DNA of 64,000 nt, taken from positions 62,001 through 126,000 of IMG/VR virus record IMGVR_UViG_3300036770_008729. One strand, given 5' to 3'. Made by a program: the position numbers and the translations under genes. Every line of letters begins with the position of its first letter. Positions within the stretch are counted from its first letter, which is position 1. Shown here piece after piece: positions 1 to 64,000 of this stretch. The notes below the pieces were generated by a model. The model did no database searches. It saw only the letters and a program-made list of their open reading frames with translations, and had not been told where the DNA came from.

Positions 1-399
1 AAAGGGTGGAAGAATTCTTGGATTGCTTGGACTCATCCAACTACCCCAGGCAGTTCTTTTAGGAATCTGATTTTTATTCCAAATAATAAACTCTCTAAAA
101 GTAAATCCAGCTTCTTGAAATAACCTTGTGAATGTTGAGTAACTTGGTTCATTCAATTGAGATTGAAAGCAACCAATTTGTAGGCAAAATCTACCACCAT
201 CTTTTAATACACGGAAGCTTTCGGAAATCCAAACTTTACACCATTCATAATAAGCCTCTAACTTCATAGAGTCATCATGGTCTTGATAACTGATATTAAG
301 ATTGTATGGTGGTGAAGTAAAGATTAAATCAACAGAATTATTTTCCATTGATTTGAAACCTGAGATGCAATCCTGATTGTATATTTTATTAAATTCCAT
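1..399 (-). CDS. DNA methyltransferase (N6-A/N4-C, beta class), runs off the left edge
   Basis: Manual translation from ATG at 399: MEFNKIYNQDCISGFKSMENNSVDLIFTSPPYN...RVLKDGGRF...IIWNK; SPPY catalytic motif; not in ORF track. Confidence 0.85.
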   Translation of the reverse strand, partial: MEFNKIYNQDCISGFKSMENNSVDLIFTSPPYNLNISYQDHDDSMKLEAYYEWCKVWISESFRVLKDGGRFCLQIGCFQSQLNEPSYSTFTRLFQEAGFTFREFIIWNKNQIPKRTAWGSWMSPSNPRILPPF

Positions 400-439
400 A
401 CTTATTTAAAAGTATATTTTTATTTTGAGAATAAGTTTT

Positions 440-447
440 TATCTTTG
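440..447 (+). promoter_or_regulatory. Bacteroidota-type sigma70 -7 element TAnnTTTG (TATCTTTG)
   Basis: Matches the known Bacteroidota -7 consensus, upstream of ATG 462. Confidence 0.55.
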
Positions 448-461
448 TGTAAAATTAAAAT

Positions 462-650
462 ATGGCAACAGAAAAAAACATAGTAAAGTTAGAAAAAGAA
501 ATCCGAGCTAAAATGATGCAAATTCGCTCCGGTAAAACAACACCCAAAGATTCTGGTATTGGTAAGTTAATCAACTTGATGAAAAGTTTTGATGAGCCGT
601 TACACGGACAAATTATGAATGAGTATAAACAATTAATAACTAAACAATGA
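462..650 (+). CDS. hypothetical protein
   Basis: 62 aa ORF behind a TAnnTTTG motif, first of a 3-gene run. Confidence 0.6.
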   Translation: MATEKNIVKLEKEIRAKMMQIRSGKTTPKDSGIGKLINLMKSFDEPLHGQIMNEYKQLITKQ

Positions 651-656
651 GTACAA

Positions 657-866
657 ATGACAAAAACAATTAAATTTATCTTGATTACTTTCGCAGTAAT
701 CTTACTCGAAACTCTCTACTTCGAGTTCGCGGTCAGTAGAGAAATTAACCTATGGATAGGTAGTATCCTTTCCATTTTAGCGGTGTTCCTTCTATTAGGA
801 TACGGACACTATATTTACAAACTCCTAATTGATGTATTAAAAATTAAAAACAACGAAAACCAATAA
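657..866 (+). CDS. small membrane protein (2 TM)
   Basis: Two hydrophobic stretches; directly upstream of SPFH gene. Confidence 0.65.
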   Translation: MTKTIKFILITFAVILLETLYFEFAVSREINLWIGSILSILAVFLLLGYGHYIYKLLIDVLKIKNNENQ

Positions 867-869
867 ACT

Positions 870-1853
870 ATGATTTCACTTATTATTCTTTCAGTTTCAA
901 TCCTAATCTCTTTAGGATTTCTCTATTCAACTAGAGATAATGCCTTTACTATCACACAAGATAAGTATGGCTCAACAAATAAACAATTTAAAATTACATG
1001 GTTAACAAAACCAGTTCTTATTTTAATAATTGGTATATTGACCTCTATCATTCAACCATTCGCTTTAGAGCGAGTTGATGCTGGTCATGTTGGATTAAAA
1101 GTTCAATTATCCGGAGACAATCGAGGTATATCTGATTATCAATATAAAACAGGTTGGGTAGTTCAGAATACTTGGATTGAAAAATTATATGAGTTTCCTA
1201 CATTCCAACAACATATTGAATATGGTGACCAAACTGTAATCACAAAAGGTGGTTTCTCTGCTATCATTAAACCTACATTCAACTACTCACTTAAATCAGA
1301 TGCTGTTGGTGATATGTTTGAACAATTACGATTAGGAGTTAAAGAAATTGAGCAGGGTTGGCTTATGACTGCTATTGTTGGTTCAGTAAATGATGTTGCT
1401 AATAGATGGGTAGTTGATGATATCTTTAATAAAAGAGAAGAGTTTGAATCAGCCATTATCACAGAGTGTAATAAAAGAACTTCTAAATGGTTTATTATCT
1501 CTCAATTAAGAACTAACATTGTTCCACCTGACGCACTTAAATCAGCCATCGAAGCAAAAACAAAAGCTGTTCAAGATGCTCAAGCCGCTATTCAACAAGC
1601 ACTTGTTGCAGAAGCTCAGGCTAAAAAGAAAATTGCAATTGCTAGAGGTGACTCGGCTTCTGTTGTTATTAATGCTTCGGGTCAGGCGGCAGCTACTATT
1701 ATCACAGCTGATGGTGAAGCTAAGGCGATGAAATTAAAACAAGCACAATTATCTCAGTTGTATATAGATTATATCAGAGCAACCAATTGGGATGGTAAGT
1801 ATCCTCAAACGATGTTAGGTGGTAATACATCCACTTTGTTGAATATAAAATAA
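870..1853 (+). CDS. SPFH/band 7/prohibitin family membrane protein
   Basis: N-terminal TM helices, RVDAGHVGLKV motif, Ala-rich coiled coil (AIEAKTKAVQDAQAA...AEAQAKKKIAIARG), WDGKYPQ tail. Confidence 0.9.
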   Translation: MISLIILSVSILISLGFLYSTRDNAFTITQDKYGSTNKQFKITWLTKPVLILIIGILTSIIQPFALERVDAGHVGLKVQLSGDNRGISDYQYKTGWVVQNTWIEKLYEFPTFQQHIEYGDQTVITKGGFSAIIKPTFNYSLKSDAVGDMFEQLRLGVKEIEQGWLMTAIVGSVNDVANRWVVDDIFNKREEFESAIITECNKRTSKWFIISQLRTNIVPPDALKSAIEAKTKAVQDAQAAIQQALVAEAQAKKKIAIARGDSASVVINASGQAAATIITADGEAKAMKLKQAQLSQLYIDYIRATNWDGKYPQTMLGGNTSTLLNIK

Positions 1854-1870
1854 TCTAAATTGTTAGAAAC

Positions 1871-1897
1871 AAAAAACCCACCATTGGTGGGTTTTTT
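1871..1897. terminator. bidirectional intrinsic terminator
   Basis: aaaaaacccacc-att-ggtgggtttttt between convergent genes; near-identical to 11888-11914. Confidence 0.85.
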
Positions 1898-2786
1898 ATT
1901 GTAGGTTATAGGAAAACATTGTATCTGAACCTTCTTCTTTATCATCATTTTCTGAATAGAAGTTAATTCCCTGATAAACTAATTCTGACATGACTTTCTC
2001 AAACATATCATAAGTAGCTCCGTGTTGTTTCATAAAATCTTCAAACTCTCTATAAGTTATTTTTTCACCTTTATCTTGTCTTGCTTTTAGTTTAGGAAAT
2101 AAATCTTCTACAATTTCCTCTACTAATTTGAAATCAGCTTTATCTCTAAATCCAGATTCAAAGCTTTCGTGAAATCTTTTAATTTTATTTTTACGATAAG
2201 GACTTAATAATCCTTTAACATTCCAAGAAGGAATAAATTGTTTATTCTTTTTTTCAAAATCTTCATAAGATTCAATTCCTGTATCAACTGGGTTTTGAAT
2301 ATATTGTATGTTAGCTCCTTGTTTATTCATATCAGAAACTCTATCACCAATATCAACACCCTTAGTCATTTTACGTAGTTTTTTCCATTGATCAACAGTT
2401 TGTTTTCTAGGTAAAGAACCTTCATTTGTTTGTGTTATAACTTCGACTGTTCCATCTAAATTGAATTTTGCAATAAATGGTGTTTCGATAGCAACATCTC
2501 TTCCTCTTAAATCACAAATGATGATTGGTCCGAACTTTTCTTGAAATTTAAGTATTTCTGAGTTAATAAATTGATCAGGTCCAAAATCTAAAGTTCTACT
2601 TACATTACGAGCACTGACTGGTTGATTTGGTAATAAACATTGTTTTTCATCATTAGTTTCTGCTAAAAATACAAATTGAAATACATCACCTGGATTGTTT
2701 TGAATTAAAGAAACTAACTTTCTAGAACCTGTGGTGTATTCCGCACTTCCTCCAAATGGTTTTAACTGACCTCTAATAATCTTCAT
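1896..2786 (-). CDS. hypothetical protein
   Basis: 296 aa ORF; internal KIKRFHESFES resembles the CTS-like motif; acidic C-terminus. Confidence 0.7.
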   Translation of the reverse strand: MKIIRGQLKPFGGSAEYTTGSRKLVSLIQNNPGDVFQFVFLAETNDEKQCLLPNQPVSARNVSRTLDFGPDQFINSEILKFQEKFGPIIICDLRGRDVAIETPFIAKFNLDGTVEVITQTNEGSLPRKQTVDQWKKLRKMTKGVDIGDRVSDMNKQGANIQYIQNPVDTGIESYEDFEKKNKQFIPSWNVKGLLSPYRKNKIKRFHESFESGFRDKADFKLVEEIVEDLFPKLKARQDKGEKITYREFEDFMKQHGATYDMFEKVMSELVYQGINFYSENDDKEEGSDTMFSYNLQ

Positions 2787-3226
2787 TATAATTCGTTAAA
2801 CTTTTTGATTTTTCCACCATCATTAGAAAGTGATTTTTCACCTTTAAGTGGTTCGTGATTTGTCTTTGCTTTTTTAGTAGGAACATCTACTTCTTGTAAA
2901 GAATTTTCAGGCTTTAATTTCTTATCCTTTTTTCCAAACTTTATAAAGTTTTGCTTTTTCATATCTTTACTAAGCTTCTGAGATTTATTATCTATTGCAT
3001 ACATTTTAACAGTTGATGCAACTTCTTCTGAAAGAAACTTTTCACCATCTAATTTTTTATTAGAAGGCTTTGTTGATTTCATAATCATTTTAGGATTACT
3101 CAATGATTTATCAGCATCTAACTTGTTATTAGTTGGATTTTTAGCTTTTACATGACCTTGCTCCTTAGCATCATCAGAAAGATTTGGTAGCTCATCATTA
3201 ATAGGATGTTGTTTCAAATGTTTCAT
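2786..3226 (-). CDS. Lys-rich hypothetical protein
   Basis: Likely start MKHLKQHPINDE at 3226, preceded by ATAAATATAAC; ends IKKFNEL. Confidence 0.65.
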   Translation of the reverse strand: MKHLKQHPINDELPNLSDDAKEQGHVKAKNPTNNKLDADKSLSNPKMIMKSTKPSNKKLDGEKFLSEEVASTVKMYAIDNKSQKLSKDMKKQNFIKFGKKDKKLKPENSLQEVDVPTKKAKTNHEPLKGEKSLSNDGGKIKKFNEL

Positions 3227-3253
3227 AGTTATATTTATCAATTATTTTTTTAG

Positions 3254-3700
3254 TTAGAACTCATCATCATCTATTATAGTTGGATCATATGGATGAAAAT
3301 CTCTTCTTTTCTTATAGTTAATTGTAGGTTTTTTCTCAATAAAATCTTCTATTTTATCATACAACCTTAAACACTCATCATCTATATCTTTTAATTGTAA
3401 TTCTTTACCATTGTAACTGATAGTTCTGTTGTTATCATCAAGTGTAACATTTCCATCCATTAGATATATGATGTAAACACCGGGTTCGATTTCTACTACA
3501 CCTTTTACAACTTTTATACCATCTTGAAGGCGAGCGGATTGAATAGAGTGATTGTCAATCATTCTGTGAATTTTTTCTAATGTATCTCTGTCCTCTTTTT
3601 TATCGATGTTCAAAACTCTACGAGTTCCTCTTACAAGTCTTTGCATTAAAGGTTCCTTTTTAGGCTCTTCAAATTCTTCGAATAATTTTATATACTTCAT
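3254..3700 (-). CDS. hypothetical protein with CTS-like N-terminus
   Basis: Starts MKYIKLFEEFE; AATATATA 4 nt upstream. Confidence 0.75.
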   Translation of the reverse strand: MKYIKLFEEFEEPKKEPLMQRLVRGTRRVLNIDKKEDRDTLEKIHRMIDNHSIQSARLQDGIKVVKGVVEIEPGVYIIYLMDGNVTLDDNNRTISYNGKELQLKDIDDECLRLYDKIEDFIEKKPTINYKKRRDFHPYDPTIIDDDEF

Positions 3701-3704
3701 ATAT

Positions 3705-3712
3705 TATATATT
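3705..3712 (-). promoter_or_regulatory. AATATATA motif 4 nt before ATG (putative phage late promoter)
   Basis: Recurrent fixed-spacing motif before many starts. Confidence 0.5.
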
Positions 3713-3724
3713 AATTTTTTTTTA

Positions 3725-3732
3725 TATATTTG
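3725..3732 (+). promoter_or_regulatory. TAnnTTTG (TATATTTG) host-type promoter element
   Basis: Upstream of ATG 3741; divergent from the AATATATA-driven gene. Confidence 0.6.
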
Positions 3733-3740
3733 TAATTGAA

Positions 3741-4265
3741 ATGAATAAATGGAAATTTATAAAAGCACTCAACTCACCACTTAAACCATTTAAGTTAAAA
3801 TTTTACTTTGGTAAAATAAGTGTAGGTGTGCCTTATTTCTTCCCACGTAGAACCGTAAAAGATCCTGGTAAACCCGGATACCTTAAATTTGTAGATAAAA
3901 AATTTGGCATTGATGTAGTTTCACTTGGATGGAAAACTAAATGGAGTAGTACTGATTATCGATTAGAATGGGAGCCAAGAATATCATTTGTTTTTTTTAA
4001 GTGGCAATTTGTTATCTTCTTCAATGCACCAGAGTCAGAACACTATTGGCCGATTTGGCTTTACTATCATAATGATACCGATAAGACTAAATCGATTAAA
4101 GAAAGAATCGAACAATGTCAACAGGAATATCCCCAGATATGGGAAAGATCTCAAAATGGAAAAAAAGAGACCATAAATTATTATGACTATGTCTTAAAAG
4201 ATAAATGGAAAAAGAAACCACTTGATGAGGTTAGAGATAAAAAATTAGATAAGATATTAAAATAA
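3741..4265 (+). CDS. aromatic-rich hypothetical protein with C-terminal RDKKLDKIL tail
   Basis: Start reassigned to ATG 3741 (MNKWKF) behind promoter motif. Confidence 0.75.
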   Translation: MNKWKFIKALNSPLKPFKLKFYFGKISVGVPYFFPRRTVKDPGKPGYLKFVDKKFGIDVVSLGWKTKWSSTDYRLEWEPRISFVFFKWQFVIFFNAPESEHYWPIWLYYHNDTDKTKSIKERIEQCQQEYPQIWERSQNGKKETINYYDYVLKDKWKKKPLDEVRDKKLDKILK

Positions 4266-4269
4266 GTTA

Positions 4270-7200
4270 TCAATTTATTTTGTTAACAATTTTGTTTATA
4301 ACCTTAATATATTCTAAATCTATAATCTTTATTAGGTAAATTCCAGTCTTAGATTCTCCTAAATCTTGTTTTATTTTAGTAATACCTTGACTAACACTTT
4401 GCTTTTTTTGACTTATAAGTTTACCACTAATATCATAAACTTCTATCATAAGCTGTGTTTGATTTTTAGTAATATATTCTACAACAAACTCATTTTGTGT
4501 TGGATTAGGATATACTTTTGCATCCACTTCATCTAATTTAATTTGTGAAGTCTTAACAATCAAACTATCATTATTAGGATTTGCTTGTCTTTGTGTTATA
4601 CAACCAGCTTGTATTACTAAAGTTCTCCAAGTACTAGTTCCACAATTAGTTACTGATCGAACTGATAAAGTTCCTCCATTGAATCCCGATGAGAATGTAA
4701 CATCGATTATTCTACTAATGGAAGAACCAGTAGTTCCATTTGGTAACATCCATTGATAACTTGTTGCGCCATTTACTGCTACAATACTGTAAGTGGATGT
4801 TGCTCCTATGTTACCACATGTTGGTCCTGAGATTGCTCCGGGCACTGGTGGTGTTTTACTTATTGATAATGTTCTTGCTGTACTTCTAACACCACAAGCG
4901 TTTTGTGCTTGAACTTGTATAGTACCTCCAGTAAATTGTGGACTAAACTGTACTAATACATTTCTAGTACCTTGACCTTGAACTATTGTGGCGTTGGATG
5001 GTGCTGTCCAAAAATATGAAGTCGCTCCTGATACTGTACTGCTTGAATACAATACATTACTTGATGTTTGATCTACATTAGTATAAGCAGAACAAACATT
5101 TGTTGTACCTGTAATTCTAGTTGGTGTTGCAGGTGCATTAGTACCCGAACTTGTGACAGTTAAGGTACTTGGTGATCCAGTACCACAACTATTGATTGAT
5201 GCCACTGTTATGTTCCCACTTACAAATGAACTTGTAATAGTGACTTGGATAGTATTAGTACCTTGACCATTGTTTAATGTAATACCATTTGGTACTGTCC
5301 AAGAATAACCAATAGTGGCGTCATACATTGGTGATATTGAGTATGAAGTAGTTGTAGCACAAGTACTTGTTGGACCACTAATCGGACCTGGTATTCCAGG
5401 TAAAGAGTTGATTGTGATAGTAGATGAAGCTGATGATATACAATTGCCTGTTGATGCAGTGTATGTCATTGTACTTGTATTTTTAGCATAAACTGTATTT
5501 CTAATATCACCAGTATAAGATTGTGTTGCTGTTGGATTTATATATAATCCAGTTAATGGTGACCAGGTTACCATTGTTGGAGCATATATACCAAACTTCA
5601 TGTTTGGACGATACTTACTACTTATAAGATTGTTTGCTTCATTAAGTGGTTCACAAACTGAAAAGTCATTATCATAACCTCCATAAACTGAGTTAAATGA
5701 AGTTTGACTAAACTCTACTGCTGAGTTTGTACCAGTACAGTTGCTACAAGAATTGTTTACATCATTGTCGTGACAGATCTCTATTACAATATTGTAAAGT
5801 GGATTCCATGTAAATGATTGATTAAAAGAATATACTTTCCATCCAACTGTAGGTGCTTGTTCTTGTCCAGTAGTGTAAACAGTTACAAAAGGACCTACGG
5901 TAACACTTAAAAGACTACCACTTTCTGTAATATAACCATAAGATAAGTTGTCATTTATGGTGTGAGCTATTTTAATTGTAAAGTTATTTTGGTAACCAGT
6001 ACCTTGTGATAGTACTTTTAATGCTAATGAATTTATATCACCAGCAACTAAACCAAGTGCAAGTAATTCTGATGATCTAATTAGATATTGCACTCTTGAA
6101 CCTTCATAGCTACTTGTATAAGGTGTAATACCTGATTGACCAGTAAGAGTTGTATTGACTCCTAATTGACGACTGAATGTAGCTGATCCTCCTGTTGCTG
6201 TTAATGTTGTAATTGAATTACTACAAGCAGTTGTTATTGAAGGTGTAACTGATAAAGCAGATGGTGTTGGGTTTATTTGTATGTCTACAGATGAAGAAGA
6301 ACTACAACCATCTAAAGTCGATGTTAAAGTATATGTTCCTTCATTATTGTATGTAGCGTTATTAATAGTTGGTGACTGTTGTGATGATGTATAGTTATTT
6401 GGTCCAACCCAACTAAATGTATTACCAATATCAGAACTTCCAATTAAACTTATAGTTGAATTTTGACATACAGAACTATTGTTTGTACTAGCATCTGTTA
6501 AAGGTATAGCTTTTATAGTCACACTAACTGGTATATTTGATGAACCACATTCTGAGGTAATAGTTAGTGAGTAGTTACCAGCATCAGCATTTGTAGTATT
6601 GTCAATTAAGAGTGATGGTGTTTCAGCACTTGGATTGATTGATGGATCAATTACTATACTATTTTTATACCATTGGTATTGCACTTGACTACCAGTTGCT
6701 ACAACTGTTAAATCTATTGGATCATTAAAACAAACAGATGATATTGTTGATGGTTGTGAAACAATTTGTAAAGTAGGTATTCCAGTTATATTAATAACAT
6801 CACTAACACTACAACTTCTGTAAGTTGAAGTTAAAGTATAACTATTTAATCCTACTAAAGCAGATGGTATAGTTGCATTTAAAGTACTTGCTGAAAAACT
6901 AGGACCTGTCCAACTGATTGTTGGTGCTACTGTATTTAAAGTAATGGTAATGCTCCAGTCATTAAATGTACCTATATCACCAGTATAGTCATCAGTAATA
7001 CGAAGTGTCCAAACACCATCAGCACTTCCAGTTAAGTTAGAAAAAGGTTGCTCAGGTGTGTATGTTCCTGTGAATGGAGCTGTACCTGATGTTATAGCGG
7101 TACCTGAAGTAGAGAATACTGTGTTAACATAGTTGTCACCAGTACTTCCATTATCACTTGATAAATCTATTGAAGAACCATTTGGAGCAATTAAAGTTAA

Positions 7201-8763
7201 ATCTAAGTCCGCATCAAATGGATGTGTTATGTTTAGTAATACTGAGGTTATTTGATTAGCATTAGCACCAGTTCCACTAACAGTAATAGTTCTGTCTATA
7301 CTTGAAACATCAGGTATTAATAATGAGGATGTATTTGAACCACTAAATGATGGATTCATATTTGGTGAAACTCCATCTAAGTTGATTTCACTACTCTGAC
7401 AAATACTAAAGTCTGTTCCGGCTTCAGCAGTTGGATAAACATTGTTTATGTTGACAGCTACATCATATACAATATTACCAGGACCAGCTCCATTTGTATT
7501 AGTACTAAATTCAAACTGCGATTCTTTAATAACATCAAACGATAAACTATTACTACCAGTTGTTGTAGGAGCAGTTACTGAAAAAGTATATGTGGTAGTT
7601 GATCCAGCAGCTAAGTTGTTAGCATCTATTTTTTGATAACTTGCTTGGTCATTCCATTTAACACCTATATTATAGTCATCTCCACCTCCATCAATCCAAG
7701 AAACAGTACCAGTATTTTTAACAGTTACAGTTATCTGACGAGTTTCTCCTGCACACCACCAAGAGTTGCCTGTATTAGAACTTATCCAAGTTGCAAGATA
7801 TGGTGTAGGTGGAGGTGTCCAAGTATAAGTTAATCCTGAGGCTGGTTTAACTGTGTTTGATAATCTTACAGTAGCACTATTAGTCCCACCTGCTGTAGTA
7901 CTTGACCAACTAGTTGTAGTTGTACGATTTGCAAAATCAGCATTAGAATTTCCTCTTAATCCAATTTCAAAACCAACTGCTGTAGTGTTTGTAGGTCCAA
8001 GTATGCTGTAGACAAAATCTATCGTATTTGTTGTCTCGTTTAATCTAATTTGAAAATCATACAATTCACCAAAACCACCATTTGTAGTATATCTTTGAAA
8101 TCCAGTCCATTGAACTACTAATGTTTGATTTGGAGCAGTTCCAATTGTTTCATAACGAATACCAAATTTTGGATTTGAAAATCTGAAATGAAAACCAGTA
8201 CCTTTTGAAGTTGCTGCGGATGATATTGTAACTGTGTTTGTTCCTATAGCAGTTACAGTTGCATTGTTTGGTATACCAGATCCTGATACCTTATCACCGA
8301 TAGATATTTGACTAATATCACCACTTGTTATTGTGATTGTAGTACTACCACTTGTTCTATTTGCTAAAAAAGAACCTCTACCAATTAAGTCTCCTCCCAT
8401 AGCAGATATTACGTTGTTGGAGGTTCCCAAAGATAATGGGGACATACTGTTTATTGGTAAAGTACCTAATGAAATCCAACCATTAGTACTGATACCAAAC
8501 TGAGTGTAGATTGTATTGTTATAAACAAAATTAAACCCAATTGGTAGTAACGCTGATGAGACGTTATCGTCTAAAAATCCTGCTGTAGTATTTGGTAATG
8601 TTCCAGTATATACACTGTTTGTCCAATTAGTAAAGTTGTTGTAATTGGTTCCTCCTGTAATTTCAGTATATGTTCCTGATGAGGATGAAAAGGTATAATT
8701 ATTTACTTGTGATAATAAGTTGAATGAAATTAGAGTAAGAAGAAGGGTTAGTAATTTTTTCAT
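4270..8763 (-). CDS. large secreted multidomain protein with T9SS type A C-terminal sorting domain (P-proprotein-like, Ig-like and PKD-like repeats)
   Basis: Signal peptide MKKLLTLLLTLISFNLLSQ (ATG 8763); P-domain (LNITHPFDADLDLTLIAPNG...GVWTLRITDD); PKD-like repeats (YSWTVPNG...GQGTNTI); CTD VYPNPTQ...IEVYDISGKLI...GIYLIKI. Confidence 0.85.
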   Translation of the reverse strand: MKKLLTLLLTLISFNLLSQVNNYTFSSSSGTYTEITGGTNYNNFTNWTNSVYTGTLPNTTAGFLDDNVSSALLPIGFNFVYNNTIYTQFGISTNGWISLGTLPINSMSPLSLGTSNNVISAMGGDLIGRGSFLANRTSGSTTITITSGDISQISIGDKVSGSGIPNNATVTAIGTNTVTISSAATSKGTGFHFRFSNPKFGIRYETIGTAPNQTLVVQWTGFQRYTTNGGFGELYDFQIRLNETTNTIDFVYSILGPTNTTAVGFEIGLRGNSNADFANRTTTTSWSSTTAGGTNSATVRLSNTVKPASGLTYTWTPPPTPYLATWISSNTGNSWWCAGETRQITVTVKNTGTVSWIDGGGDDYNIGVKWNDQASYQKIDANNLAAGSTTTYTFSVTAPTTTGSNSLSFDVIKESQFEFSTNTNGAGPGNIVYDVAVNINNVYPTAEAGTDFSICQSSEINLDGVSPNMNPSFSGSNTSSLLIPDVSSIDRTITVSGTGANANQITSVLLNITHPFDADLDLTLIAPNGSSIDLSSDNGSTGDNYVNTVFSTSGTAITSGTAPFTGTYTPEQPFSNLTGSADGVWTLRITDDYTGDIGTFNDWSITITLNTVAPTISWTGPSFSASTLNATIPSALVGLNSYTLTSTYRSCSVSDVINITGIPTLQIVSQPSTISSVCFNDPIDLTVVATGSQVQYQWYKNSIVIDPSINPSAETPSLLIDNTTNADAGNYSLTITSECGSSNIPVSVTIKAIPLTDASTNNSSVCQNSTISLIGSSDIGNTFSWVGPNNYTSSQQSPTINNATYNNEGTYTLTSTLDGCSSSSSVDIQINPTPSALSVTPSITTACSNSITTLTATGGSATFSRQLGVNTTLTGQSGITPYTSSYEGSRVQYLIRSSELLALGLVAGDINSLALKVLSQGTGYQNNFTIKIAHTINDNLSYGYITESGSLLSVTVGPFVTVYTTGQEQAPTVGWKVYSFNQSFTWNPLYNIVIEICHDNDVNNSCSNCTGTNSAVEFSQTSFNSVYGGYDNDFSVCEPLNEANNLISSKYRPNMKFGIYAPTMVTWSPLTGLYINPTATQSYTGDIRNTVYAKNTSTMTYTASTGNCISSASSTITINSLPGIPGPISGPTSTCATTTSYSISPMYDATIGYSWTVPNGITLNNGQGTNTIQVTITSSFVSGNITVASINSCGTGSPSTLTVTSSGTNAPATPTRITGTTNVCSAYTNVDQTSSNVLYSSSTVSGATSYFWTAPSNATIVQGQGTRNVLVQFSPQFTGGTIQVQAQNACGVRSTARTLSISKTPPVPGAISGPTCGNIGATSTYSIVAVNGATSYQWMLPNGTTGSSISRIIDVTFSSGFNGGTLSVRSVTNCGTSTWRTLVIQAGCITQRQANPNNDSLIVKTSQIKLDEVDAKVYPNPTQNEFVVEYITKNQTQLMIEVYDISGKLISQKKQSVSQGITKIKQDLGESKTGIYLIKIIDLEYIKVINKIVNKIN

Positions 8764-8982
8764 GGTCAATAATTACTTTTAGTATATATTCAATAAATGT
8801 AAAAATTGATGAATGAAAAAGAAAGAATCGAAATTTATACAAATTGTCTACAGAATTTCTACAAATAATTTTACTCCGATATTTGTTATTATCATCCTGG
8901 TAGATTTATCACTCTGGATAAATTAAGAAGTGATAAGTTAAATATGTTGGGGATTTAATTTGGTCTCCAATAGATTTTTCAC

Positions 8983-8990
8983 TATTTTTG
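8983..8990 (+). promoter_or_regulatory. TAnnTTTG (TATTTTTG) element 4 nt before ATG 8995
   Basis: Consensus match with conserved spacing. Confidence 0.6.
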
Positions 8991-8994
8991 TATT

Positions 8995-9142
8995 ATGACT
9001 CTAAATGAATTAGAAAAAATAGCAGACTTTTATATGATGGATTTAGAATCTATCATTGATGATATTGATGGTGCAGTAGGCTTTTGAGGAAAAACCTAAA
9101 TCAGAAATAAGAAATGATAAATTAGAAGAATTGGGAATATGA
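8995..9142 (+). pseudogene. small gene split by a +1 frameshift at TTT-TGA (mutation, assembly error or programmed shift)
   Basis: MTLNELEKIADFYMMDLESIIDDIDGAVGF stops at 9085-9087; +1 frame continues EEKPKSEIRNDKLEELGI and ends in an ATGA overlap with the next gene. Confidence 0.55.
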
Positions 9143-9420
9143 TGACAATAGACGAATTAAAATCTTTAAGAAAAGGAGAATTGGTTGTTTTCACTAAGAT
9201 AGATGAAAAGATTACTGAATATCATAATCACCAAGTAGGTGATGAAATGATTTTTATAGAAATTGAAGACGCATATAAGATTGGATCAAGTGGTAGAGAT
9301 GTTGTTAATTTTCTAAGAAACTCATACACAATCTCACACTTCTCTTATGAGATATGCCATTATATAGAAAGAAAATCTAAACTAGAAAGAGATAGAAAAA
9401 TAAAAGACTTAGGACTATGA
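9139..9420 (+). CDS. hypothetical protein (SH3/KOW-like start) with RDRKIKDL tail
   Basis: LRKGELVVF start; ATGA overlaps on both sides. Confidence 0.7.
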   Translation: MMTIDELKSLRKGELVVFTKIDEKITEYHNHQVGDEMIFIEIEDAYKIGSSGRDVVNFLRNSYTISHFSYEICHYIERKSKLERDRKIKDLGL

Positions 9421-9818
9421 AATTTTACTATGATAATAATATAGGATATGAATGCTCCTGGAAAAATAATCTGAAAGGTGGTTATAATTCTTGGTCCAAT
9501 ATGGAATTTGCTAAAATTAAAGTAAGAATACCTATTAGTCTATACAGAAAGATTCTATTTGACTTAAAAGAATATGATGGTGACGATCCTACTTTAGAAT
9601 TTAAGATTTATAAATTTAAAAATGAGGAAGTAGATTGGGGAACTTATTCAACAAACGATGCTGAACTTTGGAAATACATTGCTATCATAGAAAGAATATC
9701 TTATTCATCGGAATTTAATGATAATACTGTTATGGCTCAAATTGAATGTTTAATTCAATATAATGATAAGTGTAATAAGTCAGAGTTAAGAGATGTGATT
9801 TTAAGTGAGTTGATATGA
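9417..9818 (+). CDS. hypothetical protein with RDVILSEL tail
   Basis: 133 aa ORF, coupled to neighbours. Confidence 0.7.
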   Translation: MKFYYDNNIGYECSWKNNLKGGYNSWSNMEFAKIKVRIPISLYRKILFDLKEYDGDDPTLEFKIYKFKNEEVDWGTYSTNDAELWKYIAIIERISYSSEFNDNTVMAQIECLIQYNDKCNKSELRDVILSELI

Positions 9819-10039
9819 ATTTACCAGATAGTATTCCACATAGTATAGATTGTCCTTGTGGACAAATTGCTAATTTAGAATGGCAGTATCCAAGTGCTCT
9901 TCATAAATATCTATCTTATTATTGTAAGGATTGTAAAAATTCATTCACAACAACTTCATCTGATGAGGTATCAATGTGTATTTTCAATTCTAAGAAAAGA
10001 AGTCTTAAACGAAAAAATAAAATTAAAAAAATTATATGA
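9815..10039 (+). CDS. zinc-ribbon-like protein with RKNKIKKII tail
   Basis: CPCG...CKDC cysteine pairs. Confidence 0.65.
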   Translation: MNLPDSIPHSIDCPCGQIANLEWQYPSALHKYLSYYCKDCKNSFTTTSSDEVSMCIFNSKKRSLKRKNKIKKII

Positions 10040-10052
10040 TGCTTTTAAAAGC

Positions 10053-10083
10053 GAAAAACAGGAGTAGCGAATTCCTGTTTTTC
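10053..10083. terminator. inverted repeat, likely terminator
   Basis: gaaaaacagga-gtagcgaat-tcctgtttttc, 11 bp perfect stem after ORF 9815-10039. Confidence 0.6.
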
Positions 10084-10221
10084 TATAGCCATAGCCATAC
10101 CGGTCCCAAAAGGGGCATACTAGCCCACCGGTTAAAATTATATATTAAAAATTAAACTTCCGTAAAAATAAAAAGTAAAAAGAAAAGAAAGGCAAATAAA
10201 TGTTTAACTTAAAACCAAACA

Positions 10222-10533
10222 ATGGTGAAGAACGAAATCAAAATTGAGTTGTCAAACTCAGAAACCTTAAAATCAATTTTTGAAAAAGCTTACTTTGAAG
10301 AAGGAATTCAGGGTAAAATTATTGGAAAAAATAACTACATTACAATCATACCAGAAGATGATATTAATTGGACTATTTTTAAAGGTCTAAATAATGTTAC
10401 TGTTAAAATTACAAACGAAATCATCGATGGTGCTGCTCGATTCTTAATCGATGATACACATGATACTGAAATAAGATTATATCCTATTTCTATCTATTGT
10501 ATCAAAGAAGAAGATAGATATATCTTTTATTAA
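10222..10533 (+). CDS. hypothetical protein
   Basis: 103 aa ORF with a long A-rich leader. Confidence 0.7.
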   Translation: MVKNEIKIELSNSETLKSIFEKAYFEEGIQGKIIGKNNYITIIPEDDINWTIFKGLNNVTVKITNEIIDGAARFLIDDTHDTEIRLYPISIYCIKEEDRYIFY

Positions 10534-10548
10534 AAACAAAATTACCCT

Positions 10549-11625
10549 ATGATAAACTTTGACTTTAATGATATACTGATTACACCTGCTGTTACCTCAA
10601 CAATCAGAAGTAGAAAAGAAATAAATCCCTACTATCAAACAGAGAGTAATTGGCTTCCTATTATAGTATCACCAATGGATACTGTAATTGGTCTTGATAA
10701 TTGGAAATTATTTCTAGACCAAAAAATGCCAATCTGTTTTCCACGAGGTATCAGACCAGAAAATATCAAAGAAGAAGACCAACAATTACTCAACATTTTT
10801 GGTAGTTCTATTTTCTTTTCATATTCATTAGATGAAACGGCTGATTTAGTTAGATTGTTAAATGAAAATCCTAAATTAGACCTTTACCACAATATCTTAA
10901 TTGATATTGCTAATGGTCACATGCAACACATGGTAGATGTTGTTAGAGATCTTAAGAAAAGAACAAAAGTCAAAGTTATGGTTGGTAACATCGCCAATCC
11001 TCTTACCTATCAAACTTTATCTGAAGCGGGTGCTGATTATGTTAGAGTTGGTATTGGATTTGGTGGTGGTTGCCTCACTGCTATGAATACTGGTATTGGT
11101 TATTCAATGGCATCACTTATTGATAAATGTGACCAAGTAAAAAAGAACTTAAAAGGTAAAGGTAAAAGTTATGCGGCTATTGTAGGTGATGGTGGTTTTA
11201 GAGAATACTCAGATATCATCAAAGCTTTAGCTTTAGGAGCTGATTATGTTATGTTAGGATCAATGTTGAATAAATGTTTAGAATCCAGTGGTCAGACATA
11301 TTTAAATTGTAAATTTTTTAGAATACCAGTATTTGGAGAAGTTGCAAAATATCTTTACAAAAGAAAATTCAAATTGGAAAAGAAGTTCAGAGGTATGTCT
11401 ACAAAAGAAGTTCAGAAGAAGTGGGGTAAAGAAAAACTTACCACTTCGGAAGGTGTTGTTAGATTAAGAACTGTGAAATATACTCTTTCTGGATGGAGAG
11501 AAAATTTTGAAGATTATTTGAAATCTTCAATGTCTTATACCAATTCAAGAGACTTAAAAAGTTTCGTTGGTGAGGTTGAATGGACTTTAATATCTCAGAA
11601 TGCATTTTTGAGATTTAATAAATAA
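10549..11625 (+). CDS. GMP reductase / IMP dehydrogenase family oxidoreductase
   Basis: FNDILITP, SPMDTV, IDIANGH, VRVGIGFGGGCLT (catalytic Cys loop), GDGG...KALALGADYVMLGSML, RGMS, SEG; no CBS domains. Confidence 0.85.
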   Translation: MINFDFNDILITPAVTSTIRSRKEINPYYQTESNWLPIIVSPMDTVIGLDNWKLFLDQKMPICFPRGIRPENIKEEDQQLLNIFGSSIFFSYSLDETADLVRLLNENPKLDLYHNILIDIANGHMQHMVDVVRDLKKRTKVKVMVGNIANPLTYQTLSEAGADYVRVGIGFGGGCLTAMNTGIGYSMASLIDKCDQVKKNLKGKGKSYAAIVGDGGFREYSDIIKALALGADYVMLGSMLNKCLESSGQTYLNCKFFRIPVFGEVAKYLYKRKFKLEKKFRGMSTKEVQKKWGKEKLTTSEGVVRLRTVKYTLSGWRENFEDYLKSSMSYTNSRDLKSFVGEVEWTLISQNAFLRFNK

Positions 11626-11674
11626 ACTTAGTATGAATTTATTCATATAAAAAAAGTAAAAAACAAAAAAACAA

Positions 11675-11866
11675 ATGAAAAAAGGAACAGTAAAATTCTT
11701 TAACGAAACTAAAGGTTTTGGTTTTATTAAAGAAGAAAACGGGCAGGACATTTTTGTTCATGTGACCGGATTAAAAGATGAAATTCGTGAAAATGATGAA
11801 GTTGTCTTTGATGTAGAAGAAGGTAAAAAAGGATTAAACGCTATCAATGTAGCTTTAGCTAACTAA
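11675..11866 (+). CDS. csp: cold-shock protein (Bacteroidota-type)
   Basis: GTVKFFNETKGFGFI, DIFVHVTGL, GKKGLNAINV. Confidence 0.95.
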   Translation: MKKGTVKFFNETKGFGFIKEENGQDIFVHVTGLKDEIRENDEVVFDVEEGKKGLNAINVALAN

Positions 11867-11887
11867 ATATATTCTTGTTACAAAAAG

Positions 11888-11914
11888 AAAAACCCACCAA
11901 TTGGTGGGTTTTTT
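11888..11914. terminator. bidirectional intrinsic terminator
   Basis: aaaaacccacca-at-tggtgggtttttt between convergent genes. Confidence 0.85.
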
Positions 11915-11932
11915 ATTTATCGTGAGTATAGG

Positions 11933-12736
11933 TCACTTTTTCACCATAAAGAAGAACGAACTTGTTGATTGGCCTTTAATTTCTTCCTCCACTTCTTTAA
12001 CTTCTTCTTTACCTTGCGTAACAAGATCTGCGGCCTGTATTTTCACGCCACCTGGTAAGGTAAAGTCGTACCTTCCTACCATATTTCCTAAACTTATCTT
12101 AGAATAACCTACAACATATTTAAAGAAAAGATCATCTCTAAATAGATTTTCACGTGGTATATTAGCATAAGCCTCCATAACTACATCGTATTCAACTTTG
12201 GTCAATATATGTATTCTATGATTTAGTTGATTAAATTGATATTTAAGTGTATATTTATTCAACTGATTCATCATATCAGACATATTATCTAATAAGGTTT
12301 TATAAACACCTAACTCACCTATGGTTGTAACATAAGAAGAAAGATAAGGTTGATTAGTAACACCTAAGTTTACTGATAAATTTGGAGTATTAATACCTAA
12401 TTGAAATAAGTTAATATTTCTAACTTCATAAAGATAAACTACTGACTGAATTTCACACGGAACATTTACATAATTCCACTTTGTAAACTCTTCAGAATAA
12501 AATGCTTCTTTTTTGATTAAAAAATACATTTTCTGAACTGCATATTGATACCATCTATAAAAATAAGGAAGTGCTCTTGTTTCAACAATTTGTCTGATTG
12601 TAGCATCTGGTAGAGTTCTTGGTAGAGAGCAATTGACGGTTAACTCATTTTGAATAAAATCAATTAACTCTTCGATTGTGTAACCACCTTGATAAGGAAC
12701 ATAATCGGCATTACCATAACCATTATAATCAGCCAT
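11933..12736 (-). CDS. T4 gp13-like neck (head completion) protein
   Basis: C-terminal KISLGNMVGRYDFTLPGGVKI...GKEEVKEVEEEI resembles gp13; upstream TATAAATA (12742-12749) and AATATATA (12757-12764). Confidence 0.7.
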   Translation of the reverse strand: MADYNGYGNADYVPYQGGYTIEELIDFIQNELTVNCSLPRTLPDATIRQIVETRALPYFYRWYQYAVQKMYFLIKKEAFYSEEFTKWNYVNVPCEIQSVVYLYEVRNINLFQLGINTPNLSVNLGVTNQPYLSSYVTTIGELGVYKTLLDNMSDMMNQLNKYTLKYQFNQLNHRIHILTKVEYDVVMEAYANIPRENLFRDDLFFKYVVGYSKISLGNMVGRYDFTLPGGVKIQAADLVTQGKEEVKEVEEEIKGQSTSSFFFMVKK

Positions 12737-12781
12737 AAAAATATTTATATTTTAGGTATATATTAAAAAACTTTTAGACAA

Positions 12782-13114
12782 TTATCTTAAAAGCCAATCA
12801 CCACATTTAATTTGTTTGTAGTTTGATACATCGTCTTTCCACTCGTATATCCAACATTCGATGTCATTTGATGTAATTATCTTAGTTCTGATATATTCTG
12901 GTCCTTCAAAATCATCTAATTCTGGGAATATTTCTGGATTAACTAAATAAACATCACCCCATACTTTACCATTACCTTTTCTGATAAAACCGGGATAAAA
13001 ATCATTTACTTGATACATTGAACCAGTGATATAAGTTTTACCGCAAAACTTGGCATCTTTAAGAAGAGTTTTTCCGATATCTCTAAATACTCCGTAAACG
13101 AATAAATGTTCCAT
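12782..13114 (-). CDS. gamma-glutamylcyclotransferase (GGCT/AIG2-like)
   Basis: LFVYGVFR, YPGF, VWGDVY, LDDFEG, WIYEW. Confidence 0.85.
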   Translation of the reverse strand: MEHLFVYGVFRDIGKTLLKDAKFCGKTYITGSMYQVNDFYPGFIRKGNGKVWGDVYLVNPEIFPELDDFEGPEYIRTKIITSNDIECWIYEWKDDVSNYKQIKCGDWLLR

Positions 13115-13125
13115 ATAGTATATAT

Positions 13126-13818
13126 TTATTTTATATATGAGCTATCTATTTCAAATCCTATAAAATTTCGATTTAATTCTTTTGCTTTGCTTGCTGTGGT
13201 TCCACTTCCCATAAATGGATCTAAAACTAAATCATCTTCTTCAGTTGTTAATTTGATACAAAGTTCTGGTATAAGTGGATGAAAAGGTGCGGGATGACCG
13301 GATTGTTTGATTGGTGGAATATCCCAAACTTCACTCTTGAATTCTTTAGGTAGATTATCTTTGAATACTTTAGGCTTTTCTTTTACTAGCCAGAAGATAT
13401 ATTCGGTGGTTGGTGTCAATATATCTTTTCTGATATTTGGTGAGTTTTTTCTATTCCAAATTATTATTTGATATAGTTTGAAATTGGTATCTCTAACTAG
13501 TTCATATGGATTGTAAGCGATATTTTTGTTTCTTCTAACTTTATGATTGTAGAACATTGAACCATCTGGCTTTAGTATTCTATGACATTCGTTTAAAATT
13601 TCTTTTTGCCAATTAGTATAATCTTCCTCATTCATATCATCACCATAAGTTGAGTAATCGATATTAAATTTAGACCAGATTTGATTTCCTATTTTCTTTT
13701 TACCACTTAGTCCTTTTTTGTTATAAGGTGGTGATGTGATGATAGTATTAATTGAATTATCTGAAATATTTTTCATTCCAGATAAACAATCTAAATTATG
13801 AATTTTATTAATTTCCAA
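13126..13818 (-). CDS. DNA methyltransferase (N6-A/N4-C, beta class)
   Basis: TSPPYN, HPAPF, VLDPFMGSGTT, FIGFEID. Confidence 0.92.
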   Translation of the reverse strand: MEINKIHNLDCLSGMKNISDNSINTIITSPPYNKKGLSGKKKIGNQIWSKFNIDYSTYGDDMNEEDYTNWQKEILNECHRILKPDGSMFYNHKVRRNKNIAYNPYELVRDTNFKLYQIIIWNRKNSPNIRKDILTPTTEYIFWLVKEKPKVFKDNLPKEFKSEVWDIPPIKQSGHPAPFHPLIPELCIKLTTEEDDLVLDPFMGSGTTASKAKELNRNFIGFEIDSSYIK

Positions 13819-14895
13819 TTAAGCATTAAAGTTTTTAGAATTTTTCAATTTCTCTAAAATTGATTTTTCTTCTAAATTAATACTTTTAGGTATAGAAATT
13901 GAAATCTTTACAAATAAGTCACCAAGTCCTAAATTGATATCGGGAACTCCTTTACCTGTTAGTCTTATTACTTTGCCGTGATGTGTTCCTGGTTCTATTG
14001 TTATTGAAACTTCTCCATGTGGAGTTTTAACTTTTAGGTTTGCTCCAATGATGGCATCAATAACTGAGATATTCTTTTCAACAATTATATTATTCTGTTC
14101 TCTGGTAAAATAAAATTCTCTAATTTCTTCAACTACAATTTGTAAATTACCTGGAACACCATCTTTTATATGATTTCCATACCCGGTCATATTAAGTTGC
14201 ATTCCATTAGAAACTCCAATTGGAATTTCTACTTCTATTGTTTCTTCTCTTAATTGTGTACCGTCACCATAACATTGACCACATTTATTTTTGACTTGTT
14301 TGCCGGCACCGCCACAATCAGGACAAGTTGTAGTTTGTCTTATTTGACCAAATGGTGTATTTTGAACAACTGTTCTATTTCCCGATCCACCACAAGGTAA
14401 ACAATCTCTAGTATCAGTTCCACCCTTTCCATTACAAGAGTTACAACTGTATTGTCTTTTATATTTTAATTTCTTCTTACAACCTTTAATAATTTCATCA
14501 ATTGTAAGTGAGACTTTTATTCTTAAATCGGCACCTCTTGCTTGAGGTCTTTGTTGATAGTTTCTATTCCTATTTCCGAAACCACCACCGAATATGTCTC
14601 CAAATTGACTGAAGATATCATCCATGTTAAATCCATGTCCTTGTCCGCCAAATGGATTACCTCCTCCAAATGGATTACCATCAGCTGTTCCAAATCTGTC
14701 ATAATTAGCTCTTTTTTGAGAGTCTGACAAAACATCATATGCTTCGGCTGCTTCTTTAAATTTAGATTCTGCATCAGGATTTCCTGGATTTCGGTCAGGA
14801 TGGTATTGCATAGCCATCTTACGGTAGGCTTTCTTTATTTCATCTTCTGATGAACCTTTGTTAACTCCTAATATATTGTAGTAATCTTTACTCAT
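13819..14895 (-). CDS. dnaJ: DnaJ chaperone
   Basis: J domain DYYNILGV...HPD, G/F region, four CxxCxGxG zinc repeats, C-terminal domain. Confidence 0.96.
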
Positions 14896-14917
14896 AATCT
14901 TTTTATTATATCAAATT

Positions 14918-15232
14918 TTATGCCAATATTTTATTTAATTTTGACTCTCTATATATTTGTTTGACTGTATCTGTGAGTTTGATAAAAACCCATTTATTAT
15001 ATCTAATCTTAAAATCATCATTCATTACTAATGCCTGCATAATAGGAAGTTCATCTACTAGTTCTTTGAATATTTTATTTGCATCTTCTAACTTCCATTC
15101 AGCCATCTCACTCAATCTTTTGCAAAAATGATTCATAAATGGAGTTGCTGTATCAATTACAGTTTTAAGATATTTATCATTTCTATAGGTATCTGGTGCC
15201 CATTCACTTATTTCAACATACCAGGTAATCAC
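14918..15232 (-). CDS. hypothetical protein with RESKLNKIL tail
   Basis: 104 aa ORF in grpE-dnaJ run. Confidence 0.7.
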   Translation of the reverse strand: MITWYVEISEWAPDTYRNDKYLKTVIDTATPFMNHFCKRLSEMAEWKLEDANKIFKELVDELPIMQALVMNDDFKIRYNKWVFIKLTDTVKQIYRESKLNKILA

Positions 15233-15732
15233 TTTACTATCTTAGTAATTTTTTTATCTCTTATTTCTTCCAATATATTTTGAGATTCTATACATTTTCT
15301 AATTGATTTAGCAACATAGTTATCTACAATTAGTGTTAGAGTTTCAAGAGTTCTATCTAACTCATCGAAATGAAATAATGATGTTTTAACCTTTGGTATC
15401 ATAATCAATAGGTAATCTATGAATTCATCAATATCAAAAGATAATCGATATAATTCTTTTTGATAATCTGTTAATATCTCTGGAGTTTCAATGAAAAACT
15501 TTGCCCAAACTCTTCTAATAGAAGGTAAAATTAAATCTAAAAAATCATCATCACTTTCATAGAATGAACCCTGGAATATATCATCTTCGAATAGATGCAG
15601 TTTCTTATCTAAGACATAGTTTAATATATTCTTTAGTGATTCGGAGTTTCTTACACCTGAACAAACTGAATCTATAACAATTAATCTATATTGTTCATCA
15701 TCTCTGATGGCGAAGATGTTAGCGTGTTTCAT
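15229..15732 (-). CDS. hypothetical protein with RDKKITKIV tail
   Basis: 167 aa ORF, coupled to neighbours. Confidence 0.7.
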   Translation of the reverse strand: MKHANIFAIRDDEQYRLIVIDSVCSGVRNSESLKNILNYVLDKKLHLFEDDIFQGSFYESDDDFLDLILPSIRRVWAKFFIETPEILTDYQKELYRLSFDIDEFIDYLLIMIPKVKTSLFHFDELDRTLETLTLIVDNYVAKSIRKCIESQNILEEIRDKKITKIVK

Positions 15733-16205
15733 TTACCTAAAATGATTTTCGGATATCTAAATGGTTTTCCATTTAATGAATAACCTTTACCTACTACATC
15801 AATGATTTTAGATTCACCAACTTCCATAACAGAAATTACTTCATGTAAATCCTCATCATATGTTTCTGTTTGAATTTCTTCAATACCTTGACTTTTTAAG
15901 AAACTTTGTAGTTTTGTAGATATAAGGTCTAGACCTTTTTTTGCTTCATCATTTTTAACTGACTTTATTGCGAAAGTTAAATCGTTATCCATATCTAAAA
16001 GTGAAGTAAGCATTTTAACTTTTGTATTAGATACAAGTTCTTCTTTTTCTTTAACAACTCTTCTTTTATAATTGTCAAAATCAGCATAAAGAAGAAGATA
16101 TTTTTTCTCAGATTCGGATAATTTTTGTTCTAATTCTTTATGTTTTTCTAATAATTCATCAAAAGGAGTTACGACTTTCTCCGTGTTTTCAGTATTTTCT
16201 TCCAT
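15729..16205 (-). CDS. grpE: GrpE nucleotide exchange factor
   Basis: ADFDNYKRR, DEDLHEVI, KGYSLNGKPFR. Confidence 0.9.
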   Translation of the reverse strand: MEENTENTEKVVTPFDELLEKHKELEQKLSESEKKYLLLYADFDNYKRRVVKEKEELVSNTKVKMLTSLLDMDNDLTFAIKSVKNDEAKKGLDLISTKLQSFLKSQGIEEIQTETYDEDLHEVISVMEVGESKIIDVVGKGYSLNGKPFRYPKIILGK

Positions 16206-16208
16206 AAA

Positions 16209-16694
16209 TTAATAATTGAATTTTAAAAGTTTTTTTACGTTATTTGAATTGTAGAATTCATAAGTTACATTCTTATCTACAATTTTATGTATATCTAATT
16301 TATCTATTTCTATTTTTATAGCATCAATATATTCAATTAACTCTTTAAGAGCTTTGGCGTAAGTTGAGCTTGGTTCCCAATAATCAGGAAACTTATCTAC
16401 AAACTTCTCAACAGCAGAATCGAAAGTCCTTTTTCTAACAAGTAATAAATCTTTTTCTTTAATTGATTTGTTGGTTAAAAATTCCATGACATAAGTATTG
16501 AATCTATGAATAAGATTATCAGTTTCAATTACTTTCAAAAGACCCATAACAAGAGCATCTCTTTCAGATATTTCTAATTCTTTATTTTCTTTTAGTATTT
16601 TTTCGGCTTCTTTTTCAGAACCAACTATGTAGTAAACATAATTGTCCCATAAGCACCTTTTAACAATGTCTTCAGCATGCAGAGTTATTTTCAT
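16209..16694 (-). CDS. hypothetical protein
   Basis: 161 aa ORF heading the grpE-dnaJ-MTase run. Confidence 0.7.
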   Translation of the reverse strand: MKITLHAEDIVKRCLWDNYVYYIVGSEKEAEKILKENKELEISERDALVMGLLKVIETDNLIHRFNTYVMEFLTNKSIKEKDLLLVRKRTFDSAVEKFVDKFPDYWEPSSTYAKALKELIEYIDAIKIEIDKLDIHKIVDKNVTYEFYNSNNVKKLLKFNY

Positions 16695-16817
16695 GTATAA
16701 ATTTATTTTTTTATTTTATAGGTTTTTAATAAAAAAAGTTGATTTTTTCTAAAATTTATGAATATATAACTTACTCTAATTCTAAAGATTAGAGACAAAA
16801 AAAATAACTTATATGAA

Positions 16818-17051
16818 TTGAAGAAACTTGTAAATTCCGAAGTAGATACACCGACAGGTAAGGCTACTCTAAGCGAAATTTATGTCACTGAACTTGGTTT
16901 CATTATGGCTAAAATTTATTATCCTAAAACTAAAGCTTGGATAAATCACAAAATAGGAGATTTGGATAACCTTCTAAAAGATATAAATGTATCTACCAAG
17001 TCTGGAATTATGAGAAAAATGAAAATAGATTTTAAGAAAGAGTTGATTTAA
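16818..17051 (+). CDS. hypothetical protein (start uncertain)
   Basis: TTG start; nearest ATG at 16813 is out of frame; followed by terminator. Confidence 0.55.
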   Translation: MKKLVNSEVDTPTGKATLSEIYVTELGFIMAKIYYPKTKAWINHKIGDLDNLLKDINVSTKSGIMRKMKIDFKKELI

Positions 17052-17066
17052 TCAACTCTTTTTTTA
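17035..17066. terminator. intrinsic terminator between convergent genes
   Basis: aaagagttgat-tta-atcaactcttt followed by T-run. Confidence 0.75.
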
Positions 17067-17088
17067 TACATCGCTACTATTAGATCCT

Positions 17089-17511
17089 TTAAGCATTAAA
17101 ACCTGGTGGATCTATAAACAATTCTAAATTGGTGATATACCAATACTCTTCAAAGTCTTTTAATCTCTGTATATCAACTTTAAATCTATTCAATGATTCT
17201 AGAGATGTTCCCCAATAACCATAGGCATTTCCTTTACTACCATGTTTTTCTATAACATCTATCATTCTTAGAATAGTAGGTTTAACTTCAATCCAATAAG
17301 TAGATTTAGGGAAAATAAATTTGAATGTGTAAATTGCAATTCCATAGAATCTATCACACTCACACTTTACCTCACCTCCAGAAATAGGTTCATCTGTAAG
17401 TTCTCTACATATATCAACTAAATCTGAAAAAAGATTATCATTTAAATCTAAAAGATCTGGTCTAGTCAAAGTTAAAGATTCAAACTGATTATAACTTTTT
17501 ATTCTTTTCAT
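17089..17511 (-). CDS. CTS-like protein, apparent paralog of the 43714-47428 family
   Basis: MKRIKSYNQFES; LVDICRELTDE helix; AATATATA 5 nt upstream. Confidence 0.75.
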   Translation of the reverse strand: MKRIKSYNQFESLTLTRPDLLDLNDNLFSDLVDICRELTDEPISGGEVKCECDRFYGIAIYTFKFIFPKSTYWIEVKPTILRMIDVIEKHGSKGNAYGYWGTSLESLNRFKVDIQRLKDFEEYWYITNLELFIDPPGFNA

Positions 17512-17536
17512 ATTTTTATATATTAATAAAATTTAT

Positions 17537-17544
17537 TATATTTG
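17537..17544 (+). promoter_or_regulatory. TAnnTTTG element 4 nt before ATG 17549
   Basis: TATATTTG. Confidence 0.6.
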
Positions 17545-17548
17545 TGGT

Positions 17549-17965
17549 ATGATAAACGAAACAAAAATCAAACGCATACAGGATAAAATTAAGTTAGCAA
17601 TCTCCAAAATTGAACAAGAAGAAAATGTTAAAATTGATTTTAATTCTGTTAGATTTAATGTTGCTCAATACACAACTCAAATGTCGGTTAAAACATTAGA
17701 TAAGACTGAAAAGGTTGATAATGTCTTTAAAGCTATGTGTTCAAGGCTTGGTTTTACTCAAAATATTATTGGAATGAAATTTGACGGACCAAATGGTATT
17801 TACGAAATTATAGATATACAAACTAAAAATAGAAAGTATCCAGTAATTGCTGTTGCACCAAGTGGAACAAGGTATAAATACTCAGTTGCTCATATCAAAA
17901 AACTTATCGGTGGTGATAAGATTATAAATAGAAACGCAAATTTAGACAAACTAATAGATGGATAA
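17549..17965 (+). CDS. hypothetical protein with RNANLDKLI tail
   Basis: 138 aa ORF heading the adk-ligase run. Confidence 0.7.
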   Translation: MINETKIKRIQDKIKLAISKIEQEENVKIDFNSVRFNVAQYTTQMSVKTLDKTEKVDNVFKAMCSRLGFTQNIIGMKFDGPNGIYEIIDIQTKNRKYPVIAVAPSGTRYKYSVAHIKKLIGGDKIINRNANLDKLIDG

Positions 17966-18191
17966 TATATCATATAAAGTAGCAAATGGTAAACTCTATA
18001 AGCAATCTAAAGAACTAAATTTAGAATTTCTTTATGAGACTCAAGAAGATGTTTATTTTTGTTTAGAAAAAGATGATACTACTTATTATTTATCTGAGAG
18101 TTTAATCACCGGAAAGATTACTGTATCTGATGAGCATAGTAATGTATATCCTGGTGATAGAATGTTAAACTTACTTAAATTAAAAATATGA
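17958..18191 (+). CDS. hypothetical protein
   Basis: 77 aa, overlapping neighbours. Confidence 0.6.
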   Translation: MDNISYKVANGKLYKQSKELNLEFLYETQEDVYFCLEKDDTTYYLSESLITGKITVSDEHSNVYPGDRMLNLLKLKI

Positions 18192-18775
18192 ATATAATAA
18201 TACTTGGTCCTCCTGGTAGTGGTAAAGGAACCGTTTGTGAAAGACTTGTAAAAGATTTTGATTATCAACTAATCTGTGCTGGTGATATTTTAAGAAATGA
18301 AAAATCATCTGGTTCGGTTTTAGGTAACAAAATTGCCGAAATAATTGATAAAGGTAATTTAGTTCCTGATCAATTGATAACTTCTTTAATATTCAAAGAG
18401 TTTGAAAAACCAATTCGACTCGGTAGAAGTTACTTAATTGATGGATATCCAAGAACAGAAAAACAAGCTTTAGATTTAGACTCGATGATTAATGTCCCTA
18501 TTGTTATTTGGTTAGAAGTTTCAGATGAAACAACTATAAAAAGAAATTTGAAAAGAGGATTAACATCTGGGCGACCTGATGATGCAAATGAGGAAATTAT
18601 AAAACAAAGATTAGAGAATTATAAAAAACAATCCTTACCTTTGAAATCTTTCTATTCTGATATGATAGTAGAAATAGATGGAGAAGGAACAATTGAAGAG
18701 GTTTATAAAAGAGTAGTTGATACTCTTTTTGAAGATGTAAAAGAAATGAAAGATATTGAAGATATATTAGAATGA
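18188..18775 (+). CDS. adk: adenylate kinase (short LID)
   Basis: GPPGSGKGT P-loop, GNLVPD, DGYPR, RGLTSGRPDD. Confidence 0.92.
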   Translation: MNIIILGPPGSGKGTVCERLVKDFDYQLICAGDILRNEKSSGSVLGNKIAEIIDKGNLVPDQLITSLIFKEFEKPIRLGRSYLIDGYPRTEKQALDLDSMINVPIVIWLEVSDETTIKRNLKRGLTSGRPDDANEEIIKQRLENYKKQSLPLKSFYSDMIVEIDGEGTIEEVYKRVVDTLFEDVKEMKDIEDILE

Positions 18776-20040
18776 ATATTAAGAGATACATACCAACCTA
18801 TGAAGAAGCTGTAGAGTTATCCTCTTTTTCTATGTCACCTTTTTATGAGACTAAATTGGTGGTTGATGGTTATAATGTGTCTTTATTTAACTATCGCTTG
18901 GCAAACTATGGTGATTTCAAAAATCCACTTCCCGGTAAAGAAGGATTTGAAATGAGAGGTCTTACTTTTGTATTCAATACTGATGGTTCTCTATACAAAA
19001 GATATATCTTATTACATAAATTTTTCAACTTAAATCAAACTGAAGATTCTCTTTATTCGGAAGTAAAAGATTTAAAAATTAAAACTATACAGAATAAAGA
19101 AGATGGTTCTATTGCTTCTTTTGTAAAACTACCTAATGGTAGAGTAGTTGGTAAAACTAAAATGGGATTTGATAATCTTCAATCTGAGGCAATCAATAGA
19201 ATCTATAATTCTAACAAAGAACTAAAGAAATTTGTTAATTGGTCATTAGATAATGATATAGTTTCAATTTTCGAATATGTGTCACCATCTAACAGAATTG
19301 TTTTAAAATATAATAAAGAAGAATTAATACTTCTTAAACTTCGTTGTAATAAAACTGGTAAGTATTTAAATATGCCTGATTATACTTTTCAGATCGGTAA
19401 TTTAAAAGTGGCTGAGTTTGAAATGTCTACTACTTTAGATGACGTTTTAAAACTTAATGAAACTGAAATTGACAAAGAAGGTAGGGTAATTCATTTTGAA
19501 GGAGACCATTTTGTTAAAGTAAAGAATAATTGGTATGTATCATTACATGGATTACTTACTGAAGACATCTATAAAGAAAATGTTATTATTTCAAACATCT
19601 TAGATGATAAGATAGATGATATAATTGGTCAGATACCACAAGATGATACCTATACTCATAACAGAATTAATAAAATAATCTCTATTGTGAAAAAGTCGGT
19701 CAATGACAAAGTGTCAGAAATAAATGACGCTTATCTACATTTTGTCAATTTAGGTATATCTAAAAAAGATTATGCTATCAATTACAGAATTGATAATGAT
19801 AACTTTGTTTTTGTTATGAATATGATAAAGCATAATGAATTGAAATCTCTTTCTGAAAAAGAAGTAATTGACATTTATAAAGATTATGATTCTTATGAGA
19901 AATCTTTAATAAGAACTGATGTTTGGGAAATGGCTAAAGAGTTTATTAGAGATAAAACCAAAAGACTATTGATTGCTAGAGATTGGTTAAAGGAAAAAGA
20001 CGATAATTTATTTTTTATAGATTTAGAAGGTGATAACTAA
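18772..20040 (+). CDS. T4 Rnl1-like RNA ligase
   Basis: EMRGLTF, HKFFNLNQ, motif I KEDGS, FEYVSPSNRIV, EGRVI, VKVKNNWYVSLH. Confidence 0.88.
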   Translation: MNIKRYIPTYEEAVELSSFSMSPFYETKLVVDGYNVSLFNYRLANYGDFKNPLPGKEGFEMRGLTFVFNTDGSLYKRYILLHKFFNLNQTEDSLYSEVKDLKIKTIQNKEDGSIASFVKLPNGRVVGKTKMGFDNLQSEAINRIYNSNKELKKFVNWSLDNDIVSIFEYVSPSNRIVLKYNKEELILLKLRCNKTGKYLNMPDYTFQIGNLKVAEFEMSTTLDDVLKLNETEIDKEGRVIHFEGDHFVKVKNNWYVSLHGLLTEDIYKENVIISNILDDKIDDIIGQIPQDDTYTHNRINKIISIVKKSVNDKVSEINDAYLHFVNLGISKKDYAINYRIDNDNFVFVMNMIKHNELKSLSEKEVIDIYKDYDSYEKSLIRTDVWEMAKEFIRDKTKRLLIARDWLKEKDDNLFFIDLEGDN

Positions 20041-20050
20041 TATATAGTTA

Positions 20051-20128
20051 ATGAAACTATTTAAATTAATTTTATCACCTTTTACTTATTATATCTTTAA
20101 AAGAATTGAATCAAGAAAAAATTTCTAA
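20051..20128 (+). CDS. putative 25 aa micro-protein
   Basis: MKLFKLILSPFTYYIFKRIESRKNF; AATATATA (20039-20046) 4 nt upstream; stop 1 nt before next ATG. Confidence 0.45.
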   Translation: MKLFKLILSPFTYYIFKRIESRKNF

Positions 20129-20129
20129 T

Positions 20130-20291
20130 ATGAAGAAGATTAAAAGGTATAAAGATTTTAACAAAAAAAGAAAAAGAACTATCATTAAAAAAGTTAGTGA
20201 TGGTCCGTATGGTTGGATTCCAAATTTTGACAGAAATTCTCCAGCACCTGAATCAAAATATGCGGTCAATATTGTTCCAGTTAAAATTTAA
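20130..20291 (+). CDS. small basic protein
   Basis: MKKIKRYKDFN...; 53 aa from ATG 20130. Confidence 0.55.
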   Translation: MKKIKRYKDFNKKRKRTIIKKVSDGPYGWIPNFDRNSPAPESKYAVNIVPVKI

Positions 20292-20407
20292 TTTTTTTAT
20301 AAACCTTTTAATTTTCTTTTTATATAACCTTTCATCAGTAATAAAAACAGTGTTTCCAAAACTTTGGTACACTATTTGATATAACAACAATAAAAAACAA
20401 AAAAACT

Positions 20408-22273
20408 ATGAGTAAAATTATTGGTATAGACTTAGGGAGTTACAACTCCGCAGTATCAGTTTACGAAGGAACTGAAGTAAAAATCATTCCTAATTCCGAG
20501 GGTGGATTAACCACTCCTTCTTATGTAGCATTTACAAAAGATGGTATTAAAGTTGGTGAACCTGCTAAAAGACAAGCAGCCGTTAATCCAGAAAAAACAA
20601 TTTTTAACATTAAGCGTTTAATGGGTAAAACTTGGGAACAAGTTAAAGACCTTAAAAGACCTTATAAAATTGTTAATTCTAATGGAAGACCTGGAGTTAA
20701 GATTGATGATAAGACCTATTCACCCGAAGAAATCTCAGCGATGATTATTCAGAAAATGAAAAAAACTGCTGAAGACTTTTTAGGACACGAAGTTAAAAAG
20801 GCTATCATTACAGTTCCTGCTCACTTTAATTCAGAAGAAAGACAAGCAACTAAACTTGCTGGTGAAATTGCTGGTCTTGAAGTAGAGCGTGTAATTGCCG
20901 AACCAACAGCTGCTATTTTGAATGTTGATTCAAAATCAGAAAAGAAGTATGCAGTTTATGACTTTGGTGGATGTACAATGGACTTGTCTATTGTAGATGT
21001 AGCTGATGGGGTGTTTGAAATTCTATCGACAGATGGTGATTTGGATTTAGGTGGTTCTTTGATTGATGAGAAAATCGTTAATTGGATAGCTGATGAATTC
21101 CAAAAGTCAGAGGGTCAAGATTTAAGAAAAGATCCTATGGCTCATCAAAGATTGTTTGAGGCGGCTGAAAAAGCAAAGATTGAATTATCCGGTTCGCAGA
21201 CCGCGGAAATCAATTTGCCTTACATTACATCTATCGATGGAGTTCCTAAACACTTAGTAAACTCCTTATCTAGATCAAAGTTTGAGCAATTGATTGATGA
21301 TATCGTTGAAAGAACAATTGACAAAGCAAAATCTGCACTTAAATCCTCTGGATTAAAAGTTGGTCAGATTGATGAAGTTTTGTTAGTTGGTGGTTCATCA
21401 AGAATTCCTTTAGCTCAAGATAAGTTAGAAAAACTTTTTGGTAAGAAACCATCTAAGTCACTTAACCCTGACACTTGTGTATCAACTGGTGCTACAATTC
21501 AAGGTGGTGTTATTACAGGTAATGTAACAGATGTTTTATTACTTGATGTTCTTCCTATCTCATTAGGTATTGAAACAATGGGTGGAGTTCTTACTAAATT
21601 AGTTGAAGCTAACACAACGATTCCGACTCGTAAATCGGAAACATTCTCAACGGCGTCTGATAATCAACCATCAGTAGAAATTAATGTTATACAAGGTGAG
21701 CGTCCAATGGCTAAAGATAATAAGTCATTAGGAAGATTTCACTTAGATGGTATTATGCCAGCACCTCGTGGAGTTCCTCAAGTAGAAGTAACTTTTGATA
21801 TCTCAGCTGATGGTATTCTTTCAGTATCAGCGAGAGATAAGGCTACCGGTAAAGAGAATAAGATTCGAATTGAAGGTAGTTCTAAACTTTCTAAAGAGGA
21901 AATCGAAAGAATGAAGGCAGAAGCTGAAGCTAACGCTGAGGTTGACCGCCTTGAAAAAGAAAAGGTTGAAAAGCTGAATATGGCTGATAGTATGATTTTC
22001 CAAACAGAAAAACAGATTAAGGAATTTTCAGACAAATTATCTGATGAAGATAAGAACTCTATCAACACTGATCTTGCAGCTCTTAAAGAAGTCCATTCTA
22101 GTAAAGAAATTGAAAAGATTGACGAAGCTATTAAGAAGCTAAATGAAACTTGGACTGCTATAAGCACTAAAATGTATCAAGCAACTCAAGAACAACCACA
22201 ACCGGAGTCAAATCCTAACTCTGGTGATGGAGGAGATAATGTCCAAGATACAACTTTCGAAGAGGTTAAGTAA
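20408..22273 (+). CDS. dnaK: DnaK/Hsp70 chaperone with divergent phosphate loops
   Basis: [44 protein letters not shown], full lid. Confidence 0.96.
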
Positions 22274-22388
22274 TGTCTACTTTTAGGTCGTAAGTCAGGA
22301 AAAGGAACGGAACTGAAACCTCTTAGAAATAAGGTAAGGAAACGAATGTAAAAAGCCTGATGTTTTGACCCCGTTCAGTTAAAGACAT
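22273..22388 (+). ncRNA. candidate structured RNA downstream of dnaK
   Basis: Nested complementary pairs ATGTCT/AGACAT, GGTC/GACC, TCAGG/CCTGA, CTTA-GAAA-TAAG hairpin and crossing AACTGAA/TTCAGTT; lies before the terminator. Confidence 0.45.
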
Positions 22389-22395
22389 GAAAGAC

Positions 22396-22423
22396 AAAAC
22401 CCAGTCAATGACTGGGTTTTTTT
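22396..22423. terminator. bidirectional intrinsic terminator
   Basis: aaaacccagtca-a-tgactgggttttttt. Confidence 0.85.
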
Positions 22424-22429
22424 ATTAAA

Positions 22430-23671
22430 TTAATCTGATGAATATTCATCGTATCCACCACCAGTGTCTCTTAATTCTTTACCACTACCTTTTTCATAAT
22501 TATAAAGACATCCATCATCATCATTAAGATAAGACATAGTATCTAAATAAGGATATTGACTAAAATCTGAATCCTCTAAAACAACTTTTATCCTACACTT
22601 TTTAGTAGTTTTTCCATCTGTAATTGATTCATATTGATCCATATTTTGATTTCTTTTCCACCAGAATCCTTGTTTTTCAGCAAATTGTTTGAATAATTCA
22701 ACATCAGAATCTTGCATAGTATAAATTCTATCCATAAACTTTGCAGGTGTTCCATCAATTAAACAATTCCAAAGAATTGCTCTGCCTTTGATTTTTTCAG
22801 CAGTATATTTTTCACCTTCAATTTTACCATCATCTCCATAAAGTATCACTAATGAAACATTTGAATTTTCTGTGTAGATTTGAAAATATTCTTTTTCAAC
22901 GTCAGCCATACAAGAATTAGCAAGTGTCCCACCACCTTTTACATATCTATTATTGTCATACCAATAAGCAATATCATCACCTGTAGCTATATCAAATTGT
23001 TTAAGAATATCTTTTGCAAAGTCATAAGTCGCTTTATATTGATTTGTAAAATCTTCAATTTCTTTATCTGAAAATGTTATTTTAGCTGATCCTAATACTG
23101 CTCTAACTAATCTACCAATTCTAATTGGATTTCTAGATGTATTCCAAAGTCTCATATCTTCAGCTTCTGTTGGTTCCATCGCTACTTTATTGATAACACC
23201 TACTCTTGGATTATCAACACCATATTCTTGAAACATAACATAAATATTACCAGAACTTTGACTAACAGTTTCACCAGTGATGATACCTATTGTTCCTGAT
23301 TCGGGTGCCCAACATCCATATTTATCTTTATCATATCCTAAGGCTCTAAATAATCGATTATTGCCTGTACTATTTGTTAAGTATCTTCCGGATTCAATAA
23401 TTTTCCAAGTCTCAGGTCTATCTTTTGTAAGTTCTTGAACTTTTCTATCTGGAGTAAAACTTACCTCTTCTTTATTGTCTGTTATATCGATATAATTTTG
23501 TGTAAGTTTATCAACTTCTTTGTGATAAAGATTAAGTAAATCATTAGCAATTTTATTTGATTTCATTCTATTCAAAAGATTAATAAATTTCTTTGAATAA
23601 ATTAATTTCGATTCTAGTAATAGTTCATACAATTTACTTTCTGTAATATATTCTTGATATCTTTTAATCAT
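22430..23671 (-). CDS. 413 aa phage protein with CTS-like N-terminus and SCM...GRAILW...MDRIY...YPYLDT motifs
   Basis: Starts MIKRYQEYITES; conserved-looking C-terminal domain of unknown function. Confidence 0.8.
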   Translation of the reverse strand: MIKRYQEYITESKLYELLLESKLIYSKKFINLLNRMKSNKIANDLLNLYHKEVDKLTQNYIDITDNKEEVSFTPDRKVQELTKDRPETWKIIESGRYLTNSTGNNRLFRALGYDKDKYGCWAPESGTIGIITGETVSQSSGNIYVMFQEYGVDNPRVGVINKVAMEPTEAEDMRLWNTSRNPIRIGRLVRAVLGSAKITFSDKEIEDFTNQYKATYDFAKDILKQFDIATGDDIAYWYDNNRYVKGGGTLANSCMADVEKEYFQIYTENSNVSLVILYGDDGKIEGEKYTAEKIKGRAILWNCLIDGTPAKFMDRIYTMQDSDVELFKQFAEKQGFWWKRNQNMDQYESITDGKTTKKCRIKVVLEDSDFSQYPYLDTMSYLNDDDGCLYNYEKGSGKELRDTGGGYDEYSSD

Positions 23672-23761
23672 AAAAATAATTTTTTTACTATTTGTATATA
23701 TTATTTTATCATTTTACAATAATTGATTTTTTAATCAAAAATATTTAAAAATATATACATC

Positions 23762-24022
23762 ATGAAAAAATTAGTTCAGTTCGCTATGAGAGATGAAATA
23801 ATAAAACTTATCAAAATTCTTGGCATTGGGCTTACCGAATTAGTAATTGAGTTTCATTTGGATTGTGGTAATTTTGAGACTATTGAATATTCATCTGAAG
23901 ATGACTCCTTACTACTTCACATTTTCAAAGATGAGGATTTAGATATAACTTTTGACTTTGATGATTTAAATGAAGAAGATCAGAAAAGAGTTTACATAAC
24001 TTTAGCCGTGTTATACAATTAA
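23762..24022 (+). CDS. acidic hypothetical protein
   Basis: 86 aa; AATATATA (23750-23757) 4 nt upstream. Confidence 0.65.
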   Translation: MKKLVQFAMRDEIIKLIKILGIGLTELVIEFHLDCGNFETIEYSSEDDSLLLHIFKDEDLDITFDFDDLNEEDQKRVYITLAVLYN

Positions 24023-25032
24023 AGTGAATTAAGCATCTGAATTAGTTCTTTCTGTGGAAATACATCAAATTTATCTTGTCTAACCTGTGTATGACTTCTT
24101 AAACCACCATTAGTGAACCATTTGCTATCAAAATTAAACCAATTTTCATCATAAATACCTTTTTCTATTTCAATTGCCCATTTGTTTTGTAGATATTTTA
24201 TCAACTTATATGTGCTGTCAATTTGAGCATCTGTATATTTCTCATAATATTTATATCCTCTGAATGGTTTATCTAATTCAACAACTTCTGAATCATTTAT
24301 TGGTTTATTTACATAATTATAGAATCTAGAGTCTTTTCCTAAAGTAAGTGGACCATAATTACAAATTTCAATTCCTATTGATTTTGAGTTTAAATCTTCA
24401 TTTTTTGATGAAGATATACCCAAGTGATACGCCCAAAACTTATCATCAAATGCTCTCAGTATTTTACCATCCCATAATACATCATCTGTTGATGATGATT
24501 TTCTTCCAATAACATAAGATGTTGCTACTTTAAGAGGTTTTGGATTTCCGTTTGAATCTAAGACAGGATTTCCATTTTTATCTTTTAGAAAATCTTTTTC
24601 CCAACCACCTATACTCCAATCAGGTCTTGATCCACCAGCGGTGTGATGTAAGTAGATTGTTTCTTTTCTAGTTTCTTTCTTGATATATTCTTCATCCGTT
24701 AAAAGATGGTCATATATTCTTAGTCCTGATTCACCTATATGTGATATTTGATTTGGAATATCCACTAACTTTATTAGCTTAGGGGTATTTTGTTCTTTTA
24801 TTGTCTTCTTTTTTTCATGATATCCAATTATATTACTCCAAGTAATTGGACCTACAACACCATCTGGTTTAAGATTTACATCTCTTTGAAAGTTTGTAAC
24901 TGACAAAAGAGTATTTTGTCCAAAAAAACCATCAACTCTGTCTTTAAAAAATCCAAACTCTTTTAATTTTGTTTGAAGAAACCTAACATCTTCTCCTGAC
25001 ATTTTAAGCATTATAACTCTTTGTAGTTTCAT
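24019..25032 (-). CDS. endolysin: N-terminal PG-binding domain plus N-acetylmuramoyl-L-alanine amidase (Amidase_2)
   Basis: GEDVRFLQ...DGFFG...FQ...DGVVGPITW; IYLHHTAG, SIGIEICN, SHTQV...DKFD. Confidence 0.88.
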   Translation of the reverse strand: MKLQRVIMLKMSGEDVRFLQTKLKEFGFFKDRVDGFFGQNTLLSVTNFQRDVNLKPDGVVGPITWSNIIGYHEKKKTIKEQNTPKLIKLVDIPNQISHIGESGLRIYDHLLTDEEYIKKETRKETIYLHHTAGGSRPDWSIGGWEKDFLKDKNGNPVLDSNGNPKPLKVATSYVIGRKSSSTDDVLWDGKILRAFDDKFWAYHLGISSSKNEDLNSKSIGIEICNYGPLTLGKDSRFYNYVNKPINDSEVVELDKPFRGYKYYEKYTDAQIDSTYKLIKYLQNKWAIEIEKGIYDENWFNFDSKWFTNGGLRSHTQVRQDKFDVFPQKELIQMLNSL

Positions 25033-25547
25033 AAAGATTCTTTATTTTTATATCTTTCGTTTTGTTTTTTTTCTAAGTAAGCTTTCAAATCAGCATAAGA
25101 AACGTTACCAGGATTCTTCAAAATCATATCGGCATTTCCATCTGGTTTAGGTTCTAATTTTCTTAGTTCTTCTTTTTTCACTCTTTCTTCATACTCTTCC
25201 TCAACTCCTTTTAGAATAAATCCTAAAAATGAATCAACTCCTTTTTCTGAAACTTTTTCTTCATCCCACTGAAATAGAAACTCTTCGAAATTTGAATTAT
25301 AATATGCTGCAATTGTATTATCTTTCACATAGTGGTCAGTATAAAATCTGATGTCACCTACATTACCCTGTGCATAAAGTGTAGATTTGTATGTTGAATA
25401 ATAAAAATTGGCAAACTTATCCTTATCACTAATCATTCTTTTACCATTTTTGTCCATAGTAGAGGAAAGTCCTAGATTTACACGGAAGTACTTACTTTGT
25501 TTAAATTTATTGATTGTATGATATCCTGCGACAATATGTAGTGCCAT
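25029..25547 (-). CDS. hypothetical protein
   Basis: 172 aa, coupled to endolysin. Confidence 0.7.
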   Translation of the reverse strand: MALHIVAGYHTINKFKQSKYFRVNLGLSSTMDKNGKRMISDKDKFANFYYSTYKSTLYAQGNVGDIRFYTDHYVKDNTIAAYYNSNFEEFLFQWDEEKVSEKGVDSFLGFILKGVEEEYEERVKKEELRKLEPKPDGNADMILKNPGNVSYADLKAYLEKKQNERYKNKESL

Positions 25548-25567
25548 ACATTATTTATTAAAATGTA

Positions 25568-26182
25568 CTACTCCTCTTTATCTTCAGTTTCTATTCCTAA
25601 ATCTTCTTTATCATCAAACTTTTCATCAAGTTCTATTTTTAGTTCAATTAGAAACTCTTCTTTAATTTTCTTAATTTCTACATTTTTGGTAATTTGTCCT
25701 ATGATATCAAATGTATCAATATCATATTTTTTGAACTTTATATAACACTTTTGAATATCATCTTCACTAAAGTCCTTATTAGGATCTTTTGAGATACCTT
25801 CTTTCAAATCAATCATTATGATTAATGTGTAAGTAGCCATATCATCAGAAAATTTAACAGTGAGTGAATCATAAAGTTTAGAATATTTAGAAATTTCAGA
25901 ACTTTCTAATCTTACTCCCAAATCTTTGAAAGACATTTTTTCCTCTTCACCTTCTTCTTCGCCCTGTTCTTTTGCCTTTTTTATACTTTTTTCTTTTTTA
26001 GATTTCTTTTCCTCATCAAAGATATCATTTTGTGGATCTATAAAATCAGCAGATTCCTCATCATCCTCTTCAAACATTCTATCAATTTTTCTTTTGATCT
26101 TCATCAAAGCCATAGAAATATATGACTCAGGAGTATCATTCATACCCTCATTGATAAACTCTGTAAACTTTATTATTTTCAT
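25568..26182 (-). CDS. acidic protein with CTS-like N-terminus
   Basis: MKIIKFTEFINEG; AATATATA 6 nt upstream. Confidence 0.75.
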   Translation of the reverse strand: MKIIKFTEFINEGMNDTPESYISMALMKIKRKIDRMFEEDDEESADFIDPQNDIFDEEKKSKKEKSIKKAKEQGEEEGEEEKMSFKDLGVRLESSEISKYSKLYDSLTVKFSDDMATYTLIIMIDLKEGISKDPNKDFSEDDIQKCYIKFKKYDIDTFDIIGQITKNVEIKKIKEEFLIELKIELDEKFDDKEDLGIETEDKEE

Positions 26183-26262
26183 ATAATCTATATATTAAAA
26201 TCACTTTTCCATTTTTGAAAAAAAGAAAAATCTATATATACCAACAAAATCAAATTAATACT

Positions 26263-26415
26263 ATGCCTTTGCCATATTTCTCTTTTCTTCCTATGTATAA
26301 TAGGATTAGAATGAAAAAAATTAGAACAATATTCAATATCAATATGGATAATAGACTGGAGGAAAAATCTTCTGACAGTAAACTTAAAATGAGTACAAGT
26401 TTGTTTAGAAACTGA
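26263..26415 (+). CDS. possible 50 aa protein upstream of prkA
   Basis: MPLPYFSFLPMYNRIRMKK...; no independent support. Confidence 0.3.
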   Translation: MPLPYFSFLPMYNRIRMKKIRTIFNINMDNRLEEKSSDSKLKMSTSLFRN

Positions 26416-26499
26416 GAGTAGAAAAAAGAAAAATGTATATATACCTTATAGAACTTATTTATTTTAACTAAATATAAAATCAAAAAATAGCCTTAAAAC

Positions 26500-28422
26500 A
26501 TGAGCTTATTATCCACCATCAAAAAGAACTTTTCACAATCTGAAAAAGATATCTCAATCGAAGAGTATCTAAAACTATGTAAATCAGATAAAAAAACTTA
26601 TCTTTCTCCTGCTGAACGAATGCTTGACGCTATCGGTGAAGCTGAACTAATCGAAACTAAATTAGACGAAAGATTAAGTAGAATATACTCAAATAGAGTA
26701 ATAAAAAGATATCCAGCATTTTCTGAATTCTTTGGAATGGAAGATACAATCGAACAAATTGTTTCTTTCTTTAAACATGCCGCACAAGGTTTAGAAGAAA
26801 AGAAACAAATTCTTTATCTTTTAGGACCTGTTGGTGGTGGTAAATCATCATTGGCTGAAAGATTAAAACAATTAATGGAAAAAAGTCACATCTATGTTTT
26901 AGTTGCGAATGACGAGGTTTCTCCTGTTTGGGAAAACCCACTTGGTTTATTTTCATCATATAGAGAACAATTAGAAGAAGAATATGGAATTCCTAAAAGA
27001 TATGTTCCGTCTTGTCCTTCACCGTGGGCTACTAAAAGATTAGCTGAGTTTGATGGTGATATCACTAAATTCAAAGTTAGAAAACTTAAAATGTCTATTG
27101 CTTCTCAAATTGGTATTTCCAAAGTTGAACCAGGTGACGAAAATAATCAAGATATCTCTTCATTAGTAGGTAAAGTTGATATTAGAAAATTAGCCGAGTT
27201 CCCACAAAATGATGCTGACGCTTATTCATATTCAGGAGCACTCTGTAAATCTAATCAGGGTTTAATGGAATTTGTTGAGATGTTTAAGGCACCGATAAAA
27301 TTATTACATCCGCTATTAACAGCAACACAAGAAGGAAATTTTAATGGCACTGAAAATTTACCAGCTATTCCTTTTCAGGGTATTTTATTAGCTCACTCTA
27401 ATGAAAGTGAATGGGAAACTTTCTCAAATGATAAGAAGAATGAGGCTTTCTTAGATCGTGTTTATATTGTGAGAGTTCCTTATTGTTTAAGAGTTGATGA
27501 AGAAGTTCAGATTTATCAAAAACTCTTAAAACATTCTTCTCTTTCAGGTTCGTCTTGTGCTCCTCAAACATTAGATTTGCTTGCTGAATTCTGTGTTATG
27601 ACTAGACTTAAAAATCCAGAAAACTCTCTACTATATTCTAAAATGAGAGTCTATAATGGTGAAAACTTAAAAGAGTCTGATCCAAAAGCTAAATCTTTAC
27701 AAGAATATAAAGATGATGCCGGTATCACAGAAGGTATGTCTGGTATTTCAACTCGTTTTGCGTTCAAAGTTCTCTCTAAGGTATTCAATCACGATTCAGA
27801 AGAAGTGGCTGCTAATCCTGTTCATCTGTTTTATGTATTAGAGCATGAAATAATTAAAGCTCAAATGACTAAGGAAGTAGAAGATTATTACTTAAATATC
27901 TTAAAATCAACTTTAACTAGTAAATACGCTGAGTTTATCGGTGATGAAATACAAAAAGCTTATGTTGATTCTTATCAAGAATATGGTCAAAATCTATTTG
28001 AGAGATACATCACTTATGCTGACCACTGGTGCCAAGATAATGATTTCAGAGATCCTGAAACCGGACAACAATTTGATAGAGCTGCACTTAATGAAGAATT
28101 AGAAAAAATTGAAAAACCAGCTGGTATTGCTAATCCAAAAGATTTTAGAAATGATTTAGTTCAATTTTATCTAAGACACAAAGCTAAAAATGGTAAATCA
28201 CCATCTTGGGACTCTTATGAGAAAATTAAGAATGTTATTGAAAAAAGAATCTTCTCTAAAACAGAAGACCTTATTCCTGTTATTTCTTTCACATCTAAGG
28301 CATCCAAAGATGAACAAAAGAAACATTCTGAATTTGTTAATAGAATGAAAGATAGAGGTTACACTAATAAACAGATTAAATTACTCACTGACTGGTATTT
28401 AAGAATTAGGAAGTCAAATTAA
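26500..28422 (+). CDS. prkA: PrkA/YeaG family AAA+ ATPase / serine kinase
   Basis: EFFGMEDTIEQIV, ILYLLGPVGGGKSSLAE, PGDENNQDIS, GLMEFVEMFKAP, NEAFLDR, GMSGISTRF. Confidence 0.95.
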   Translation: MSLLSTIKKNFSQSEKDISIEEYLKLCKSDKKTYLSPAERMLDAIGEAELIETKLDERLSRIYSNRVIKRYPAFSEFFGMEDTIEQIVSFFKHAAQGLEEKKQILYLLGPVGGGKSSLAERLKQLMEKSHIYVLVANDEVSPVWENPLGLFSSYREQLEEEYGIPKRYVPSCPSPWATKRLAEFDGDITKFKVRKLKMSIASQIGISKVEPGDENNQDISSLVGKVDIRKLAEFPQNDADAYSYSGALCKSNQGLMEFVEMFKAPIKLLHPLLTATQEGNFNGTENLPAIPFQGILLAHSNESEWETFSNDKKNEAFLDRVYIVRVPYCLRVDEEVQIYQKLLKHSSLSGSSCAPQTLDLLAEFCVMTRLKNPENSLLYSKMRVYNGENLKESDPKAKSLQEYKDDAGITEGMSGISTRFAFKVLSKVFNHDSEEVAANPVHLFYVLEHEIIKAQMTKEVEDYYLNILKSTLTSKYAEFIGDEIQKAYVDSYQEYGQNLFERYITYADHWCQDNDFRDPETGQQFDRAALNEELEKIEKPAGIANPKDFRNDLVQFYLRHKAKNGKSPSWDSYEKIKNVIEKRIFSKTEDLIPVISFTSKASKDEQKKHSEFVNRMKDRGYTNKQIKLLTDWYLRIRKSN

Positions 28423-28439
28423 AAAATAGACCCAATTTT

Positions 28440-29702
28440 ATGTCTATTAATATTGTAGATAGGAGAAAAAATCCTAAGGGTAAATCCTCTGAAAACCGTC
28501 AGAGATTCCTTAAACGGATTGAAGGTCAAATAAAAAAGGCCCTGCCTGATATTGTAAAAAATACTAATGTAAAGGATATCACTGGTACCGGTGAGAAAAT
28601 TAAAGTTCCTGTAAAAGGAATTGGTGAGCCTCAGTTCTCTTATGATAGAGAATCTGGTAATAAAAAATATATTCACCCCGGGAATAAAGAATATGTTGAA
28701 GGTGATAAAATTAAAAAACCAGATGGTGGTGAAGGCAGAGGAAATGGAAGACAGGGCTCAAACGATCCAACCGTAACAGAAGATGAATTTACAGTTACAA
28801 TTAGTAGAGAAGAATTTTTAGATTATTTCTTTCAAGATTTGGAACTTCCAGATATGGTGAAAAAACATCTTAATTCTATTGTAGATTGGAAAAGAAAAAG
28901 AGCAGGTTACTCTTCTTATGGAAATCCAAGTAGATTAAATATCACAAGATCTTATAAAAACTCTATGGCTAGGAGAATGGCTGTTGGTATGTTCTTTGAT
29001 AAGAAAATAAAAGAAATTGAAGATAAACTTAAACTCAATCCACCAGATGATGAGAGATTAAAATTAGAAACAGAATTAGATAAACTTAAAAAAATGAAAC
29101 TATCTGTCTCATTTATGGAAGAGGTAGATCTTCAATATAACAACTTTGAGAAATATCCAGTTCCAGTAACATCAGCAGTAATGTTTTGTATTATGGATAT
29201 ATCTGGTTCAATGGGTGAAAAAGAAAAAGATATCTCTAAACGATTTTTTATGCTTCTTTATATGTTCCTAACTAAACAATATGAGAGGATTGAAATTGTT
29301 TTTATCAGACACCACACAGAAGCAAAAGAAGTTGATGAACAAGAATTCTTCAACTCAAAGGAAAGTGGTGGTACTGTGGTTCTTCCAGCTCTCGAATTAA
29401 TGAAAAAGATAATTGATGAGAGATATGCACAAAATTGGAATATCTATGCGGCACAAGCTTCTGATGGTGATGTTTGGAATAAATCAGATGCTGATAATTG
29501 TTATAAGATATTAGATGTTGATTTATTGAATAGAGTTCAATATATGGTTTATATTGAGGTTTGTAGGAGAAATGATGGAGATTTGTGGGGAAATTATAAT
29601 TTGTTGGCGCAAAAGAAAAAGAATTTTCAGATAGGGAAAATATCGGAAGTTAGTGAGATATGGAAAGTGTTTCAAGACTTCTTCAAAAAGAAAGTTGCAT
29701 AG
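28440..29702 (+). CDS. yeaH: YeaH/YhbH family vWA-domain protein
   Basis: IVDRRKNPKGKS..NRQRFL, PGNKEYVEGDKI, MFCIMDISGSMG (MIDAS), FIRHHTEAKEVDEQEFF, ESGGT, QASDGD. Confidence 0.93.
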   Translation: MSINIVDRRKNPKGKSSENRQRFLKRIEGQIKKALPDIVKNTNVKDITGTGEKIKVPVKGIGEPQFSYDRESGNKKYIHPGNKEYVEGDKIKKPDGGEGRGNGRQGSNDPTVTEDEFTVTISREEFLDYFFQDLELPDMVKKHLNSIVDWKRKRAGYSSYGNPSRLNITRSYKNSMARRMAVGMFFDKKIKEIEDKLKLNPPDDERLKLETELDKLKKMKLSVSFMEEVDLQYNNFEKYPVPVTSAVMFCIMDISGSMGEKEKDISKRFFMLLYMFLTKQYERIEIVFIRHHTEAKEVDEQEFFNSKESGGTVVLPALELMKKIIDERYAQNWNIYAAQASDGDVWNKSDADNCYKILDVDLLNRVQYMVYIEVCRRNDGDLWGNYNLLAQKKKNFQIGKISEVSEIWKVFQDFFKKKVA

Positions 29703-29703
29703 A

Positions 29704-31200
29704 ATGAAAAAATCAGAGATAAAAAAACTTCTTAGTAAATCCGATTGGAATGAACATACAATAAGAGTGTTTATTGAAATAATTGATAGAATATCAAAAG
29801 AACACCTTAATTTAGATGTTTATCCTAATCAATTTGAGATTGTTTCATCTGAGCAACTTCTTGATGCTTACGCCTCAATAGGACTCCCTATTTCATATAA
29901 CCATTGGAAGTATGGAAAAGATTTTGTTATAAATCAAAATCAATATAAAAAGGGTAGAATGGGTCTTTCTTATGAAATGGTAATTAATTCTAATCCATGT
30001 ATCTCCTATAACTTAGAAGATAATGATACTTGTTTAATGACTTTGGTTTATGCACATGTACAGGGACACAATCATTTCTTTAAGAACAATTACCTTTTCA
30101 AGCAATGGACTCAGGCAGATTCAATTATTGATTATATGTTATTTGCTAGAAACTTTATTTCCAAATGTGAAGAGAAATATGGATATGAAGAAGTTGAAAT
30201 GGTATTAGATTCTTGCCACGCTCTTATGAACTATGGTGTTGATAAATATAAAAAACCAAAAAAATTAACACCCAAAGAAGAAGCTGAAAGATTAAAGAAG
30301 AAATTAGAAGATGATAGAGTTTTAGTGGATGATATTTGGAGAACACTTCCAAAAGAAGAAGAAAAGAAAAAGAAGAAAATCAAATTCCCAGAACAACCTG
30401 AGGAAAACATTCTTTATTTTATCCAGAAAAACTCACCTATACTTAAAGAGTGGCAAAGAGAAATAATTAGAATTGTAAGAAAAACCGCACAATATTTTTA
30501 TCCACAAGGTCAAACCAAAGTTATTAACGAAGGAACGGCGACTTTTACTCATGTTGAAATCATCAATAAAATGTATGAAGAAGGTTATTTAGATGATGGA
30601 TTTATGCAAGAATTTCTACACCATCATTCTAATGTTGTATATCAACCAGGATTTGATTCTAAATACTATTCTGGACTTAATCCTTATACTTTGGGTTATA
30701 ATATCTTTAAGGATATAAAAAGAATGTCTATTGATCCAACGATTGAAGATTTGCATTGGTTTCCGGATATTGCTGGAAAGGGAAATTGGAAAGAAGTATT
30801 TCTTTATGCGGTTGAGAACTTTAAGGATGAAACTTTTATTTTACAATATTTGTCTCCAAGAGTGATGAGAGATATGAAATTGTTTGAGATAACGGATTAT
30901 GAGGAAGCGCCAAACTATGAAGTATCTTCAATTCATAATGAAAAGGGATATAAAAGAATAAGACAAACTTTATCTGAATTTTACAATCGTAATAGATATG
31001 TTCCAGATATACAGGTTTATAATGTTGATATAACTGGTAATAGAGGATTAACTTTGGAATATACACCTAATGATGCAAAAGAGTTGGATGTAAAAGAGGT
31101 TGATAAGGTGTTGCCTCATATTAAGTTTCTATGGGGATTTCCGGTAAAGATAATTAAGAAGTCTTATGGAAAAATTCATACAATTTCTACAACGGATTAG
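29704..31200 (+). CDS. spoVR: SpoVR/YcgB family protein
   Basis: GLPISYNHWKYGK, YEMVINSNPC, AHVQGHNHFFKNN, KVINEGTATFTH, NPYTLG, LWGFPV; start reassigned to ATG 29704. Confidence 0.93.
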   Translation: MKKSEIKKLLSKSDWNEHTIRVFIEIIDRISKEHLNLDVYPNQFEIVSSEQLLDAYASIGLPISYNHWKYGKDFVINQNQYKKGRMGLSYEMVINSNPCISYNLEDNDTCLMTLVYAHVQGHNHFFKNNYLFKQWTQADSIIDYMLFARNFISKCEEKYGYEEVEMVLDSCHALMNYGVDKYKKPKKLTPKEEAERLKKKLEDDRVLVDDIWRTLPKEEEKKKKKIKFPEQPEENILYFIQKNSPILKEWQREIIRIVRKTAQYFYPQGQTKVINEGTATFTHVEIINKMYEEGYLDDGFMQEFLHHHSNVVYQPGFDSKYYSGLNPYTLGYNIFKDIKRMSIDPTIEDLHWFPDIAGKGNWKEVFLYAVENFKDETFILQYLSPRVMRDMKLFEITDYEEAPNYEVSSIHNEKGYKRIRQTLSEFYNRNRYVPDIQVYNVDITGNRGLTLEYTPNDAKELDVKEVDKVLPHIKFLWGFPVKIIKKSYGKIHTISTTD

Positions 31201-31220
31201 TTTTTTTAGATATTTATTCA

Positions 31221-31228
31221 TATATTTG
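31221..31228 (+). promoter_or_regulatory. TAnnTTTG element 4 nt before uvsE ATG
   Basis: TATATTTG. Confidence 0.6.
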
Positions 31229-31232
31229 TATT

Positions 31233-32159
31233 ATGGGTAATATAGGTTATTGTTGCATAAACCTTTCAATAAATGAAGGTAGAAAAAAGAAAGACCACAT
31301 CTCTGTTAATAGAGGTATGACTAAAAAAACATTTGAGACAAAAGGTCTTTCTTATGTCTCTGAACTAGCTATACAAAATATTAATGACTTACAAAAGATA
31401 TTAGAATGGAATGTTAAGAATAAGATATTTGTTTATAGAATGTCTAGTGATATGTTTCCATGTATAGGATTTTATAAACTAGAAAACCTTCCTCGTTTCG
31501 CAGCAATTTCTCAAAAATTGAAAGCAATTGGTGATTACGCTAAAATTAATTCTATCCGACTTTCTTTTCACCCAACTCATTTCTGTATTCCCGCTAGTGA
31601 GAATCCAATAGTTGTAACAAATGCAATTGATGAATTAGATAAACATGCTCAAATAATGGATATTATGGGTTTAGAACAAACACACTTCTATCCTATAAAC
31701 ATACATGTAAATACTACTAAACCGACCAGAGAAGAAGCAGCTGATAGATTTTGCAAACAGTTTTGGAATTTAAGCGAGTCTTGTAGAAAGAGATTAGTAG
31801 TAGAAAATGATGATGGTCCTAACCAGTATTCTACAAAGATGTTATATGATTTAATTTATACAAAAATTGGAGTTCCCATAACTCATGACTTTCATCACCA
31901 TAACTATGGACCACAAGATATTTCACAGGAAGAAGCACTTAAACTTGCCCATTCTACTTGGAATGGCATTAAACCAATGACTCATATGAGTTCTCCAAAA
32001 ACATTAGAAGATAATTCAGGAAAACAAACAGCACATGCAGATTACATATATGAAGAAATTAAAACTTATGGTCTTGACTTTGATACAGAAATTGAGGCAA
32101 AAGCCAAAGACCTTGCGGTATTCAGATACAGAAAACAATTTCAGATACTCAAAGGGTGA
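31233..32159 (+). CDS. uvsE: UV-damage endonuclease (UvsE/UVDE)
   Basis: IGYCCIN, YRMSSDMFP, RLSFHP, LVVENDD, DFHHH, AHADY, EIEAKAKD. Confidence 0.92.
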   Translation: MGNIGYCCINLSINEGRKKKDHISVNRGMTKKTFETKGLSYVSELAIQNINDLQKILEWNVKNKIFVYRMSSDMFPCIGFYKLENLPRFAAISQKLKAIGDYAKINSIRLSFHPTHFCIPASENPIVVTNAIDELDKHAQIMDIMGLEQTHFYPINIHVNTTKPTREEAADRFCKQFWNLSESCRKRLVVENDDGPNQYSTKMLYDLIYTKIGVPITHDFHHHNYGPQDISQEEALKLAHSTWNGIKPMTHMSSPKTLEDNSGKQTAHADYIYEEIKTYGLDFDTEIEAKAKDLAVFRYRKQFQILKG

Positions 32160-32457
32160 TCGCTTTATCACTAATGATGGTATCGGTTATGTTAAATTTG
32201 AAGTTGGTGAGAAAGTCATAGTTGATGAAATTATCTATGGTGAAGAAAAAGTAGGAGTTGTTATCGATATAAATGCACGATATGTAGTTCCTGAGATTGA
32301 GCAGAGTTGGAAGGTAGAATACTTAGTTATATTCAATCTAAAGACAGGTGATAATATCTACATACAGCCTACTAAAAAATGGCTTACTGATGTGGATTTA
32401 AGAAAATGGTCATTGGATGAAGAAAGAGAATGGAAATTAAATAATATACTATCATAA
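32035..32457 (+). CDS. hypothetical KOW/SH3-like protein with REWKLNNIL tail (start uncertain)
   Basis: FEVGEKVIV; annotated start overlaps uvsE extensively. Confidence 0.55.
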   Translation: MQITYMKKLKLMVLTLIQKLRQKPKTLRYSDTENNFRYSKGDRFITNDGIGYVKFEVGEKVIVDEIIYGEEKVGVVIDINARYVVPEIEQSWKVEYLVIFNLKTGDNIYIQPTKKWLTDVDLRKWSLDEEREWKLNNILS

Positions 32458-32726
32458 TGAGTTACAAAATTATACATTTAGGAGAAGGTCAATTTCAAGC
32501 TGTTATGGATAACGGTGAAATTAAAGAAGTTGGAAATAACATTAAAGGAATGATAAGATACACATTCTTTGAGGATTATAGTTTCCCACCAATTGATTGG
32601 GAAATAACACAAAAAGAGCTATTAGAAACTTATCATCCAAAAGTTCTGGCTGATATAGCAAGTGGTAAAATTAAACCAAGTAAAGAAAAACCAGAAGATA
32701 ATTCTGATTGGATAGAAATAATATAA
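32457..32726 (+). CDS. hypothetical protein
   Basis: 89 aa, coupled. Confidence 0.65.
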   Translation: MSYKIIHLGEGQFQAVMDNGEIKEVGNNIKGMIRYTFFEDYSFPPIDWEITQKELLETYHPKVLADIASGKIKPSKEKPEDNSDWIEII

Positions 32727-32735
32727 AATATTTAA

Positions 32736-33293
32736 ATGCAAATTAAAATACATATCGTACATTGTCAAGATTCTGATACACTTAGAATCATTCAAGACCA
32801 TGAATTAAAGAAAAACAAAACTCCTAAATTAAATGATGGATACATTTTAGTAAGGGAATGGTTTGATGATGATAGTTATGATTATAGAGAAGTTCCAGTT
32901 ACAATTGAACAAACCTTTTTAGTTATTACTAAAGGTGAGTTCATAAGAAATGATAAGAATTCATCAAAGTTAAATGCCTACTATATGTCTGGGGGTTTTG
33001 CCGAAGTCAATAGATTGGCTTATTCTTATTCTGTTAATGTTATTCTATGTGACGGAAATTGGACTTTATATGAAAATGACTTAGTTTATTCTAAGTCTGG
33101 AATAAAGGCAACTACAGGTAGTATGTATTCATATCATTTGAATGAGCCTGAGCAAATGTATATTGAGGATCTATTAGACTATGAAGTTTGGCAAAGTTTA
33201 AATCTTACAGATATTCTAAAATCCTATTTGACTCAATCCGAAATAAGAGATAGTAAAATTGATAAAATATTAGATAATGAGAGTGATACATAA
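32736..33293 (+). CDS. hypothetical protein with RDSKIDKIL tail
   Basis: 185 aa. Confidence 0.7.
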   Translation: MQIKIHIVHCQDSDTLRIIQDHELKKNKTPKLNDGYILVREWFDDDSYDYREVPVTIEQTFLVITKGEFIRNDKNSSKLNAYYMSGGFAEVNRLAYSYSVNVILCDGNWTLYENDLVYSKSGIKATTGSMYSYHLNEPEQMYIEDLLDYEVWQSLNLTDILKSYLTQSEIRDSKIDKILDNESDT

Positions 33294-33516
33294 ATCTAAT
33301 TTTGAAGACAGACCATATGTCTTAAAGACATCATTAATGTTTGTTGAGGATAATAAAATATGTGATGGGTGTGATAGACACGGAGTAAGATGTGCCTCAA
33401 TAAAACTCCTAAAAGGAGATGTTTCAATTCTTTGCCAAGATTGTATTGAGGGAATTTTAGATAGCTTAGACCCAGCTATAGTTAGAGATATTAAAATAGA
33501 TAAGATATTGGAATGA
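33277..33516 (+). CDS. zinc-finger protein with RDIKIDKIL tail
   Basis: CDGC...CQDC. Confidence 0.7.
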   Translation: MRVIHKSNFEDRPYVLKTSLMFVEDNKICDGCDRHGVRCASIKLLKGDVSILCQDCIEGILDSLDPAIVRDIKIDKILE

Positions 33517-33734
33517 ATGTAATTTGTATAAATAAAGGAAAGATAAAAAATCTCACAGAAGGTCGAAGATATCAAATAGTTAAAAAAAATAGTGGATTTC
33601 ACTTTGGATCTGATATTCCTTACTCCAATATGTGGATAATTAATGATGCTGGAATTGAAAAACACTATTCATCTAAAAGATTTTTAACAATCTCCGAATT
33701 CAGAAATATCAAAATAGATTCTATATTAAAATGA
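33513..33734 (+). CDS. small SH3-like protein with RNIKIDSIL tail
   Basis: VICI...LTEGRRY...NDAG...YSSKRF; paralog of next gene. Confidence 0.7.
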   Translation: MNVICINKGKIKNLTEGRRYQIVKKNSGFHFGSDIPYSNMWIINDAGIEKHYSSKRFLTISEFRNIKIDSILK

Positions 33735-33937
33735 TAGTTATTTGTACAGATGTGGACAATGTAGGTTCTGATATGAAATTATCACTTACAATAGGGAAAT
33801 CATATAAGGTCATTAGAGAAAATAATATAGGATTTTATTTAGAAGATGACCGTGGTTCTATTCAATGGTATTCTAAATGGAGGTTCAGTAGGTCAGAGTG
33901 GAGAGATAATCAAATAGATAAAATATTATTTACTTAG
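33731..33937 (+). CDS. small SH3-like protein with RDNQIDKIL tail
   Basis: VICT...LTIGKSY...DDRG...YSKWRF. Confidence 0.7.
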   Translation: MIVICTDVDNVGSDMKLSLTIGKSYKVIRENNIGFYLEDDRGSIQWYSKWRFSRSEWRDNQIDKILFT

Positions 33938-35094
33938 AATTTTTCTATCTCAATTCTTTTAATCTCTTCACCGAGTTCTTTTCCTTTAAATCCTTTATCC
34001 ATTAAGTCCTTAACCGATACGGTTGGTTTCCAATCAACAAATTTAATTATATTAATGTCTTTGATTTTACAGACATCAATCCATTCTAATATAGTAGAAT
34101 CTTTTATATGACAACCTAATTTGAGTTTATAAATATCAATTAATTGTTCTGGTTTGAATGATTGTAGTCTTAATAAAAATTCAACTTTGTTTGCTACTTC
34201 TCCTTCAATTTTGTATTCATCTATTAATTTTTTTGATAACCCTACAGGATTTTCTAATTTAAATAAATGTGATATCACTACAACAAAATCTTTACTATTT
34301 ATTGTAATTGTGTTGATAGAAGCTCCTGGAAAAACTTCATCCCACATATCAAATTTTGTAAAGAAATTTAAGTAATGATTAAAATCTTTCGCCTGAGACC
34401 AAGCCTTCTTAAACTCTTCCCATATTCTTTCCGCTGATATTCTTTTAATCTTACCAGTCTCTGGATCTATATTAGATAGTTGTTTTCTCTTTTCAATTGC
34501 CCTTTCCGTATCTTTATGTAGAGGATGTCCATATCTCGATGCGAATCTAAAGGCTCTTAAAATTCTAAGTGAATCTTCATCAAATCTTTCGACTGGATCA
34601 CCAACCATACGAGTTATTCCACTTTCTAAATCTTGCCTTCCACCTACCAAATCAACCACTTCTTTTTTATCTAAATCATAAAATAAAGAGTTGTAAGTGA
34701 GGTCACGACGCTTGACATCATCTTCAATGGTAACACCTAATTTAACTTCAGGATTTCTTCCCTTAGAAATGTCTTGTCTAAAAGTAGCGATTTCCATTCC
34801 ACCTGGTTGATCGTCAGTGTAGACAACTACTACACCGAAAGCTTTACCTTGTAAGTTAAAGTCATAGTTGTATGATTGTAGTATTTTAATAACCTCATCA
34901 GGAAGAGCATCGGTTGCTAAGTCAAAGTCTTTTGGTTTATCACCAGTTAGGAAATCACGAACTGATCCACCAACTAAATATAGTTTTTTACCAGCTTTTC
35001 TAAAAATGTTATTCAAATCTTTAACTGATTTTGGAATATAATCCCACATATCCGTTTTTGACTCCAAAAACTGTTCATACTTTTTTAATTTCAT
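33934..35094 (-). CDS. cca: class II CCA-adding tRNA nucleotidyltransferase with CTS-like N-terminal extension
   Basis: LVGGSVRD, DFDLAT, EIATFR, DDVKRRDLT, FDEDSLRILRAFRF, ISAERIWEE; starts MKLKKYEQFLES. Confidence 0.9.
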   Translation of the reverse strand: MKLKKYEQFLESKTDMWDYIPKSVKDLNNIFRKAGKKLYLVGGSVRDFLTGDKPKDFDLATDALPDEVIKILQSYNYDFNLQGKAFGVVVVYTDDQPGGMEIATFRQDISKGRNPEVKLGVTIEDDVKRRDLTYNSLFYDLDKKEVVDLVGGRQDLESGITRMVGDPVERFDEDSLRILRAFRFASRYGHPLHKDTERAIEKRKQLSNIDPETGKIKRISAERIWEEFKKAWSQAKDFNHYLNFFTKFDMWDEVFPGASINTITINSKDFVVVISHLFKLENPVGLSKKLIDEYKIEGEVANKVEFLLRLQSFKPEQLIDIYKLKLGCHIKDSTILEWIDVCKIKDINIIKFVDWKPTVSVKDLMDKGFKGKELGEEIKRIEIEKF

Positions 35095-35350
35095 AGAGTA
35101 TATATTCTCTAAATAATTTAGAGAAATTAGTTTTTCTCCTTTTTTCTTTCTTCTGGTGTTAAAAGTCCCTTTCCAAAGTTTTTTATTCTTTCTTCGTATC
35201 TGGTTTTGACTCTTTCAGAAATAGGAACTGGTGTTCCTTCATCATAGATGGTGATTCTTATACAATAGAATTCAAAGAAGGTGAAAAAACAATCAAGAAA
35301 AAATCTGAAATCGTTAAAAAGAAAAACCAGTAATAAAGATTGATACTATA

Positions 35351-35390
35351 AAAAAATTTGGGTATTCGTATCCACGAATACCCAAAAAAT
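35351..35390 (-). terminator. intrinsic terminator downstream of nusG
   Basis: ttgggtattcgt-atcc-acgaatacccaa 12 bp stem flanked by A/T runs. Confidence 0.8.
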
Positions 35391-35413
35391 TATTAAGGTT
35401 TACTACTAAATAA

Positions 35414-35965
35414 TTATGATTTTTTATCGATTTGCATTACACTCAATTCAATTGGTGTTTTTCTACCAAAGATTAATACAGAAACTTTTACTTTTTGATC
35501 TTTAATTTCATCAATAGTTCCAATGAACCCATTAAACGGACCATCCATAACTTTGATTTCTTCACCAATTACATAAGTAGTTTCTGGTTGTTTTGTCTGA
35601 GATTCTTCATGAAGACCTAACATTTTATTTACCTCATCTCTAGAAAGAGGTTGGATGGTTCCACTTCTATCAGTTAAGAATCCGGTAGCACCACTCATTC
35701 CTTTAAGATGGTATTTTAATTCACCAATGGCGTTTGTTTCAACGAAAACATAACCGGGGAACATTACTTTTTCCCTAGTTACTTTTTTTCCGTTTTTCAT
35801 AAAAAAACTTTTTTCCATTGGAACGATTACCTGACCGATTTTACCTTGAAGGTCTCCTTTTTCAGCTTCTTTGATAAGTCTATCGCCAACTGATTTTTCT
35901 CTCATTGCTTGCGCTCTTACTACATACCATTTCATGTTAGTAGTTGTTTCTGTAATTGTACTCAT
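35414..35965 (-). CDS. nusG: transcription elongation factor NusG (NGN + KOW)
   Basis: KWYVVRA, MFPGYVFVE, GEEIKVMDGPFNGF, VSVLIFGRKTPIEL. Confidence 0.95.
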   Translation of the reverse strand: MSTITETTTNMKWYVVRAQAMREKSVGDRLIKEAEKGDLQGKIGQVIVPMEKSFFMKNGKKVTREKVMFPGYVFVETNAIGELKYHLKGMSGATGFLTDRSGTIQPLSRDEVNKMLGLHEESQTKQPETTYVIGEEIKVMDGPFNGFIGTIDEIKDQKVKVSVLIFGRKTPIELSVMQIDKKS

Positions 35966-35967
35966 AT

Positions 35968-36441
35968 TTATTTTTGTTCTTGTATTTTTTTAATGTAAGT
36001 TAATTCTTCTTTAATAAAATCGAAATGTTTATCAATAAGAAAGTTTAAATCTAAATCTTTAATTTCTAATCTCTTTAAGAGTAATTTAAATTCTTTATCA
36101 GAGACTTTTGGTTTTTCACCAGTTTCACCTTTTGACCAGAACCAACTTGGATAAGGTTTATCTAACATGAAATTATACCAAAGATTTAAGGATGTTACTT
36201 TATCTATTGTTTTAAGATTCAAAAGTTGTGCTTTATCAGGATATTTTTTTGAGAAATTCCTATTAATAATAAAAAACCATTTTTCTTTTTGCTCATCTGT
36301 TACATATTGCCAGTCTGTTTTGTTTCTAAACATAGCATTTGTTATAGCAAGTAAATTATCTTCTATTTGTCTCATACAGTTTTTGTATCTGATTATCTCT
36401 AAATTGTTGTAAATCGTAAACTTTTGCAAAATCTTCACCAA
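35968..36441 (-). CDS. hypothetical protein, weakly reminiscent of T4 gp62 clamp-loader subunit
   Basis: FFIINRNFS..YP..AQLLN...WFWSK pattern; near RNase H. Confidence 0.4.
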   Translation of the reverse strand: MVKILQKFTIYNNLEIIRYKNCMRQIEDNLLAITNAMFRNKTDWQYVTDEQKEKWFFIINRNFSKKYPDKAQLLNLKTIDKVTSLNLWYNFMLDKPYPSWFWSKGETGEKPKVSDKEFKLLLKRLEIKDLDLNFLIDKHFDFIKEELTYIKKIQEQK

Positions 36442-36703
36442 ATATACTAACTAAATCTGAATAACTTTCTAAATTCTTTGACTCATTCATAAGTATCTTA
36501 CATATTCTACTCAATGATTCACCCAATCCATCATAGTCAGGTTTTCTGTATTCCCACCATTCACAATATTTACTAAGTATCTCTGTTAAATTATCATCTG
36601 TATATTCATTCCATAATCTAAATAAATCCATAGTAGGTTTCCACTTTATTAAAATCCAGTTGACATCAAAAATAAGATGACTACTTAATTCAACGTCTGT
36701 CAT
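36356..36703 (-). CDS. hypothetical protein with RDNQIQKL tail
   Basis: 115 aa, coupled to RNase H stop. Confidence 0.6.
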   Translation of the reverse strand: MTDVELSSHLIFDVNWILIKWKPTMDLFRLWNEYTDDNLTEILSKYCEWWEYRKPDYDGLGESLSRICKILMNESKNLESYSDLVSIFGEDFAKVYDLQQFRDNQIQKLYETNRR

Positions 36704-37680
36704 TGTGTTTGCTTTTGAGAATACTTTTCTTCCATTTTACTTAGTATTTCAAATGGTAAATTACCTAATCTCAAATCAATCAACTTCATATTACCTTTAA
36801 TATTCTCAACAATAGTATCTATTTGAGTTTTACTTAATTTCTTTTTCTCACAAATTAAATCGGCTATATTTTCATATAAATCTGGATCTTGTAAATTTAC
36901 TTCTCCGAACTCGGAGATATATTGATCGTAAATACTTTTAGCACCTTTTGCACCAATGCCTCTTTTTTTACCACCTTTTGTTTGAGACCAAACAGAACCT
37001 ATATTATCACTTACATCACCTGATATAATCTTAACAATAAGTGATTCAACAGGATTTATTTCATCAATTTCATATTTACTTATGAATCTGTTTAATAATC
37101 CTAAAAAGTCAGAATTATCATTTAGATTGAAAATATCATCATTTGGTAATTTAGATATTTTATTTAAAAATATTTGATAATTTTTAGGTAAGAAAAGTTT
37201 TTCTCTATTCCACATTTCATTACTCATAATGTTAATAAAGAGTGGTTCAATTCCATAACCTACTACTTGTTTTATATCGTGATCGTTAGATACGATAATA
37301 CAAGATCTACCATCGGTATTTGATCTATTAACTAAAAAAGAAATCCAGTCATCACCTTCAACGTGAGGTGCCTCTAAAACTTTAACAGTGCCTTTAAGAG
37401 ATTCTTTGAATTCACCATATGTGTTATAAACAAAAGTCCAATCAATATCTGAATCTTTTTTTCTGGTTGCTTTATAGTTCTGAGTAAGTTGTTTTCTCCA
37501 AGATTTTTCCTTTGAGTCTGATACAAGATAAACATTTGCAAAAGGATACCATTTCCTATAGTTAGAAATAGAATTTTCTAAAGATTTGTAAAGAGATCCA
37601 AATAGTAAATTGTTTTTATGTAGAGTGAATGTATTTTTAGATAATAAAAAATTACCATCTATGATTAAATCTACTAGCAT
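36700..37680 (-). CDS. rnh: T4-type RNase H / 5'-3' flap exonuclease
   Basis: LIIDGN, SWRK, YKATRK, EGDDWI, SNDHDIKQ, GDVSDNI. Confidence 0.88.
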   Translation of the reverse strand: MLVDLIIDGNFLLSKNTFTLHKNNLLFGSLYKSLENSISNYRKWYPFANVYLVSDSKEKSWRKQLTQNYKATRKKDSDIDWTFVYNTYGEFKESLKGTVKVLEAPHVEGDDWISFLVNRSNTDGRSCIIVSNDHDIKQVVGYGIEPLFINIMSNEMWNREKLFLPKNYQIFLNKISKLPNDDIFNLNDNSDFLGLLNRFISKYEIDEINPVESLIVKIISGDVSDNIGSVWSQTKGGKKRGIGAKGAKSIYDQYISEFGEVNLQDPDLYENIADLICEKKKLSKTQIDTIVENIKGNMKLIDLRLGNLPFEILSKMEEKYSQKQTQ

Positions 37681-37722
37681 TATACTTATTTATTTTAATA
37701 TATATAGAAAAAAATATTAGAT

Positions 37723-38625
37723 ATGTTGTTAACTAATTATATTAATGTCTTAATGAATAGAGGTAATATAGGATATTATAATAGGGTTATGTCCAATAAA
37801 TATAAAATAGGTGATTCTGTTGATATACCCATTGAATTATTATCAAAGAGTTCATACCTTAAAGTTAAGGTATCATGTGATATTTGTAAAGATGAGTCAT
37901 ATACAACATATAGAAATTATAATGATTGTTTAGGATACGGATTTTATTCTTGTCAGAAATGTAAACATATTAAAAGAAAGCTAACAAATAACGATAAGTA
38001 TGGCAAAGAAAACTATCAAAACGTTGATAAAATAAAAAAAACAATGATTAGTAAGTATGGTTTTTACAACAACAATAGAGAAAAATCTAAAAAAACCTGT
38101 ATACATAAGTATGGTGTGGATAATGTGTCAAAAGTAGAATTAGTTAAGTTAGCAAAGATTGATACAAATATCAAAAATTAGGGAGTTGATAATGTTTTTC
38201 AGTCAGAAGATATAAAACTTAAATCAAAAAAAACTATGGTTAGTAAATTTGGGGTTGAACATCCTAATCAAAATATCAACTTATTTAAAAAATCACAAAT
38301 ATCCGGATACAAAATGTGTATTTATAATGGGTTATACTATAGAGGTAAAAATGAGTTAAATTTTATAAAGTACTGTGAAGATAAATCATTGGTTATTAAA
38401 AATGGACCATCTATAAGATTTACTATGGAAGGTAAATCTAAAGTTTATCATTCTGATTTTTTTATTGAGTCGGCTAATTTGATATGTGAGATAAAGTCTA
38501 AATATACATATGAGTATAATGAAAAAATTAATATAATTAAAAGAGATGAGTGTATTAAGCAAGGATATGCATTTATATTCATAATAGATATGGATTATTC
38601 CGAATTTGACAAAATTACCCAATAA
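37723..38625 (+). pseudogene. putative homing endonuclease (Zn ribbons, KYGVxN repeats, C-terminal PD-(D/E)XK) interrupted by an in-frame TAG at 38179-38181
   Basis: Two track ORFs are in one frame; CDIC..CQKC; KYGKEN/KYGVDN/KN*GVDN/KFGVEH repeats; YHSDF...EIKS. Confidence 0.7.
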
Positions 38626-39010
38626 GTTTCTTTATATTTTGATCTCTGTTCAATTTTAATTCTTTAGAAGAAGTATCAACAATTAGATCTAAATTTTTAC
38701 ACAAAATCTTATTTTTAGTTTGTTGAAGTATCTCGCTATATTTTATAGCAAAATCAACGTCATTTACTCTGAATTCTTCAAACTCATCTTTAGTAAGTAA
38801 TACAAGTCCGGTTTGTGGACAAACTGCAAAGTGTAAATTATAATTTGTAATAAGATTTGGTCTATTTGAAGAATTACCGGTATCTATATCAAGTGCGTAA
38901 TAAGTGTGTTTTTTTGGCTCTGACCAAATGTCAATTACAATTGAATTGATTTTATTTTCAATAATACTATCTATGAAATTAGATAGTTTGACTTTCATTT
39001 GCTCTGTCAT
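38615..39010 (-). CDS. hypothetical protein with RDQNIKKLI tail
   Basis: 131 aa. Confidence 0.65.
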   Translation of the reverse strand: MTEQMKVKLSNFIDSIIENKINSIVIDIWSEPKKHTYYALDIDTGNSSNRPNLITNYNLHFAVCPQTGLVLLTKDEFEEFRVNDVDFAIKYSEILQQTKNKILCKNLDLIVDTSSKELKLNRDQNIKKLIG

Positions 39011-39299
39011 CTAAAACAGAATTAATTTTTTTATCTCTTTCTAAGATTCTGAATTTCTTTTGAAGAATTGATTCAATTTTTTCAGTAAAAACAAATCCAT
39101 TTTTAATTAACTCTTCATAAAAAGGCTTTCCTAAAACATTTATTAATGCTAAATTTTGTGCTAAAAAAGGATCTCTACCTGAATCAATTTCTACTTCTTC
39201 GCCAAAGATATTATATTTTGTTACGTTGTAATTGTAATTTGGAGTTATTTGGGCTGTTGTATTCCAAGTTCTTGTTAGGTTTGAAATAATCTTTGACAT
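38979..39299 (-). CDS. hypothetical protein with RDKKINSVL near C-terminus
   Basis: Likely ATG at 39299. Confidence 0.6.
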   Translation of the reverse strand: MSKIISNLTRTWNTTAQITPNYNYNVTKYNIFGEEVEIDSGRDPFLAQNLALINVLGKPFYEELIKNGFVFTEKIESILQKKFRILERDKKINSVLDDRANESQTI

Positions 39300-39328
39300 A
39301 CTTTTATAATCCAAAAGTTTGACTTTGT

Positions 39329-40870
39329 TTAAATAATCCTTAAGTATCTCGGAGTTTTGAACTTATCGGTTTCGATTGATAGAGCGTATCTCATTATTTT
39401 TGTAATCAAAGAATTAGATTCTTTGTGACTTACATTATGTAGTTGTAATATAGCAAGAATAATTTGCATAGACTGAATTCTTGATATAAGTCTATTTTCA
39501 CTTTTTGAAATATCAGTTCCTCTTTTTATAGGCTCAACTATTACTAATTGTCCACCTATCGAATCTCTATATTTTTTACACTGTGTAATAAGTTCCATAG
39601 TATAACTTTTTAACTGGTCAATGCTAAGTTGTTTTAATTCATTATATGATTGAAGATTTTGAATTTTATAACCAGAGCTAATTTTCTGATCAATGAATCT
39701 TTTAATTGCATTAAAAGAGATTTTACCATGTCTTGATGTTGAACCTTCTACTTCACCGTCTACATTGACATTATTTCCTGTATTAGAAGAATCAAAATTA
39801 ATTTTTCTATCTTTTATATCCACATCTTTGTTATTTCTATGTTTCCAAATAGAAGTTGTAGATATTTTCGAACCAATACCTTTTAGGTCAGATCCAACAT
39901 GAAATGATTTAATGAAGAAATCTGGTGGATTTTTATCAACCATTGAATTGGTTAATACTCCAAAACGTGATCCAATTTTTTTAAGAGATACTCCGATTAA
40001 TAATTTTTCATCAAATAAACTATTCATTTCGTCTTTTAACTTATGGATGTCTGTACACTCATCAATTCGATTATTTACTTGTTCTACATTATTTCTTGAT
40101 ACTAAATACATATCCGCTGGACAAAACTTAGATATGTTTATATCAGACCAACCACCATCTTTTGCAAATTTTTTATATTTCTTTTCTATATGAACATAAG
40201 GGGAACTATTTCCTACAAATGAGGCGTGATAAATCTCATATAAGTCATTAGTATTAACATATTCTTCTTTCCAGATTCTATTTGGAATCTTACAAAAAGT
40301 ATTAACCCAATCTTCATCCTGTAAAAAGTCATCTAGTAATTGTTCATTTACTTCAACTTTTTCTGGTGTGAAAACCAACTTTTGCATTTGAATATACTTA
40401 TAGAAGAATTCCCTCATATTTCTTGAAGTCAATAATTTATCAGGTAATGCTTGTTTTATACCAAAAAATAAACACTGAACTGATTCAAAGTTTCTAACCA
40501 TTACACCAGCACCCGATGATCCAAACTCTTTAGTCTTTTTGAATTGATTGATTTTGAACTCTTTACCATCTTTACTCATGAACACAGGAATATATCTACT
40601 ACCTGGTTTGAAATAAGACTTAGCCTTATCTATATCGTATTCATCATCTGTAGTAATTTTATCAATAGCAATCTCTGGTTCAACCCATTGTGAGTCGGAC
40701 TTCATTTTATCAACCTTAATTTTCTGATTGCTAGTTGTGGTAAGTTCTTCTTTGTTTTTAATTTTGGTTATAAGAACATCTCCTCTTTTTTGACCATTTA
40801 TCAATTTACCAAGTTCTGTTAAATCAAGTTCTGTTTCTTCTAGGAATTTTTTGAATCTCAACAATTTCAT
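39329..40870 (-). CDS. 513 aa protein with CTS-like N-terminus and PD-(D/E)XK-like nuclease motif
   Basis: MKLLRFKKFLEE; CPADMYLV...LIGVSLKK; AATATATA 5 nt upstream. Confidence 0.6.
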   Translation of the reverse strand: MKLLRFKKFLEETELDLTELGKLINGQKRGDVLITKIKNKEELTTTSNQKIKVDKMKSDSQWVEPEIAIDKITTDDEYDIDKAKSYFKPGSRYIPVFMSKDGKEFKINQFKKTKEFGSSGAGVMVRNFESVQCLFFGIKQALPDKLLTSRNMREFFYKYIQMQKLVFTPEKVEVNEQLLDDFLQDEDWVNTFCKIPNRIWKEEYVNTNDLYEIYHASFVGNSSPYVHIEKKYKKFAKDGGWSDINISKFCPADMYLVSRNNVEQVNNRIDECTDIHKLKDEMNSLFDEKLLIGVSLKKIGSRFGVLTNSMVDKNPPDFFIKSFHVGSDLKGIGSKISTTSIWKHRNNKDVDIKDRKINFDSSNTGNNVNVDGEVEGSTSRHGKISFNAIKRFIDQKISSGYKIQNLQSYNELKQLSIDQLKSYTMELITQCKKYRDSIGGQLVIVEPIKRGTDISKSENRLISRIQSMQIILAILQLHNVSHKESNSLITKIMRYALSIETDKFKTPRYLRII

Positions 40871-40900
40871 ATAAGTATATATTAATATACTTTTTTGAAA

Positions 40901-41425
40901 TTACAAAATCTTTGAAATTTGTATATCTCGATAAAGACTATTAAAAGATTCTCTTATCTCTTCATCATATGGATAGAATGATATATTTGCGTAGTAATCA
41001 TAGTATTCTTGATTGACCAACTTTTTATACTTATCATAAACTCCTTTCACTAAGTCAAAGCAATTTTCTTTCTCAGTCCATTTAACCATATTTCGAATTA
41101 AGTCAAAATCAATATCTTTAAATCCATAGAAGAAATGTTTATTTGCCCAGTTATGAATATAATTTTCTACGACTTTTTTATTAAAGTTATCAATGGATTT
41201 AGGACTTGCCATAAGTGGTGTTGTAAAGTAAAACTCAACATCCATTTTCATAATCTTCTTCGTTAATTTTAAGACAGCCTTATGACATTTACCATCTAAC
41301 ATAACATAATATATACCATCAATAATTGTGCATACTGGAATAAGATTGATTTTCTTAAAGAAAAGAAAATCACCTCTTATAATCCAATTAGAAGAATTAT
41401 CTGGTATGATGTTATTTAACTCCAT
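40901..41425 (-). CDS. hypothetical protein with RDIQISKIL tail
   Basis: 174 aa. Confidence 0.7.
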   Translation of the reverse strand: MELNNIIPDNSSNWIIRGDFLFFKKINLIPVCTIIDGIYYVMLDGKCHKAVLKLTKKIMKMDVEFYFTTPLMASPKSIDNFNKKVVENYIHNWANKHFFYGFKDIDFDLIRNMVKWTEKENCFDLVKGVYDKYKKLVNQEYYDYYANISFYPYDEEIRESFNSLYRDIQISKIL

Positions 41426-41735
41426 TATCTCTTAGAATTTTGAAAAACTCTTTATTTCTATATTCTCTAGTGTCTAACTTTTTATTATCTCTATAATAAC
41501 TTTTTGATTTATTAGGTGAGAACTTAACTTTTCTCTTAGTACCATACTTATCAGTTCTGATACTTTTATATTTCATATAATTTGAATCACCGATATAATC
41601 AGATGGCAATGGATTAGAGATCCTATTACCATTTATATCGGTATAACTACGCCAATATCTCTGATTAAAAGCGTGTACCTTAAGCCTGCGCTTAAAATGT
41701 TTTTCTTCTAAATATCTTCTTTTGGCACGATCCAT
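41412..41735 (-). CDS. basic hypothetical protein
   Basis: Start reassigned to MDRAKRR at 41735; TATATTTG on minus strand at 41745-41752. Confidence 0.6.
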   Translation of the reverse strand: MDRAKRRYLEEKHFKRRLKVHAFNQRYWRSYTDINGNRISNPLPSDYIGDSNYMKYKSIRTDKYGTKRKVKFSPNKSKSYYRDNKKLDTREYRNKEFFKILRDNGVK

Positions 41736-41763
41736 AATAATGGACAAATATAAGGATAAAATC

Positions 41764-43611
41764 CTACTTTAACAACTCAGTCTTTCTTAAATCAGAGTTT
41801 TTACCAAACCAAACATCTAAACTTACATTTGATACATCATCTTTAGTTATAGATGTCATTCTTGGATTATTAATAATGTCTTGATACTCATCATCCACTA
41901 AAGCTGCTAAACCTTTTTTATACTTAATATCAAATTGTTTTAAGTCGTTTTTTTCAACAAACTGATTATATTCTGATTGTGTATAGAAAATAAGTTTCTT
42001 TTTACCTTTTTGTTTTGGTATAGCAACCACAATAGGTGTTTCTACTTTGTAAATCATTTTTCTATCAAACATTTCTGGCCAATACTTATAGAAAAAGTTA
42101 ATAAGAAGACCTGCTATCGAATTACCATCAACATCAGCATCTACATAAAATAGAACTCTACCATATCTTAAATCCCTTAAGTCAACCGTTTGTCCTAATT
42201 TAAGACCAATTGCAGCCATCAAATTAACCACTTCCTCATTTTGAACCAGCTTCTGATTAGTCATTTCTGATACATTAACAAACTTACCTTTAAGTGCAAA
42301 GGCACCCATAGTTTCTGGAGTTCTATACTTTCTAAATGCGGAAATAGCAGAATCACCCTCAAATAAACCAATAGAACATTTCCAGCGGTCTTTACCTTTG
42401 GCATCAATCAGTTTCTCAACTTTGATTTTACTTAATTTCTTATTAAGGTCTCTTTGTAGTTTAGATTCTTCTGCATTTTTCTTTTGTTGAATCCAATCTA
42501 AAATAGAATTAACGATTTCTGATTTAATAATTTGTGCAACAAATTTAGATGTTACCTCAAAAGTAGAACCAAAATCTTTTACTTCTGTAATCAACTTCTC
42601 TTTAGTTTGTGATGAGAATGATGGATTTATTATAGTAGAGTTTAAGAAAAGAAACATATGATTTTTTAGTTCAGATGGTTTAACATCTACTTTGTGTTTC
42701 TTTAGGAAAAACTCTTTTAACTGACTAATAATTTGATTCATTATGTAATCCACGTGGGTTCCACCATCATAAGTTTCAGTAGAGTTAGCAAAACTTACTT
42801 GTTGAAATCCAGATTCTGATAAGGCAACACCGATAGACCAGGTCTTATCTTTTTTAACATCATAGAAAAACTCTTCGTGATAAAGTTTGATATAGTCCTC
42901 AAATGATTTTATATTTATGAACTTATCATTAAAATAAAATTTGATGTTGGGGTTACATCCTGCTAAGTCCCAAACTCGCTTTTCAATTACTTTAAAGTGA
43001 TCGTTATCAATCTTTTCAATTCCAAATTGAGTTAAGTCTGGTTTCCATTTTATTTCAGTAAAGTTTTTAGTACCAGGTTTTACTTTTGCTTTATCTCTGT
43101 CTCTCATATTATTATAGAATCTTTGAGAGAAGTGATTTTTACCATCACAGGTGGTTACAATAAATTCAGTTGAAAAGATGTTTGTCAATTTAGCACCCAG
43201 TCCATTTAGACCGGCTACTGTTCTTTCATCGGTGTCATCATAGTTGGATCCAGACATAAGGTTGCCAAAAATAACCTCAGGAACATATTGATTATGTTCT
43301 TTGTGTATTTGAACGATAATACCACCGTTATCTTTAACAGATAAAGTATTATTCTCTATATCAACGTGAACATCTATTCTATTTAAGCTTTTATTTCTTT
43401 GATGTTCATCAACTGCGTTTGTAATAACTTCATCAAAGATTTTGATGAATGAGGGGATGTAAGTTACGGACTTAAGTTCCATTTTACTTTCATCGTTTAT
43501 TAAGTATTTTTGAGAAGTGTTGGGTTTATTAGAGCCTACATAAGTTCCAGGTCTAAGAAGAACGTGACTAATTTGGTCTAATACTTTATATTTATCTTCA
43601 ATTTTTTTCAT
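41764..43611 (-). CDS. type II DNA topoisomerase ATPase/TOPRIM subunit (T4 gp39+gp60-like)
   Basis: HVLLRPGTYVGS, FDEVITNAVD, GLNGLGAK, LFEGDSA, DADVDG, YKKGL. Confidence 0.95.
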   Translation of the reverse strand: MKKIEDKYKVLDQISHVLLRPGTYVGSNKPNTSQKYLINDESKMELKSVTYIPSFIKIFDEVITNAVDEHQRNKSLNRIDVHVDIENNTLSVKDNGGIIVQIHKEHNQYVPEVIFGNLMSGSNYDDTDERTVAGLNGLGAKLTNIFSTEFIVTTCDGKNHFSQRFYNNMRDRDKAKVKPGTKNFTEIKWKPDLTQFGIEKIDNDHFKVIEKRVWDLAGCNPNIKFYFNDKFINIKSFEDYIKLYHEEFFYDVKKDKTWSIGVALSESGFQQVSFANSTETYDGGTHVDYIMNQIISQLKEFFLKKHKVDVKPSELKNHMFLFLNSTIINPSFSSQTKEKLITEVKDFGSTFEVTSKFVAQIIKSEIVNSILDWIQQKKNAEESKLQRDLNKKLSKIKVEKLIDAKGKDRWKCSIGLFEGDSAISAFRKYRTPETMGAFALKGKFVNVSEMTNQKLVQNEEVVNLMAAIGLKLGQTVDLRDLRYGRVLFYVDADVDGNSIAGLLINFFYKYWPEMFDRKMIYKVETPIVVAIPKQKGKKKLIFYTQSEYNQFVEKNDLKQFDIKYKKGLAALVDDEYQDIINNPRMTSITKDDVSNVSLDVWFGKNSDLRKTELLK

Positions 43612-43701
43612 TATTTGATTACCAAGATTTTTTGAGTAAGCTAAGTATATATATGTTTTTTTTTATTTTGTTTTTAGCTTTGTTTTTTAGGTGGTCAATT
43701 T

Positions 43702-43709
43702 AATATATA
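43702..43709 (+). promoter_or_regulatory. AATATATA motif 4 nt before ATG 43714
   Basis: Heads the CTS-like gene cluster. Confidence 0.5.
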
Positions 43710-43713
43710 GTAA

Positions 43714-44640
43714 ATGAAGTATTTAAAAACTTTTGAAGAAATTTATTATGATTCTAGAAAACCGGTTGATGGTTATATTGACGCTAATGATTTAGTTGGT
43801 CAAAGATTGTGGTTTCATACTAATAGAACACACCGAAACAATGGTTGGAATGGTATGATTGGTATTTATGATACTACAAGAAGTGGTAGAAAAATAGGAT
43901 TAGCGGGTAAATATACAAATGAAGTTAGATTAACTTCTCCAATTTTCTTTCAGACATCAGAGGCAGGTGCTGAAAATATAAAATCTAAAGGTGATAGAAC
44001 TTTAATTGCTGGGGTTTCTGGTGTGGTGATTCCGACTGATAGTAATACTTCTGGAATGCAAAAAATCACTTACAATCCTTTTGATGTCGGGTATTTTCAT
44101 TTACTAGATGATAGTGGTAAAAAGGAAATAGTTTCTGCTGATGAAGTTTATTTTGTGGCTTCCGAAGATGGAAAATGGGAAATATGGGCAATGAATCCAA
44201 AGTTTAAATTATTAAAAGAGAATAGACACTACCGTGGAGAACATCCTAAATCAATGCCAGATGAAGATAAAGATTATATCAATGATATTTTACTTGAACT
44301 TCAGTTATTGGATATGAGATATGAAATTGTAGAGTGTTGGTATCACAAAGACGAATCTGACCAAACGGTTGGTAATATACATAAACATAGTCGTCCTGAA
44401 GAACTGATAAAGTCATATAGGTCGATTAAAGTAAGTTTATATGATAAGGAAAGGAGATTTTTTAGAATAGATGATATAGACTCCGTTTTAACAAGTCTTA
44501 AGGTATGGTCATCGGGTAAATATGAAATTGATTTATCTTGGCCAAACGAAATGATTTATTTACCAATGGAAGATTTTATAGATGAGTTTGGTGGTGAAGA
44601 ATTATATACAATAGACATTTACATTTACAAAAGAAATTAG
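43714..44640 (+). CDS. two-domain CTS-like protein
   Basis: MKYLKTFEE; N-domain with HTNRTH...EAG...ITYNPF; C-domain YINDILLEL like neighbours. Confidence 0.8.
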   Translation: MKYLKTFEEIYYDSRKPVDGYIDANDLVGQRLWFHTNRTHRNNGWNGMIGIYDTTRSGRKIGLAGKYTNEVRLTSPIFFQTSEAGAENIKSKGDRTLIAGVSGVVIPTDSNTSGMQKITYNPFDVGYFHLLDDSGKKEIVSADEVYFVASEDGKWEIWAMNPKFKLLKENRHYRGEHPKSMPDEDKDYINDILLELQLLDMRYEIVECWYHKDESDQTVGNIHKHSRPEELIKSYRSIKVSLYDKERRFFRIDDIDSVLTSLKVWSSGKYEIDLSWPNEMIYLPMEDFIDEFGGEELYTIDIYIYKRN

Positions 44641-44643
44641 GAG

Positions 44644-45186
44644 ATGAAATACTTAAAGAAATATAAATTATTTGAATCCACTCCTGATGAAGAATGGAGT
44701 ACAGTAGAAGAAAGAGAAAATACTATTAGACATATATCACTTGAATTTGAAGACGTTGGACTTATATGTAGTATTTCTAAAGTCAGAAAAGATGTTGAAT
44801 TAGAACCAGACCGTTATAATGGTAAAACAAAAACTGATCTCTTTTTAGAAGTTTATTTGTCAAGAAATTGGTATTCACCAAATAGAGAAATACCTGGTGT
44901 AGTAAATCCTGAAGGTGGTTACCCTGGTAATCTTATTTTCTGGTATGAAATCAAAAATATAATCATTAGAATTGCTAAATGGTATTATGAAGTAGAGAGC
45001 ATTTATGATCCTATAAGTAAAGATGCTGTTTATAGAGATGAAAAGGAGAAATCACCTTTGAGATTCTTTGGTAGTGGAATAGAGATGTTGATTGGTTGTA
45101 GTAAAGAAGAGGATTTTGAGAAATTAGGTGATTTTATTTCATTTACTAATTTTAGAATAATGATTAAAATATCTGAACAAGTATAA
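44644..45186 (+). CDS. CTS-like protein
   Basis: MKYLKKYKLFES; IRHISLEFED. Confidence 0.8.
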   Translation: MKYLKKYKLFESTPDEEWSTVEERENTIRHISLEFEDVGLICSISKVRKDVELEPDRYNGKTKTDLFLEVYLSRNWYSPNREIPGVVNPEGGYPGNLIFWYEIKNIIIRIAKWYYEVESIYDPISKDAVYRDEKEKSPLRFFGSGIEMLIGCSKEEDFEKLGDFISFTNFRIMIKISEQV

Positions 45187-45190
45187 AGTT

Positions 45191-45694
45191 ATGAAGTGGA
45201 TAAAATTATATGAAAATTTCGATGATAACATTTCTATTGAAAAAGATGTTGAAGATATATTCTGGGACTTAGAGGGATTTAAAGTTGAGATTTCATTCTG
45301 GGTAAATGGTGCTCGTGGTGGTTTTTTGGCAAGTGATGAGTCTGGATCGCAAAAATATGGACCAATTGCAGATAATGGTAAATTATACTTAAAAGTTGAG
45401 GTCAAAAAAATAGAACCACCTGGTAACTTCCTTACAAAAGATGGTTTTAATTGGATAGAAACTAAATCTTACTTTAATAGATTGAGAAGTTTTTTAAGCG
45501 AGTATAGTCCAGTTAAATATAAAATCAACACTATGGTATTTAGCCACGCACCTCGTTTTAGTATTGTTAGTAACGCTGAAATACACGATACTTATCAAAC
45601 ATCATTTGATTATGTTGATTCTAAATATATAGAAAAAGATTTTACAGATAGGAATACCTTAACATCGGTATATTATTTTTTTGAAAGATTATGA
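45191..45694 (+). CDS. CTS-like protein
   Basis: MKWIKLYENF; VEDIFWDLE. Confidence 0.8.
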   Translation: MKWIKLYENFDDNISIEKDVEDIFWDLEGFKVEISFWVNGARGGFLASDESGSQKYGPIADNGKLYLKVEVKKIEPPGNFLTKDGFNWIETKSYFNRLRSFLSEYSPVKYKINTMVFSHAPRFSIVSNAEIHDTYQTSFDYVDSKYIEKDFTDRNTLTSVYYFFERL

Positions 45695-46341
45695 AATACT
45701 TAAAATTATTTGAAGAAGCCACTAATGTTCCTGATTACTTTTTACCATTAGAAAGTATCAATCATTATTTAGATCCGAAATCTGGTGTGATTTATCCTAT
45801 ATTAAAATCTGGTGGATATGATGAAAGAAATGATTTTGATTTAGAAGCCTTTACTTCTGGTCCTGAAGAAGCTCAAATTCCTGGAGATGCTCCAACTGGA
45901 AATATTTCAGATGAAGATCAAATGATTATAGACCAGTATCGTCAGTCAACTGAAAAGTATTTCAAAGATAAAATTAATTGGAGTTTAATAGATTTAGCAA
46001 AAGAAAGGTCTTTAGAAATAATTGATAATGGAGGTAGGTTATTAATCTCTGTTTCTATTAAAGTTTCAAATACCTCATCATTTTTTATCTATTATGAGGA
46101 TATAACTCACACAAGACCTAAACAATTCTGGAATATGTATTTTGAAGATTCAATGTCTATATTGTCGAAATGTACAGGCGAATTAATTTATAATTTTTTA
46201 TTATCAACAAAGTTAAATCAAGCTAACCTCCCTTGGGGTGAGGATTATATATCTTATAAAACAGGTGATACAGAAACCAGTGAATTGGTCAGACTACTTC
46301 ATAAGTTATATCCTGAAGAGAATATAAAGGCGATGAATTAA
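45691..46341 (+). CDS. CTS-like protein
   Basis: MKYLKLFEE. Confidence 0.8.
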   Translation: MKYLKLFEEATNVPDYFLPLESINHYLDPKSGVIYPILKSGGYDERNDFDLEAFTSGPEEAQIPGDAPTGNISDEDQMIIDQYRQSTEKYFKDKINWSLIDLAKERSLEIIDNGGRLLISVSIKVSNTSSFFIYYEDITHTRPKQFWNMYFEDSMSILSKCTGELIYNFLLSTKLNQANLPWGEDYISYKTGDTETSELVRLLHKLYPEENIKAMN

Positions 46342-46343
46342 TA

Positions 46344-46793
46344 ATGAAACACCTAAAAAAATATAGATTATTTGAATCACAGAAGTATAATATGGGTGAT
46401 TTTATGGATATCATTTATGATTTGCGTCTTAGGTGTTATGACTTTAACGATGGTGGTTGCACTTGGAAAATTCTACCGGAAGAAGAAATACAAATCAACT
46501 TACTTAGACTTGCCTATAATAGAACTATTGAGTCTAAAGGCGTTGTATTTAAGTTATTAATTGATATACGAAATATAAAATCAGATGATGATCTTAATTC
46601 TCAATCTCTACCTAATTGGTTTATCAATAAATGTCTAGAAATAGAATCAATGATGAGAATGTATGGATTTAAAACTCTACCTTCTATCAAAAGACCAACT
46701 GACTGGGAACATTTTGACACAATTGACGAACTAAGTGAGGCAAGTGGTCTTTTTAGAGAAGTTCAACTTCTTTTCAGAAAAATTGGAGAGTAG
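46344..46793 (+). CDS. CTS-like protein
   Basis: MKHLKKYRLFES; FMDIIYDL. Confidence 0.8.
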   Translation: MKHLKKYRLFESQKYNMGDFMDIIYDLRLRCYDFNDGGCTWKILPEEEIQINLLRLAYNRTIESKGVVFKLLIDIRNIKSDDDLNSQSLPNWFINKCLEIESMMRMYGFKTLPSIKRPTDWEHFDTIDELSEASGLFREVQLLFRKIGE

Positions 46794-46866
46794 AAGATGG
46801 GGGAGTGGACATCTACTTTTATGATTGGCATTTCTCGCTAATGCTAGCCCCTAATTCCCAATCAAC
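46789..46866 (-). ncRNA. candidate small structured RNA
   Basis: GC-rich for this genome; stems GATTGG/CCAATC, GCATT/AATGC, AGTAG(AA)GATG/CATCTACT; minus-strand TATATTTG at 46878-46885. Confidence 0.35.
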
Positions 46867-46924
46867 CAATTTATTTCCAAATATAATAATTAAATTTATA
46901 TATAACTAAAATTAATTTCTTATT

Positions 46925-47005
46925 ATGTTCAGTTCGGGAAACATCTTCATTATGATTTTTGGCATTCTGTTAGCCTTAGGATTAATTTTTAATTTTAATA
47001 TATAA
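46925..47005 (+). CDS. putative 26 aa single-TM peptide
   Basis: MFSSGNIFIMIFGILLALGLIFNFNI; below track cutoff. Confidence 0.45.
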   Translation: MFSSGNIFIMIFGILLALGLIFNFNI

Positions 47006-47008
47006 GTT

Positions 47009-47428
47009 ATGAGATACTTAAAGTCATATAAAGTATTTGAGATAAGAGAAAGTCCTTATTTAGATGGATCGGATAGTCCTATGAAAGTTAAATATGGAAA
47101 AGAAGTTATTGATAAGTGTGATGAGGTGATTGAGTATATCAAACAGATTATGTTAAACTTAGAAGATTTGAAATTTTATTGTTATGTGAATTACACACCT
47201 TTAACAAAAGTTTATCAGGAAGTTGAGCCTATTTTATTTGTTGATATAAGTCAGAATCCAGAAATACCATTAGATGAAGAAGCAAAAACAGAACTTGAGT
47301 ATACAATAGAATCAATTAAAAAATATATTGATTCAAAACATTTTTTCCTAACTGATTATCGTTTTAATGATAGAGGTGTTGAAAAGTATTCAGCAAGATT
47401 CTATCCAAAACCTGAAAAGCAAAACTGA
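47009..47428 (+). CDS. CTS-like protein
   Basis: MRYLKSYKVFE; IKQIMLNLED; AATATATA 4 nt upstream. Confidence 0.8.
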   Translation: MRYLKSYKVFEIRESPYLDGSDSPMKVKYGKEVIDKCDEVIEYIKQIMLNLEDLKFYCYVNYTPLTKVYQEVEPILFVDISQNPEIPLDEEAKTELEYTIESIKKYIDSKHFFLTDYRFNDRGVEKYSARFYPKPEKQN

Positions 47429-47429
47429 T

Positions 47430-48077
47430 ATGAAATACATTAAAACACAAGAAGAATTCAATGAAGGGTTCAATCTTAAAAAAGCACTAATCGGTGGTGC
47501 AATAGGGGCATCTATTGGTTTTTCCGCTTTACATCTTTCAGAAATTGATGGTAAAGCAAAAAAAGAAGATACTGAAATAGTATCTGGTCAGAAATTCGAT
47601 CAATTTGATGTTTATGTTAATAGTGAAGAATTTGATCTCAATATATCCGAAGATGGTGTAATAACTTCAGAATGGACTGAAGAACATGGTTCTGGTAAAA
47701 ACAGAACTACACATACTTATAGAGGAGCTACCGTTCCAAAAGGCACAACCGATATATGGGTCGAATCAAAATTCGCTGAAATAAATGGCAATGTATTTGT
47801 TAGCACTAAGCCTTTACAAAATGGCAATCATATTAGATTATCCGATTTAGATATAGAAGAACAAACTGCCACCTATACAATCTATAGTGGTGGTATGTTT
47901 GGTGACTTAGATTATATCATAGTTGATAATGGACATGTTGATGGTGAGGAATTCACAATTGATGGTAAGATAGGTAATTGGAGTTGTGATAAATTAGGAA
48001 GTCATATTTATAGTTTCACCTTTAAAAACTTTGGTGGAGGATCTGGTGGTGGTGCTGGAAGTGGAGGAAAATTTTAA
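47430..48077 (+). CDS. CTS-like protein with GxxxG hydrophobic helix and Gly-rich C-terminus
   Basis: MKYIKTQEEFNEG-FNLKKALIGGAIGASIGFSAL; ends FGGGSGGGAGSGGKF; start reassigned to 47430. Confidence 0.75.
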   Translation: MKYIKTQEEFNEGFNLKKALIGGAIGASIGFSALHLSEIDGKAKKEDTEIVSGQKFDQFDVYVNSEEFDLNISEDGVITSEWTEEHGSGKNRTTHTYRGATVPKGTTDIWVESKFAEINGNVFVSTKPLQNGNHIRLSDLDIEEQTATYTIYSGGMFGDLDYIIVDNGHVDGEEFTIDGKIGNWSCDKLGSHIYSFTFKNFGGGSGGGAGSGGKF

Positions 48078-48174
48078 AAACTTAACATTAGAAACTTAAC
48101 ATTAAGTTAATATAGAAAATTGAAATTTCCAAAGGTTTATCCTCAAATTTTAATTCATCTAAAATATATAAAGT

Positions 48175-49113
48175 ATGAAAATACTTTATGGAGTTCAACT
48201 CACAGGCAATGGGCATATCAGAAGGTCCTTACACCTTATAGAAAATCTAAGAGCAAAAGGATACAATGTAGATATACTTACATCCGGTGCTGGTAGTAAT
48301 TTAACAATTGAAGCAAAATGGAAATTTACAGGCCTCACTTTACAATACAATAACGGAAGTATTGATTGGATTAAAACTATACTCAAAGCAAAACCAATAC
48401 GACTTATAAAGGAAATTAAAAGTAAATTAGAACACTACGATTTAGTTATCTCTGATTTTGAACCAGTTTCTGCCTATTGGGCAAAATTAAATGGAGTTAA
48501 ATCTATATCAATATGTAATCAAAACTCTATAACCTTAACCGGAAATAACTTTGGAATATCTAAATGGTTTATTAAATGGTTTGCTAAATGTGATCATCTA
48601 ATTGGTTATGATTATCTACAAACTGAAAACATCTTTCAACCAATTTGTAACATATCACTCTTTGGTAGAAAAGAGAGTAAGAACATCTTAGTATACCTAC
48701 CTTATTTGAATAATAAAAAGATAGTAGATGTATTACAAAAAGTAGATTTAGATTGTATTATCTACACAAATCAAAAAGTAGATTCTTCTGGTAAAATACA
48801 AGTAAAAAAATGTAGTGAAGATTTCACAAAAGATCTATTGAGTTGTGTTAGCATTATTACTCATTCTGGATTTTCAACCACTTCAGAAGCCTTAATTTTA
48901 GGAAAAAAGATTTGGACTATACCAGTAAAAGGTCAATTAGAACAGGAACTTAATTGTAAGAAATTAAAATCCATGGGTGTTTATACAGAAGGTGAATTCA
49001 GATTATCAAACTTAAAGATATGGATTAATCAATGGAAATCAATTGAGTATAAATGGAAAGATCCTACTGATAGAGTTGTAAAAAAGATTATTGAAATATA
49101 TGAAAAAGATTAA
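48175..49113 (+). CDS. GT-B glycosyltransferase (MJ1255/VC2487-like)
   Basis: ILYGVQLTGNGHIRR, VISDFEP, HSGFSTTSEAL, PVKGQLEQELN. Confidence 0.85.
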   Translation: MKILYGVQLTGNGHIRRSLHLIENLRAKGYNVDILTSGAGSNLTIEAKWKFTGLTLQYNNGSIDWIKTILKAKPIRLIKEIKSKLEHYDLVISDFEPVSAYWAKLNGVKSISICNQNSITLTGNNFGISKWFIKWFAKCDHLIGYDYLQTENIFQPICNISLFGRKESKNILVYLPYLNNKKIVDVLQKVDLDCIIYTNQKVDSSGKIQVKKCSEDFTKDLLSCVSIITHSGFSTTSEALILGKKIWTIPVKGQLEQELNCKKLKSMGVYTEGEFRLSNLKIWINQWKSIEYKWKDPTDRVVKKIIEIYEKD

Positions 49114-49831
49114 AACACTTTTTATATCAGATGTTCATCTTGGAACTTCTAAGTCAAGAGCTGACTTACTTTTAGAAGTATTTAAGGAATGGGAATATGA
49201 AAACTTAGTTATTATTGGTGATTTTATAGACTTGACCGCACTTAAGAAGAAGTTTTTTTGGAAAGAAGACCATTCAACCGTAATACAAAAAGTTTTAAGG
49301 ATGTCGAGAAAAGATATTAAGGTAATTTACATTTTGGGAAATCACGACCACTATCTTAGAGGTCTGATTAAAGAACAAAACCTAAATATAGGTGATATAT
49401 TACTTTGTGATGAATACTATTATACAACTATAAAAGGTGAAAAAATTTATATTTGTCATGGTGACCAGTTTGATGGATTTATTAGAATGCATCCGTTTTT
49501 ATATGTTTTAGGAGATTGGGCTTATGAGTTATCATTTAAGATTAATAAGTGGTATAATAAGATTAGATTTATGTTTGGATTGGAGTATTGGTCGCTTTCT
49601 GCTTTCTTAAAGATGAAGGTAAAAAATGCAGTATCGTTTATTAATGATTTTAAGATACTTTCCATTAAGAAGTTAGAAGAGGTAAAGTGTGATTCTATAA
49701 TGATAGGTCATATTCATACACCCGCTATTGAAAGAGGAGAAAAGTCCTACTATAACACAGGGGATTTTTGCGAAAGTTGTTCGTATTTAGTTGAAACATT
49801 GGATGGTGAAATCCAGTTGAACTTTTGCTAA
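49100..49831 (+). CDS. calcineurin-like metallophosphoesterase (UDP-2,3-diacylglucosamine diphosphatase-like)
   Basis: ISDVHLG, GDFID, GNHD, HGDQFD, GHIH, NTGD. Confidence 0.88.
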   Translation: MKKIKTLFISDVHLGTSKSRADLLLEVFKEWEYENLVIIGDFIDLTALKKKFFWKEDHSTVIQKVLRMSRKDIKVIYILGNHDHYLRGLIKEQNLNIGDILLCDEYYYTTIKGEKIYICHGDQFDGFIRMHPFLYVLGDWAYELSFKINKWYNKIRFMFGLEYWSLSAFLKMKVKNAVSFINDFKILSIKKLEEVKCDSIMIGHIHTPAIERGEKSYYNTGDFCESCSYLVETLDGEIQLNFC

Positions 49832-49932
49832 TAAATTAGAACTTGAACAAAAACCATCAATACATCAAATTAACTCATCACAAAAATAATATTTATATTT
49901 TTAATACAACATATTATTCTTATATTTGTATT

Positions 49933-50209
49933 ATGGAAATATGTATGAAGAAAACTAAAGAAGAAATAGAGCATATATAAGTTTCAACTTGAAAATATAA
50001 TTGAAGCGTTAAGAATCACTTCTAACATACAAAATTGTAGTAAATTAGAAACATCACACGATAGACAAGTAAGGTCTGCTTTACAGTATGCTAAAAATGC
50101 TTTAAATGGAGATAAAGATATTGAAGTAAATTATATGACAGGAACAAACAAAAATAATATGGGAGGAGACGTAAGAACTTATGGTTTACCTTACTACATA
50201 AAGAAATAA
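49933..50209 (+). pseudogene. frameshifted small gene
   Basis: MEICMKKTKEEIEHI stops at 49978-49980; +1 frame continues YKFQLENIIEALRIT...YIKK; TATATTTG 4 nt upstream. Confidence 0.5.
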
Positions 50210-50227
50210 CAGATAAAGAGGATTAAT

Positions 50228-50389
50228 ATGAACCCACTCGACCTAATAGACGAACATCAAATCATAAGAGAAACAGTTGGATATGAGTTTCTAAAGGATG
50301 TTGAATTGGTAGACATTCCTGAAGTAATGAAGTTCTTAAAGATAGTTTACAATTATAAGAAACTAAAAACAATAGAAAGTAATGGATAG
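50228..50389 (+). CDS. 53 aa hypothetical protein
   Basis: MNPLDLIDEHQIIRETVGY...; stop overlaps next start. Confidence 0.5.
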   Translation: MNPLDLIDEHQIIRETVGYEFLKDVELVDIPEVMKFLKIVYNYKKLKTIESNG

Positions 50390-50576
50390 GCAAGAAGGAT
50401 ATTATTGGGTTAAATATAAAGGAAAATATAAAATAGCTAAATATTCTATTTTCAAATTATATGAAACTATTAAACCATTTTGGTTTATATGTTGTGACCC
50501 AACCTCGTATCAAGATTCAGATTTTGAACACATCAACGAAGTAAGAATTAAACAACCAGGCGAACTACCTGACTAG
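50382..50576 (+). CDS. small hypothetical protein
   Basis: RQEGYYWVKY motif. Confidence 0.6.
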   Translation: MDRQEGYYWVKYKGKYKIAKYSIFKLYETIKPFWFICCDPTSYQDSDFEHINEVRIKQPGELPD

Positions 50577-50620
50577 GCTTCCCAAACCCTTAAACGTATA
50601 TTTAATCAAATTAAAAAGAT

Positions 50621-50938
50621 ATGAGTAAAATAACACAACACAAATACAACGCTGATTTAGTTGTTCCAAGAGAAGAACCAAAAGCAAAATACACATTAAG
50701 AAGATTAAACGATGGTTTAACTAAAACAGGAAGCAGAATAAAATATATTGAATGGGATGAAAACACTAGCGAAGGTCAATCATCACATGACGACATAAAG
50801 GTGGGTCGATCCTTAATGTTAGAACCACGTATGCAATTCACTTGGCTAACAACTGCAATCACTGAAATAGTAGAGCAAAGAGAAGGATACATTAAGTTTC
50901 AAACAAAAAATTCAACTTATGTATTAACTGAATTGTAA
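50621..50938 (+). CDS. hypothetical protein
   Basis: 105 aa; TTAITEI...FQTKNSTY. Confidence 0.65.
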   Translation: MSKITQHKYNADLVVPREEPKAKYTLRRLNDGLTKTGSRIKYIEWDENTSEGQSSHDDIKVGRSLMLEPRMQFTWLTTAITEIVEQREGYIKFQTKNSTYVLTEL

Positions 50939-50947
50939 TTAAAAATT

Positions 50948-51166
50948 ATGGAAAAAAAATCAAAACATCCAGGAGACGTAGCAAAATGGATTGAAAAAGT
51001 AATCTATTCATGTACAAACGTAAGTCAATTACTAGTAGCAGAAAAACTAATTAGTAGATTTTTTATTTTACACGGATATTCTTCACCATATTCATTACAT
51101 TTAAAAATGGTTTCAGAAATGGCTTGGTGTAGATTATCAATACCGACTAAACAAGACAATGAGTAA
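50948..51166 (+). CDS. hypothetical protein
   Basis: 72 aa. Confidence 0.55.
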   Translation: MEKKSKHPGDVAKWIEKVIYSCTNVSQLLVAEKLISRFFILHGYSSPYSLHLKMVSEMAWCRLSIPTKQDNE

Positions 51167-51305
51167 AATTCCCATAAGCCTCATCCAATAGTTCTTGTTG
51201 TTCTTTGTTGTTCTTTGTTGTATTGTACAACATCGGTCATCATTAAATGAAAACAGTTGTACTTTTGCTAATATATAAACAAAATTTAAATATATTAATA
51301 TACCT

Positions 51306-52655
51306 ATGACTATGATGACTGAAAAATCTATTTCTGAGTTTCTCAGTAATGAATATAAGGATTTCGCCATGTATGTGGTCGAAGGACGTGCAATACCATC
51401 AAGTATTGACGGGTTCAAACCCACACAAAGAAAAATTATTCATGTTGCCAATCAAATCTGGAAAACCGGAAATGAAAAAACACTTAAAGTGTTTCAATTA
51501 AGTGGTAAGGTCGCCTCTGATTGTTTCTACCATCACGGCGATATGTCCTTATCAAATGCCATAATAAATATGGCTCAAAAGTTTAAGAACAACGCTCCCC
51601 TTTTAGAAGAAGAAGGTCAGTTTGGTTCTCTTAGGTCTCCACAACCTGGAGCTCCTCGTTATATCGGAACCAAACTAAATGATAACTTCCGTCTAATATA
51701 CAAAGACTTTGAGCTACTTCAATATAAAGAAGAAGAAGGAGAACAAATTGAACCTAAATATTTCTTACCTATTGTTCCTACCGTTTTATTAAACGGATCA
51801 TCTGGAATTGCAGTTGGATTTGCCTCAAACATCTTAAATAGAGATATAAAAAGTATTATTGATGCTTCTGTTAGAGTTCTTATGGGTAAAGAGCCAGGTG
51901 AAGTAAAACCACATTTAAATGGATTTTTAGGTGAGTTTATACAAGATACAGAAAATAATAAAAGATGGATTATTAGAGGTAAGTGTGAAAGAGTTAATAC
52001 TTCTACCGTGAGAATAACTGAACTTCCACCATCAACAACTTATGAAAAGTATGAAGAGGTTTTGGATAAATTGGTGGATGATAAAGTAATTGTTTCTTAT
52101 GATGATAACTGTAAGGATAATATAGATTATACAATCAAATTCACAAGAGTAGATTTAGAAAAGTTCGATGATGAGAAGTTGTTAAGAGTATTGAAGTTAG
52201 AGGAATCATCAACTGAGATTTACTCAACACTGGATGAGTTTGGTAAATTAAAAATATTTGATAATACAACAGACATTATTAAATACTTTGTTAATTTCAG
52301 ATTAACTTATTATCATAAGAGAAAGTCATTCTTATTAGAAAGAATGAATAAAGAATTAAAACTTCTTTCCAATCGAGGTAGATTTATTAAAGCGATTTTA
52401 GATGAGAAGCTAAAAGTTAATAATGTTGTAAAGTCAGAAATCGTAGCACAGATTGAATCTTTGAGTTTAGATAAGATAGATGATTCTTATGATTACTTAT
52501 TGAAAATGCCTATTTACTCTTTAACAAAAGAAGTATTTGAGAAGTTAAAAGAAGATTTCAAATTGAAAAAGGAAGAGATTACAAAGCTGGAAGCAACTGA
52601 TCCTAAGGATATGTATTTAGGAGATTTGGCGGAATTGAAAAAGAAGTATAAATAG
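51306..52655 (+). CDS. type II DNA topoisomerase breakage-reunion subunit (T4 gp52-like)
   Basis: RAIPSSIDGFKPTQRK, YHHGD, APRY (catalytic Tyr), LLNGSSGIAVGF, ITELP. Confidence 0.95.
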   Translation: MTMMTEKSISEFLSNEYKDFAMYVVEGRAIPSSIDGFKPTQRKIIHVANQIWKTGNEKTLKVFQLSGKVASDCFYHHGDMSLSNAIINMAQKFKNNAPLLEEEGQFGSLRSPQPGAPRYIGTKLNDNFRLIYKDFELLQYKEEEGEQIEPKYFLPIVPTVLLNGSSGIAVGFASNILNRDIKSIIDASVRVLMGKEPGEVKPHLNGFLGEFIQDTENNKRWIIRGKCERVNTSTVRITELPPSTTYEKYEEVLDKLVDDKVIVSYDDNCKDNIDYTIKFTRVDLEKFDDEKLLRVLKLEESSTEIYSTLDEFGKLKIFDNTTDIIKYFVNFRLTYYHKRKSFLLERMNKELKLLSNRGRFIKAILDEKLKVNNVVKSEIVAQIESLSLDKIDDSYDYLLKMPIYSLTKEVFEKLKEDFKLKKEEITKLEATDPKDMYLGDLAELKKKYK

Positions 52656-52718
52656 AGAAACCAGAAACTCTTAAATTTTTTCTATCTTTAATTCTAATTA
52701 ATTTAATATATTTGTACC

Positions 52719-53141
52719 ATGAAAAATCTATTCTTAGATGATATAAGAATTCCAAAAGATGCAATCGGCCTAGTTGATTCTAAATTAAATCAATTTTACT
52801 GGTCTCAAGATTGGTCTATTGTTAGAAGTTATGATGAATTCGTTCAATTTATTACCGAAAAAGGTTTGCCCGACTTTATATCATTTGACCACGACTTAGC
52901 AGACGACCACTATAACGACCTTTTTTCTGATAAAAATTGGGCAAAAAAAAATAGTGATATAAAATTAGACTACAATTCATATAAAGAAAAAACTGGATAC
53001 GAGTGTGCTAAATGGTTAGTAGATTGGTGTGTTGATAATGGATTGAAATTGCCAGATTATGTTGTTCATTCTGCTAATCCAGTTGGTAAGAGTAATATAA
53101 TTTCTTATTTAGAAAATGCTAAAAAGCATCTTTCATTATGA
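52719..53141 (+). CDS. cyclic-phosphate processing receiver-domain protein
   Basis: LFLDDIR.P, ISFDHDL, KTGYECAKWL, VHSANPVG; TATATTTG 4 nt upstream. Confidence 0.8.
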   Translation: MKNLFLDDIRIPKDAIGLVDSKLNQFYWSQDWSIVRSYDEFVQFITEKGLPDFISFDHDLADDHYNDLFSDKNWAKKNSDIKLDYNSYKEKTGYECAKWLVDWCVDNGLKLPDYVVHSANPVGKSNIISYLENAKKHLSL

Positions 53142-53156
53142 TAGACATAATTCATT

Positions 53157-53184
53157 AAAAACCTCCTTTTTAGGAGGCTTTTTT
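53157..53184 (+). terminator. intrinsic terminator
   Basis: cctcct-tttt-aggagg followed by T-run. Confidence 0.75.
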
Positions 53185-53209
53185 ATTTTATATCCTTATA
53201 TTTGTCATA

Positions 53210-53626
53210 ATGAATATAATTTTTACTGACATAGATGGTGTTCTTAATACGGTTAATAGAAATGATTGGAATAAAAATTCAATAGACCTATATAATAAAT
53301 TGTGCAAAGAATTTGACTTAAAGGCCGTTATATCTTCTACTTGGAGACTAAACCACACTAAGTCACAATTGCAAAATATATTCAATGAAAAAGGTGTAGA
53401 AGTGGAAATAATTGATTTTACAGATTCATTTCCGGATGAAGGTAGAGGAAGAGAAATTGAAGATTGGATTTTTAATAATTCTCATAGCAAATTCATCATA
53501 ATTGATGATAGTGTTAGAGATATAATTGCTTGGGGATTGCCAAATGTAGTTAGATGTAGAGGTTGGATTGGATTCTCACAAGAAGAATATGAATTGGCAA
53601 GAGAATTATTACTTAAAACTAACTAA
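53210..53626 (+). CDS. HAD-superfamily phosphatase (Swiss-Army-Knife RNA-repair-like)
   Basis: IFTDIDGVLN, ISSTWR, RGREI, IIIDD. Confidence 0.85.
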   Translation: MNIIFTDIDGVLNTVNRNDWNKNSIDLYNKLCKEFDLKAVISSTWRLNHTKSQLQNIFNEKGVEVEIIDFTDSFPDEGRGREIEDWIFNNSHSKFIIIDDSVRDIIAWGLPNVVRCRGWIGFSQEEYELARELLLKTN

Positions 53627-53628
53627 TT

Positions 53629-53796
53629 ATGAAAACAATTAAAATAAAAATACCAAAAGATAAAATACTTAAGATGAATAAAGCCGCGTCTAGACAAGCT
53701 CAAATAGAGCTCGGTATTCCACATCTAAGATCTACAATCTGTAAGTCTAAAAAAACTTATACCAGAAAAACTAAACACAAGGTACCGAAATTTTAA
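53629..53796 (+). CDS. 55 aa basic peptide, ArfA/BrfA-like candidate
   Basis: MKTIKIKIPKDKILKMNKAASRQAQIELGIPHLRSTICKSKKTYTRKTKHKVPKF; below track cutoff. Confidence 0.6.
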   Translation: MKTIKIKIPKDKILKMNKAASRQAQIELGIPHLRSTICKSKKTYTRKTKHKVPKF

Positions 53797-53826
53797 TTTC
53801 ATCTTGTGAATTTTAATATATAACTT

Positions 53827-54393
53827 ATGAAACATCTAAAAAACTATAAGTTATTTGAAAATTTAAATACACCTATCAGTATAGAACAATTCTTATCTGA
53901 AATCAATTTCCCTCAAGAATTAAGAACACAAGTAATAAACTGGTGGAATTTAAACAGAGGTGAATTTATAATTCATTGTTTTAATTTCTCATCACCTCAA
54001 CCAATAGCTGGTGTTTTTCTTGGTGTAGATGAAATTGCTATCAATAAAAGATTACCAATGCCACCTCATATTAAATTATTTTTAGCTCTTCATGAATCTG
54101 GACATTGTAATCAACACAGAGAAGGAAGATTTATGACTGGTTATTATGACACCGTAATTGCTGGTAACAAACCAGCCTTTTTACAAGCCTATATGGATCT
54201 TGAAAAAGAAGCTAATGACTATGCTTTTAATTCATTAAGAGAGATGGGATTAGAAAGATTGTATCAATTTGAGGAATCTAGATTAAGAGGAAATCAAAGA
54301 GCAGGTGAAATGGTTTGGTCAATGATGACTGCTGATATAGCGAGATTCAATCCTAATGATTTTATTGACCTTTTGAAAAAACAAATACTTTAA
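53827..54393 (+). CDS. HExxH zinc metallopeptidase-like protein with CTS-like N-terminus
   Basis: MKHLKNYKLFEN; ALHESGHCNQH; EKEANDYA; AATATATA (53815-53822) 4 nt upstream. Confidence 0.75.
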   Translation: MKHLKNYKLFENLNTPISIEQFLSEINFPQELRTQVINWWNLNRGEFIIHCFNFSSPQPIAGVFLGVDEIAINKRLPMPPHIKLFLALHESGHCNQHREGRFMTGYYDTVIAGNKPAFLQAYMDLEKEANDYAFNSLREMGLERLYQFEESRLRGNQRAGEMVWSMMTADIARFNPNDFIDLLKKQIL

Positions 54394-54428
54394 TACAAAG
54401 TATAATATATCAAAATAATTTAGTATAT

Positions 54429-54794
54429 TTGTATCCTGAAAGAATAATTTATCTCCATCCGTGGGAAGAAGTTTTCAAGTTTTCAAAGTATGATACTCAT
54501 ACAATGATTAGCTTTGTCACTTTAATTGCTAAAGACACTAAAGACGACTATTACTATTTCTACGATGATATAGATAAATTAGGTGACATTTCACGAATGC
54601 CTCTTTATATCAAAGAAGATTGGTTAAACTATAACAAAAAAGAATTAAACATCTCTGTATTAAATGTTTGTATAAAAGAGTGTAAAGATTTATTAGATAA
54701 CCCACCAACGATTGAAGATGAGCATGTATATCAACAACAATTCAATCTGCTAAACTCAATTAGAAGAGATTTAATCATAAAAGGAATAACATGA
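54429..54794 (+). CDS. hypothetical protein with RRDLIIKGI tail (start uncertain)
   Basis: Track start TTG lies inside a TATATTTG motif. Confidence 0.55.
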   Translation: MYPERIIYLHPWEEVFKFSKYDTHTMISFVTLIAKDTKDDYYYFYDDIDKLGDISRMPLYIKEDWLNYNKKELNISVLNVCIKECKDLLDNPPTIEDEHVYQQQFNLLNSIRRDLIIKGIT

Positions 54795-54949
54795 AACAAA
54801 AGAAAATAAACTTAGAAGATTTTGCACTTGTAGGAACCAAACATTGTGAGGCAAAATGTAAAAGAGAAGTTTTAGTGACAAAAGAAGGTCCAATTATTAT
54901 TTGTCACGGATGTAGTAGAATTGTCATAGACAATCGAAAAACACAGTAA
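54791..54949 (+). CDS. 52 aa zinc-ribbon-like protein
   Basis: HCEAKC...CHGC; ATGA overlap with previous gene. Confidence 0.55.
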   Translation: MKQKKINLEDFALVGTKHCEAKCKREVLVTKEGPIIICHGCSRIVIDNRKTQ

Positions 54950-55003
54950 TTTTACAAAAAACAAAAGTTGCAGCAGGATATATAAAAGAAAATATCTTAG
55001 AAT

Positions 55004-55363
55004 ATGAACTGCAAATTAATTTTTACCATAATTTTTCTAATCACTTCGATTGTTGTTAAGTCGCAAACATTCAATATCACTGATAGAAATGGTTATACCG
55101 ATGAAGTTATTGTCAAATACCAATCAGCTTTGAATGGTGCTGATTTAGAAAATTTCAGAGGAAAAACAATCACAAAAACATTCGAGTTTACAAACGGAAT
55201 AAAGTTCACTCTAATTTCTGCAAAAGAACTTTTCATTTCCGGAAAATCAATCGACTTAAATCTTTACAAAGATGAAAGACCAGAAAGTTACAGAGAGCCT
55301 GTTTTCTTTCTGACCGATACTGGTTACTTATTGGCTCAATATAAAAAATTAGAAAAACAATGA
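55004..55363 (+). CDS. secreted protein with signal peptide, coupled to T9SS cargo gene
   Basis: MNCKLIFTIIFLITSIVVKSQ; ATGA overlap with next gene. Confidence 0.7.
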   Translation: MNCKLIFTIIFLITSIVVKSQTFNITDRNGYTDEVIVKYQSALNGADLENFRGKTITKTFEFTNGIKFTLISAKELFISGKSIDLNLYKDERPESYREPVFFLTDTGYLLAQYKKLEKQ

Positions 55364-58300
55364 AAAAATTAACTCTATTTTTAATTGCGACCTTATTTAG
55401 TTTCATTGCAATTTCACAACCAGCAAATAATAATTGTGGAACTGCTCAAAACTTAGGAACATTACCAACTCCAGCGGCTTGTCCCAATGGTGTAGGTGCG
55501 AATGTCAATGTTACTGGAACAACTGTAAATGCTACTTATCCACTACCTTATAATTACTTATTAGGTTGTCAAACTGGTGGAAATCAACCAGCACCATCTC
55601 CTGATGTTTGGTATCAATTTGTGGCATCTGGAAATCAAGTCAATATAAATATAACACCTGGTTCTAGTCCATTTTTAGCTAATCCATCTATCACTCTTTG
55701 GTCTGGTAGTTGTGGTTCATTGAATGGATTCAACTGTGATAATAATGGATCTAACAATGGTAATAACTCTGCTACATTTGAACCATTAACACCAGGTCAA
55801 ACTTATTACATACAAATATCAGGTTCTTCTGCAACATCAACTGGTAACTTTAATATGACAGTAAACGCTAGTAATGATTGCAATAATTGTCTTCAAAATG
55901 TAAGTTTGGTTGCTACACCTAATCCAGTCAATGGATTTTATCAACCTGGTCAAACTATAAACTTTTGTTTAACAATAACTGGATATAATCAAGTAAGTTC
56001 AAATTGGCTTCATGGGGTAATACCAACTTTTGGTAATGGTTGGAATCTAGCTACACTTACAACAACACCGGCCAATTCTTGTTCAACTGCTGGAAATTGG
56101 CAATGGGCAAACTCTAACACATCAACTGCAACAAATCTCATCACAGGTCCCGGATTCTACTATTTCTCAGGATCTGGAGGTTCTGGTAATAACTTTGGAG
56201 ATAATGGATCGACTTGTACAAGAACTTTTTGTTGGTCTATTCAAACAAAATCAGGTTGCACATCAGGAAATAACTTAAATATATCAGTAAATACAACCGC
56301 TGATGGTGAAACTGGTTCTTGGACAAGTCCTGCTTGTCAGGGTGATCCAAATATAAACTTTGCTGCTCAATTGAATTGTTGTCAAACTACGGCTACATCA
56401 ACTTCTCTAACTTGTTTCGGTGGAACAAATGCTACGGCTACTGCAAATCCAACAGGTGTATCACCATTTAACTACTCTTGGAATACAACACCAGTTCAAA
56501 CAACTCAAACCGCTACTGGTCTTTCTGCTGGAAGTTATACAGTAACAGTAACTGATAACGGTGGTTGTGTTTCATCAGCCTCTGTTACAATCACTCAACC
56601 AACACAACTTCAAGTTACAACCACTTCAACAAATGCTAGTTGTGGTCAATTAAATGGATCTGCAACTGCTACTGCTTCAGGTGGAACTGGACCTTACTCC
56701 TACTCTTGGAATACAACTCCTGTTCAAACAACTGGAACCGCAACTGGACTTGGACCTGGAACTTATACAGTAACCGCAACATCTGCTGGTAACTGTCAAT
56801 CAACGGGTACGGTTACTATTTCATCAACTGGTTCAATAACTGCAACCTCGACATCAACTAATGTTACTTGTAATGGTGCAAATAATGGAACAGCTACTGC
56901 TAATCCAAATGGTTCTACTAATTATACTTATTTGTGGAATACAATACCTCCACAAAATACTCAAACCGCCACAGGTTTAGCTCCTGGTAGTTATACTTGC
57001 ACAGTGACAAGTTTTGGATGTCAGACAACTACAACAGTAACTATCACACAACCTCCAGTTTTAACTGCAGCAATAACAACATCAAATGTAATTTGTAATG
57101 GTGGAAATACTGGTTCGGCAGTTGTTACACCAAATGGTGGAACACCAGGATATACTTATCTTTGGACAACCTCACCAAATCAAATAACTGCTACTGCTAC
57201 AAATCTTACATCAGGAACTTACTCTGTAAATGTAACTGATTTGAATGGTTGTACTGTTATAGCATCAGCGAACATTACCCAACCTCAACAATTAAATATA
57301 ACTTTGGTATCATCACAGAATCCAGGATGTAGTGGTTCTTCAACTGGTCAAATTGTGGTTTCTGCATCAGGTGGTGTTGGACCTACTTACTTTTACACTT
57401 TGAATGGTGGAACTCCACAAACATCAGGAACTTTTACTGGATTATCAGGTGGAACTTATACTATTTCTGTAAGTGATGCAAATAACTGCACACAACAAAT
57501 ACAGGTTTCTTTGACTCAACCTTTTCCTATTTCTTCTTCTTATACAGTAACAAATGTTAATTGTAATAGTGGAAATAACGGACAAATACAATTAACGACT
57601 ATTGGAGGAACACCTCCATATACTTATCTTTGGTCTAATTCTTCTCAATCTCCAAATCTCACATCACTTACAGCGGGAACTTATTCAGTTGTTATTACGG
57701 ATGCTTCGGGTTGTCAATTTAATTTGACTAATATAGTAGTTACTCAACCAAATGCTATTAATATACTTTTAACTCCGAATCCATCTTCGATTTGTATTGG
57801 ACAATCTTCAAGTATCACTGCACTTATTGTTGGTGGGACTTTACCATACAACTTTGTATGGTCTAATGGTCAATTAACACAAAATATAACTGTTACACCT
57901 ACTACAACAACTGGTTATACTTTACAAGTATCAGATGCAAATGGTTGTGGACTTAGTGCTAATACGATTATTAATGTTAATCCACCACTCACTGTTTTAA
58001 CAACTTCCTCACAAGGAACTATTTGTGTTGGTCAATCATCGACATTAACTGCTAGTGTGACCGGAGGTAATGGTGGACCATATACTTATAACTGGAATCC
58101 AACAGCTCAATCTGGTCAGTCAATAATAGTAACACCGGGAACTACCACACTTTACACAGTGACAGTAGGTGATGGTTGTTCTACACCAGTAACTAGCACA
58201 GTAACAGTAAATGTTAATTTACTTCCGGTTGTTCAATATACAACAACTGCACTTTCAGGATGTGAGCCTTTAACTGTTACTTTTACCAATAATACACCAA

Positions 58301-58977
58301 ATGTAAATTGTGTTTGGTTTATAAATGGTAATCAAGTAACAAACTGCACCACATCTCAATCTTTTAATACATCTGGAAGTTATTCAGTAACTCTTTCAGT
58401 GACCAATACAAATGGTTGTTCTAACACATCACCAAATATATTGGTGAATGTTTATCCAAAGGCGGTTTCTAACTTTTCAGCTAACCCAATTGTAACAGAT
58501 TTATTAAACCCAAATGTTAGTTTTACCAACTTCTCTACCTCAGGAAATTATCAGTGGTCTTTTGGAGATGGAAACATTTCTTCACTTATAAACCCACAGA
58601 ATACCTATTCTGATACTGGAAGTTATAATGTTCAGTTAATTGTTGTTTCACCTGATGGGTGTAGGGACACTTCTTCACTTGAGATATACATAAGTGATTT
58701 ATTTACATTTTATATTCCTAATGCTTTTACACCGAATGGTGATGGTAAAAATGATGTATTCACACCTCAGATAAGTGGTGCAGAGTGGTATCAATTCTGG
58801 ATTTACAACAGATGGGGAGAGCAAATTTGGGACTCTGGAACTAATGGTGAACCTTGGAATGGAATCTATAAAGGTAGTTTAGTTCAACAAGATGTTTATG
58901 TTTGGAAGTTGATTGTAAAGGAAAAACAACGAGGCAAAAAGCATTTATTTACAGGACATGTTAGTGTTATTAAATAA
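55360..58977 (+). CDS. SprB-repeat/PKD adhesin-like protein with T9SS type B (gliding motility-associated) C-terminal domain
   Basis: Signal peptide; repeated YSWNT...ATGL..G.YTVTVTD..GC units; PKD (WSFGDG); CTD YIPNAFTPNGDGKNDVF...IYNRWGE...WNG...DVYVWK. Confidence 0.9.
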   Translation: MKKLTLFLIATLFSFIAISQPANNNCGTAQNLGTLPTPAACPNGVGANVNVTGTTVNATYPLPYNYLLGCQTGGNQPAPSPDVWYQFVASGNQVNINITPGSSPFLANPSITLWSGSCGSLNGFNCDNNGSNNGNNSATFEPLTPGQTYYIQISGSSATSTGNFNMTVNASNDCNNCLQNVSLVATPNPVNGFYQPGQTINFCLTITGYNQVSSNWLHGVIPTFGNGWNLATLTTTPANSCSTAGNWQWANSNTSTATNLITGPGFYYFSGSGGSGNNFGDNGSTCTRTFCWSIQTKSGCTSGNNLNISVNTTADGETGSWTSPACQGDPNINFAAQLNCCQTTATSTSLTCFGGTNATATANPTGVSPFNYSWNTTPVQTTQTATGLSAGSYTVTVTDNGGCVSSASVTITQPTQLQVTTTSTNASCGQLNGSATATASGGTGPYSYSWNTTPVQTTGTATGLGPGTYTVTATSAGNCQSTGTVTISSTGSITATSTSTNVTCNGANNGTATANPNGSTNYTYLWNTIPPQNTQTATGLAPGSYTCTVTSFGCQTTTTVTITQPPVLTAAITTSNVICNGGNTGSAVVTPNGGTPGYTYLWTTSPNQITATATNLTSGTYSVNVTDLNGCTVIASANITQPQQLNITLVSSQNPGCSGSSTGQIVVSASGGVGPTYFYTLNGGTPQTSGTFTGLSGGTYTISVSDANNCTQQIQVSLTQPFPISSSYTVTNVNCNSGNNGQIQLTTIGGTPPYTYLWSNSSQSPNLTSLTAGTYSVVITDASGCQFNLTNIVVTQPNAINILLTPNPSSICIGQSSSITALIVGGTLPYNFVWSNGQLTQNITVTPTTTTGYTLQVSDANGCGLSANTIINVNPPLTVLTTSSQGTICVGQSSTLTASVTGGNGGPYTYNWNPTAQSGQSIIVTPGTTTLYTVTVGDGCSTPVTSTVTVNVNLLPVVQYTTTALSGCEPLTVTFTNNTPNVNCVWFINGNQVTNCTTSQSFNTSGSYSVTLSVTNTNGCSNTSPNILVNVYPKAVSNFSANPIVTDLLNPNVSFTNFSTSGNYQWSFGDGNISSLINPQNTYSDTGSYNVQLIVVSPDGCRDTSSLEIYISDLFTFYIPNAFTPNGDGKNDVFTPQISGAEWYQFWIYNRWGEQIWDSGTNGEPWNGIYKGSLVQQDVYVWKLIVKEKQRGKKHLFTGHVSVIK

Positions 58978-58980
58978 ATT

Positions 58981-59009
58981 AAAAAACCTGTTGAAAGACA
59001 GGTTTTTTT
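58981..59009 (+). terminator. intrinsic terminator
   Basis: aaaaaacctgt-tgaaag-acaggtttttt. Confidence 0.8.
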
Positions 59010-59037
59010 ATTGCAATTTTTTTACTATATTTGTATT

Positions 59038-59430
59038 ATGAGAAAAGAAAGCATTATAGAAATGATTGATAAAAGAATTATTGAAAACTTTGTCAATGGT
59101 TATAGTCCAGAGTTTATTATAGCTGACATACAATCAAAAACAGATAAAATGTCTGACTTTATTACAAATCAAGGAATTGATTTAGAAAAATTTATTGATA
59201 TGGATTTTGATGTTTTAACTGATGATGATTTCTCAAAAGATAAATTACCAATGACTAGAACTAAATATACAGTTTACTATGTTAAACAATCTAGAAAAAG
59301 AATAAAAGATATAAACTGGATTATTGAGAATTGTAAAAGATTTCCACATTTATCAAAATCACAAGTATTTAGGTTGATTAAACTTAGAGAAAAGTTGAGT
59401 CGTGAGAACGCTATTGAATTACCCTTTTAA
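59038..59430 (+). CDS. hypothetical protein
   Basis: Start reassigned to ATG 59038, 4 nt after TATATTTG (59026-59033). Confidence 0.65.
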   Translation: MRKESIIEMIDKRIIENFVNGYSPEFIIADIQSKTDKMSDFITNQGIDLEKFIDMDFDVLTDDDFSKDKLPMTRTKYTVYYVKQSRKRIKDINWIIENCKRFPHLSKSQVFRLIKLREKLSRENAIELPF

Positions 59431-60162
59431 GTTTCTTATCCATTCAGAGAACTTTATTAAGCTTTCATTAAGTGTCTCAACAAAATTAAAATCTTTTAAG
59501 AAGTCACCAAAGTCTTCAACATAACCTTTTTTACTTTCATCTGTTTTGGTTTGAGTCCATTGCCAGTTAAAACTTAATTGAGTTGGTGTTTTAAACCCGA
59601 AGAATTTTAACACTTCTTTTTCTAATTCAACTGCTTCACTTCCATTCCAGTTATGACCAGTTGCTACAATTCCAACTTCTTTATCCTTTAATAAGTTAGA
59701 TTCTCCTAATGTAGTGTGTCTATTCTCAAGCCAAGTTAATCTTTCAATTAATTGTGTGTAGATAGCATTCATTTTACCCCATCTTATAGATCCAAAAAAG
59801 ATAACTATATCTGCCTCAAAGATTGCATTTGCAACTTTATACATTTCATCTGATTTATTATTGAGTGAAGCCCAACATCTAATTATTTTATGTGGATTCT
59901 TTTCTTTATCCTTTAGAAGTGCGTCTTTTAGACCACAAGTATTTCCTCTTTTAGTTGATACATTACCTTCACATGGAAAGATTTTAAGTTTAGACACATT
60001 AATAATCTCTATACCTTCAATCTTTTTAGCAATTTCATCTGCTATTATAGAAGATTTAGGAAGTTCTTTATCACCAGACCATCTATTAGAAGTAGTAAGA
60101 AAAACAATCTTTTTCTTTTGATTTTTCTTAAGATAGTTGTAAAGTCTTTTCAATTTATCCAT
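59419..60162 (-). CDS. flavodoxin-like / NAD(P)H-dependent FMN reductase family protein
   Basis: LTTSNR, IFPCEG, CWAS, ADIVIFFGSIRWG, VATGHNW; start reassigned to 60162. Confidence 0.75.
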   Translation of the reverse strand: MDKLKRLYNYLKKNQKKKIVFLTTSNRWSGDKELPKSSIIADEIAKKIEGIEIINVSKLKIFPCEGNVSTKRGNTCGLKDALLKDKEKNPHKIIRCWASLNNKSDEMYKVANAIFEADIVIFFGSIRWGKMNAIYTQLIERLTWLENRHTTLGESNLLKDKEVGIVATGHNWNGSEAVELEKEVLKFFGFKTPTQLSFNWQWTQTKTDESKKGYVEDFGDFLKDFNFVETLNESLIKFSEWIRNLKG

Positions 60163-60207
60163 ATTGTATATATAAAAAAAAGAATATACAATCTTAATAT
60201 ATACAAT

Positions 60208-60540
60208 ATGAAAAAGTTTACACAATTAAACGAAGCTAAGTTTTTTACACCAGATCCAAGTATTATTAAAAAATATGCTGCTAGAATTATTCCCCTTTAT
60301 ATAACTGGTGAATTAAAGACTAGAGATACTAAATTAGTAGATGAGTGGTTAGAGATGAATAGGTCATCTGAATCTCACAAAAATGAAAATGTTATTTGTG
60401 ATTTAGAAATTATAGCAATAAAAAACATTTTTGATAATCCACTAACTAATAATGGATATTCTCAATTAGTTCAAGATATAGATGCTGGTTGTCCACGATT
60501 AGAAAGATTTTTAAGACCTATTATTTTCAAAAAGTTCTAA
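60208..60540 (+). CDS. hypothetical protein with CTS-like N-terminus
   Basis: MKKFTQLNEAK; AATATATA (60196-60203) 4 nt upstream. Confidence 0.7.
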   Translation: MKKFTQLNEAKFFTPDPSIIKKYAARIIPLYITGELKTRDTKLVDEWLEMNRSSESHKNENVICDLEIIAIKNIFDNPLTNNGYSQLVQDIDAGCPRLERFLRPIIFKKF

Positions 60541-60601
60541 AACTTTTGAAATTATCAAACATATATATTTTATCATATCTGCATAAATTATATATAGGTT
60601 C

Positions 60602-62020
60602 ATGAAGAATATTTTTTTAACTTTAATATTTTCTCTGATATCAAATCTTTGCTTATCACAAGCTTATTCTACCTGTGCATTAGCCTCTGCGGGTATAGCT
60701 ATATCAAGTGGTGGGTGTATTAATAATCAAACCTTCACAGGGAGTGTAAATATGGCCGGTCTTTGTGTAGGCGGTAATAATCCAGCAATTCACATTAAGT
60801 TTGTAGCTGGTTCTTGTTCACAATTTACAATTACACCAACTGCCAATATCGCTAACATAGGAACTCAAATTCTAACTACTGCGTGTAGTGGTGTTGTTGG
60901 TACAACTGCTTGTCACGAAAATGTTATTGCTGGTGTTCCATTTATGGCAGATGCACATGATAATAGTGGTAATTATTTATTGACACCAGGTACAACTTAT
61001 GTTTTGAGAATATGGGGTGCTGTAGGTACCTCAACATTTAATATTTGTTATAATTCTGGAGTAACAGAGAATCCATCAAACGAATGTTCTGGTGCGTTTG
61101 GTTTAGGAACACTTCCTACGCAGTTTTATAATGGTGGTGATTGCTCATTTACTGGATCTGGAACTGATGCTACAACTTCGGATCCAGCTGCTTCTGGTTT
61201 GTGTGCTGGTTCATTGGAAAATACTCAATGGATTAAATTTCAACCATTGGCTGGTGTTTCTACATTTCAAATTATTGGTAGTTCTATCAATTGTACTGGT
61301 GGTGGATGTGGATTTCAATTTGGTATATTTTCAGGAAGTTGTGGATCTTTAATCTCTGAGGGTTGTTATGGGAATAAAGTTTGCTCTGGTGGACAGTCTG
61401 TATCAGGTCCTACTAACGTTAGTGCTACTGATGGATTTTCAATAGCTTGGTCTGGTACTTCTACAACTGGATTTACAGCAACTATTACAAAAACCGGTGG
61501 TGGTAATTTTATCGGTACAGAGGTTTTTTACTTAGTTATGGATGGCAATGCTGATGCTGATTGTCAATATACTTTACAAGGAACAAATTTACAGGCTTTA
61601 CCAATTGAATTAATCTCTTTTGAAGGTCATTTCAATGGTGAGTTAAACGTTTTACAGTGGTCATGTGCAACTGAAATAAATAATGATTATTTTAGTTTAG
61701 AAAGGTCGGATGATGGAGTAAGTTGGGGAAGTATTGTAAATATATCAGGTGTAGGTAATTCCAACTTAATAACAAATTACTCTTATTATGATAATACTTT
61801 TTTACCTGAAAGGTTTAATTACTATAGATTAAAACAAGTTGACTTCGATGGTAGTTTCAAGTACTTTGATATTATTGCAATAAACAATATGAATATAAAT
61901 AAGCCTAAACTACTAAGAGTTTATAATATCTTAGGGAATAAAGTAGACAAAGAATCAACTGGACTATTGATATATGAATACTCAGATGGTAGTTTCAAAA
62001 AGACATTCGTTAAAGATTAA
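60602..62020 (+). CDS. Cys/Gly-rich secreted protein with Bacteroidota T9SS-type C-terminal region
   Basis: Signal peptide; LPIELISF...WSCATEINNDYFSLERS...YYRLKQVDFDG; short CTD VYNILG...YEYSDGSFKK. Confidence 0.8.
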   Translation: MKNIFLTLIFSLISNLCLSQAYSTCALASAGIAISSGGCINNQTFTGSVNMAGLCVGGNNPAIHIKFVAGSCSQFTITPTANIANIGTQILTTACSGVVGTTACHENVIAGVPFMADAHDNSGNYLLTPGTTYVLRIWGAVGTSTFNICYNSGVTENPSNECSGAFGLGTLPTQFYNGGDCSFTGSGTDATTSDPAASGLCAGSLENTQWIKFQPLAGVSTFQIIGSSINCTGGGCGFQFGIFSGSCGSLISEGCYGNKVCSGGQSVSGPTNVSATDGFSIAWSGTSTTGFTATITKTGGGNFIGTEVFYLVMDGNADADCQYTLQGTNLQALPIELISFEGHFNGELNVLQWSCATEINNDYFSLERSDDGVSWGSIVNISGVGNSNLITNYSYYDNTFLPERFNYYRLKQVDFDGSFKYFDIIAINNMNINKPKLLRVYNILGNKVDKESTGLLIYEYSDGSFKKTFVKD

Positions 62021-62904
62021 TCCTCTATACAAGAAGGTGGCTTTATATTTCTTTTGAATTTCCAATGCATATTCTCCCAATCTTGTATTTCTTTATTAAG
62101 ATTTTTAATTTCCTCAGCAAATAAATTTAATTCCTCTTTTTGAGTATTAAAATCTCTTACTTTATCATTAATTTCATCTTCCTGTTGAGTAAGTTTATCT
62201 TCTTTTCTTTTAAGTTCTTTTGATAAATTTTCTAATTCTTTTTCTTTATCTGAAACTAATTTTAAGTCAGTATCAATTTTAGATTGTAGTTCTGCATACT
62301 TAGAATCTAAATCTTTTGATGATTCTAAAAGACTTCTATCAAAGTTTCTTTCTTTTTCTTTTAAGTCTTGTAATTTATCTTCTAAGTCTAGTTGTTTTTC
62401 AGTAAGATCTCTTGATCGAGTTCTTAATTCATCCTCTTTTTTATCTAATGATTTTAACTCTTCTTTATGCTCAGACTCTCTTTTTTCAACTCTTTTAAGT
62501 CTGATGTCAATCTCCTCTTCTTTGTCTTTGATTCTTCTTTCTCTATTGTTTAAGTCTGTTTCTTTCCATTCTATCTCTTTAACCTTAGATTCGTCCATAG
62601 TTGGACCACTATTTTGTGGAATGGATGAAAGAATCATATCCTCAATGAATGGTATTAATTTCTTACCTAATTGAGCAGGTTGTGGCATTTTTTCAGACCT
62701 CATAAAAGATAACAACTCAGCTTTCCAGTCAATGATTTCAAAAATCTGAGGATTCATCTCAATAACTTCTTTATCAAGTGGAATAGTGTCTCCTTTTAAT
62801 TTATATTTGAATTCTTCAATTATTGTTCCAGATTTTATTAAAAATATCTTTTTATCAGGACTTACATATTGATAATCTGATAAAAGCTTGTGTTTAATCT
62901 TCAT
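62017..62904 (-). CDS. long coiled-coil protein
   Basis: About 170 aa of E/K/L heptads; TATAAATA upstream. Confidence 0.75.
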   Translation of the reverse strand: MKIKHKLLSDYQYVSPDKKIFLIKSGTIIEEFKYKLKGDTIPLDKEVIEMNPQIFEIIDWKAELLSFMRSEKMPQPAQLGKKLIPFIEDMILSSIPQNSGPTMDESKVKEIEWKETDLNNRERRIKDKEEEIDIRLKRVEKRESEHKEELKSLDKKEDELRTRSRDLTEKQLDLEDKLQDLKEKERNFDRSLLESSKDLDSKYAELQSKIDTDLKLVSDKEKELENLSKELKRKEDKLTQQEDEINDKVRDFNTQKEELNLFAEEIKNLNKEIQDWENMHWKFKRNIKPPSCIED

Positions 62905-63006
62905 GTTAGTAGATAAATTTTATTTATATATAAAAAACCTTCTTTTTTGTTTATTATATTGAATTATTTACTTTCTAGATTAATATATAAAATAAATTTC
63001 ATAAAA

Positions 63007-63576
63007 ATGCCAAAAAGAATATTTCTAAAAGAAAATGTAGTTGTAGGGTCAAACCCACCTGGTGGTTATAAATCCTTAGAATTAAACACATCCGGTGATT
63101 TATCTTTAAAAAGTTCGGGTGGAACAGTTTCTGCAGTATCTGGTGGATCTGATATTTTTGTATTCAAAACTTCTTCTCAAGACGATTCAAGTAATACTTT
63201 AGTAAATGATACTGAGCTTTTTTTCACAGCACTTGCAAATTCTACATATATTGTTAATACTTGCTTTATCTTAAATGTAAATGATAGTAGTGGTTATATT
63301 AGTGCTAAAATAGATACTACTAACTCACCAGATGTTTATGGTGATTGGATATTATTAGATAGAGGAAGTGGTGGTCAATATTATGGACAAAGTACTCCTG
63401 TAGTAACTGATACGGTAATCTATGTTGCTGATGAGAGTGGAACATATTCGCTTAACAATAAGTTTTTGATAAAAACATCTACTGAAAGTTTGATTACTGT
63501 TCAATTTAAGTCAGATGGTTCAACTACTGCAACTATGAATACTGGTTCTTATCTTCATGCTCAAAAAGTAGCATAA
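63007..63576 (+). CDS. possible virion structural protein (fibre/decoration-like)
   Basis: S/T/G-rich beta composition; AATATATA upstream; start reassigned to MPKRIF at 63007. Confidence 0.5.
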   Translation: MPKRIFLKENVVVGSNPPGGYKSLELNTSGDLSLKSSGGTVSAVSGGSDIFVFKTSSQDDSSNTLVNDTELFFTALANSTYIVNTCFILNVNDSSGYISAKIDTTNSPDVYGDWILLDRGSGGQYYGQSTPVVTDTVIYVADESGTYSLNNKFLIKTSTESLITVQFKSDGSTTATMNTGSYLHAQKVA

Positions 63577-63613
63577 AATAGTTTTTCTTAATTTTTTTTC
63601 ATATTTTTGTAAT

Positions 63614-64000
63614 ATGAAAAAATCTCAATTAAATAATCTAATCAGATTTTGCTTTAACTTTCATCAAACTATGGATGTTATTTGGGCTCTACAAACACCT
63701 GACTATATTTGGGAAAAGTGGCAAAAGTATATTGGATTTGCACCTAATAAATTAGAATTATACCCATCTAATGACCAGACCATAAAGTGGTTAAAAACTT
63801 GGAATGTTAGTAATGAAGATTGGGAAAAATTAAAAGAAATTATCAACTTTATCCAAGTGGTAAATAGTAAGGCACTTGTGGTGTCTGGTGGTAATGATAA
63901 TGGTAGATTTAATCAATGGTCTCCATCAGAATTAATTTCTGAATTTGAAAATTTAATTGGTGATAAAAATAAAATAAATGATTTAGAATATAAAAGACTA
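63614..64000 (+). CDS. hypothetical protein, runs off the right edge
   Basis: MKKSQLNNLIRFCFNF... open to window end; TATTTTTG (63602-63609) 4 nt upstream. Confidence 0.7.
   Translation, partial: MKKSQLNNLIRFCFNFHQTMDVIWALQTPDYIWEKWQKYIGFAPNKLELYPSNDQTIKWLKTWNVSNEDWEKLKEIINFIQVVNSKALVVSGGNDNGRFNQWSPSELISEFENLIGDKNKINDLEYKRL

What the first reader, a model, noticed from the sequence alone, without database searches (positions are those of the whole stretch)
4270..8763. Phage-encoded 1497 aa type IX secretion (T9SS type A) cargo protein
Seen: Sec signal peptide, P-proprotein-like, Ig-like and PKD-like modules, and a type A CTD (VYPNP...YDISGK...GIYLIKI). It is flanked by phage hypotheticals and preceded by AATATATA (8783-8790). 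Established: type A CTDs route proteins through the Bacteroidota T9SS to the surface. Inference: the phage uses the host T9SS to decorate the infected cell (superinfection exclusion, aggregation, grazing resistance) or to occupy the translocon.
Basis: partly seen in the sequence, partly recalled or inferred. Interest (0 to 1): 0.8.

Follow-up and report, generated by a model that had tools for sequence, protein, structure and literature searches.

The report
Huge-phage gene for T9SS-secreted adhesin
A roughly 600-kb phage of Bacteroidota carries an intact 1497-residue, enzyme-free, adhesin-like protein with the export signals of its host's type IX secretion system; this kind of gene has been reported in phages before, but not in this huge-phage clade.

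Summary
ORF 4270-8763 (-) encodes 1497 aa. It has a Sec signal peptide that would expose Gln after cleavage (Bacteroidota Q-rule). Behind it lie CARDB-like, P-domain, Ig-like and three PKD_6 modules, then a terminal type A sorting domain (TIGR04183 39.6 bits, cut-off 23). No catalytic domain was found.

The gene is phage-borne. It lies on a 598-kb contig that is syntenic on both sides with the curated 642-kb huge phage LR756502.1. Its GC3 fits the genome, and it carries the genome's recurrent upstream motif AATATATA. It sits in a variable island that LR756502.1 lacks.

The window also holds a SprB-repeat protein with a type B sorting domain. That protein has orthologues in two curated huge phages.

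Most likely the phage makes a fibrillar adhesin that host Sec and T9SS (PorV shuttle) place on, or release from, the infected cell. What that achieves for the phage is inference only.

Phage-encoded T9SS cargo was already described (Bellas 2020; de Jonge 2019), so this is a new member of a known kind. The conserved N-terminal "head" domain matches no Pfam family, and no solved structure matches it as a whole. It recurs in 34 other IMG/VR contigs.

The parts
4270..8763 (-). Complete gene for the 1497-aa T9SS type A cargo protein (stop codon 4270-4272).
   Evidence: The identical protein with identical neighbours is on three contigs.
8710..8763 (-). Signal peptide, residues 1-18 (MKKLLTLLLTLISFNLLS). 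The predicted SPI cleavage would expose Gln19 (Bacteroidota Q-rule).
   Evidence: Sequence inspection. Q19 is nearly invariant in the alignment of relatives. Q-rule: PMC5837995.
7804..8709 (-). Conserved N-terminal 'head' domain, residues about 19-320. All-beta, no Pfam family, NIDO-like ISTNGWISLG motif.
   Evidence: 71-76% identical to the N-termini of proteins with other architectures. 34 further IMG/VR contigs and 210 genome loci carry relatives. No Pfam hit in 77 members. AF2 pLDDT 86, with no whole-domain PDB match (best E 0.04).
8170..8382 (-). Beta-barrel insert of about 71 aa inside the head domain (residues about 128-198).
   Evidence: Present in 18 of 77 relatives, including all viral ones. 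Locally resembles a small domain of phage tail-collar and tailspike proteins: 8eci 30% id; BFVD A0A291LAU2 34% id, rmsd 1.1.
7510..7755 (-). CARDB-like beta-sandwich (residues 337-418), below the Pfam cut-off.
   Evidence: 19.7 bits, cut-off 22.7.
6943..7245 (-). Proprotein-convertase P-domain (residues 507-607) with no protease domain beside it.
   Evidence: 41.7 bits. No Peptidase_S8 hit at E <= 0.1.
6277..6735 (-). Two Ig-like domains (residues 677-829).
   Evidence: This is the best-matching stretch to the Ig-repeat shaft of GhpA, PDB 9flp.
5464..6216 (-). Unassigned beta-rich region (residues about 850-1100).
   Evidence: No Pfam hit. Atlas look-alikes are unnamed Bacteroidota proteins and Ig_7/GEVED/CARDB clusters. 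Not a detectable duplicate of the head domain.
4564..5436 (-). Three PKD_6 domains (residues about 1110-1400; limits approximate).
   Evidence: 139 bits, 3 stretches, best 1124-1203.
4285..4515 (-). T9SS type A C-terminal sorting domain (residues 1417-1493).
8783..8790 (-). AATATATA, 20-27 nt upstream of the ATG. One copy of a motif that recurs upstream of genes in this genome.
55360..58977 (+). Second T9SS cargo gene in the window: 1205 aa with a signal peptide (S|Q), 5 SprB repeats, PKD and a type B sorting domain.
   Evidence: TIGR04131 44.7 bits, cut-off 35. Orthologues in LR756502.1 and LR745206.1.
60602..62020 (+). Third signal-peptide protein (472 aa). Its C-terminal tail resembles that of the 690-820-aa viral relatives of the head domain. 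No recognised sorting domain.

Best explanation
What it is. The gene is an accessory gene of a huge (about 600 kb) phage that infects Bacteroidota. It encodes a long, non-enzymatic, fibrillar adhesin-like protein. The protein has a conserved N-terminal head domain on a stalk of CARDB-like, P-domain, Ig and PKD beta-sandwiches. It ends in a canonical type A T9SS sorting domain.

How it most likely works. These steps are inferred from established T9SS biology and are not shown here:
1. The gene is transcribed from the phage's own AATATATA-type upstream element.
2. The protein is exported by host Sec, cleaved by signal peptidase I before Gln19, and cyclised to pyroglutamate.
3. It crosses the outer membrane through the host SprA/Sov translocon and is collected by the generic PorV shuttle.
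4. The sorting domain is removed, and the protein is either fixed to the cell surface or released.

Because type A cargo needs only the generic PorV shuttle, the phage needs no accessory gene of its own.

Likely effect. The surface of the infected cell changes. The cell would adhere or aggregate differently, or its receptors would be masked against further phages. Which of these applies is not known.
For: Cargo identity:
- Complete ORF with a signal peptide and Q at +1.
- TIGR04183 and PF18962 above their curated cut-offs, at the extreme C-terminus.
- The sorting domain aligns to that of PDB 9whd.
- No catalytic family found.
- Ig/PKD repeats resemble the shaft of the T9SS-secreted GhpA fibre.

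Phage-borne:
- The gene lies on a 598-kb contig and has identical neighbours in three separately assembled samples.
- Both flanks are syntenic with the curated 642-kb phage LR756502.1 at 48-76% aa identity. The island between the flanks differs.
- The region is in IMG/VR.
- The window holds T4 gp13-like, T4-type split topoisomerase II and Rnl1 genes.
- GC3 is 0.145 against a window mean of 0.195 (sd 0.034).
- The gene shares the upstream motif that is enriched 17-fold before genes.
- A contig from another study bridges the 5' junction at 100% identity.

Clade habit:
- Type B cargo orthologues occur in two curated huge phages.
- Head-domain relatives with signal peptides occur on 34 other IMG/VR contigs.

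Literature:
- Genomes over 634 kb of this clade are predicted to infect Bacteroidetes (PMC7162821).
- All type A sorting domains use PorV, which is in excess or recycled, and they lead to anchoring or release (PMC12618676, PMC9143113).
Against: - No expression or secretion data exist. No RNA run was listed.
- The host is not identified, so the presence of a T9SS in it is inferred.
- The signal peptide was judged by eye only.
- The head domain has no known ligand or fold relative.
- Its small insert resembles a domain of phage tail proteins, which leaves a virion role open.
- IMG/VR calls only the first 281 kb of the 598-kb contig viral.
- The three contigs that carry the gene probably come from one study.
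Confidence: 0.78

Rival explanations
1. The protein is a virion-associated adhesin: a tail-fibre-like or Hoc-like decoration protein. In this reading the sorting domain serves only as one more Ig-like module, or the secreted protein decorates virions after lysis.
For: - Ig and PKD domains are common on virions.
- The 71-aa insert locally resembles a domain of tail-collar and tailspike proteins.
- A gp13-like neck gene lies 3 kb away.
- crAss-like phages carry T9SS-sorting-domain ORFs near head genes (PMC6949934).
Against: - The Sec signal peptide with Q at +1, plus a terminal sorting domain, would send the protein out of the cytoplasm, where virions assemble.
- There is no PHROG match at all.
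- There is no homologue in 50,697 GenBank phage records.
- Bacterial relatives of the head domain also start with signal-peptide-like N-termini.
Confidence: 0.07
2. The gene is a passenger: a host adhesin gene recently captured in a variable island, with no role for the phage.
For: - It sits in an island that is absent from LR756502.1.
- The protein is a mosaic of segments 62-76% identical to different proteins.
- The head-domain clade mixes viral and MAG contigs.
Against: - A 4.5-kb ORF is intact in a 30% GC genome.
- GC3 is fully phage-like.
- The gene carries the phage's own upstream motif.
- A full-length homologue (P0001) and many signal-peptide-bearing relatives occur in other viral contigs.
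Confidence: 0.08
3. The element is not a phage. The contig would be a bacterial chromosome piece, a megaplasmid or a chimera, and the gene an ordinary bacterial T9SS cargo gene.
For: - The window holds many cell-like genes: DnaK/DnaJ/GrpE, PrkA-DUF444-SpoVR, GMP reductase.
- IMG/VR keeps only 281 of the 598 kb.
Against: - Both flanks are syntenic with a circularised, curated phage genome that carries the same cell-like genes.
- The window also holds gp13-like, T4-type topoisomerase II, Rnl1 and phage antiterminator/endonuclease PHROG genes.
- About 91% of the window is coding, with many orphan small ORFs.
- The context is the same in three assemblies.
Confidence: 0.04
4. The protein acts as a translocon or shuttle competitor. 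Mass production of the cargo would block export of host T9SS proteins, for example surface receptors.
For: Phage resistance in Flavobacterium maps to gliding and T9SS genes (PMC9804748), so T9SS-dependent surface proteins matter for adsorption.
Against: - Highly produced type A fusions are secreted without blocking, and PorV is in excess or recycled (PMC12618676).
- A conserved head domain and a long stalk are not needed for jamming.
Confidence: 0.03

Closest known systems
T9SS cargo genes of 'Cryophage' (Bellas et al. 2020, PMC7468147)
   Same: Phage-encoded proteins with type A sorting domains, located in variable regions of the phage genome. They were proposed to use the host T9SS and to play a part in competition or superinfection.
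   Different: The Cryophage genes are an endoglucanase, a GH39 protein and a PA14 protein. This protein is a 1497-aa enzyme-free adhesin-like protein on a genome of about 600 kb, which also carries a type B cargo gene.
crAss-BACON ORFs with a T9SS sorting domain (de Jonge et al. 2019, PMC6949934)
   Same: A Bacteroidota phage ORF made of repeated beta-sandwich modules with a T9SS sorting domain.
   Different: Those ORFs have BACON repeats, lie near head and tail genes and were discussed as tail fibres. This protein has no BACON domain, has a clear signal peptide, and sits in an island of orphan genes.
Bacterial T9SS fibrillar adhesins, e.g. GhpA grappling hook of Aureispira (PDB 9flp), SprB and RemA of Flavobacterium johnsoniae
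   Same: Long chains of Ig/PKD-like domains exported by Sec and the T9SS. The match to GhpA has E 2e-96 over 21 repeat stretches.
   Different: The similarity was seen for the repeat shaft. The head domain belongs to another, unnamed family. The protein is far shorter than GhpA or SprB. It carries a type A sorting domain, not the type B one that SprB carries.
Q-rule signal-peptide proteins of Porphyromonas gingivalis phages (Matrishin et al. 2023, PMC10367356)
   Same: Phage proteins with signal peptides that expose Gln. That paper reads this as adaptation to the host's export pathway and as potential to modify the outer membrane.
   Different: That paper does not mention the T9SS or sorting domains at all.
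Surface and membrane proteins of huge phages (Al-Shayeb et al. 2020, PMC7162821)
   Same: Same clade of very large Bacteroidetes-predicted phages. The paper notes that phage proteins are predicted at the membrane or cell surface and may affect susceptibility to infection.
   Different: The main text contains no word beginning with 'secretion', so the T9SS is not discussed there. The type A cargo gene has no homologue in those genomes. The type B SprB-like gene does.

Membership tests
T9SS type A cargo (TIGR04183 / PF18962 sorting-domain proteins) | A domain that matches the type A sorting-domain model above the curated cut-off and lies at the extreme C-terminus | tested here: met
   TIGR04183 39.6 bits (cut-off 23), residues 1417-1493 of 1497. 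PF18962 41.3 bits (cut-off 27).
T9SS type A cargo (TIGR04183 / PF18962 sorting-domain proteins) | N-terminal Sec / signal peptidase I signal peptide | tested here: met
   MKK, a hydrophobic core and S18|Q19 seen by inspection. Gln at +1 fits the Bacteroidetes Q-rule (PMC5837995). No signal-peptide predictor was available.
T9SS type A cargo (TIGR04183 / PF18962 sorting-domain proteins) | Sorting domain folds as a seven-strand Ig-like beta-sandwich | not tested
Only sequence alignment to the C-terminal domain of 9whd (E 5e-5) and weakly to 8glj_D is available.
T9SS type A cargo (TIGR04183 / PF18962 sorting-domain proteins) | The producing cell has a T9SS (SprA/Sov, PorV, PorU and others) | not testable with these tools
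   The host is unknown. Relatives over 634 kb are predicted to infect Bacteroidetes (PMC7162821). The cargo's bacterial relatives are nearly all from Bacteroidota.
T9SS type A cargo (TIGR04183 / PF18962 sorting-domain proteins) | T9SS-dependent secretion with removal of the sorting domain | not testable with these tools
   This needs expression in wild-type and T9SS-mutant cells.
Phage-encoded T9SS cargo (as in Cryophage, PMC7468147) | The gene lies on a phage genome | tested here: met
   Synteny with curated phage LR756502.1; IMG/VR entry; gp13-like and T4-type replication genes; phage-like GC3 and upstream motif.
Phage-encoded T9SS cargo (as in Cryophage, PMC7468147) | The gene lies in a variable region of the phage genome | tested here: met
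   Window 2786-10222 has no counterpart between the conserved flanks in LR756502.1. Contigs from another metagenome carry the gene body with different ends.
Subtilisin/kexin-type proprotein convertase | Peptidase S8 catalytic domain before the P-domain | tested here: not met
   Only the P-domain matches. There is no peptidase family in Pfam or NCBIfam at E <= 0.1.
Phage virion decoration or tail-fibre proteins | Match to a known phage structural family | tested here: not met
   No PHROG family at E <= 0.001. No tblastn match in 50,697 phage records. Only a local fold resemblance of a 71-aa insert.
T9SS type B cargo with cognate shuttle (neighbour gene 55360-58977) | Type B sorting domain above the cut-off | tested here: met
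   TIGR04131 44.7 bits (cut-off 35). CHU_C 50.1 bits.
T9SS type B cargo with cognate shuttle (neighbour gene 55360-58977) | porP/sprF-like shuttle gene directly downstream | tested here: not met
   The ORFs at 59011-59430 and 60118-60540 have no Pfam hit, and 59419-60225 is FMN_red-like. A PorP/SprF gene was seen only in the related contig L007.

The most novel reading that the evidence does not exclude
Huge Bacteroidota phages of this clade carry a whole, exchangeable set of T9SS-routed surface proteins and use it to reprogram the adhesion and gliding surface of the infected cell. The set would include:
- type A adhesins in variable islands;
- a conserved SprB-repeat type B protein that must borrow a host PorP/SprF shuttle and may be fed to the gliding machinery;
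- proteins with an unrecognised C-terminal tail;
- in one putatively related contig (L007), a PorP/SprF shuttle gene.

The unnamed N-terminal head domain would be the shared binding module.
Probability: 0.25. Interest if true: 0.75.

Novelty: new member of a known kind. Interest (0 to 1): 0.45.

Why it matters
If the protein is secreted as predicted, very large environmental phages do more than replicate inside Bacteroidota. They also add their own adhesins to the host surface through a phylum-specific secretion system.

T9SS and gliding surface proteins matter for phage adsorption in Flavobacterium (PMC9804748). Phage-made cargo could therefore change superinfection, aggregation on particles, and the fate of infected cells in freshwater and subsurface communities.

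The finding also points to an unnamed, widespread N-terminal domain family. It has 210 genome loci and 35 viral loci, matches no Pfam family, and has no solved structural relative as a whole. It looks like the functional tip of many T9SS adhesins.

Tried and rejected
1. Head-domain fold. The first AF2 model used a 14-sequence alignment and was poor (pLDDT 63). Its Foldseek search gave nothing. A 77-sequence alignment gave a good model, but there was still no PDB match at E <= 0.001.
2. Internal duplication. I tested whether the unassigned region 850-1100 repeats the head domain. This is not supported.
3. TANFOR polymorphic-toxin N-domain (PMC7073777). I considered it, but there is no NCBIfam hit, so I rejected it.
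4. Further sorting domains in the window. A phmmer search with both sorting domains found only the two known genes.
5. PorP/SprF genes in phages. There is none in the curated huge phages, and none in IMG/VR by a single-sequence scan.
6. A phage-specific head-domain clade. This is not clean. The clade also holds MAG contigs with 36-66% GC, and two Chryseobacterium isolates share the insert.
7. Sigma-70-type promoter scan. It found no more sites than in shuffled sequence.
8. Read evidence.
   - Run X1 laid nothing, which is a filter artefact.
   - X4 bridges only the 5' junction under the 31-nt rule.
   - X5 shows the gene body in another context.
9. RNA runs. None was listed.


Full report
THE OBSERVATION

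The ORF listed at 4270..8769 on the minus strand is real. From the ATG at 8763 it encodes 1497 residues.

The N-terminus is MKKLLTLLLTLISFNLLS|QVNN. It has a basic n-region and a hydrophobic core of about 14 residues, followed by a small residue and then Gln. Cleavage there would expose Gln19. This is the "Q-rule" that is specific to signal peptidase I substrates of Bacteroidetes (PMC5837995). The SprB-like protein and the 472-aa protein of the window, and all viral relatives, show the same S|Q pattern. No signal-peptide predictor was available, so this rests on inspection.

Pfam finds the following:
- a weak CARDB-like module at 337-418;
- a proprotein-convertase P-domain at 507-607 (41.7 bits);
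- Ig-like modules at 677-829;
- three PKD_6 domains (139 bits);
- Por_Secre_tail at 1417-1492 (41.3 bits, cut-off 27).

NCBIfam TIGR04183, the type A sorting domain, scores 39.6 bits against a cut-off of 23. The match ends four residues before the stop codon. The tail aligns to the C-terminal domain of the solved GH167 enzyme 9whd (E 5e-5). It aligns weakly to a Por sorting-domain chain, 8glj_D. No catalytic family was detected. The P-domain stands without a protease domain.

IS THE GENE PHAGE-BORNE?

Contigs. The exact protein, with identical neighbours, is on a 598,435-bp JGI contig, a 26-kb JGI contig and a 22-kb Logan contig. These are three separately assembled samples, probably from one study. 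The same region is in IMG/VR as a 281-kb viral genome. By coordinates, that entry covers only the first part of the 598-kb contig. I did not resolve why.

Relatives. The only DNA match among 50,697 GenBank phage records is LR756502.1, a 642-kb huge phage. Al-Shayeb et al. report their largest genomes (634, 636, 642 and 735 kb) as manually curated and circularised. They predict that all genomes over 634 kb replicate in Bacteroidetes (PMC7162821).

Synteny. Gene order is conserved on both sides of the finding. On one side lie w_462 and w_1896. On the other lie w_10222, a GMP-reductase-like gene, a T4 gp13-like neck gene, DnaJ and GrpE. Identities are 48-76% at the protein level. The stretch between these blocks (window about 2786-10222) has no counterpart in LR756502.1, which has no large ORF there. 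The cargo gene therefore lies in a variable island of a phage genome.

Gene content of the window:
- T4-type split topoisomerase II;
- T4 Rnl1-type RNA ligase;
- a CCA-adding or poly(A) polymerase;
- a 5'-3' exonuclease;
- an amidase;
- PHROG endonuclease and antiterminator families;
- the cell-like genes typical of huge phages (DnaK/DnaJ/GrpE, PrkA-DUF444-SpoVR).

Two tests speak against a recent or artefactual insertion:
- Composition. The gene's GC3 is 0.145. The window mean is 0.195 with sd 0.034. Its somewhat higher overall GC comes from amino-acid content.
- Upstream motif. There are 26 copies against 13 +/- 4 in shuffles. Fifteen of them lie in sense within 60 nt upstream of the 82 crude gene starts, where about 0.9 are expected. 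The genes concerned include the gp13-like gene and the topoisomerase subunit A gene. The cargo gene shares this phage-typical upstream element.

Contigs from other studies:
- In a marine metagenome (X4), a contig bridges the 5' junction at 100% identity.
- In an aquatic metagenome (X5), two contigs carry residues about 27-1492 at 96-98% nucleotide identity. Beyond both ends they continue with unrelated sequence. The gene body therefore also circulates in another context.

WHAT KIND OF PROTEIN IS IT?

The protein is a mosaic:
- Residues 1-320 are 71-76% identical to the N-termini of proteins with quite different downstream modules (Ig_7, fn3, GEVED).
- Residues 307-661 are 62% identical to part of P0016.
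- Residues 642-1385 are 62% identical to part of P0002.
- One full-length homologue exists: P0001, 1594 aa, 67% and 54% identical over the two halves. It also carries a type A sorting domain.

The N-terminal head is thus the best-conserved part. It has relatives on 34 other IMG/VR contigs at 57-68% identity. These are 690-820-aa proteins, all with S|Q signal peptides. It also has relatives at 210 loci in bacterial genomes, almost all from Bacteroidota. None of 77 members matches a Pfam family.

With a 77-sequence alignment, AlphaFold gives a confident all-beta model (pLDDT 86, pTM 0.85). No solved structure matches it at E <= 0.001. The best whole-domain match among predicted viral structures is an uncharacterised protein of an uncultured phage (TM 0.47).

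A 71-residue beta-barrel insert is present in all viral relatives, in the closest MAG hits and in two Chryseobacterium isolates. It is absent from 58 other relatives. It locally resembles a small domain of phage tail-collar and tailspike proteins.

In a tree, the window's head domain falls in a supported clade (96/82 and 98/94). The clade holds all the viral rows and four or five MAG contigs of varied GC. It is nested among Bacteroidota sequences. The domain is therefore shared between phages and bacteria, and the direction of transfer is not settled.

The Ig/PKD part matches the repeat shaft of GhpA, the T9SS-secreted grappling-hook fibre of Aureispira (E 2e-96, 21 stretches). This fits an elongated stalk.

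The protein has no PHROG match. It has no tblastn match in any GenBank phage record.

THE WIDER SET OF SECRETED PROTEINS

The window holds a second T9SS cargo gene at 55360-58977. It has a signal peptide, five SprB repeats, PKD domains and a type B sorting domain (TIGR04131 44.7 bits, cut-off 35).

This gene has counterparts in two curated huge phages:
- In LR756502.1: a 1670-aa protein with 13 SprB repeats and CHU_C, syntenic after the topoisomerase subunit A gene.
- In LR745206.1: a 1205-aa protein with PKD and CHU_C.

T9SS cargo is thus a habit of this phage clade. As far as the main text of the huge-phage paper goes, this was not discussed there.

Type B cargo normally needs a cognate PorP/SprF shuttle in stoichiometric amounts, usually encoded directly downstream (PMC12618676, PMC9143113). 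No such gene follows here. A PorP/SprF gene (TIGR03519, 224 bits) does lie beside a head-domain protein on contig L007. L007 shares the island-flanking gene w_3606 with the window. Whether L007 is a phage was not established.

A third signal-peptide protein (60602-62020) ends in a tail like that of the 690-820-aa viral relatives. No sorting-domain model recognises that tail.

MECHANISM

Shown here:
- the export signals;
- the enzyme-free, stalk-and-head architecture;
- the location on a phage genome;
- the shared regulatory motif.

Inferred from published T9SS work: the protein is exported by Sec and crosses the outer membrane through the T9SS. It is collected by PorV, loses its sorting domain, and is then anchored or released. 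All type A sorting domains use PorV. PorV tolerates varied sorting domains and copes with highly produced cargo (PMC12618676). A phage-borne type A cargo should therefore work without any phage-encoded helper.

The physiological role is speculation. The candidates are altered adhesion or aggregation of infected cells, and masking of surface receptors. The link to receptors is plausible because phage resistance in Flavobacterium maps to gliding and T9SS genes (PMC9804748). The same PorV data make translocon jamming unlikely.

NOVELTY

Phage-encoded type A cargo in variable regions was described for "Cryophage", with the same line of interpretation (PMC7468147). A T9SS sorting domain on a crAss-like phage ORF was noted in 2019 (PMC6949934). 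Q-rule signal peptides in phage proteins were noted in 2023 (PMC10367356).

This is therefore a new member of a known kind. Three points are modestly new:
- the huge-phage setting;
- the coexistence of type A and type B cargo in one genome;
- the unnamed head-domain family.

No expression data were found. No RNA run was listed.

Noticed in passing
window 55360-58977 (+); L124 6001-11013; L123 3127-6744: A second T9SS cargo gene: a SprB-repeat protein with a type B sorting domain. Orthologues sit in the curated huge phages LR756502.1 (syntenic) and LR745206.1. No porP/sprF-like shuttle gene follows it in the window, so it would have to use a host shuttle.
   Followed up: partly
window 60602-62020 (+); L010-L039 C-termini: A 472-aa signal-peptide protein ends in ...YNILGNKV..GLLIYEYSDGS..K.... 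The 690-820-aa viral relatives of the head domain end in a similar tail. Pfam and NCBIfam see no sorting domain there, although the L005 homologue has Por_Secre_tail. This may be an unrecognised or shortened sorting signal.
   Followed up: partly
window, 26 sites, e.g. 12757-12764, 40876-40883, 43702-43709, 48163-48170, 53815-53822: AATATATA is enriched about 17-fold in sense just upstream of gene starts. It often begins only 12-14 nt before the start codon. This suggests a phage-specific promoter element, possibly with very short leaders.
   Followed up: partly
L007 2369-3346 (JGI 3300007216, 56-kb contig): A PorP/SprF-family T9SS shuttle gene (TIGR03519, 224 bits) lies between a Por_Secre_tail protein and a head-domain protein. 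The contig shares the island-flanking gene w_3606 with the window. If the contig is a phage, it would encode a T9SS component.
   Followed up: partly
window 4288-8685 in run X5: Two contigs from an aquatic metagenome of another study carry the gene body at 96-98% identity. Beyond both ends, including the signal-peptide codons and the last codons, they continue with unrelated sequence. This points to recent modular exchange.
   Followed up: no
window 13819-16205, 20408-22273, 26500-31200: The window holds a full DnaK/DnaJ/GrpE chaperone set and a PrkA-DUF444-SpoVR operon. DnaJ, GrpE and SpoVR homologues were found in LR756502.1.
   Followed up: no
JGI contig Ga0310126_0000009 versus IMGVR_UViG_3300036770_008729: IMG/VR lists only about the first 281 kb of the 598-kb contig as viral. 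The status of the remaining 317 kb is unknown. It could be a trimming artefact on a gene-rich huge phage, or a chimera further along the contig.
   Followed up: no
window 8170-8382 (-), residues about 128-198: The head domain holds a 71-aa beta-barrel insert. It locally resembles a small domain in phage tail-collar and tailspike proteins (8eci 30% id; BFVD A0A291LAU2 34% id, rmsd 1.1). It is present in only 18 of 77 relatives.
   Followed up: partly
window 8906-8913 / 8929-8936 and 8945-8972: The 375-nt region upstream of the cargo gene holds an 8-bp inverted repeat (TTATCACT ... AGTGATAA) and a terminator-like hairpin on the plus strand. Neither was tested against chance.
   Followed up: no

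What the first reader, a model, noticed from the sequence alone, without database searches (positions are those of the whole stretch)
22273..22388. Candidate pseudoknotted RNA between dnaK and its terminator
Seen: 115 nt non-coding with nested pairs ATGTCT(22273)/AGACAT(22383), GGTC(22286)/GACC(22367) and TCAGG(22295)/CCTGA(22356), plus a CTTA-GAAA-TAAG GNRA hairpin (about 22322-22333). The 3' segment CCGTTCAGTT (22371-22380) can pair with either GAACGG (22305) or AACTGAA (22311), crossing the inner stems. The terminator follows at 22396. Inference: a processed sRNA, ribozyme or switch co-transcribed with dnaK.
Basis: partly seen in the sequence, partly recalled or inferred. Interest (0 to 1): 0.6.

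Follow-up and report, generated by a model that had tools for sequence, protein, structure and literature searches.

The report
Conserved pseudoknot RNA in jumbo phages
The 116 bases between the phage dnaK gene and its terminator are a real, strongly conserved, pseudoknotted non-coding RNA that matches no Rfam family, turns up at three different loci in uncultured freshwater jumbo phages, and has an unknown function.

Summary
On this one sequence they are no better than chance: the fold scores z = -0.34 against shuffles. Comparison with relatives settles it.

- **Copies found:** 14 distinct copies in phage and metagenome contigs.
- **Conservation:** the two shells of the element are 91-97% identical, while the flanking genes are 56-78% identical.
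- **Covariation:** P1, P3 and the inner hairpin show compensatory changes. The pseudoknot GAACGG/CCGUUC becomes GAGUGG/CCACUC in one lineage. Overall, 95.8% of pair cells are paired against 23-48% in slid controls.
- **Known families:** no Rfam family matches.
- **Distribution:** the element is single-copy per genome and missing from close relatives. It also occurs after two unrelated genes, once beside a tRNA/tmRNA island, so it is not dnaK-specific.
- **Transcription:** metatranscriptome contigs run from dnaK into the element.

Best reading: an accessory, independently folding non-coding RNA carried on the 3' tail of the upstream mRNA. The mode of action is inferred, not shown. I favour a stable partner-binding RNA; the rivals are a new self-cleaving ribozyme, a 3'-end protector and a switch.

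The parts
20408..22273 (+). dnaK (Hsp70) gene; its stop codon TAA is 22271-22273, and the last A of the stop is the first base of P1
   Evidence: Pfam HSP70 E 1.8e-214; ORF list
22273..22278 (+). P1 5' strand (ATGTCT), the closing helix; ACT 22279-22281 can extend it by pairing with AGT 22377-22379
   Evidence: Five of 6 pairs change on both sides across copies. L095 type has ATACTT/AAGTAT; L102 has an unrelated 11-bp helix in the same place
22279..22285 (+). J1/2 (ACTTTTA); only the A before P2 is constant
   Evidence: It reads ACTAAAAA in the L095 type and AGCGTAAAAA in L102
22286..22289 (+). P2 5' strand (GGTC)
   Evidence: Paired in 14 of 14 copies; one C-G to U.G change in L127, a copy found without the anchor pattern. 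Its invariance is otherwise partly forced by my search patterns
22290..22294 (+). GUAAG, 5' side of the P2/P3 junction; invariant
   Evidence: identical in L127, L130 and L131, which were found through a neighbouring protein and not by pattern
22295..22299 (+). P3 5' strand (TCAGG)
   Evidence: G-C to A-U in L009/L099, A-U to G.U in L102, one A.C mismatch in L097
22300..22304 (+). L1 (AAAAG); varies only between A and G
   Evidence: AGAAG, GAAAG and GAGAG in other copies
22305..22310 (+). Pseudoknot 5' strand (GAACGG)
   Evidence: GAGTGG in L102/L104, matched by CCACTC on the 3' side; 100% of cells paired; duplex energy -7.1 kcal/mol
22311..22355 (+). Variable inner domain, holding hairpin P4 (22319-22339: CCT-CTTA-GAAA-TAAG-gta-AGG) and a purine-rich, poorly conserved tail
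   Evidence: 78-85% identity among A-type copies and 38% against the B type, where another hairpin takes its place. The bulge base varies U/A/C
22356..22360 (+). P3 3' strand (CCTGA)
22361..22366 (+). UGUUUU, 3' side of the P2/P3 junction; invariant
22367..22370 (+). P2 3' strand (GACC)
22371..22376 (+). Pseudoknot 3' strand (CCGTTC), directly abutting P2 with no linker
22377..22382 (+). J3 (AGTTAA); the window lacks one A that every other dnaK-type and L095-type copy has (AAGTTAA or AAGTCA); L102's J3 is an unrelated AGCCTC
22383..22388 (+). P1 3' strand (AGACAT)
   Evidence: U.G wobbles in L009, L087, L088 and L130 fit the + strand only
22389..22423 (+). A-rich spacer and bidirectional intrinsic terminator (stem 22396-22420, then a T run)
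   Evidence: The same terminator follows dnaK directly in relatives without the element
22430..23671 (-). Convergent 413-aa ORF with no family match; it shares the terminator
   Evidence: not covered by any of the four RNA runs

Best explanation
The stretch 22273-22388 is one copy of a small family of about 116-nt non-coding RNAs in uncultured freshwater and subsurface jumbo phages.

Shown: a closing helix P1 encloses helices P2 and P3, which are joined by an invariant junction (GUAAG opposite UGUUUU). Six bases of the loop beyond P3 (GAACGG) pair with the six bases directly after P2 (CCGUUC), which is a pseudoknot. A peripheral hairpin (P4) can be swapped for another. The functional strand is the + strand. 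The element is single-copy, dispensable, and sits at different loci in different phages. Here, RNA-library contigs carry it joined to the end of dnaK and stop before the terminator.

Inferred: it is not a regulator of dnaK. It is an accessory RNA gene that rides on the 3' tail of whatever mRNA precedes it and is ended by an intrinsic terminator. After transcription, and probably after decay or processing of the mRNA body, the compact pseudoknot domain plus terminator persists as a stable small RNA. Its invariant P2/P3 junction and pseudoknot form the site that binds a specific partner, either a phage or host protein or a small ligand. The partner is unknown.
For: Conservation: the element is 89-92% identical in L008, L009 and L059, where flanking DNA is about 69-70% identical. 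By part, the 5' shell is 95-97%, the 3' shell 91-94%, the dnaK 3' part 56-78% and the downstream ORF 59-67%. Inside the element a tail segment has diverged freely and P4 is replaced in B-type copies. This argues for long divergence under selection and against recent transfer.

Structure: 95.8% of pair cells are paired against 23-48% when partners are slid. Ten pairs change on both sides against 0-2 in slid controls, and 0 of 500 shuffles reach this. The pseudoknot has two compensatory pairs. MFE folding independently recovers P1-P2-P3-P4 in L102, L088 and L098.

Strand: wobble pairs (U.G in P1 and P2, G.U in P3) work only on the + strand.

Non-coding: no frame survives the indels.

Not dnaK-specific: the element lies after a 73-82-aa ORF with its own terminator (L098, L127, L130). 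It lies after a 166-aa ORF next to an unknown RNA, a tRNA-Arg and a permuted tmRNA in L102. About 75 other dnaK loci lack it.

Accessory and single-copy. An element-less allele exists in a relative about 94% identical, and L002 appears to keep a remnant of the 3' end.

Transcription: RNA-library contigs X12 (21875-22361) and X16 (22217-22367) bridge dnaK and the element. None of four RNA runs covers 22398-23618. No sigma-70-like promoter lies just upstream in any of the three contexts.
Against: No partner, processing site or stable small RNA has been observed. The RNA evidence comes from assembled contigs, which show neither ends nor abundance. Typical trans-acting sRNAs do not have such an intricate conserved core. 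There are few independent lineages (about four), and most copies were found with patterns that fix 22 core bases, so the invariance of the junction is partly ascertainment. In L102 no terminator follows the element. Nothing here separates binding from catalysis.
Confidence: 0.4

Rival explanations
1. It is a new class of self-cleaving ribozyme. The invariant P2/P3 junction, clamped by the pseudoknot, would be the active site. Cleavage would trim the 3' end of the upstream mRNA or separate RNAs in a polycistronic precursor, as in the L102 RNA island.
For: The features are typical of small ribozymes: a compact fold of about 110 nt, a closing helix that is free in sequence, an exchangeable peripheral stem, an invariant junction and a long-range pseudoknot from the apical loop to the P1/P2 internal loop. 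From my own knowledge, twister has a similar layout. It is scattered, dispensable, sits intergenically on the gene strand in phages, and once lies next to tRNA/tmRNA genes. Phage ribozymes next to tRNAs are known (PMC10879173). Two RNA-library fragments from different studies end at 22361 and 22367, inside or beside UGUUUU, which is only a weak hint.
Against: No ribozyme family in Rfam matches, even at E up to 10. The hammerhead-like words (CUGAUG, GAAA, GUC) are not in hammerhead order. The fragment ends are equally explained by ordinary 3' coverage drop-off. The family is rare and single-copy. No cleavage data exist.
Confidence: 0.2
2. It is a cis-acting guard or processing signal at the mRNA 3' end. 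A mechanically stable pseudoknot in front of the terminator would stall exonucleases or direct an endonuclease, so it would stabilise whichever upstream mRNA carries it.
For: It always lies 0-13 nt after the stop codon of a same-strand gene, and in two of three contexts directly before a terminator. It is co-transcribed with dnaK. Pseudoknot stacks are known roadblocks, for example flavivirus xrRNA (my own knowledge).
Against: A roadblock does not need invariant loop sequences. Relatives do without it, using the same terminator alone. In L102 it sits among RNA genes and not before a terminator. Its topology differs from xrRNA rings.
Confidence: 0.15
3. It is a conformational switch or riboswitch. 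The 3' strand CCGUUC would alternate between GAACGG (the pseudoknot) and the next GAA-containing segment. A ligand, temperature or the terminating ribosome would set the balance, changing termination or decay.
For: The alternative helix is not cleanly refuted: 84.7% of cells are paired against 9-47% when slid. A 3-bp core is possible in all copies, and L102 can form 5 bp plus a bulge. Energies in the window are comparable, -7.1 against -5.6 kcal/mol. In L127 the MFE fold picks the pseudoknot helix over P2/P3. P1 starts within a ribosome footprint of the stop codon in every context. A terminator follows about 8-12 nt after P1 in two contexts.
Against: One pair of the alternative helix is broken in 7 of 14 copies, and in L008-type copies the duplex is worth only -0.3 kcal/mol. 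The continuous 7-bp version depends on a deletion unique to the window. There is no overlap or complementarity between the element and the terminator, so no expression platform is visible. The gene downstream here is convergent. The upstream genes share no function.
Confidence: 0.1
4. It is a DNA-level feature: a miniature inverted-repeat mobile element, a homing-endonuclease target or a recombination site. On this reading the pairings are incidental.
For: It has terminal inverted repeats (the P1 arms), presence/absence polymorphism between close relatives, and occupancy of different loci. A homing-endonuclease cassette is inserted exactly at its 5' edge in L087.
Against: There is one copy per genome in five genomes. 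The terminal repeats keep complementarity but not sequence, which a transposase site would not do. Internal helices and a pseudoknot covary, and the wobble pairs are strand-specific. No target-site duplication is visible. The element is present in RNA libraries.
Confidence: 0.05

Closest known systems
Twister self-cleaving ribozyme (architecture recalled from my own knowledge; Rfam models tested)
   Same: Stacked helices P1-P2-(P3) separated by conserved internal loops. A long-range pseudoknot links the apical loop to the internal loop next to P1. An optional stem emerges from the apical loop. It occurs sporadically between genes in phages and bacteria.
   Different: No match to any twister model, even at E up to 10. 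The conserved nucleotides are different. Only one pseudoknot is supported here, and a second (AAAA with UUUU) is energetically negligible at +1.6 kcal/mol. Cleavage is untested.
T4 stable RNAs C and D (species 1 and 2) in the tRNA gene cluster (own knowledge)
   Same: Small, structured phage RNAs of unknown function, co-transcribed with neighbouring genes and lying beside tRNA genes, as in L102.
   Different: No sequence relation has been shown. In this window and in the L098 type there is no tRNA nearby.
3'-UTR-derived bacterial small RNAs (general class; own knowledge)
   Same: A conserved RNA lies between a stop codon and the mRNA's own intrinsic terminator and is transcribed with the gene.
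   Different: Those RNAs act through a short single-stranded seed and usually lack an elaborate pseudoknotted core. No seed or target is evident here.
Flavivirus exonuclease-resistant RNA (xrRNA) and the sfRNA it produces (own knowledge)
   Same: A pseudoknotted 3'-UTR domain that could leave a stable 3' fragment.
   Different: The topology differs: there is no ring around the 5' end and the helix order is different. The enzymes and hosts also differ. No family match.
Candidate structured RNAs of IMG/VR (Fremin et al. 2023, PMC10690425)
   Same: Same data source and same kind of object: covariation-supported RNA motifs of unknown function in phage contigs, many of them overlapping terminators.
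   Different: I could not tell whether this motif is in that catalogue, because its supplementary tables are not held. The main text does not mention dnaK, jumbo phages or a motif like this one.

Membership tests
Any Rfam 15 family (4227 models, including all ribozyme, riboswitch, Y RNA, SRP, 6S and tRNA models) | Covariance-model score at or above the family's gathering threshold | tested here: not met
   No gathering-level match in the whole window. At E up to 10 over 22100-22600, the strongest matches lie on the terminator and the rest are weak, far-below-threshold matches to unrelated families, most of which run over the terminator. No match on the copies in L102, L098, L095 or L087.
Hammerhead ribozyme | Core CUGANGA - stem II - GAAA - stem III - UH, in that order around a three-way junction | tested here: not met
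   CUGAUG is followed by U where the core requires A, and no stem II/GAAA/stem III arrangement follows. No CM hit.
Transcriptional riboswitch | An aptamer in a 5' leader, with an expression platform whose terminator competes with aptamer strands, upstream of functionally related genes | tested here: not met
   The element lies 3' of genes. Here the next gene is convergent. A spacer of about 8-12 nt separates P1 from the terminator, with no complementarity between them. L102 has no terminator. The neighbouring genes are unrelated.
Riboswitch or aptamer in general | Specific ligand binding that changes the fold | not testable with these tools
   This needs in-line probing or ITC.
Self-cleaving ribozyme (any class) | Site-specific self-scission giving 2',3'-cyclic phosphate and 5'-OH ends | not testable with these tools
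   The only data are contig ends at 22361 and 22367 in two RNA libraries, which are uninformative.
Y RNA / Ro60 RNP | A Ro60 (TROVE) gene in the genome and a Y-RNA-like stem | tested here: not met
   GGUC.../UUGACC recalls the Ro-binding helix, but the 281-kb genome has no TROVE match while the control genomes were positive. No Y RNA model hit.
Miniature inverted-repeat transposable element | Multiple copies, terminal repeats conserved in sequence, target-site duplication | tested here: not met
   One copy in each of five genomes. The terminal arms covary and are not conserved in sequence. No duplication at the empty sites.
Pseudoknotted structured RNA (generic, loop-to-3'-flank type) | Two helices with crossing strands, both maintained in evolution | tested here: met
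   P2/P3 and GAACGG/CCGUUC cross each other. P3 has one compensatory pair and the pseudoknot has two. P2 is 100% paired with one C-G to U.G change.
Protein-coding small ORF | A frame kept open across homologs, with a codon-like substitution pattern | tested here: not met
   Only stop-to-stop frames of 25-62 aa exist. One- to three-nt indels among copies break all of them. ATG 22273 is ATA in six of the 14 distinct copies, and L102 has an unrelated sequence there.

The most novel reading that the evidence does not exclude
The element is the first member of a new class of catalytic or ligand-sensing RNA: a self-cleaving ribozyme or a 3'-located switch. Its active or binding pocket would be the invariant GUAAG/UGUUUU junction clamped by the pseudoknot, and jumbo phages would use it to process or control RNA 3' ends.
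Probability: 0.25. Interest if true: 0.8.

Novelty: new variant of a known kind. Interest (0 to 1): 0.55.

Why it matters
Jumbo and huge phages carry many translation- and RNA-related accessories, but very few of their non-coding RNAs are characterised. This element is compact, about 116 nt, with a defined pseudoknot topology and an invariant junction. It is absent from Rfam, from 50,697 GenBank phage records and from the representative genomes of 185,579 prokaryote species. It has moved between loci and has been lost repeatedly, which makes it a clean candidate for biochemical tests of cleavage, ligand binding or protein binding. If it proves catalytic or ligand-sensing it would add a class. 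If it is a stable partner-binding RNA it would point to a new phage-host interaction. The case also shows that a fold with z near 0 on a single sequence can still be real.

Tried and rejected
- **Rfam:** searches at gathering and E-value thresholds on the window and four other loci gave only terminator-type noise, tRNA and tmRNA.
- **tRNA or tmRNA:** none in the window.
- **Y RNA idea** (GGUC/UUGACC helix): no TROVE gene in the genome.
- **MITE idea:** single copy in G000-G004.
- **Coding idea:** rejected.
- **CUUUU 22280-22284 pairing with AAAAG 22300-22304:** J1/2 is AAAAA in other lineages.
- **AAAA/UUUU second pseudoknot:** +1.6 kcal/mol and no informative variation.
- **Chance hits from pattern scans:** a pseudoknot-only pattern and a 3'-block-only pattern hit GC-rich coding DNA (L089-L094, L111-L113). 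The genome-contig scan returned one chance hit, in a sulfite-reductase-like gene of an Acidimicrobiaceae MAG (L106).
- **Covariance model R1:** no copy in about 75 further dnaK loci or in relatives of the L102 phage.
- **blastn of two variants against GenBank phages:** nothing.
- **Promoter scans:** no sigma-70-like promoter upstream in three contexts. Phage-specific promoters are not covered by that tool.
- **Literature:** no description found. The Fremin 2023 catalogue could not be checked.
- **RNAalifold on a MAFFT alignment:** it recovered P2 and P3 but not P1, because MAFFT misaligned the ends. The L102 P1 was therefore counted by hand.
Full report
**1. What is in the window**

The window is part of a 281-kb virus record with about 30% G+C. 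Its nearest GenBank relatives are uncultured huge phages of 630-735 kb and the Lak phages.

The dnaK (Hsp70) gene runs from 20408 to 22273 on the + strand. A 413-aa ORF with no family match converges on it from 23671 to 22430. A bidirectional intrinsic terminator lies between them at 22396-22420.

The stop codon TAA is 22271-22273, and its last A is the first base of the outer helix.

**2. Is it more than chance?**

On this sequence alone, no. The 120-nt stretch folds at -22.3 kcal/mol, which gives z = -0.34, and 65 of 200 shuffles fold at least as well. The better z of the longer stretch is due to the terminator. Rfam gives nothing beyond terminator-type noise.

**3. Comparative evidence**

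Eighty dnaK loci were fetched from IMG/VR. Three of them carry the element directly after the stop codon at 90-92% identity (L008, L009, L059), while the surrounding 3-5 kb is only 69-70% identical.

Measured by part against the window:

| Part | Identity |
|---|---|
| 5' shell of the element | 95-97% |
| 3' shell of the element | 91-94% |
| Inner domain | 78-85% |
| Last 160 nt of dnaK | 56-59% |
| Convergent ORF | 59-67% |

Pattern scans and a covariance model added further copies, bringing the total to 14 distinct sequences. They fall into four groups:

- **dnaK type with the window's inner hairpin (A type):** window, L097, L008/L101, L009/L099, L059.
- **dnaK type with a different inner hairpin (B type):** L087/L100, L088/L096.
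- **L095/L098/L103/L127/L130 type:** the element follows a 73-82-aa ORF and has its own, different terminator.
- **L102/L104:** the element follows a 166-aa Lys-rich ORF.

**4. Structure**

Column counts on the model-based alignment A7, with the pseudoknot written in, are.

- **Overall:** 95.8% of pair cells are standard pairs, against 23-48% when the 3' partners are slid by 1-3 columns. Ten pairs change on both sides, against 0-2 in slid controls. None of 500 shuffles reaches the observed value.
- **P1:** ATGTCT/AGACAT becomes ATATCT/AGATAT, ATACTT/AAGTAT, and in L102 an unrelated 11-bp helix (TGAGTACAGTA/TGCTGTACTCA) in the same closing position.
- **P3:** G-C changes to A-U in L009/L099 and A-U to G.U in L102. 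L097 has one A.C mismatch.
- **Pseudoknot:** GAACGG/CCGUUC becomes GAGUGG/CCACUC in L102/L104. That is two adjacent compensatory pairs, and all cells are paired.
- **P2:** GGUC/GACC never breaks. In L127 it shows C-G to U.G. L127 was found through a neighbouring protein, not through a pattern.
- **P4:** the GAAA hairpin is conserved in A-type copies, with a bulge base that varies U/A/C. In B-type copies and L102 another hairpin replaces it, and that hairpin itself shows an A-U to G-C change.

MFE folding of L102 (z = -2.5), L088 and L098 independently gives the same nested P1-P2-P3-P4 structure. The wobble pairs fit the + strand only.

The pseudoknot 3' strand follows P2 with no linker. The pseudoknot helix must therefore stack under P2, and P3 must fold back through the invariant GUAAG/UGUUUU junction. 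That geometry is an inference.

Two caveats apply. There are only about four independent lineages. Most copies were also found with patterns that fix 22 core bases, so the invariance of the junction is partly ascertainment. L127, L130 and L131 are free of that bias and still have an identical junction.

**5.

AACTGAA (22311-22317) with TTCAGTT (22374-22380) is a continuous 7-bp helix only in the window, which has lost one A that every other dnaK-type and L095-type copy keeps.

The idea is nevertheless not cleanly refuted:

- 84.7% of cells are paired, against 9-47% when slid.
- A 3-bp GAR/YUC core is always available, because GAA is repeated.
- L102 can form 5 bp plus a bulge.
- One pair is broken in 7 of 14 copies.
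- The duplex is worth -5.6 kcal/mol in the window but only -0.3 in L008-type copies, against -7.1 for the pseudoknot.

A switch is therefore possible but unsupported.

**6. Not a dnaK element, not a repeat, not coding**

The covariance model finds no copy in about 75 other dnaK loci. Exactly one copy is found in each of five genomes of 68-476 kb.

The closer dnaK relatives L005, L001 and L002 have only the same terminator a few bases after the stop codon. L002 seems to keep the last dozen bases of the element, which suggests loss by deletion. A metatranscriptome contig from a relative about 94% identical leaves the window sequence exactly at 22273 and runs straight into the terminator's A tract.

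Both other lineages show the same presence/absence pattern:

- Relatives of L102 have a tRNA-Arg, other tRNAs and a permuted tmRNA at that place, but not the element.
- Relatives of L098 with a DUF1281_C gene after the small ORF lack it.

No copy was found in the representative genomes of 185,579 prokaryote species, apart from one chance hit. None was found in 50,697 GenBank phage records. No reading frame survives the indels.

**7. Transcription**

The phage occurs in subsurface, freshwater and lagoon metagenomes, and parts of this stretch occur in six metatranscriptome runs.

In the four RNA runs that were laid, contigs cover dnaK. Two of them bridge into the element: X12 at 21875-22361, with adapters at both ends, and X16 at 22217-22367. 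None covers 22398-23618, which is the terminator and the convergent gene.

This fits co-transcription with dnaK and termination at or before the terminator. Contigs show neither ends nor abundance, so no processed small RNA has been demonstrated. No sigma-70-like promoter lies just upstream in any context.

**8. How it most likely works**

The following points are shown:

- It is an independently folding, selected RNA domain on the + strand.
- It is accessory, has been shuffled between loci, and always lies 0-13 nt after a same-strand ORF.
- In two of the three contexts a terminator follows about 8-12 nt later.
- In the third context it lies among RNA genes.

My preferred reading is inferred, with confidence 0.4. 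The element is an accessory RNA gene that uses the 3' tail of an mRNA as its transcription unit. The pseudoknot domain, with the terminator where one is present, survives as a stable small RNA. Its invariant junction and pseudoknot bind a specific partner.

| Rival | Confidence |
|---|---|
| New self-cleaving ribozyme | 0.2 |
| 3'-end guard or processing signal | 0.15 |
| Conformational switch or riboswitch | 0.1 |
| DNA-level element | 0.05 |

None of these can be separated without wet-lab data or raw-read end mapping.

**9. Comparison with known systems and novelty**

The element fails every Rfam model. The defining features of hammerhead ribozymes, transcriptional riboswitches, Y RNA and MITEs were tested and not met (see the membership table).

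In architecture it most resembles small ribozymes such as twister. In context it resembles 3'-UTR-derived sRNAs and the uncharacterised stable RNAs of the T4 tRNA cluster. Both resemblances rest on my own knowledge.

It may be among the 8,495 unnamed IMG/VR candidates of Fremin et al. 2023 (PMC10690425). I could not check this.

I rate it a new family of a known kind of object. It is of moderate interest now and of high interest if it proves catalytic or ligand-sensing.

Noticed in passing
L087:814-1884 (IMGVR_UViG_3300042691_047309): A cassette is inserted between the last codons of dnaK (…GAAGAAGTT) and AAGTAA plus the element. It holds a homing-endonuclease-like gene on the minus strand (283 aa; PHROG 12131 at 1e-15, DUF7487 at 6e-20) and an 87-aa ORF. 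dnaK gains a new end (…EEVP*) and a new terminator at about 805-830. The conserved junction may be the endonuclease's target.
   Followed up: partly
L102:1319-1545; L118:3612-3872; L120:1982-2235: A second unannotated conserved non-coding RNA candidate of about 220-260 nt lies beside the tRNA genes in relatives of the L102 phage. Shared blocks are GAAGATAGACAA, GTCTATTGGAAGGTGAG and CACTTGG. The long-range helix ATAGAC/GTCTAT becomes GTAGAC/GTCTAC in L120. No Rfam match.
   Followed up: partly
L102:1544-1618 and 2859-3296; L114:3536-3610 and 4713-5057; L118:3537-3611 and 5400-5803: These phage contigs carry a tRNA-Arg and a permuted (two-piece type) tmRNA with tag VKADYLAA or VNARYLAI, forming an RNA-gene island after a conserved 147-166-aa ORF. 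In L120 ARAGORN calls two tRNAs with odd anticodon loops (1723-1812 and 1910-1981), possibly intron-bearing.
   Followed up: no
window:22396-22423; L001:3060-3091; L002:3093-3125; L005:4858-4890: The dnaK terminator (AAAACCCAGTC-loop-GACTGGGTTTT) is nearly identical across phages whose flanking genes are only about 70% identical, whether or not the element is present. It is symmetric, with an A tract before and a T tract after, and it serves two convergent genes.
   Followed up: partly
L002:3079-3092: TTAAAGAGCAT, just before the terminator, resembles the element's last bases (TTAAAGACAT, window 22379-22388). It is a likely remnant left by deletion of the element in a 642-kb huge phage.
   Followed up: partly
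window:18188-20040: Directly upstream of dnaK lie an adenylate kinase gene (18188-18775; ADK 8e-40) and a T4 Rnl1-type RNA ligase gene (18772-20040; RNA_lig_T4_1 1e-14). An RNA repair enzyme sits close to a conserved RNA of unknown function, but no link was tested.
   Followed up: no
window:24019-25032 (-): A 337-aa protein with a peptidoglycan-binding domain and an N-acetylmuramoyl-L-alanine amidase domain, i.e. endolysin-like.
   Followed up: no
window:22273 (run X17, record 21): A metatranscriptome contig from a relative about 94% identical follows dnaK to its stop codon. It then continues with about 12 unrelated bases and the terminator's A tract in place of the element. Element-bearing and element-less alleles therefore coexist among close relatives in freshwater.
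   Followed up: partly
window:22361-22367: Two RNA-library fragments from different studies end at 22361 (X12, followed by adapter) and 22367 (X16), inside or beside the invariant UGUUUU loop. This could be ordinary 3' coverage loss or an RNA end. Only contigs were available.
   Followed up: no

What the first reader, a model, noticed from the sequence alone, without database searches (positions are those of the whole stretch)
26500..31200. Intact PrkA(YeaG)-YeaH-SpoVR(YcgB) operon in a phage
Seen: three full-length, tightly spaced genes with intact Walker A (GPVGGGKS), MIDAS-like DISGS and the SpoVR HxxGHxHFF/NEG motifs, with AT-rich codons like their neighbours. Established: this trio co-occurs in bacteria and is tied to stationary phase, nitrogen starvation and sporulation; its biochemistry is poorly defined, and AAA+/vWA pairs often act as remodelling chaperones. 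Inference: the phage carries a whole dormancy or starvation-control module to manipulate host physiology, or uses it as a protein-remodelling machine. This is a strong candidate for an undescribed phage system.
Basis: partly seen in the sequence, partly recalled or inferred. Interest (0 to 1): 0.75.

Follow-up and report, generated by a model that had tools for sequence, protein, structure and literature searches.

The report
Bacterial starvation-response trio in huge phage
A large freshwater phage that probably infects Bacteroidota carries an intact, well-conserved copy of the bacterial PrkA-YeaH-SpoVR stress module. The same trio also sits in several unrelated large phages, some of them cultured, so it is a real and recurrent phage feature that nobody has studied, not a new kind of system.

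Summary
Window 26500-28422, 28440-29702 and 29704-31200 (+) encode full-length PrkA (AAA_PrkA plus PrkA C-terminal domain), YeaH (DUF444, with a vWA C-terminal half) and SpoVR.

The DNA is phage, not host. The window is collinear over about 49 kb with a curated 634-kb phage genome. The trio sits at the same place in at least 14 independent IMG/VR contigs. Near-identical DNA recurs in at least 19 metagenome runs. Within the phage clade dN/dS is 0.02-0.13.

The phage copies keep 92-96% of the columns that are invariant in bacteria. Their closest bacterial relatives are Cytophagales (Bacteroidota). A T9SS-tagged protein and leaders without Shine-Dalgarno sequences point to the same host phylum, where SpoVR was found in only 6 of 401 sampled genomes.

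"Undescribed" is overstated. Thermus phage phiYS40 (GenBank DQ997624), phiLo and Ralstonia jumbo phage RsoM2USA (2021) already carry and annotate these genes, and a clade of RsoM2USA-like jumbo phages has them too. None has been tested.

Models predict that YeaH binds SpoVR (0.77 against 0.00 in controls) and that SpoVR has a zincin-like fold.

The most likely role is a captured host-physiology module that imposes a starvation-like metabolic brake. This role is inferred, not shown.

The parts
26224..26242 (+). First copy of a 19-nt direct repeat (AGAAAAATCTATATATACC) in the 317-nt intergenic region upstream of prkA
   Evidence: two exact copies in the window, 0.21 expected by chance at the 3-mismatch setting used; these are the only two copies in the 281-kb record. 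Function unknown.
26427..26445 (+). Second copy of the direct repeat, 203 nt downstream of the first and 55-73 nt before the prkA ATG
26452..26479 (+). Promoter-like element AACTTA-N15-TATAAAA, 21-48 nt upstream of prkA
   Evidence: A similar AAACTTA-N17/18-GTATAA(A/T)T element lies upstream of prkA in 7 of 11 aligned relatives. This is a consensus resemblance only; no transcription start has been mapped.
26500..28422 (+). prkA / yeaG: AAA+ ATPase (AAA_PrkA) with a PrkA C-terminal domain, 640 aa
   Evidence: Pfam 5.7e-168 and 8e-67. Walker A at 109-116 and K423; 66-69% identical to bacterial PrkA; 83-90% identical to copies in related phage contigs. PDB 9xip 'Serine protein kinase', E 7e-55.
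28440..29702 (+). yeaH / yhbH: DUF444 protein, 420 aa. The N-terminal arm is predicted to bind SpoVR; the C-terminal half is a vWA domain with a DxSxS MIDAS motif.
   Evidence: DUF444 at 1.3e-147. AF2 model, residues 150-420 confident; 172 PDB matches at E<=1e-3, all vWA domains in the rows listed, probability 1.00; interface residues 3-26, 61-93 and 117-120.
29704..31200 (+). spoVR / ycgB: SpoVR plus SpoVR_C, 498 aa from the ATG (the ORF is open from GTG 29653). The core is predicted to be zincin-like.
   Evidence: 7.3e-151. AF2 pLDDT 83.7; every one of the top 50 structural matches among 48,161 PDB chains is a zincin-fold protein, Z 5.4-11.6.
31233..32159 (+). uvdE (UV-damage endonuclease), co-directional and 32 nt after spoVR. 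It is probably in the same transcription unit but is not part of the trio.
   Evidence: UvdE at 8.1e-49; it follows spoVR in most relatives (L016-L020, L022-L024, L028), sometimes after a 0.3-2 kb insert; no terminator-like site on the + strand between 25500 and 34500.

Best explanation
This is a complete, working copy of the bacterial PrkA(YeaG)-YeaH(YhbH)-SpoVR(YcgB) stress module. An ancestor of a clade of low-GC freshwater and subsurface huge phages captured it from a Bacteroidota (Cytophagales-like) bacterium, and the phages have inherited it ever since.

The three proteins most likely act as one ATP-driven complex:
- PrkA is the AAA+ motor.
- YeaH is a vWA adaptor whose N-terminal arm clasps SpoVR.
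- SpoVR is a zincin-fold, probably metal-dependent, partner.

The phage copies keep almost every residue that is invariant across bacterial phyla. They therefore presumably act on the same conserved cellular targets as the bacterial system. In E. coli that system quiesces metabolism during nitrogen starvation and delays regrowth.

The phage would then use the trio as a host-takeover module. It would hold the infected cell, probably from a lineage that lacks the module, in a viable, starvation-like, metabolically braked state during a long infection in nutrient-poor water.

Shown: identity, integrity, phage context, origin, selection.
Predicted by models: YeaH-SpoVR binding, the vWA fold, the zincin-like fold.
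Inferred: that the three form one complex, the target, and the physiological role.
For: Identity and integrity.

Phage context:
- 78% nucleotide identity to LR745206.1, one of three 634-642 kb uncultured-phage records hit. The circularised 634-kb genome is described in PMC7162821.
- Collinear with that genome from window 13.8 kb to 62.9 kb. Flanking proteins are 40-75% identical; the trio, at 85/76/74%, is the best-conserved part.
- T4-type topoisomerase II, an RNA ligase, virion and baseplate proteins and homing endonucleases are in the record.
- At least 14 low-GC IMG/VR contigs from different samples carry the same trio.
- Near-identical DNA is present in at least 19 runs from 11 studies.

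Selection: dN/dS is 0.02-0.13 in all three genes.

Origin:
- YeaH and SpoVR are 52-56% and 56-61% identical to Cytophagales, against 42-46% and 49-53% to Gammaproteobacteria.
- In the concatenated tree the 10-row phage clade (support 100*) is sister to a group made of Cytophagales plus a second viral pair (100*).

Host phylum:
- A Por_Secre_tail (T9SS) protein lies at 4270-8769.
- Only 2% of ORFs have an SD-like motif.
- The more-than-634-kb relatives were predicted to infect Bacteroidetes.

Rarity in the host phylum: SpoVR was found in 6 of 401 Bacteroidota genomes and in 19 of 151 genomes of the order of Rapidithrix.

Complex and folds:
- YeaH+SpoVR ipSAE 0.77, best control 0.00. That mark was reached by 58 of 80 solved complexes and 2 of 110 mismatched pairs.
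- vWA fold. Zincin-like fold.

Function of the bacterial system:
- yeaG, yeaH and ycgB are cofit in six bacteria (10.1101/072470).
- YeaG/YeaH act as a 'metabolic brake' that depends on K426 (PMC10954441).

Recurrence in other large phages:
- RsoM2USA.
- A 25-row IMG/VR clade. Three of its contigs (342, 322 and 202 kb) encode a TerL 40% identical to RsoM2USA's, E about 1e-112.
- Thermus phages.

Hint of transcription: metatranscriptome contigs 98-99% identical, one spanning the prkA-yeaH junction.
Against: - No functional data exist for any phage copy.
- The biochemical activity of the bacterial system is itself disputed. Kinase activity is reported for YeaG. A weak protease activity is reported for B. 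subtilis PrkA. Neither activity was detected in pure B. anthracis PrkA (PMC13001217).
- Phenotypes of the bacterial trio differ between species, so 'metabolic brake' may not transfer.
- The host is unknown. If it is one of the Cytophagales that have the trio, the phage copy would duplicate a host function, not add one.
- The RNA evidence has no DNA-contamination control.
- IMG/VR labels the record 'provirus'.
- DnaK, DnaJ and a Lon-like protease elsewhere in the genome fit a proteostasis role just as well.
- The tree is a quick LG+G4 search with a midpoint root and flagged compositional heterogeneity.
- PrkA was not included in the complex prediction because of the size limit.
Confidence: 0.5

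Rival explanations
1. The trio works for the phage itself. It would be an ATP-driven remodelling or processing machine (AAA+ motor, vWA adaptor, zincin-like subunit) that matures, assembles or degrades phage proteins. It would form part of a phage-encoded proteostasis set rather than manipulate host physiology.
For: - The AAA+ plus vWA architecture is confirmed, as are the zincin-like SpoVR fold and the predicted YeaH-SpoVR complex.
- The same genome encodes DnaJ and DnaK 4-12 kb upstream and a Lon-like ATP-dependent protease (phrog_4871).
- Carriers are mostly very large phages with complex virions.
Against: - The phage proteins keep 92-96% of the columns invariant across Bacteroidota and Gammaproteobacteria, and the changes are conservative. 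That is expected if the targets are conserved cellular components, not lineage-specific phage proteins.
- Unrelated phages (Thermus myophages, RsoM2USA-like jumbo phages, this clade) share no obvious common client.
- Some Thermus carriers are only 69-77 kb.
Confidence: 0.2
2. The trio serves in conflict. It would protect the infected cell against superinfecting phages, or counter a host abortive-infection or dormancy defence, by controlling entry into or exit from growth arrest.
For: - Large phages commonly carry such functions (general knowledge).
- The bacterial module controls growth arrest and recovery.
- The trio has been acquired repeatedly by unrelated large phages.
Against: - None of the three proteins, nor UvdE, matches PADLOC models.
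- I found no report linking the bacterial trio to phage defence.
- No defence-like genes were recognised next to it.
Confidence: 0.1
3. The trio is not a phage feature at all. It would be host DNA, from a chimeric assembly, a provirus flank, or a very recent neutral pick-up.
For: - IMG/VR classes the 281-kb record as 'provirus'.
- Pfam models for the T4-type capsid, portal and terminase, and the RsoM2USA TerL, found nothing in the record.
- One GenBank 'phage' hit (Enterobacter phage LAU1) has YeaG/YeaH at the very end of a 30.8-kb record and looks like a host flank.
Against: - The trio lies 88-93 kb into the record, with phage genes on both sides.
- Gene order is the same in a circularised 634-kb phage genome and in many independent contigs.
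- GC is uniform at 0.28-0.33 along the record.
- The closest bacteria are only 66-69% identical in PrkA and have 41-56% GC.
- Synonymous sites are near saturation between phage copies while dN/dS stays at or below 0.13. That indicates long residence in phages under selection.
Confidence: 0.02

Closest known systems
E. coli YeaG-YeaH plus YcgB (NtrC/RpoS-controlled stress module)
   Same: - The same three Pfam families at full length.
- PrkA is about 66% identical to enterobacterial YeaG.
- Walker A, K426 (K423 here) and the MIDAS motif are conserved.
- The three genes are cofit in six bacteria.
   Different: - This copy is encoded by a phage, as one tight block. E. coli has two operons.
- There is no evidence here for sigma-54 or RpoS control. 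A phage-clade-specific promoter-like motif sits upstream instead.
- YeaH and SpoVR are only 40-50% identical to the proteobacterial versions.
Cytophagales (Bacteroidota) prkA-yeaH-spoVR operons (Pontibacter, Rapidithrix, Rhodocytophaga, Nafulsella and others)
   Same: - These are the nearest cellular relatives: 67-69% (PrkA), 52-56% (YeaH) and 56-61% (SpoVR) identical.
- Gene order is the same.
- They are the sister group in the tree.
   Different: - Bacterial GC is 41-56%, against 30% here.
- Bacterial intergenic gaps are larger, 60-770 nt.
- The phage clade is a separate, long-diverged branch.
Ralstonia jumbo phage RsoM2USA ORF30-ORF29-ORF28, and related IMG/VR jumbo phages
   Same: - A cultured phage with the same three genes in the same order.
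- A clade of IMG/VR contigs of up to 342 kb with a related terminase also has the trio.
   Different: - These are a different phage lineage; this genome has no match to their TerL.
- Their trio groups with Gammaproteobacteria, not Bacteroidota.
- Identities are 57/40/50%.
- The paper lists SpoVR under replication and PrkA under signalling, and does not treat them as a unit.
Thermus phages phiYS40, TMA, phiLo, MN1 and Lalka
   Same: - Cultured phages carrying PrkA, a DUF444 protein and SpoVR next to each other. All three were confirmed in phiLo.
- phiYS40 is annotated with SpoVR and a serine kinase in record DQ997624.
   Different: - The type is distant, with PrkA only 26-29% identical.
- Gene order differs (DUF444-SpoVR-PrkA).
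- phiYS40 has an extra 616-aa ORF between SpoVR and PrkA.
- Genomes are smaller (69-179 kb) and the host is a thermophile.
AAA+/vWA machines (MoxR-vWA pairs, Mg- and Co-chelatases) and FtsH/YME1-type AAA+ zincin proteases
   Same: - The working logic matches: an AAA+ ATPase, a vWA/MIDAS adaptor, and a third metal-site protein.
- PrkA has been classed with clade III AAA+ proteins such as YME1 (PMC13001217).
- SpoVR's predicted fold matches zincin catalytic domains.
   Different: - PrkA matches AAA_PrkA, not the MoxR AAA+ families.
- SpoVR lacks the HExxH glutamate; it has HVQGH here and HAxxGH elsewhere.
- There is no sequence-level link to any solved zincin.
- No protease activity was seen for pure PrkA.

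Membership tests
PrkA/YeaG - YeaH/YhbH - SpoVR/YcgB conserved module | PrkA-type protein with an N-terminal AAA_PrkA domain (intact Walker A) and a PrkA C-terminal domain | tested here: met
   PF08298 at 5.7e-168 over positions 2-357 of 358, and PF06798 at 8e-67. GPVGGGKS at 109-116, and 284 of 297 invariant columns kept. K423 corresponds to E. coli K426.
PrkA/YeaG - YeaH/YhbH - SpoVR/YcgB conserved module | DUF444 protein with a vWA domain and a MIDAS DxSxS motif | tested here: met
   PF04285 at 1.3e-147, full length. DISGS at 253-257; the model's C-terminal half matches vWA domains (172 PDB hits at E<=1e-3).
PrkA/YeaG - YeaH/YhbH - SpoVR/YcgB conserved module | SpoVR-family protein with its C-terminal domain and conserved His and NEG motifs | tested here: met
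   PF04293 at 7.3e-151 and PF24755 at 2.4e-17; 145 of 157 invariant columns kept; a one-residue deletion between the two invariant His, shared with three relatives.
PrkA/YeaG - YeaH/YhbH - SpoVR/YcgB conserved module | The three genes are adjacent and co-directional in the order prkA-yeaH-spoVR | tested here: met
   gaps of 17 and 1 nt; the same order in about 130 bacterial and viral loci.
PrkA/YeaG - YeaH/YhbH - SpoVR/YcgB conserved module | The three proteins act together (cofitness, physical association) in stress or starvation adaptation | tested here: inconclusive
   only a model supports YeaH-SpoVR binding (0.77 against 0.00), and PrkA was not included. The physiology cannot be tested with these tools.
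Phage auxiliary / host-takeover gene set (host-derived genes fixed in a phage lineage) | Lies inside a bona fide phage genome, flanked by phage genes, at a conserved position in relatives | tested here: met
Phage auxiliary / host-takeover gene set (host-derived genes fixed in a phage lineage) | Cellular origin, followed by retention under purifying selection in the phage | tested here: met
   sister to the Cytophagales group; dN/dS 0.02-0.13.
Phage auxiliary / host-takeover gene set (host-derived genes fixed in a phage lineage) | Expressed during infection and changes host physiology | tested here: inconclusive
   short contigs 98-99% identical in three metatranscriptome runs from one study, with no DNA control. 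The effect on the host cannot be tested here.
MoxR-type AAA+ / vWA chaperone pairs | AAA+ partner belongs to the MoxR families | tested here: not met
   the window PrkA matches AAA_PrkA and, below cut-off, AAA_16 only. A weak sub-threshold bpMoxR match was seen only in the Thermus phage homologue. PMC13001217 places PrkA in AAA+ clade III.
Zincin (HExxH) metallopeptidases, considered for SpoVR | Thermolysin-like zincin catalytic fold | tested here: inconclusive
   all top-50 matches are zincin-fold proteins, Z up to 11.6 over 160-214 residues. That Z range is within the grey zone the tool states for helical proteins. Foldseek found nothing significant.
Zincin (HExxH) metallopeptidases, considered for SpoVR | HExxH zinc-binding and catalytic motif | tested here: not met
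   the conserved motif is AH(A/V)xx(x)GH, with no glutamate after the first His; the profile search against PDB sequences gave no hit.
Known anti-phage defence systems (PADLOC) | Match to a PADLOC protein model | tested here: not met
   no family at E<=0.01 for any of the four proteins.

The most novel reading that the evidence does not exclude
The trio could be a self-contained, three-piece AAA+ metalloprotease or protein-processing machine. PrkA would be an FtsH/YME1-like unfoldase. SpoVR would be an atypical zincin-fold catalytic subunit. YeaH would be the vWA bridge, with its N-terminal arm in or along SpoVR.

Large phages from at least three unrelated lineages would then have captured this machine independently. 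They would use it to impose a starvation-like arrest on hosts, most of which (for the Bacteroidota phage here) lack it.

This reading would reconcile the conflicting reports on PrkA protease activity. It would also make cultured phages such as RsoM2USA and phiYS40 a simple genetic handle on a module whose biochemistry has not been resolved.
Probability: 0.15. Interest if true: 0.8.

Novelty: new member of a known kind. Interest (0 to 1): 0.5.

Why it matters
PrkA-YeaH-SpoVR is one of the most widely conserved bacterial and archaeal gene trios whose biochemistry is still unsettled.

This analysis shows that large phages have taken it up more than once. One uptake is of Bacteroidota type, one of Proteobacteria type and one of Thermus type. 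The phages keep it under strong purifying selection with the bacterial invariant residues intact. This implies that the module confers a benefit during infection and acts on conserved cellular targets.

Phage copies offer a compact system that can be switched on or off, and some are in cultured phages. They can be used to ask what the trio does.

Here the trio also sits in a phage of a phylum where it is rare, so the phage may bring a growth-arrest controller into cells that lack one. That is relevant to how huge phages cope with starved hosts in lakes and groundwater.

The predictions that YeaH binds SpoVR and that SpoVR has a zincin-like fold are testable leads on the mechanism.

Tried and rejected
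- Pfam Gp23, Terminase_6C and Portal_T4 searched against the whole 281-kb record: no match. RsoM2USA TerL also found nothing in it. I therefore did not identify this phage's capsid, portal or terminase. Phage identity rests on synteny with LR745206.1 and on other phage genes.
- Sigma-70 promoter scan: 38 sites against 51.6 expected, so uninformative. All four terminator-like sites are on the minus strand.
- PADLOC: no hits.
- Foldseek of the SpoVR model against PDB: nothing at E<=1e-3. The SpoVR profile against PDB sequences gave no hit even at E<=10. Single-sequence PDB searches for YeaH and SpoVR gave nothing meaningful.
- PHROG scans of the flanks of the second IMG/VR clade were not decisive. 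The TerL search settled that three of those contigs are jumbo phages. A fourth (L085) gave only E=0.01, so it is unverified.
I rebuilt the alignment without them.
- The literature search 'phiYS40 + serine kinase' returned nothing. The search 'YeaG + YeaH' was swamped by the word 'yeah'. No paper was found for PDB 9xip.
- I considered and rejected contamination or chimerism (see rivals).
- I considered that Enterobacter phage LAU1 shows a small temperate phage carrying YeaG/YeaH. I rejected it as a probable host flank at the record end. This was not verified.
- A PrkA+YeaH complex prediction was not possible: 1060 residues exceeds the 1000 limit and only one job was allowed.

Full report
OBSERVATION

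- prkA is at 26500-28422 (640 aa).
- yeaH is at 28440-29702 (420 aa).
- spoVR ends at 31200. Its ORF is open from GTG 29653. The ATG at 29704, one base after the yeaH stop, is the likely start, because all homologues align from there.

Pfam gives full-length matches:
- AAA_PrkA 5.7e-168 plus PrkA C-terminal domain 8e-67
- DUF444 1.3e-147
- SpoVR 7.3e-151 plus SpoVR_C 2.4e-17

The lysine whose mutation inactivates E. coli YeaG (K426; PMC10954441) is conserved as K423. GC is 0.30-0.31, the same as the surroundings.

I took the alignment columns that are at least 98% invariant in 77-80 bacterial homologues. The window keeps 284 of 297 in PrkA, 97 of 105 in YeaH and 145 of 157 in SpoVR, and the changes are conservative.

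IS IT REALLY A PHAGE?

The window is bases 62001-126000 of a 281,114-bp IMG/VR record. IMG/VR labels it 'provirus', and CheckV puts it at 94% complete. Several lines of evidence show that the trio is phage DNA.

1. The trio region is 78% identical at the DNA level to LR745206.1, one of three 634-642 kb uncultured-phage records it matches. The 634-, 636- and 642-kb genomes are among the manually curated, circularised genomes of Al-Shayeb et al. 2020. All genomes above 634 kb were predicted to infect Bacteroidetes (PMC7162821).

2. Window ORFs from 13.8 kb to 62.9 kb are collinear with that genome. Flanking proteins are 40-75% identical. The trio, at 85/76/74%, is the best-conserved part of the block.

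3. The record encodes T4-type topoisomerase II subunits, an RnlA-like RNA ligase, virion structural and baseplate-wedge proteins and several homing endonucleases.

4. Fourteen low-GC (27-34%) IMG/VR contigs carry a PrkA 83-90% identical to the window's. YeaH and SpoVR follow it wherever the contig extends far enough. Several contigs share the upstream amidase and conserved hypothetical genes and the downstream uvdE.

5. Near-identical DNA, sharing 31-100% of sampled 31-mers, occurs in at least 19 freshwater, lake, marine and subsurface metagenome runs from 11 studies.

6. GC is flat at 0.28-0.33 along the whole record.

I could not find the capsid, portal or terminase with Pfam models or with the RsoM2USA TerL, so those genes remain unidentified. 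The 'provirus' label and the 94% estimate sit oddly with relatives of 634-642 kb. The record has no terminal overlap and may be a fragment.

ORIGIN AND SELECTION

The best bacterial PrkA matches are 66-69% identical. They are a mix of Cytophagales (Bacteroidota) and Gammaproteobacteria.

YeaH and SpoVR evolve faster and discriminate between the two groups. They are 52-56% and 56-61% identical to Cytophagales, against 42-46% and 49-53% to Gammaproteobacteria.

I built a concatenated tree of 86 loci with IQ-TREE. It was a quick search under LG+G4 with SH-aLRT support and a midpoint root, and some rows were flagged for compositional heterogeneity. In it the window's clade is a starred group of 10 viral rows. 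It is sister (100*) to a group made of 9 Cytophagales plus a second low-GC viral pair.

Within the phage clade, synonymous sites are near saturation (dS 0.3 to above 2) while dN/dS is 0.02-0.13 for all three genes. The capture is therefore old, and the genes have been maintained by selection inside phages.

HOST

Three independent hints point to Bacteroidota.
- The trio's nearest cellular relatives are Bacteroidota.
- A 1499-aa protein at 4270-8769 (-) carries a Por_Secre_tail type IX secretion sorting domain.
- Shine-Dalgarno-like motifs are almost absent: 2% of 265 ORFs have one, against 7% of random 17-mers. Leaders are A-rich. The trio's own leaders follow the same pattern.

The module is rare in that phylum. 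SpoVR was found in 6 of 401 evenly drawn genomes, and in 19 of 151 genomes of the order that contains Rapidithrix. Unless the host is one of those Cytophagales, the phage brings in a function the cell lacks. This last step is inference.

TRANSCRIPTION UNIT

The gaps are 17, 1 and 32 nt. No terminator-like site lies on the + strand from 25500 to 34500. The trio, uvdE and several small ORFs down to 33937 may therefore be one unit.

Upstream of prkA lies a 317-nt AT-rich spacer containing:
- a 19-nt direct repeat, present exactly twice in the whole record;
- an AACTTA-N15-TATAAAA element, whose counterpart AAACTTA-N17/18-GTATAAAT is seen upstream of prkA in 7 of 11 aligned relatives.

Three freshwater metatranscriptome runs from one study contain short contigs 98-99% identical to prkA. 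One spans the prkA-yeaH junction (28226-28446) and one covers the start of uvdE. This is a hint of transcription in nature, but there was no DNA control.

NOT UNIQUE AND NOT UNDESCRIBED

A tblastn search of GenBank phages finds PrkA in 17 records.
- Ralstonia jumbo phage RsoM2USA has ORF30-29-28 in the same order. Its paper lists PrkA and SpoVR in a table under different functional headings (PMC8504454).
- Thermus phages phiYS40, TMA, phiLo, MN1 and Lalka carry a distant type, 26-29% identical. phiLo has DUF444-SpoVR-PrkA. The phiYS40 record (GenBank DQ997624) annotates 'SpoVR' and 'serine kinase'.

In IMG/VR, 127 contigs hold a PrkA relative. A 25-row clade that is sister to Gammaproteobacteria includes contigs of 342, 322 and 202 kb. 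Each encodes a terminase 40% identical to RsoM2USA's, at E about 1e-112. These are genuine jumbo phages of another lineage.

The trio has therefore entered large phages at least three times: once as a Bacteroidota type, once as a Proteobacteria type and once as a Thermus type. I found no paper that treats it as a phage module.

MECHANISM

What the bacterial system does:
- In E. coli, YeaG/YeaH quiesce metabolism in nitrogen starvation and lengthen the lag on recovery, and this depends on K426 (PMC10954441).
- The biochemistry is disputed. Kinase activity is reported for YeaG. A weak protease activity is reported for B. subtilis PrkA. Neither was found in pure B. anthracis PrkA, which was classed with clade III AAA+ proteins such as YME1 (PMC13001217).

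What I could add:
- The YeaH model is disordered alone over residues 1-146. Its C-terminal half is a clear vWA fold, with 172 PDB matches at E<=1e-3.
- The SpoVR model (pLDDT 83.7) has no significant Foldseek match. In a Foldseek-independent comparison with 48,161 PDB chains, however, all top-50 matches are zincin-fold proteins: DUF885, M1/LTA4H, M3, M4, M13, M32, M49 and ACE. Z is 5.4-11.6 over about 160-214 residues. The absolute Z lies in the tool's stated grey zone for helical proteins. The uniformity of the list is the argument. SpoVR lacks the HExxH glutamate.
- A complex prediction of YeaH with SpoVR scored 0.77, against 0.00 for all three controls. That mark was reached by 58 of 80 solved complexes and 2 of 110 mismatched pairs, and the counts hold only roughly because I used my own alignments. 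The YeaH N-terminal arm (3-26, 61-93, 117-120) wraps SpoVR and leaves the vWA domain free.

I therefore propose one complex: AAA+ motor, vWA adaptor and zincin-like partner. The phage copies keep the bacterial invariant positions, so the targets are most likely conserved cellular proteins. This favours a host-physiology role, a starvation-like metabolic brake during a long infection in oligotrophic water, over a phage-specific assembly role. The genome also encodes DnaK, DnaJ and a Lon-like protease, so the proteostasis rival stays alive. PADLOC gives no support to a defence reading.

VERDICT

It is not undescribed, and its function is untested. It is a new member of a known kind.

Interest is moderate (0.5). 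The trio's recurrence in several large-phage lineages is worth following up. So are its rarity in the likely host phylum and the structural leads (YeaH-SpoVR binding, zincin-like SpoVR). Cultured carriers exist in which all of this can be tested.

Noticed in passing
window 4270-8769 (-): A 1499-aa protein with PKD-like, proprotein-convertase P and Ig-like domains and a C-terminal Por_Secre_tail (type IX secretion sorting) domain. T9SS is a Bacteroidota feature, so this is a host-phylum marker carried by the phage.
   Followed up: partly
window 13819-14895 (-), 20408-22273 (+), 870-1853 (+); genome 27826-29994 (L003:7826-9994): Phage-encoded DnaJ, DnaK/Hsp70 (714 bits) and an SPFH/Band-7 protein lie near the trio. 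A Lon-like ATP-dependent protease (phrog_4871, 836 bits) lies elsewhere in the record. Together they form a sizeable proteostasis set.
   Followed up: no
L183 (LR756504.1) about 9688-10074, inside spoVR at 8851-10752: The SpoVR of this 636-kb phage carries an in-frame insert of about 129 aa that looks like a mini-intein. It starts CLVEGSLI and ends INHN, and the next residue is Cys. It sits exactly at the invariant NEG|C motif. Inteins tend to sit in critical sites, which fits NEG being functionally important.
   Followed up: partly
L028 5603-6448; L017 11290-12780 (-): In some relatives the yeaH-spoVR junction is interrupted. L028 has a GIY-YIG/NUMOD homing endonuclease there. L017 has a 496-aa antisense ORF with no Pfam match.
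   Followed up: partly
LR756502.1: prkA-yeaH at about 273.8-277.1 kb, spoVR at about 520.0-521.4 kb (L184 4962-6461): In this 642-kb relative, spoVR lies about 246 kb away from prkA-yeaH, next to a homologue of window 55360-58977. The trio need not be contiguous, as in E. coli.
   Followed up: partly
window 29704-31200, SpoVR residues 117-122: The window, L016, L025 and L028 have a one-residue deletion between the two invariant histidines (AHVQ-GH). Other homologues, including clade members L018, L022 and L027, have AHAxxGH. The patchy distribution within the clade suggests allele exchange.
   Followed up: no
window 26224-26242 and 26427-26445 (+): An exact 19-nt direct repeat, differing at one degenerate position, occurs twice in the prkA upstream spacer and nowhere else in the 281-kb record. 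It is not conserved as such in relatives.
   Followed up: partly
whole record G000 (281,114 bp): Shine-Dalgarno-like motifs are almost absent upstream of ORFs (2% against 7% in random sequence), and leaders are A-rich. The IMG/VR 'provirus' label and the CheckV 94% estimate sit oddly with relatives of 634-642 kb. There is no terminal overlap.
   Followed up: partly
window 41764-43611 (-) and 51306-52655 (+); 18772-20040 (+); 33934-35094 (-): T4-type topoisomerase II large and medium subunits lie on opposite strands about 8 kb apart. There is also an RnlA-like RNA ligase and a PolyA_pol/CCA-adding-type nucleotidyltransferase.
   Followed up: no
L021 (IMGVR_UViG_3300005662_007764, 14.5 kb): This locus has GC 0.47 overall, yet at its very end it holds a PrkA 87% identical to the low-GC phage copy. 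It may be a chimeric contig.
   Followed up: no
L015 (Enterobacter phage LAU1, MN688132.1, 1-3308): YeaG and YeaH lie at the extreme end of a 30.8-kb lambdoid 'complete genome', next to tail-fibre genes, at 53% GC. This is probably host flank left in a prophage-derived record, not a phage-borne copy.
   Followed up: no
LR756511.1 about 343.6-349.0 kb: A 595-kb uncultured phage carries adjacent PrkA and SpoVR of the distant type, 26-28% identical, like the Thermus phages.
   Followed up: no
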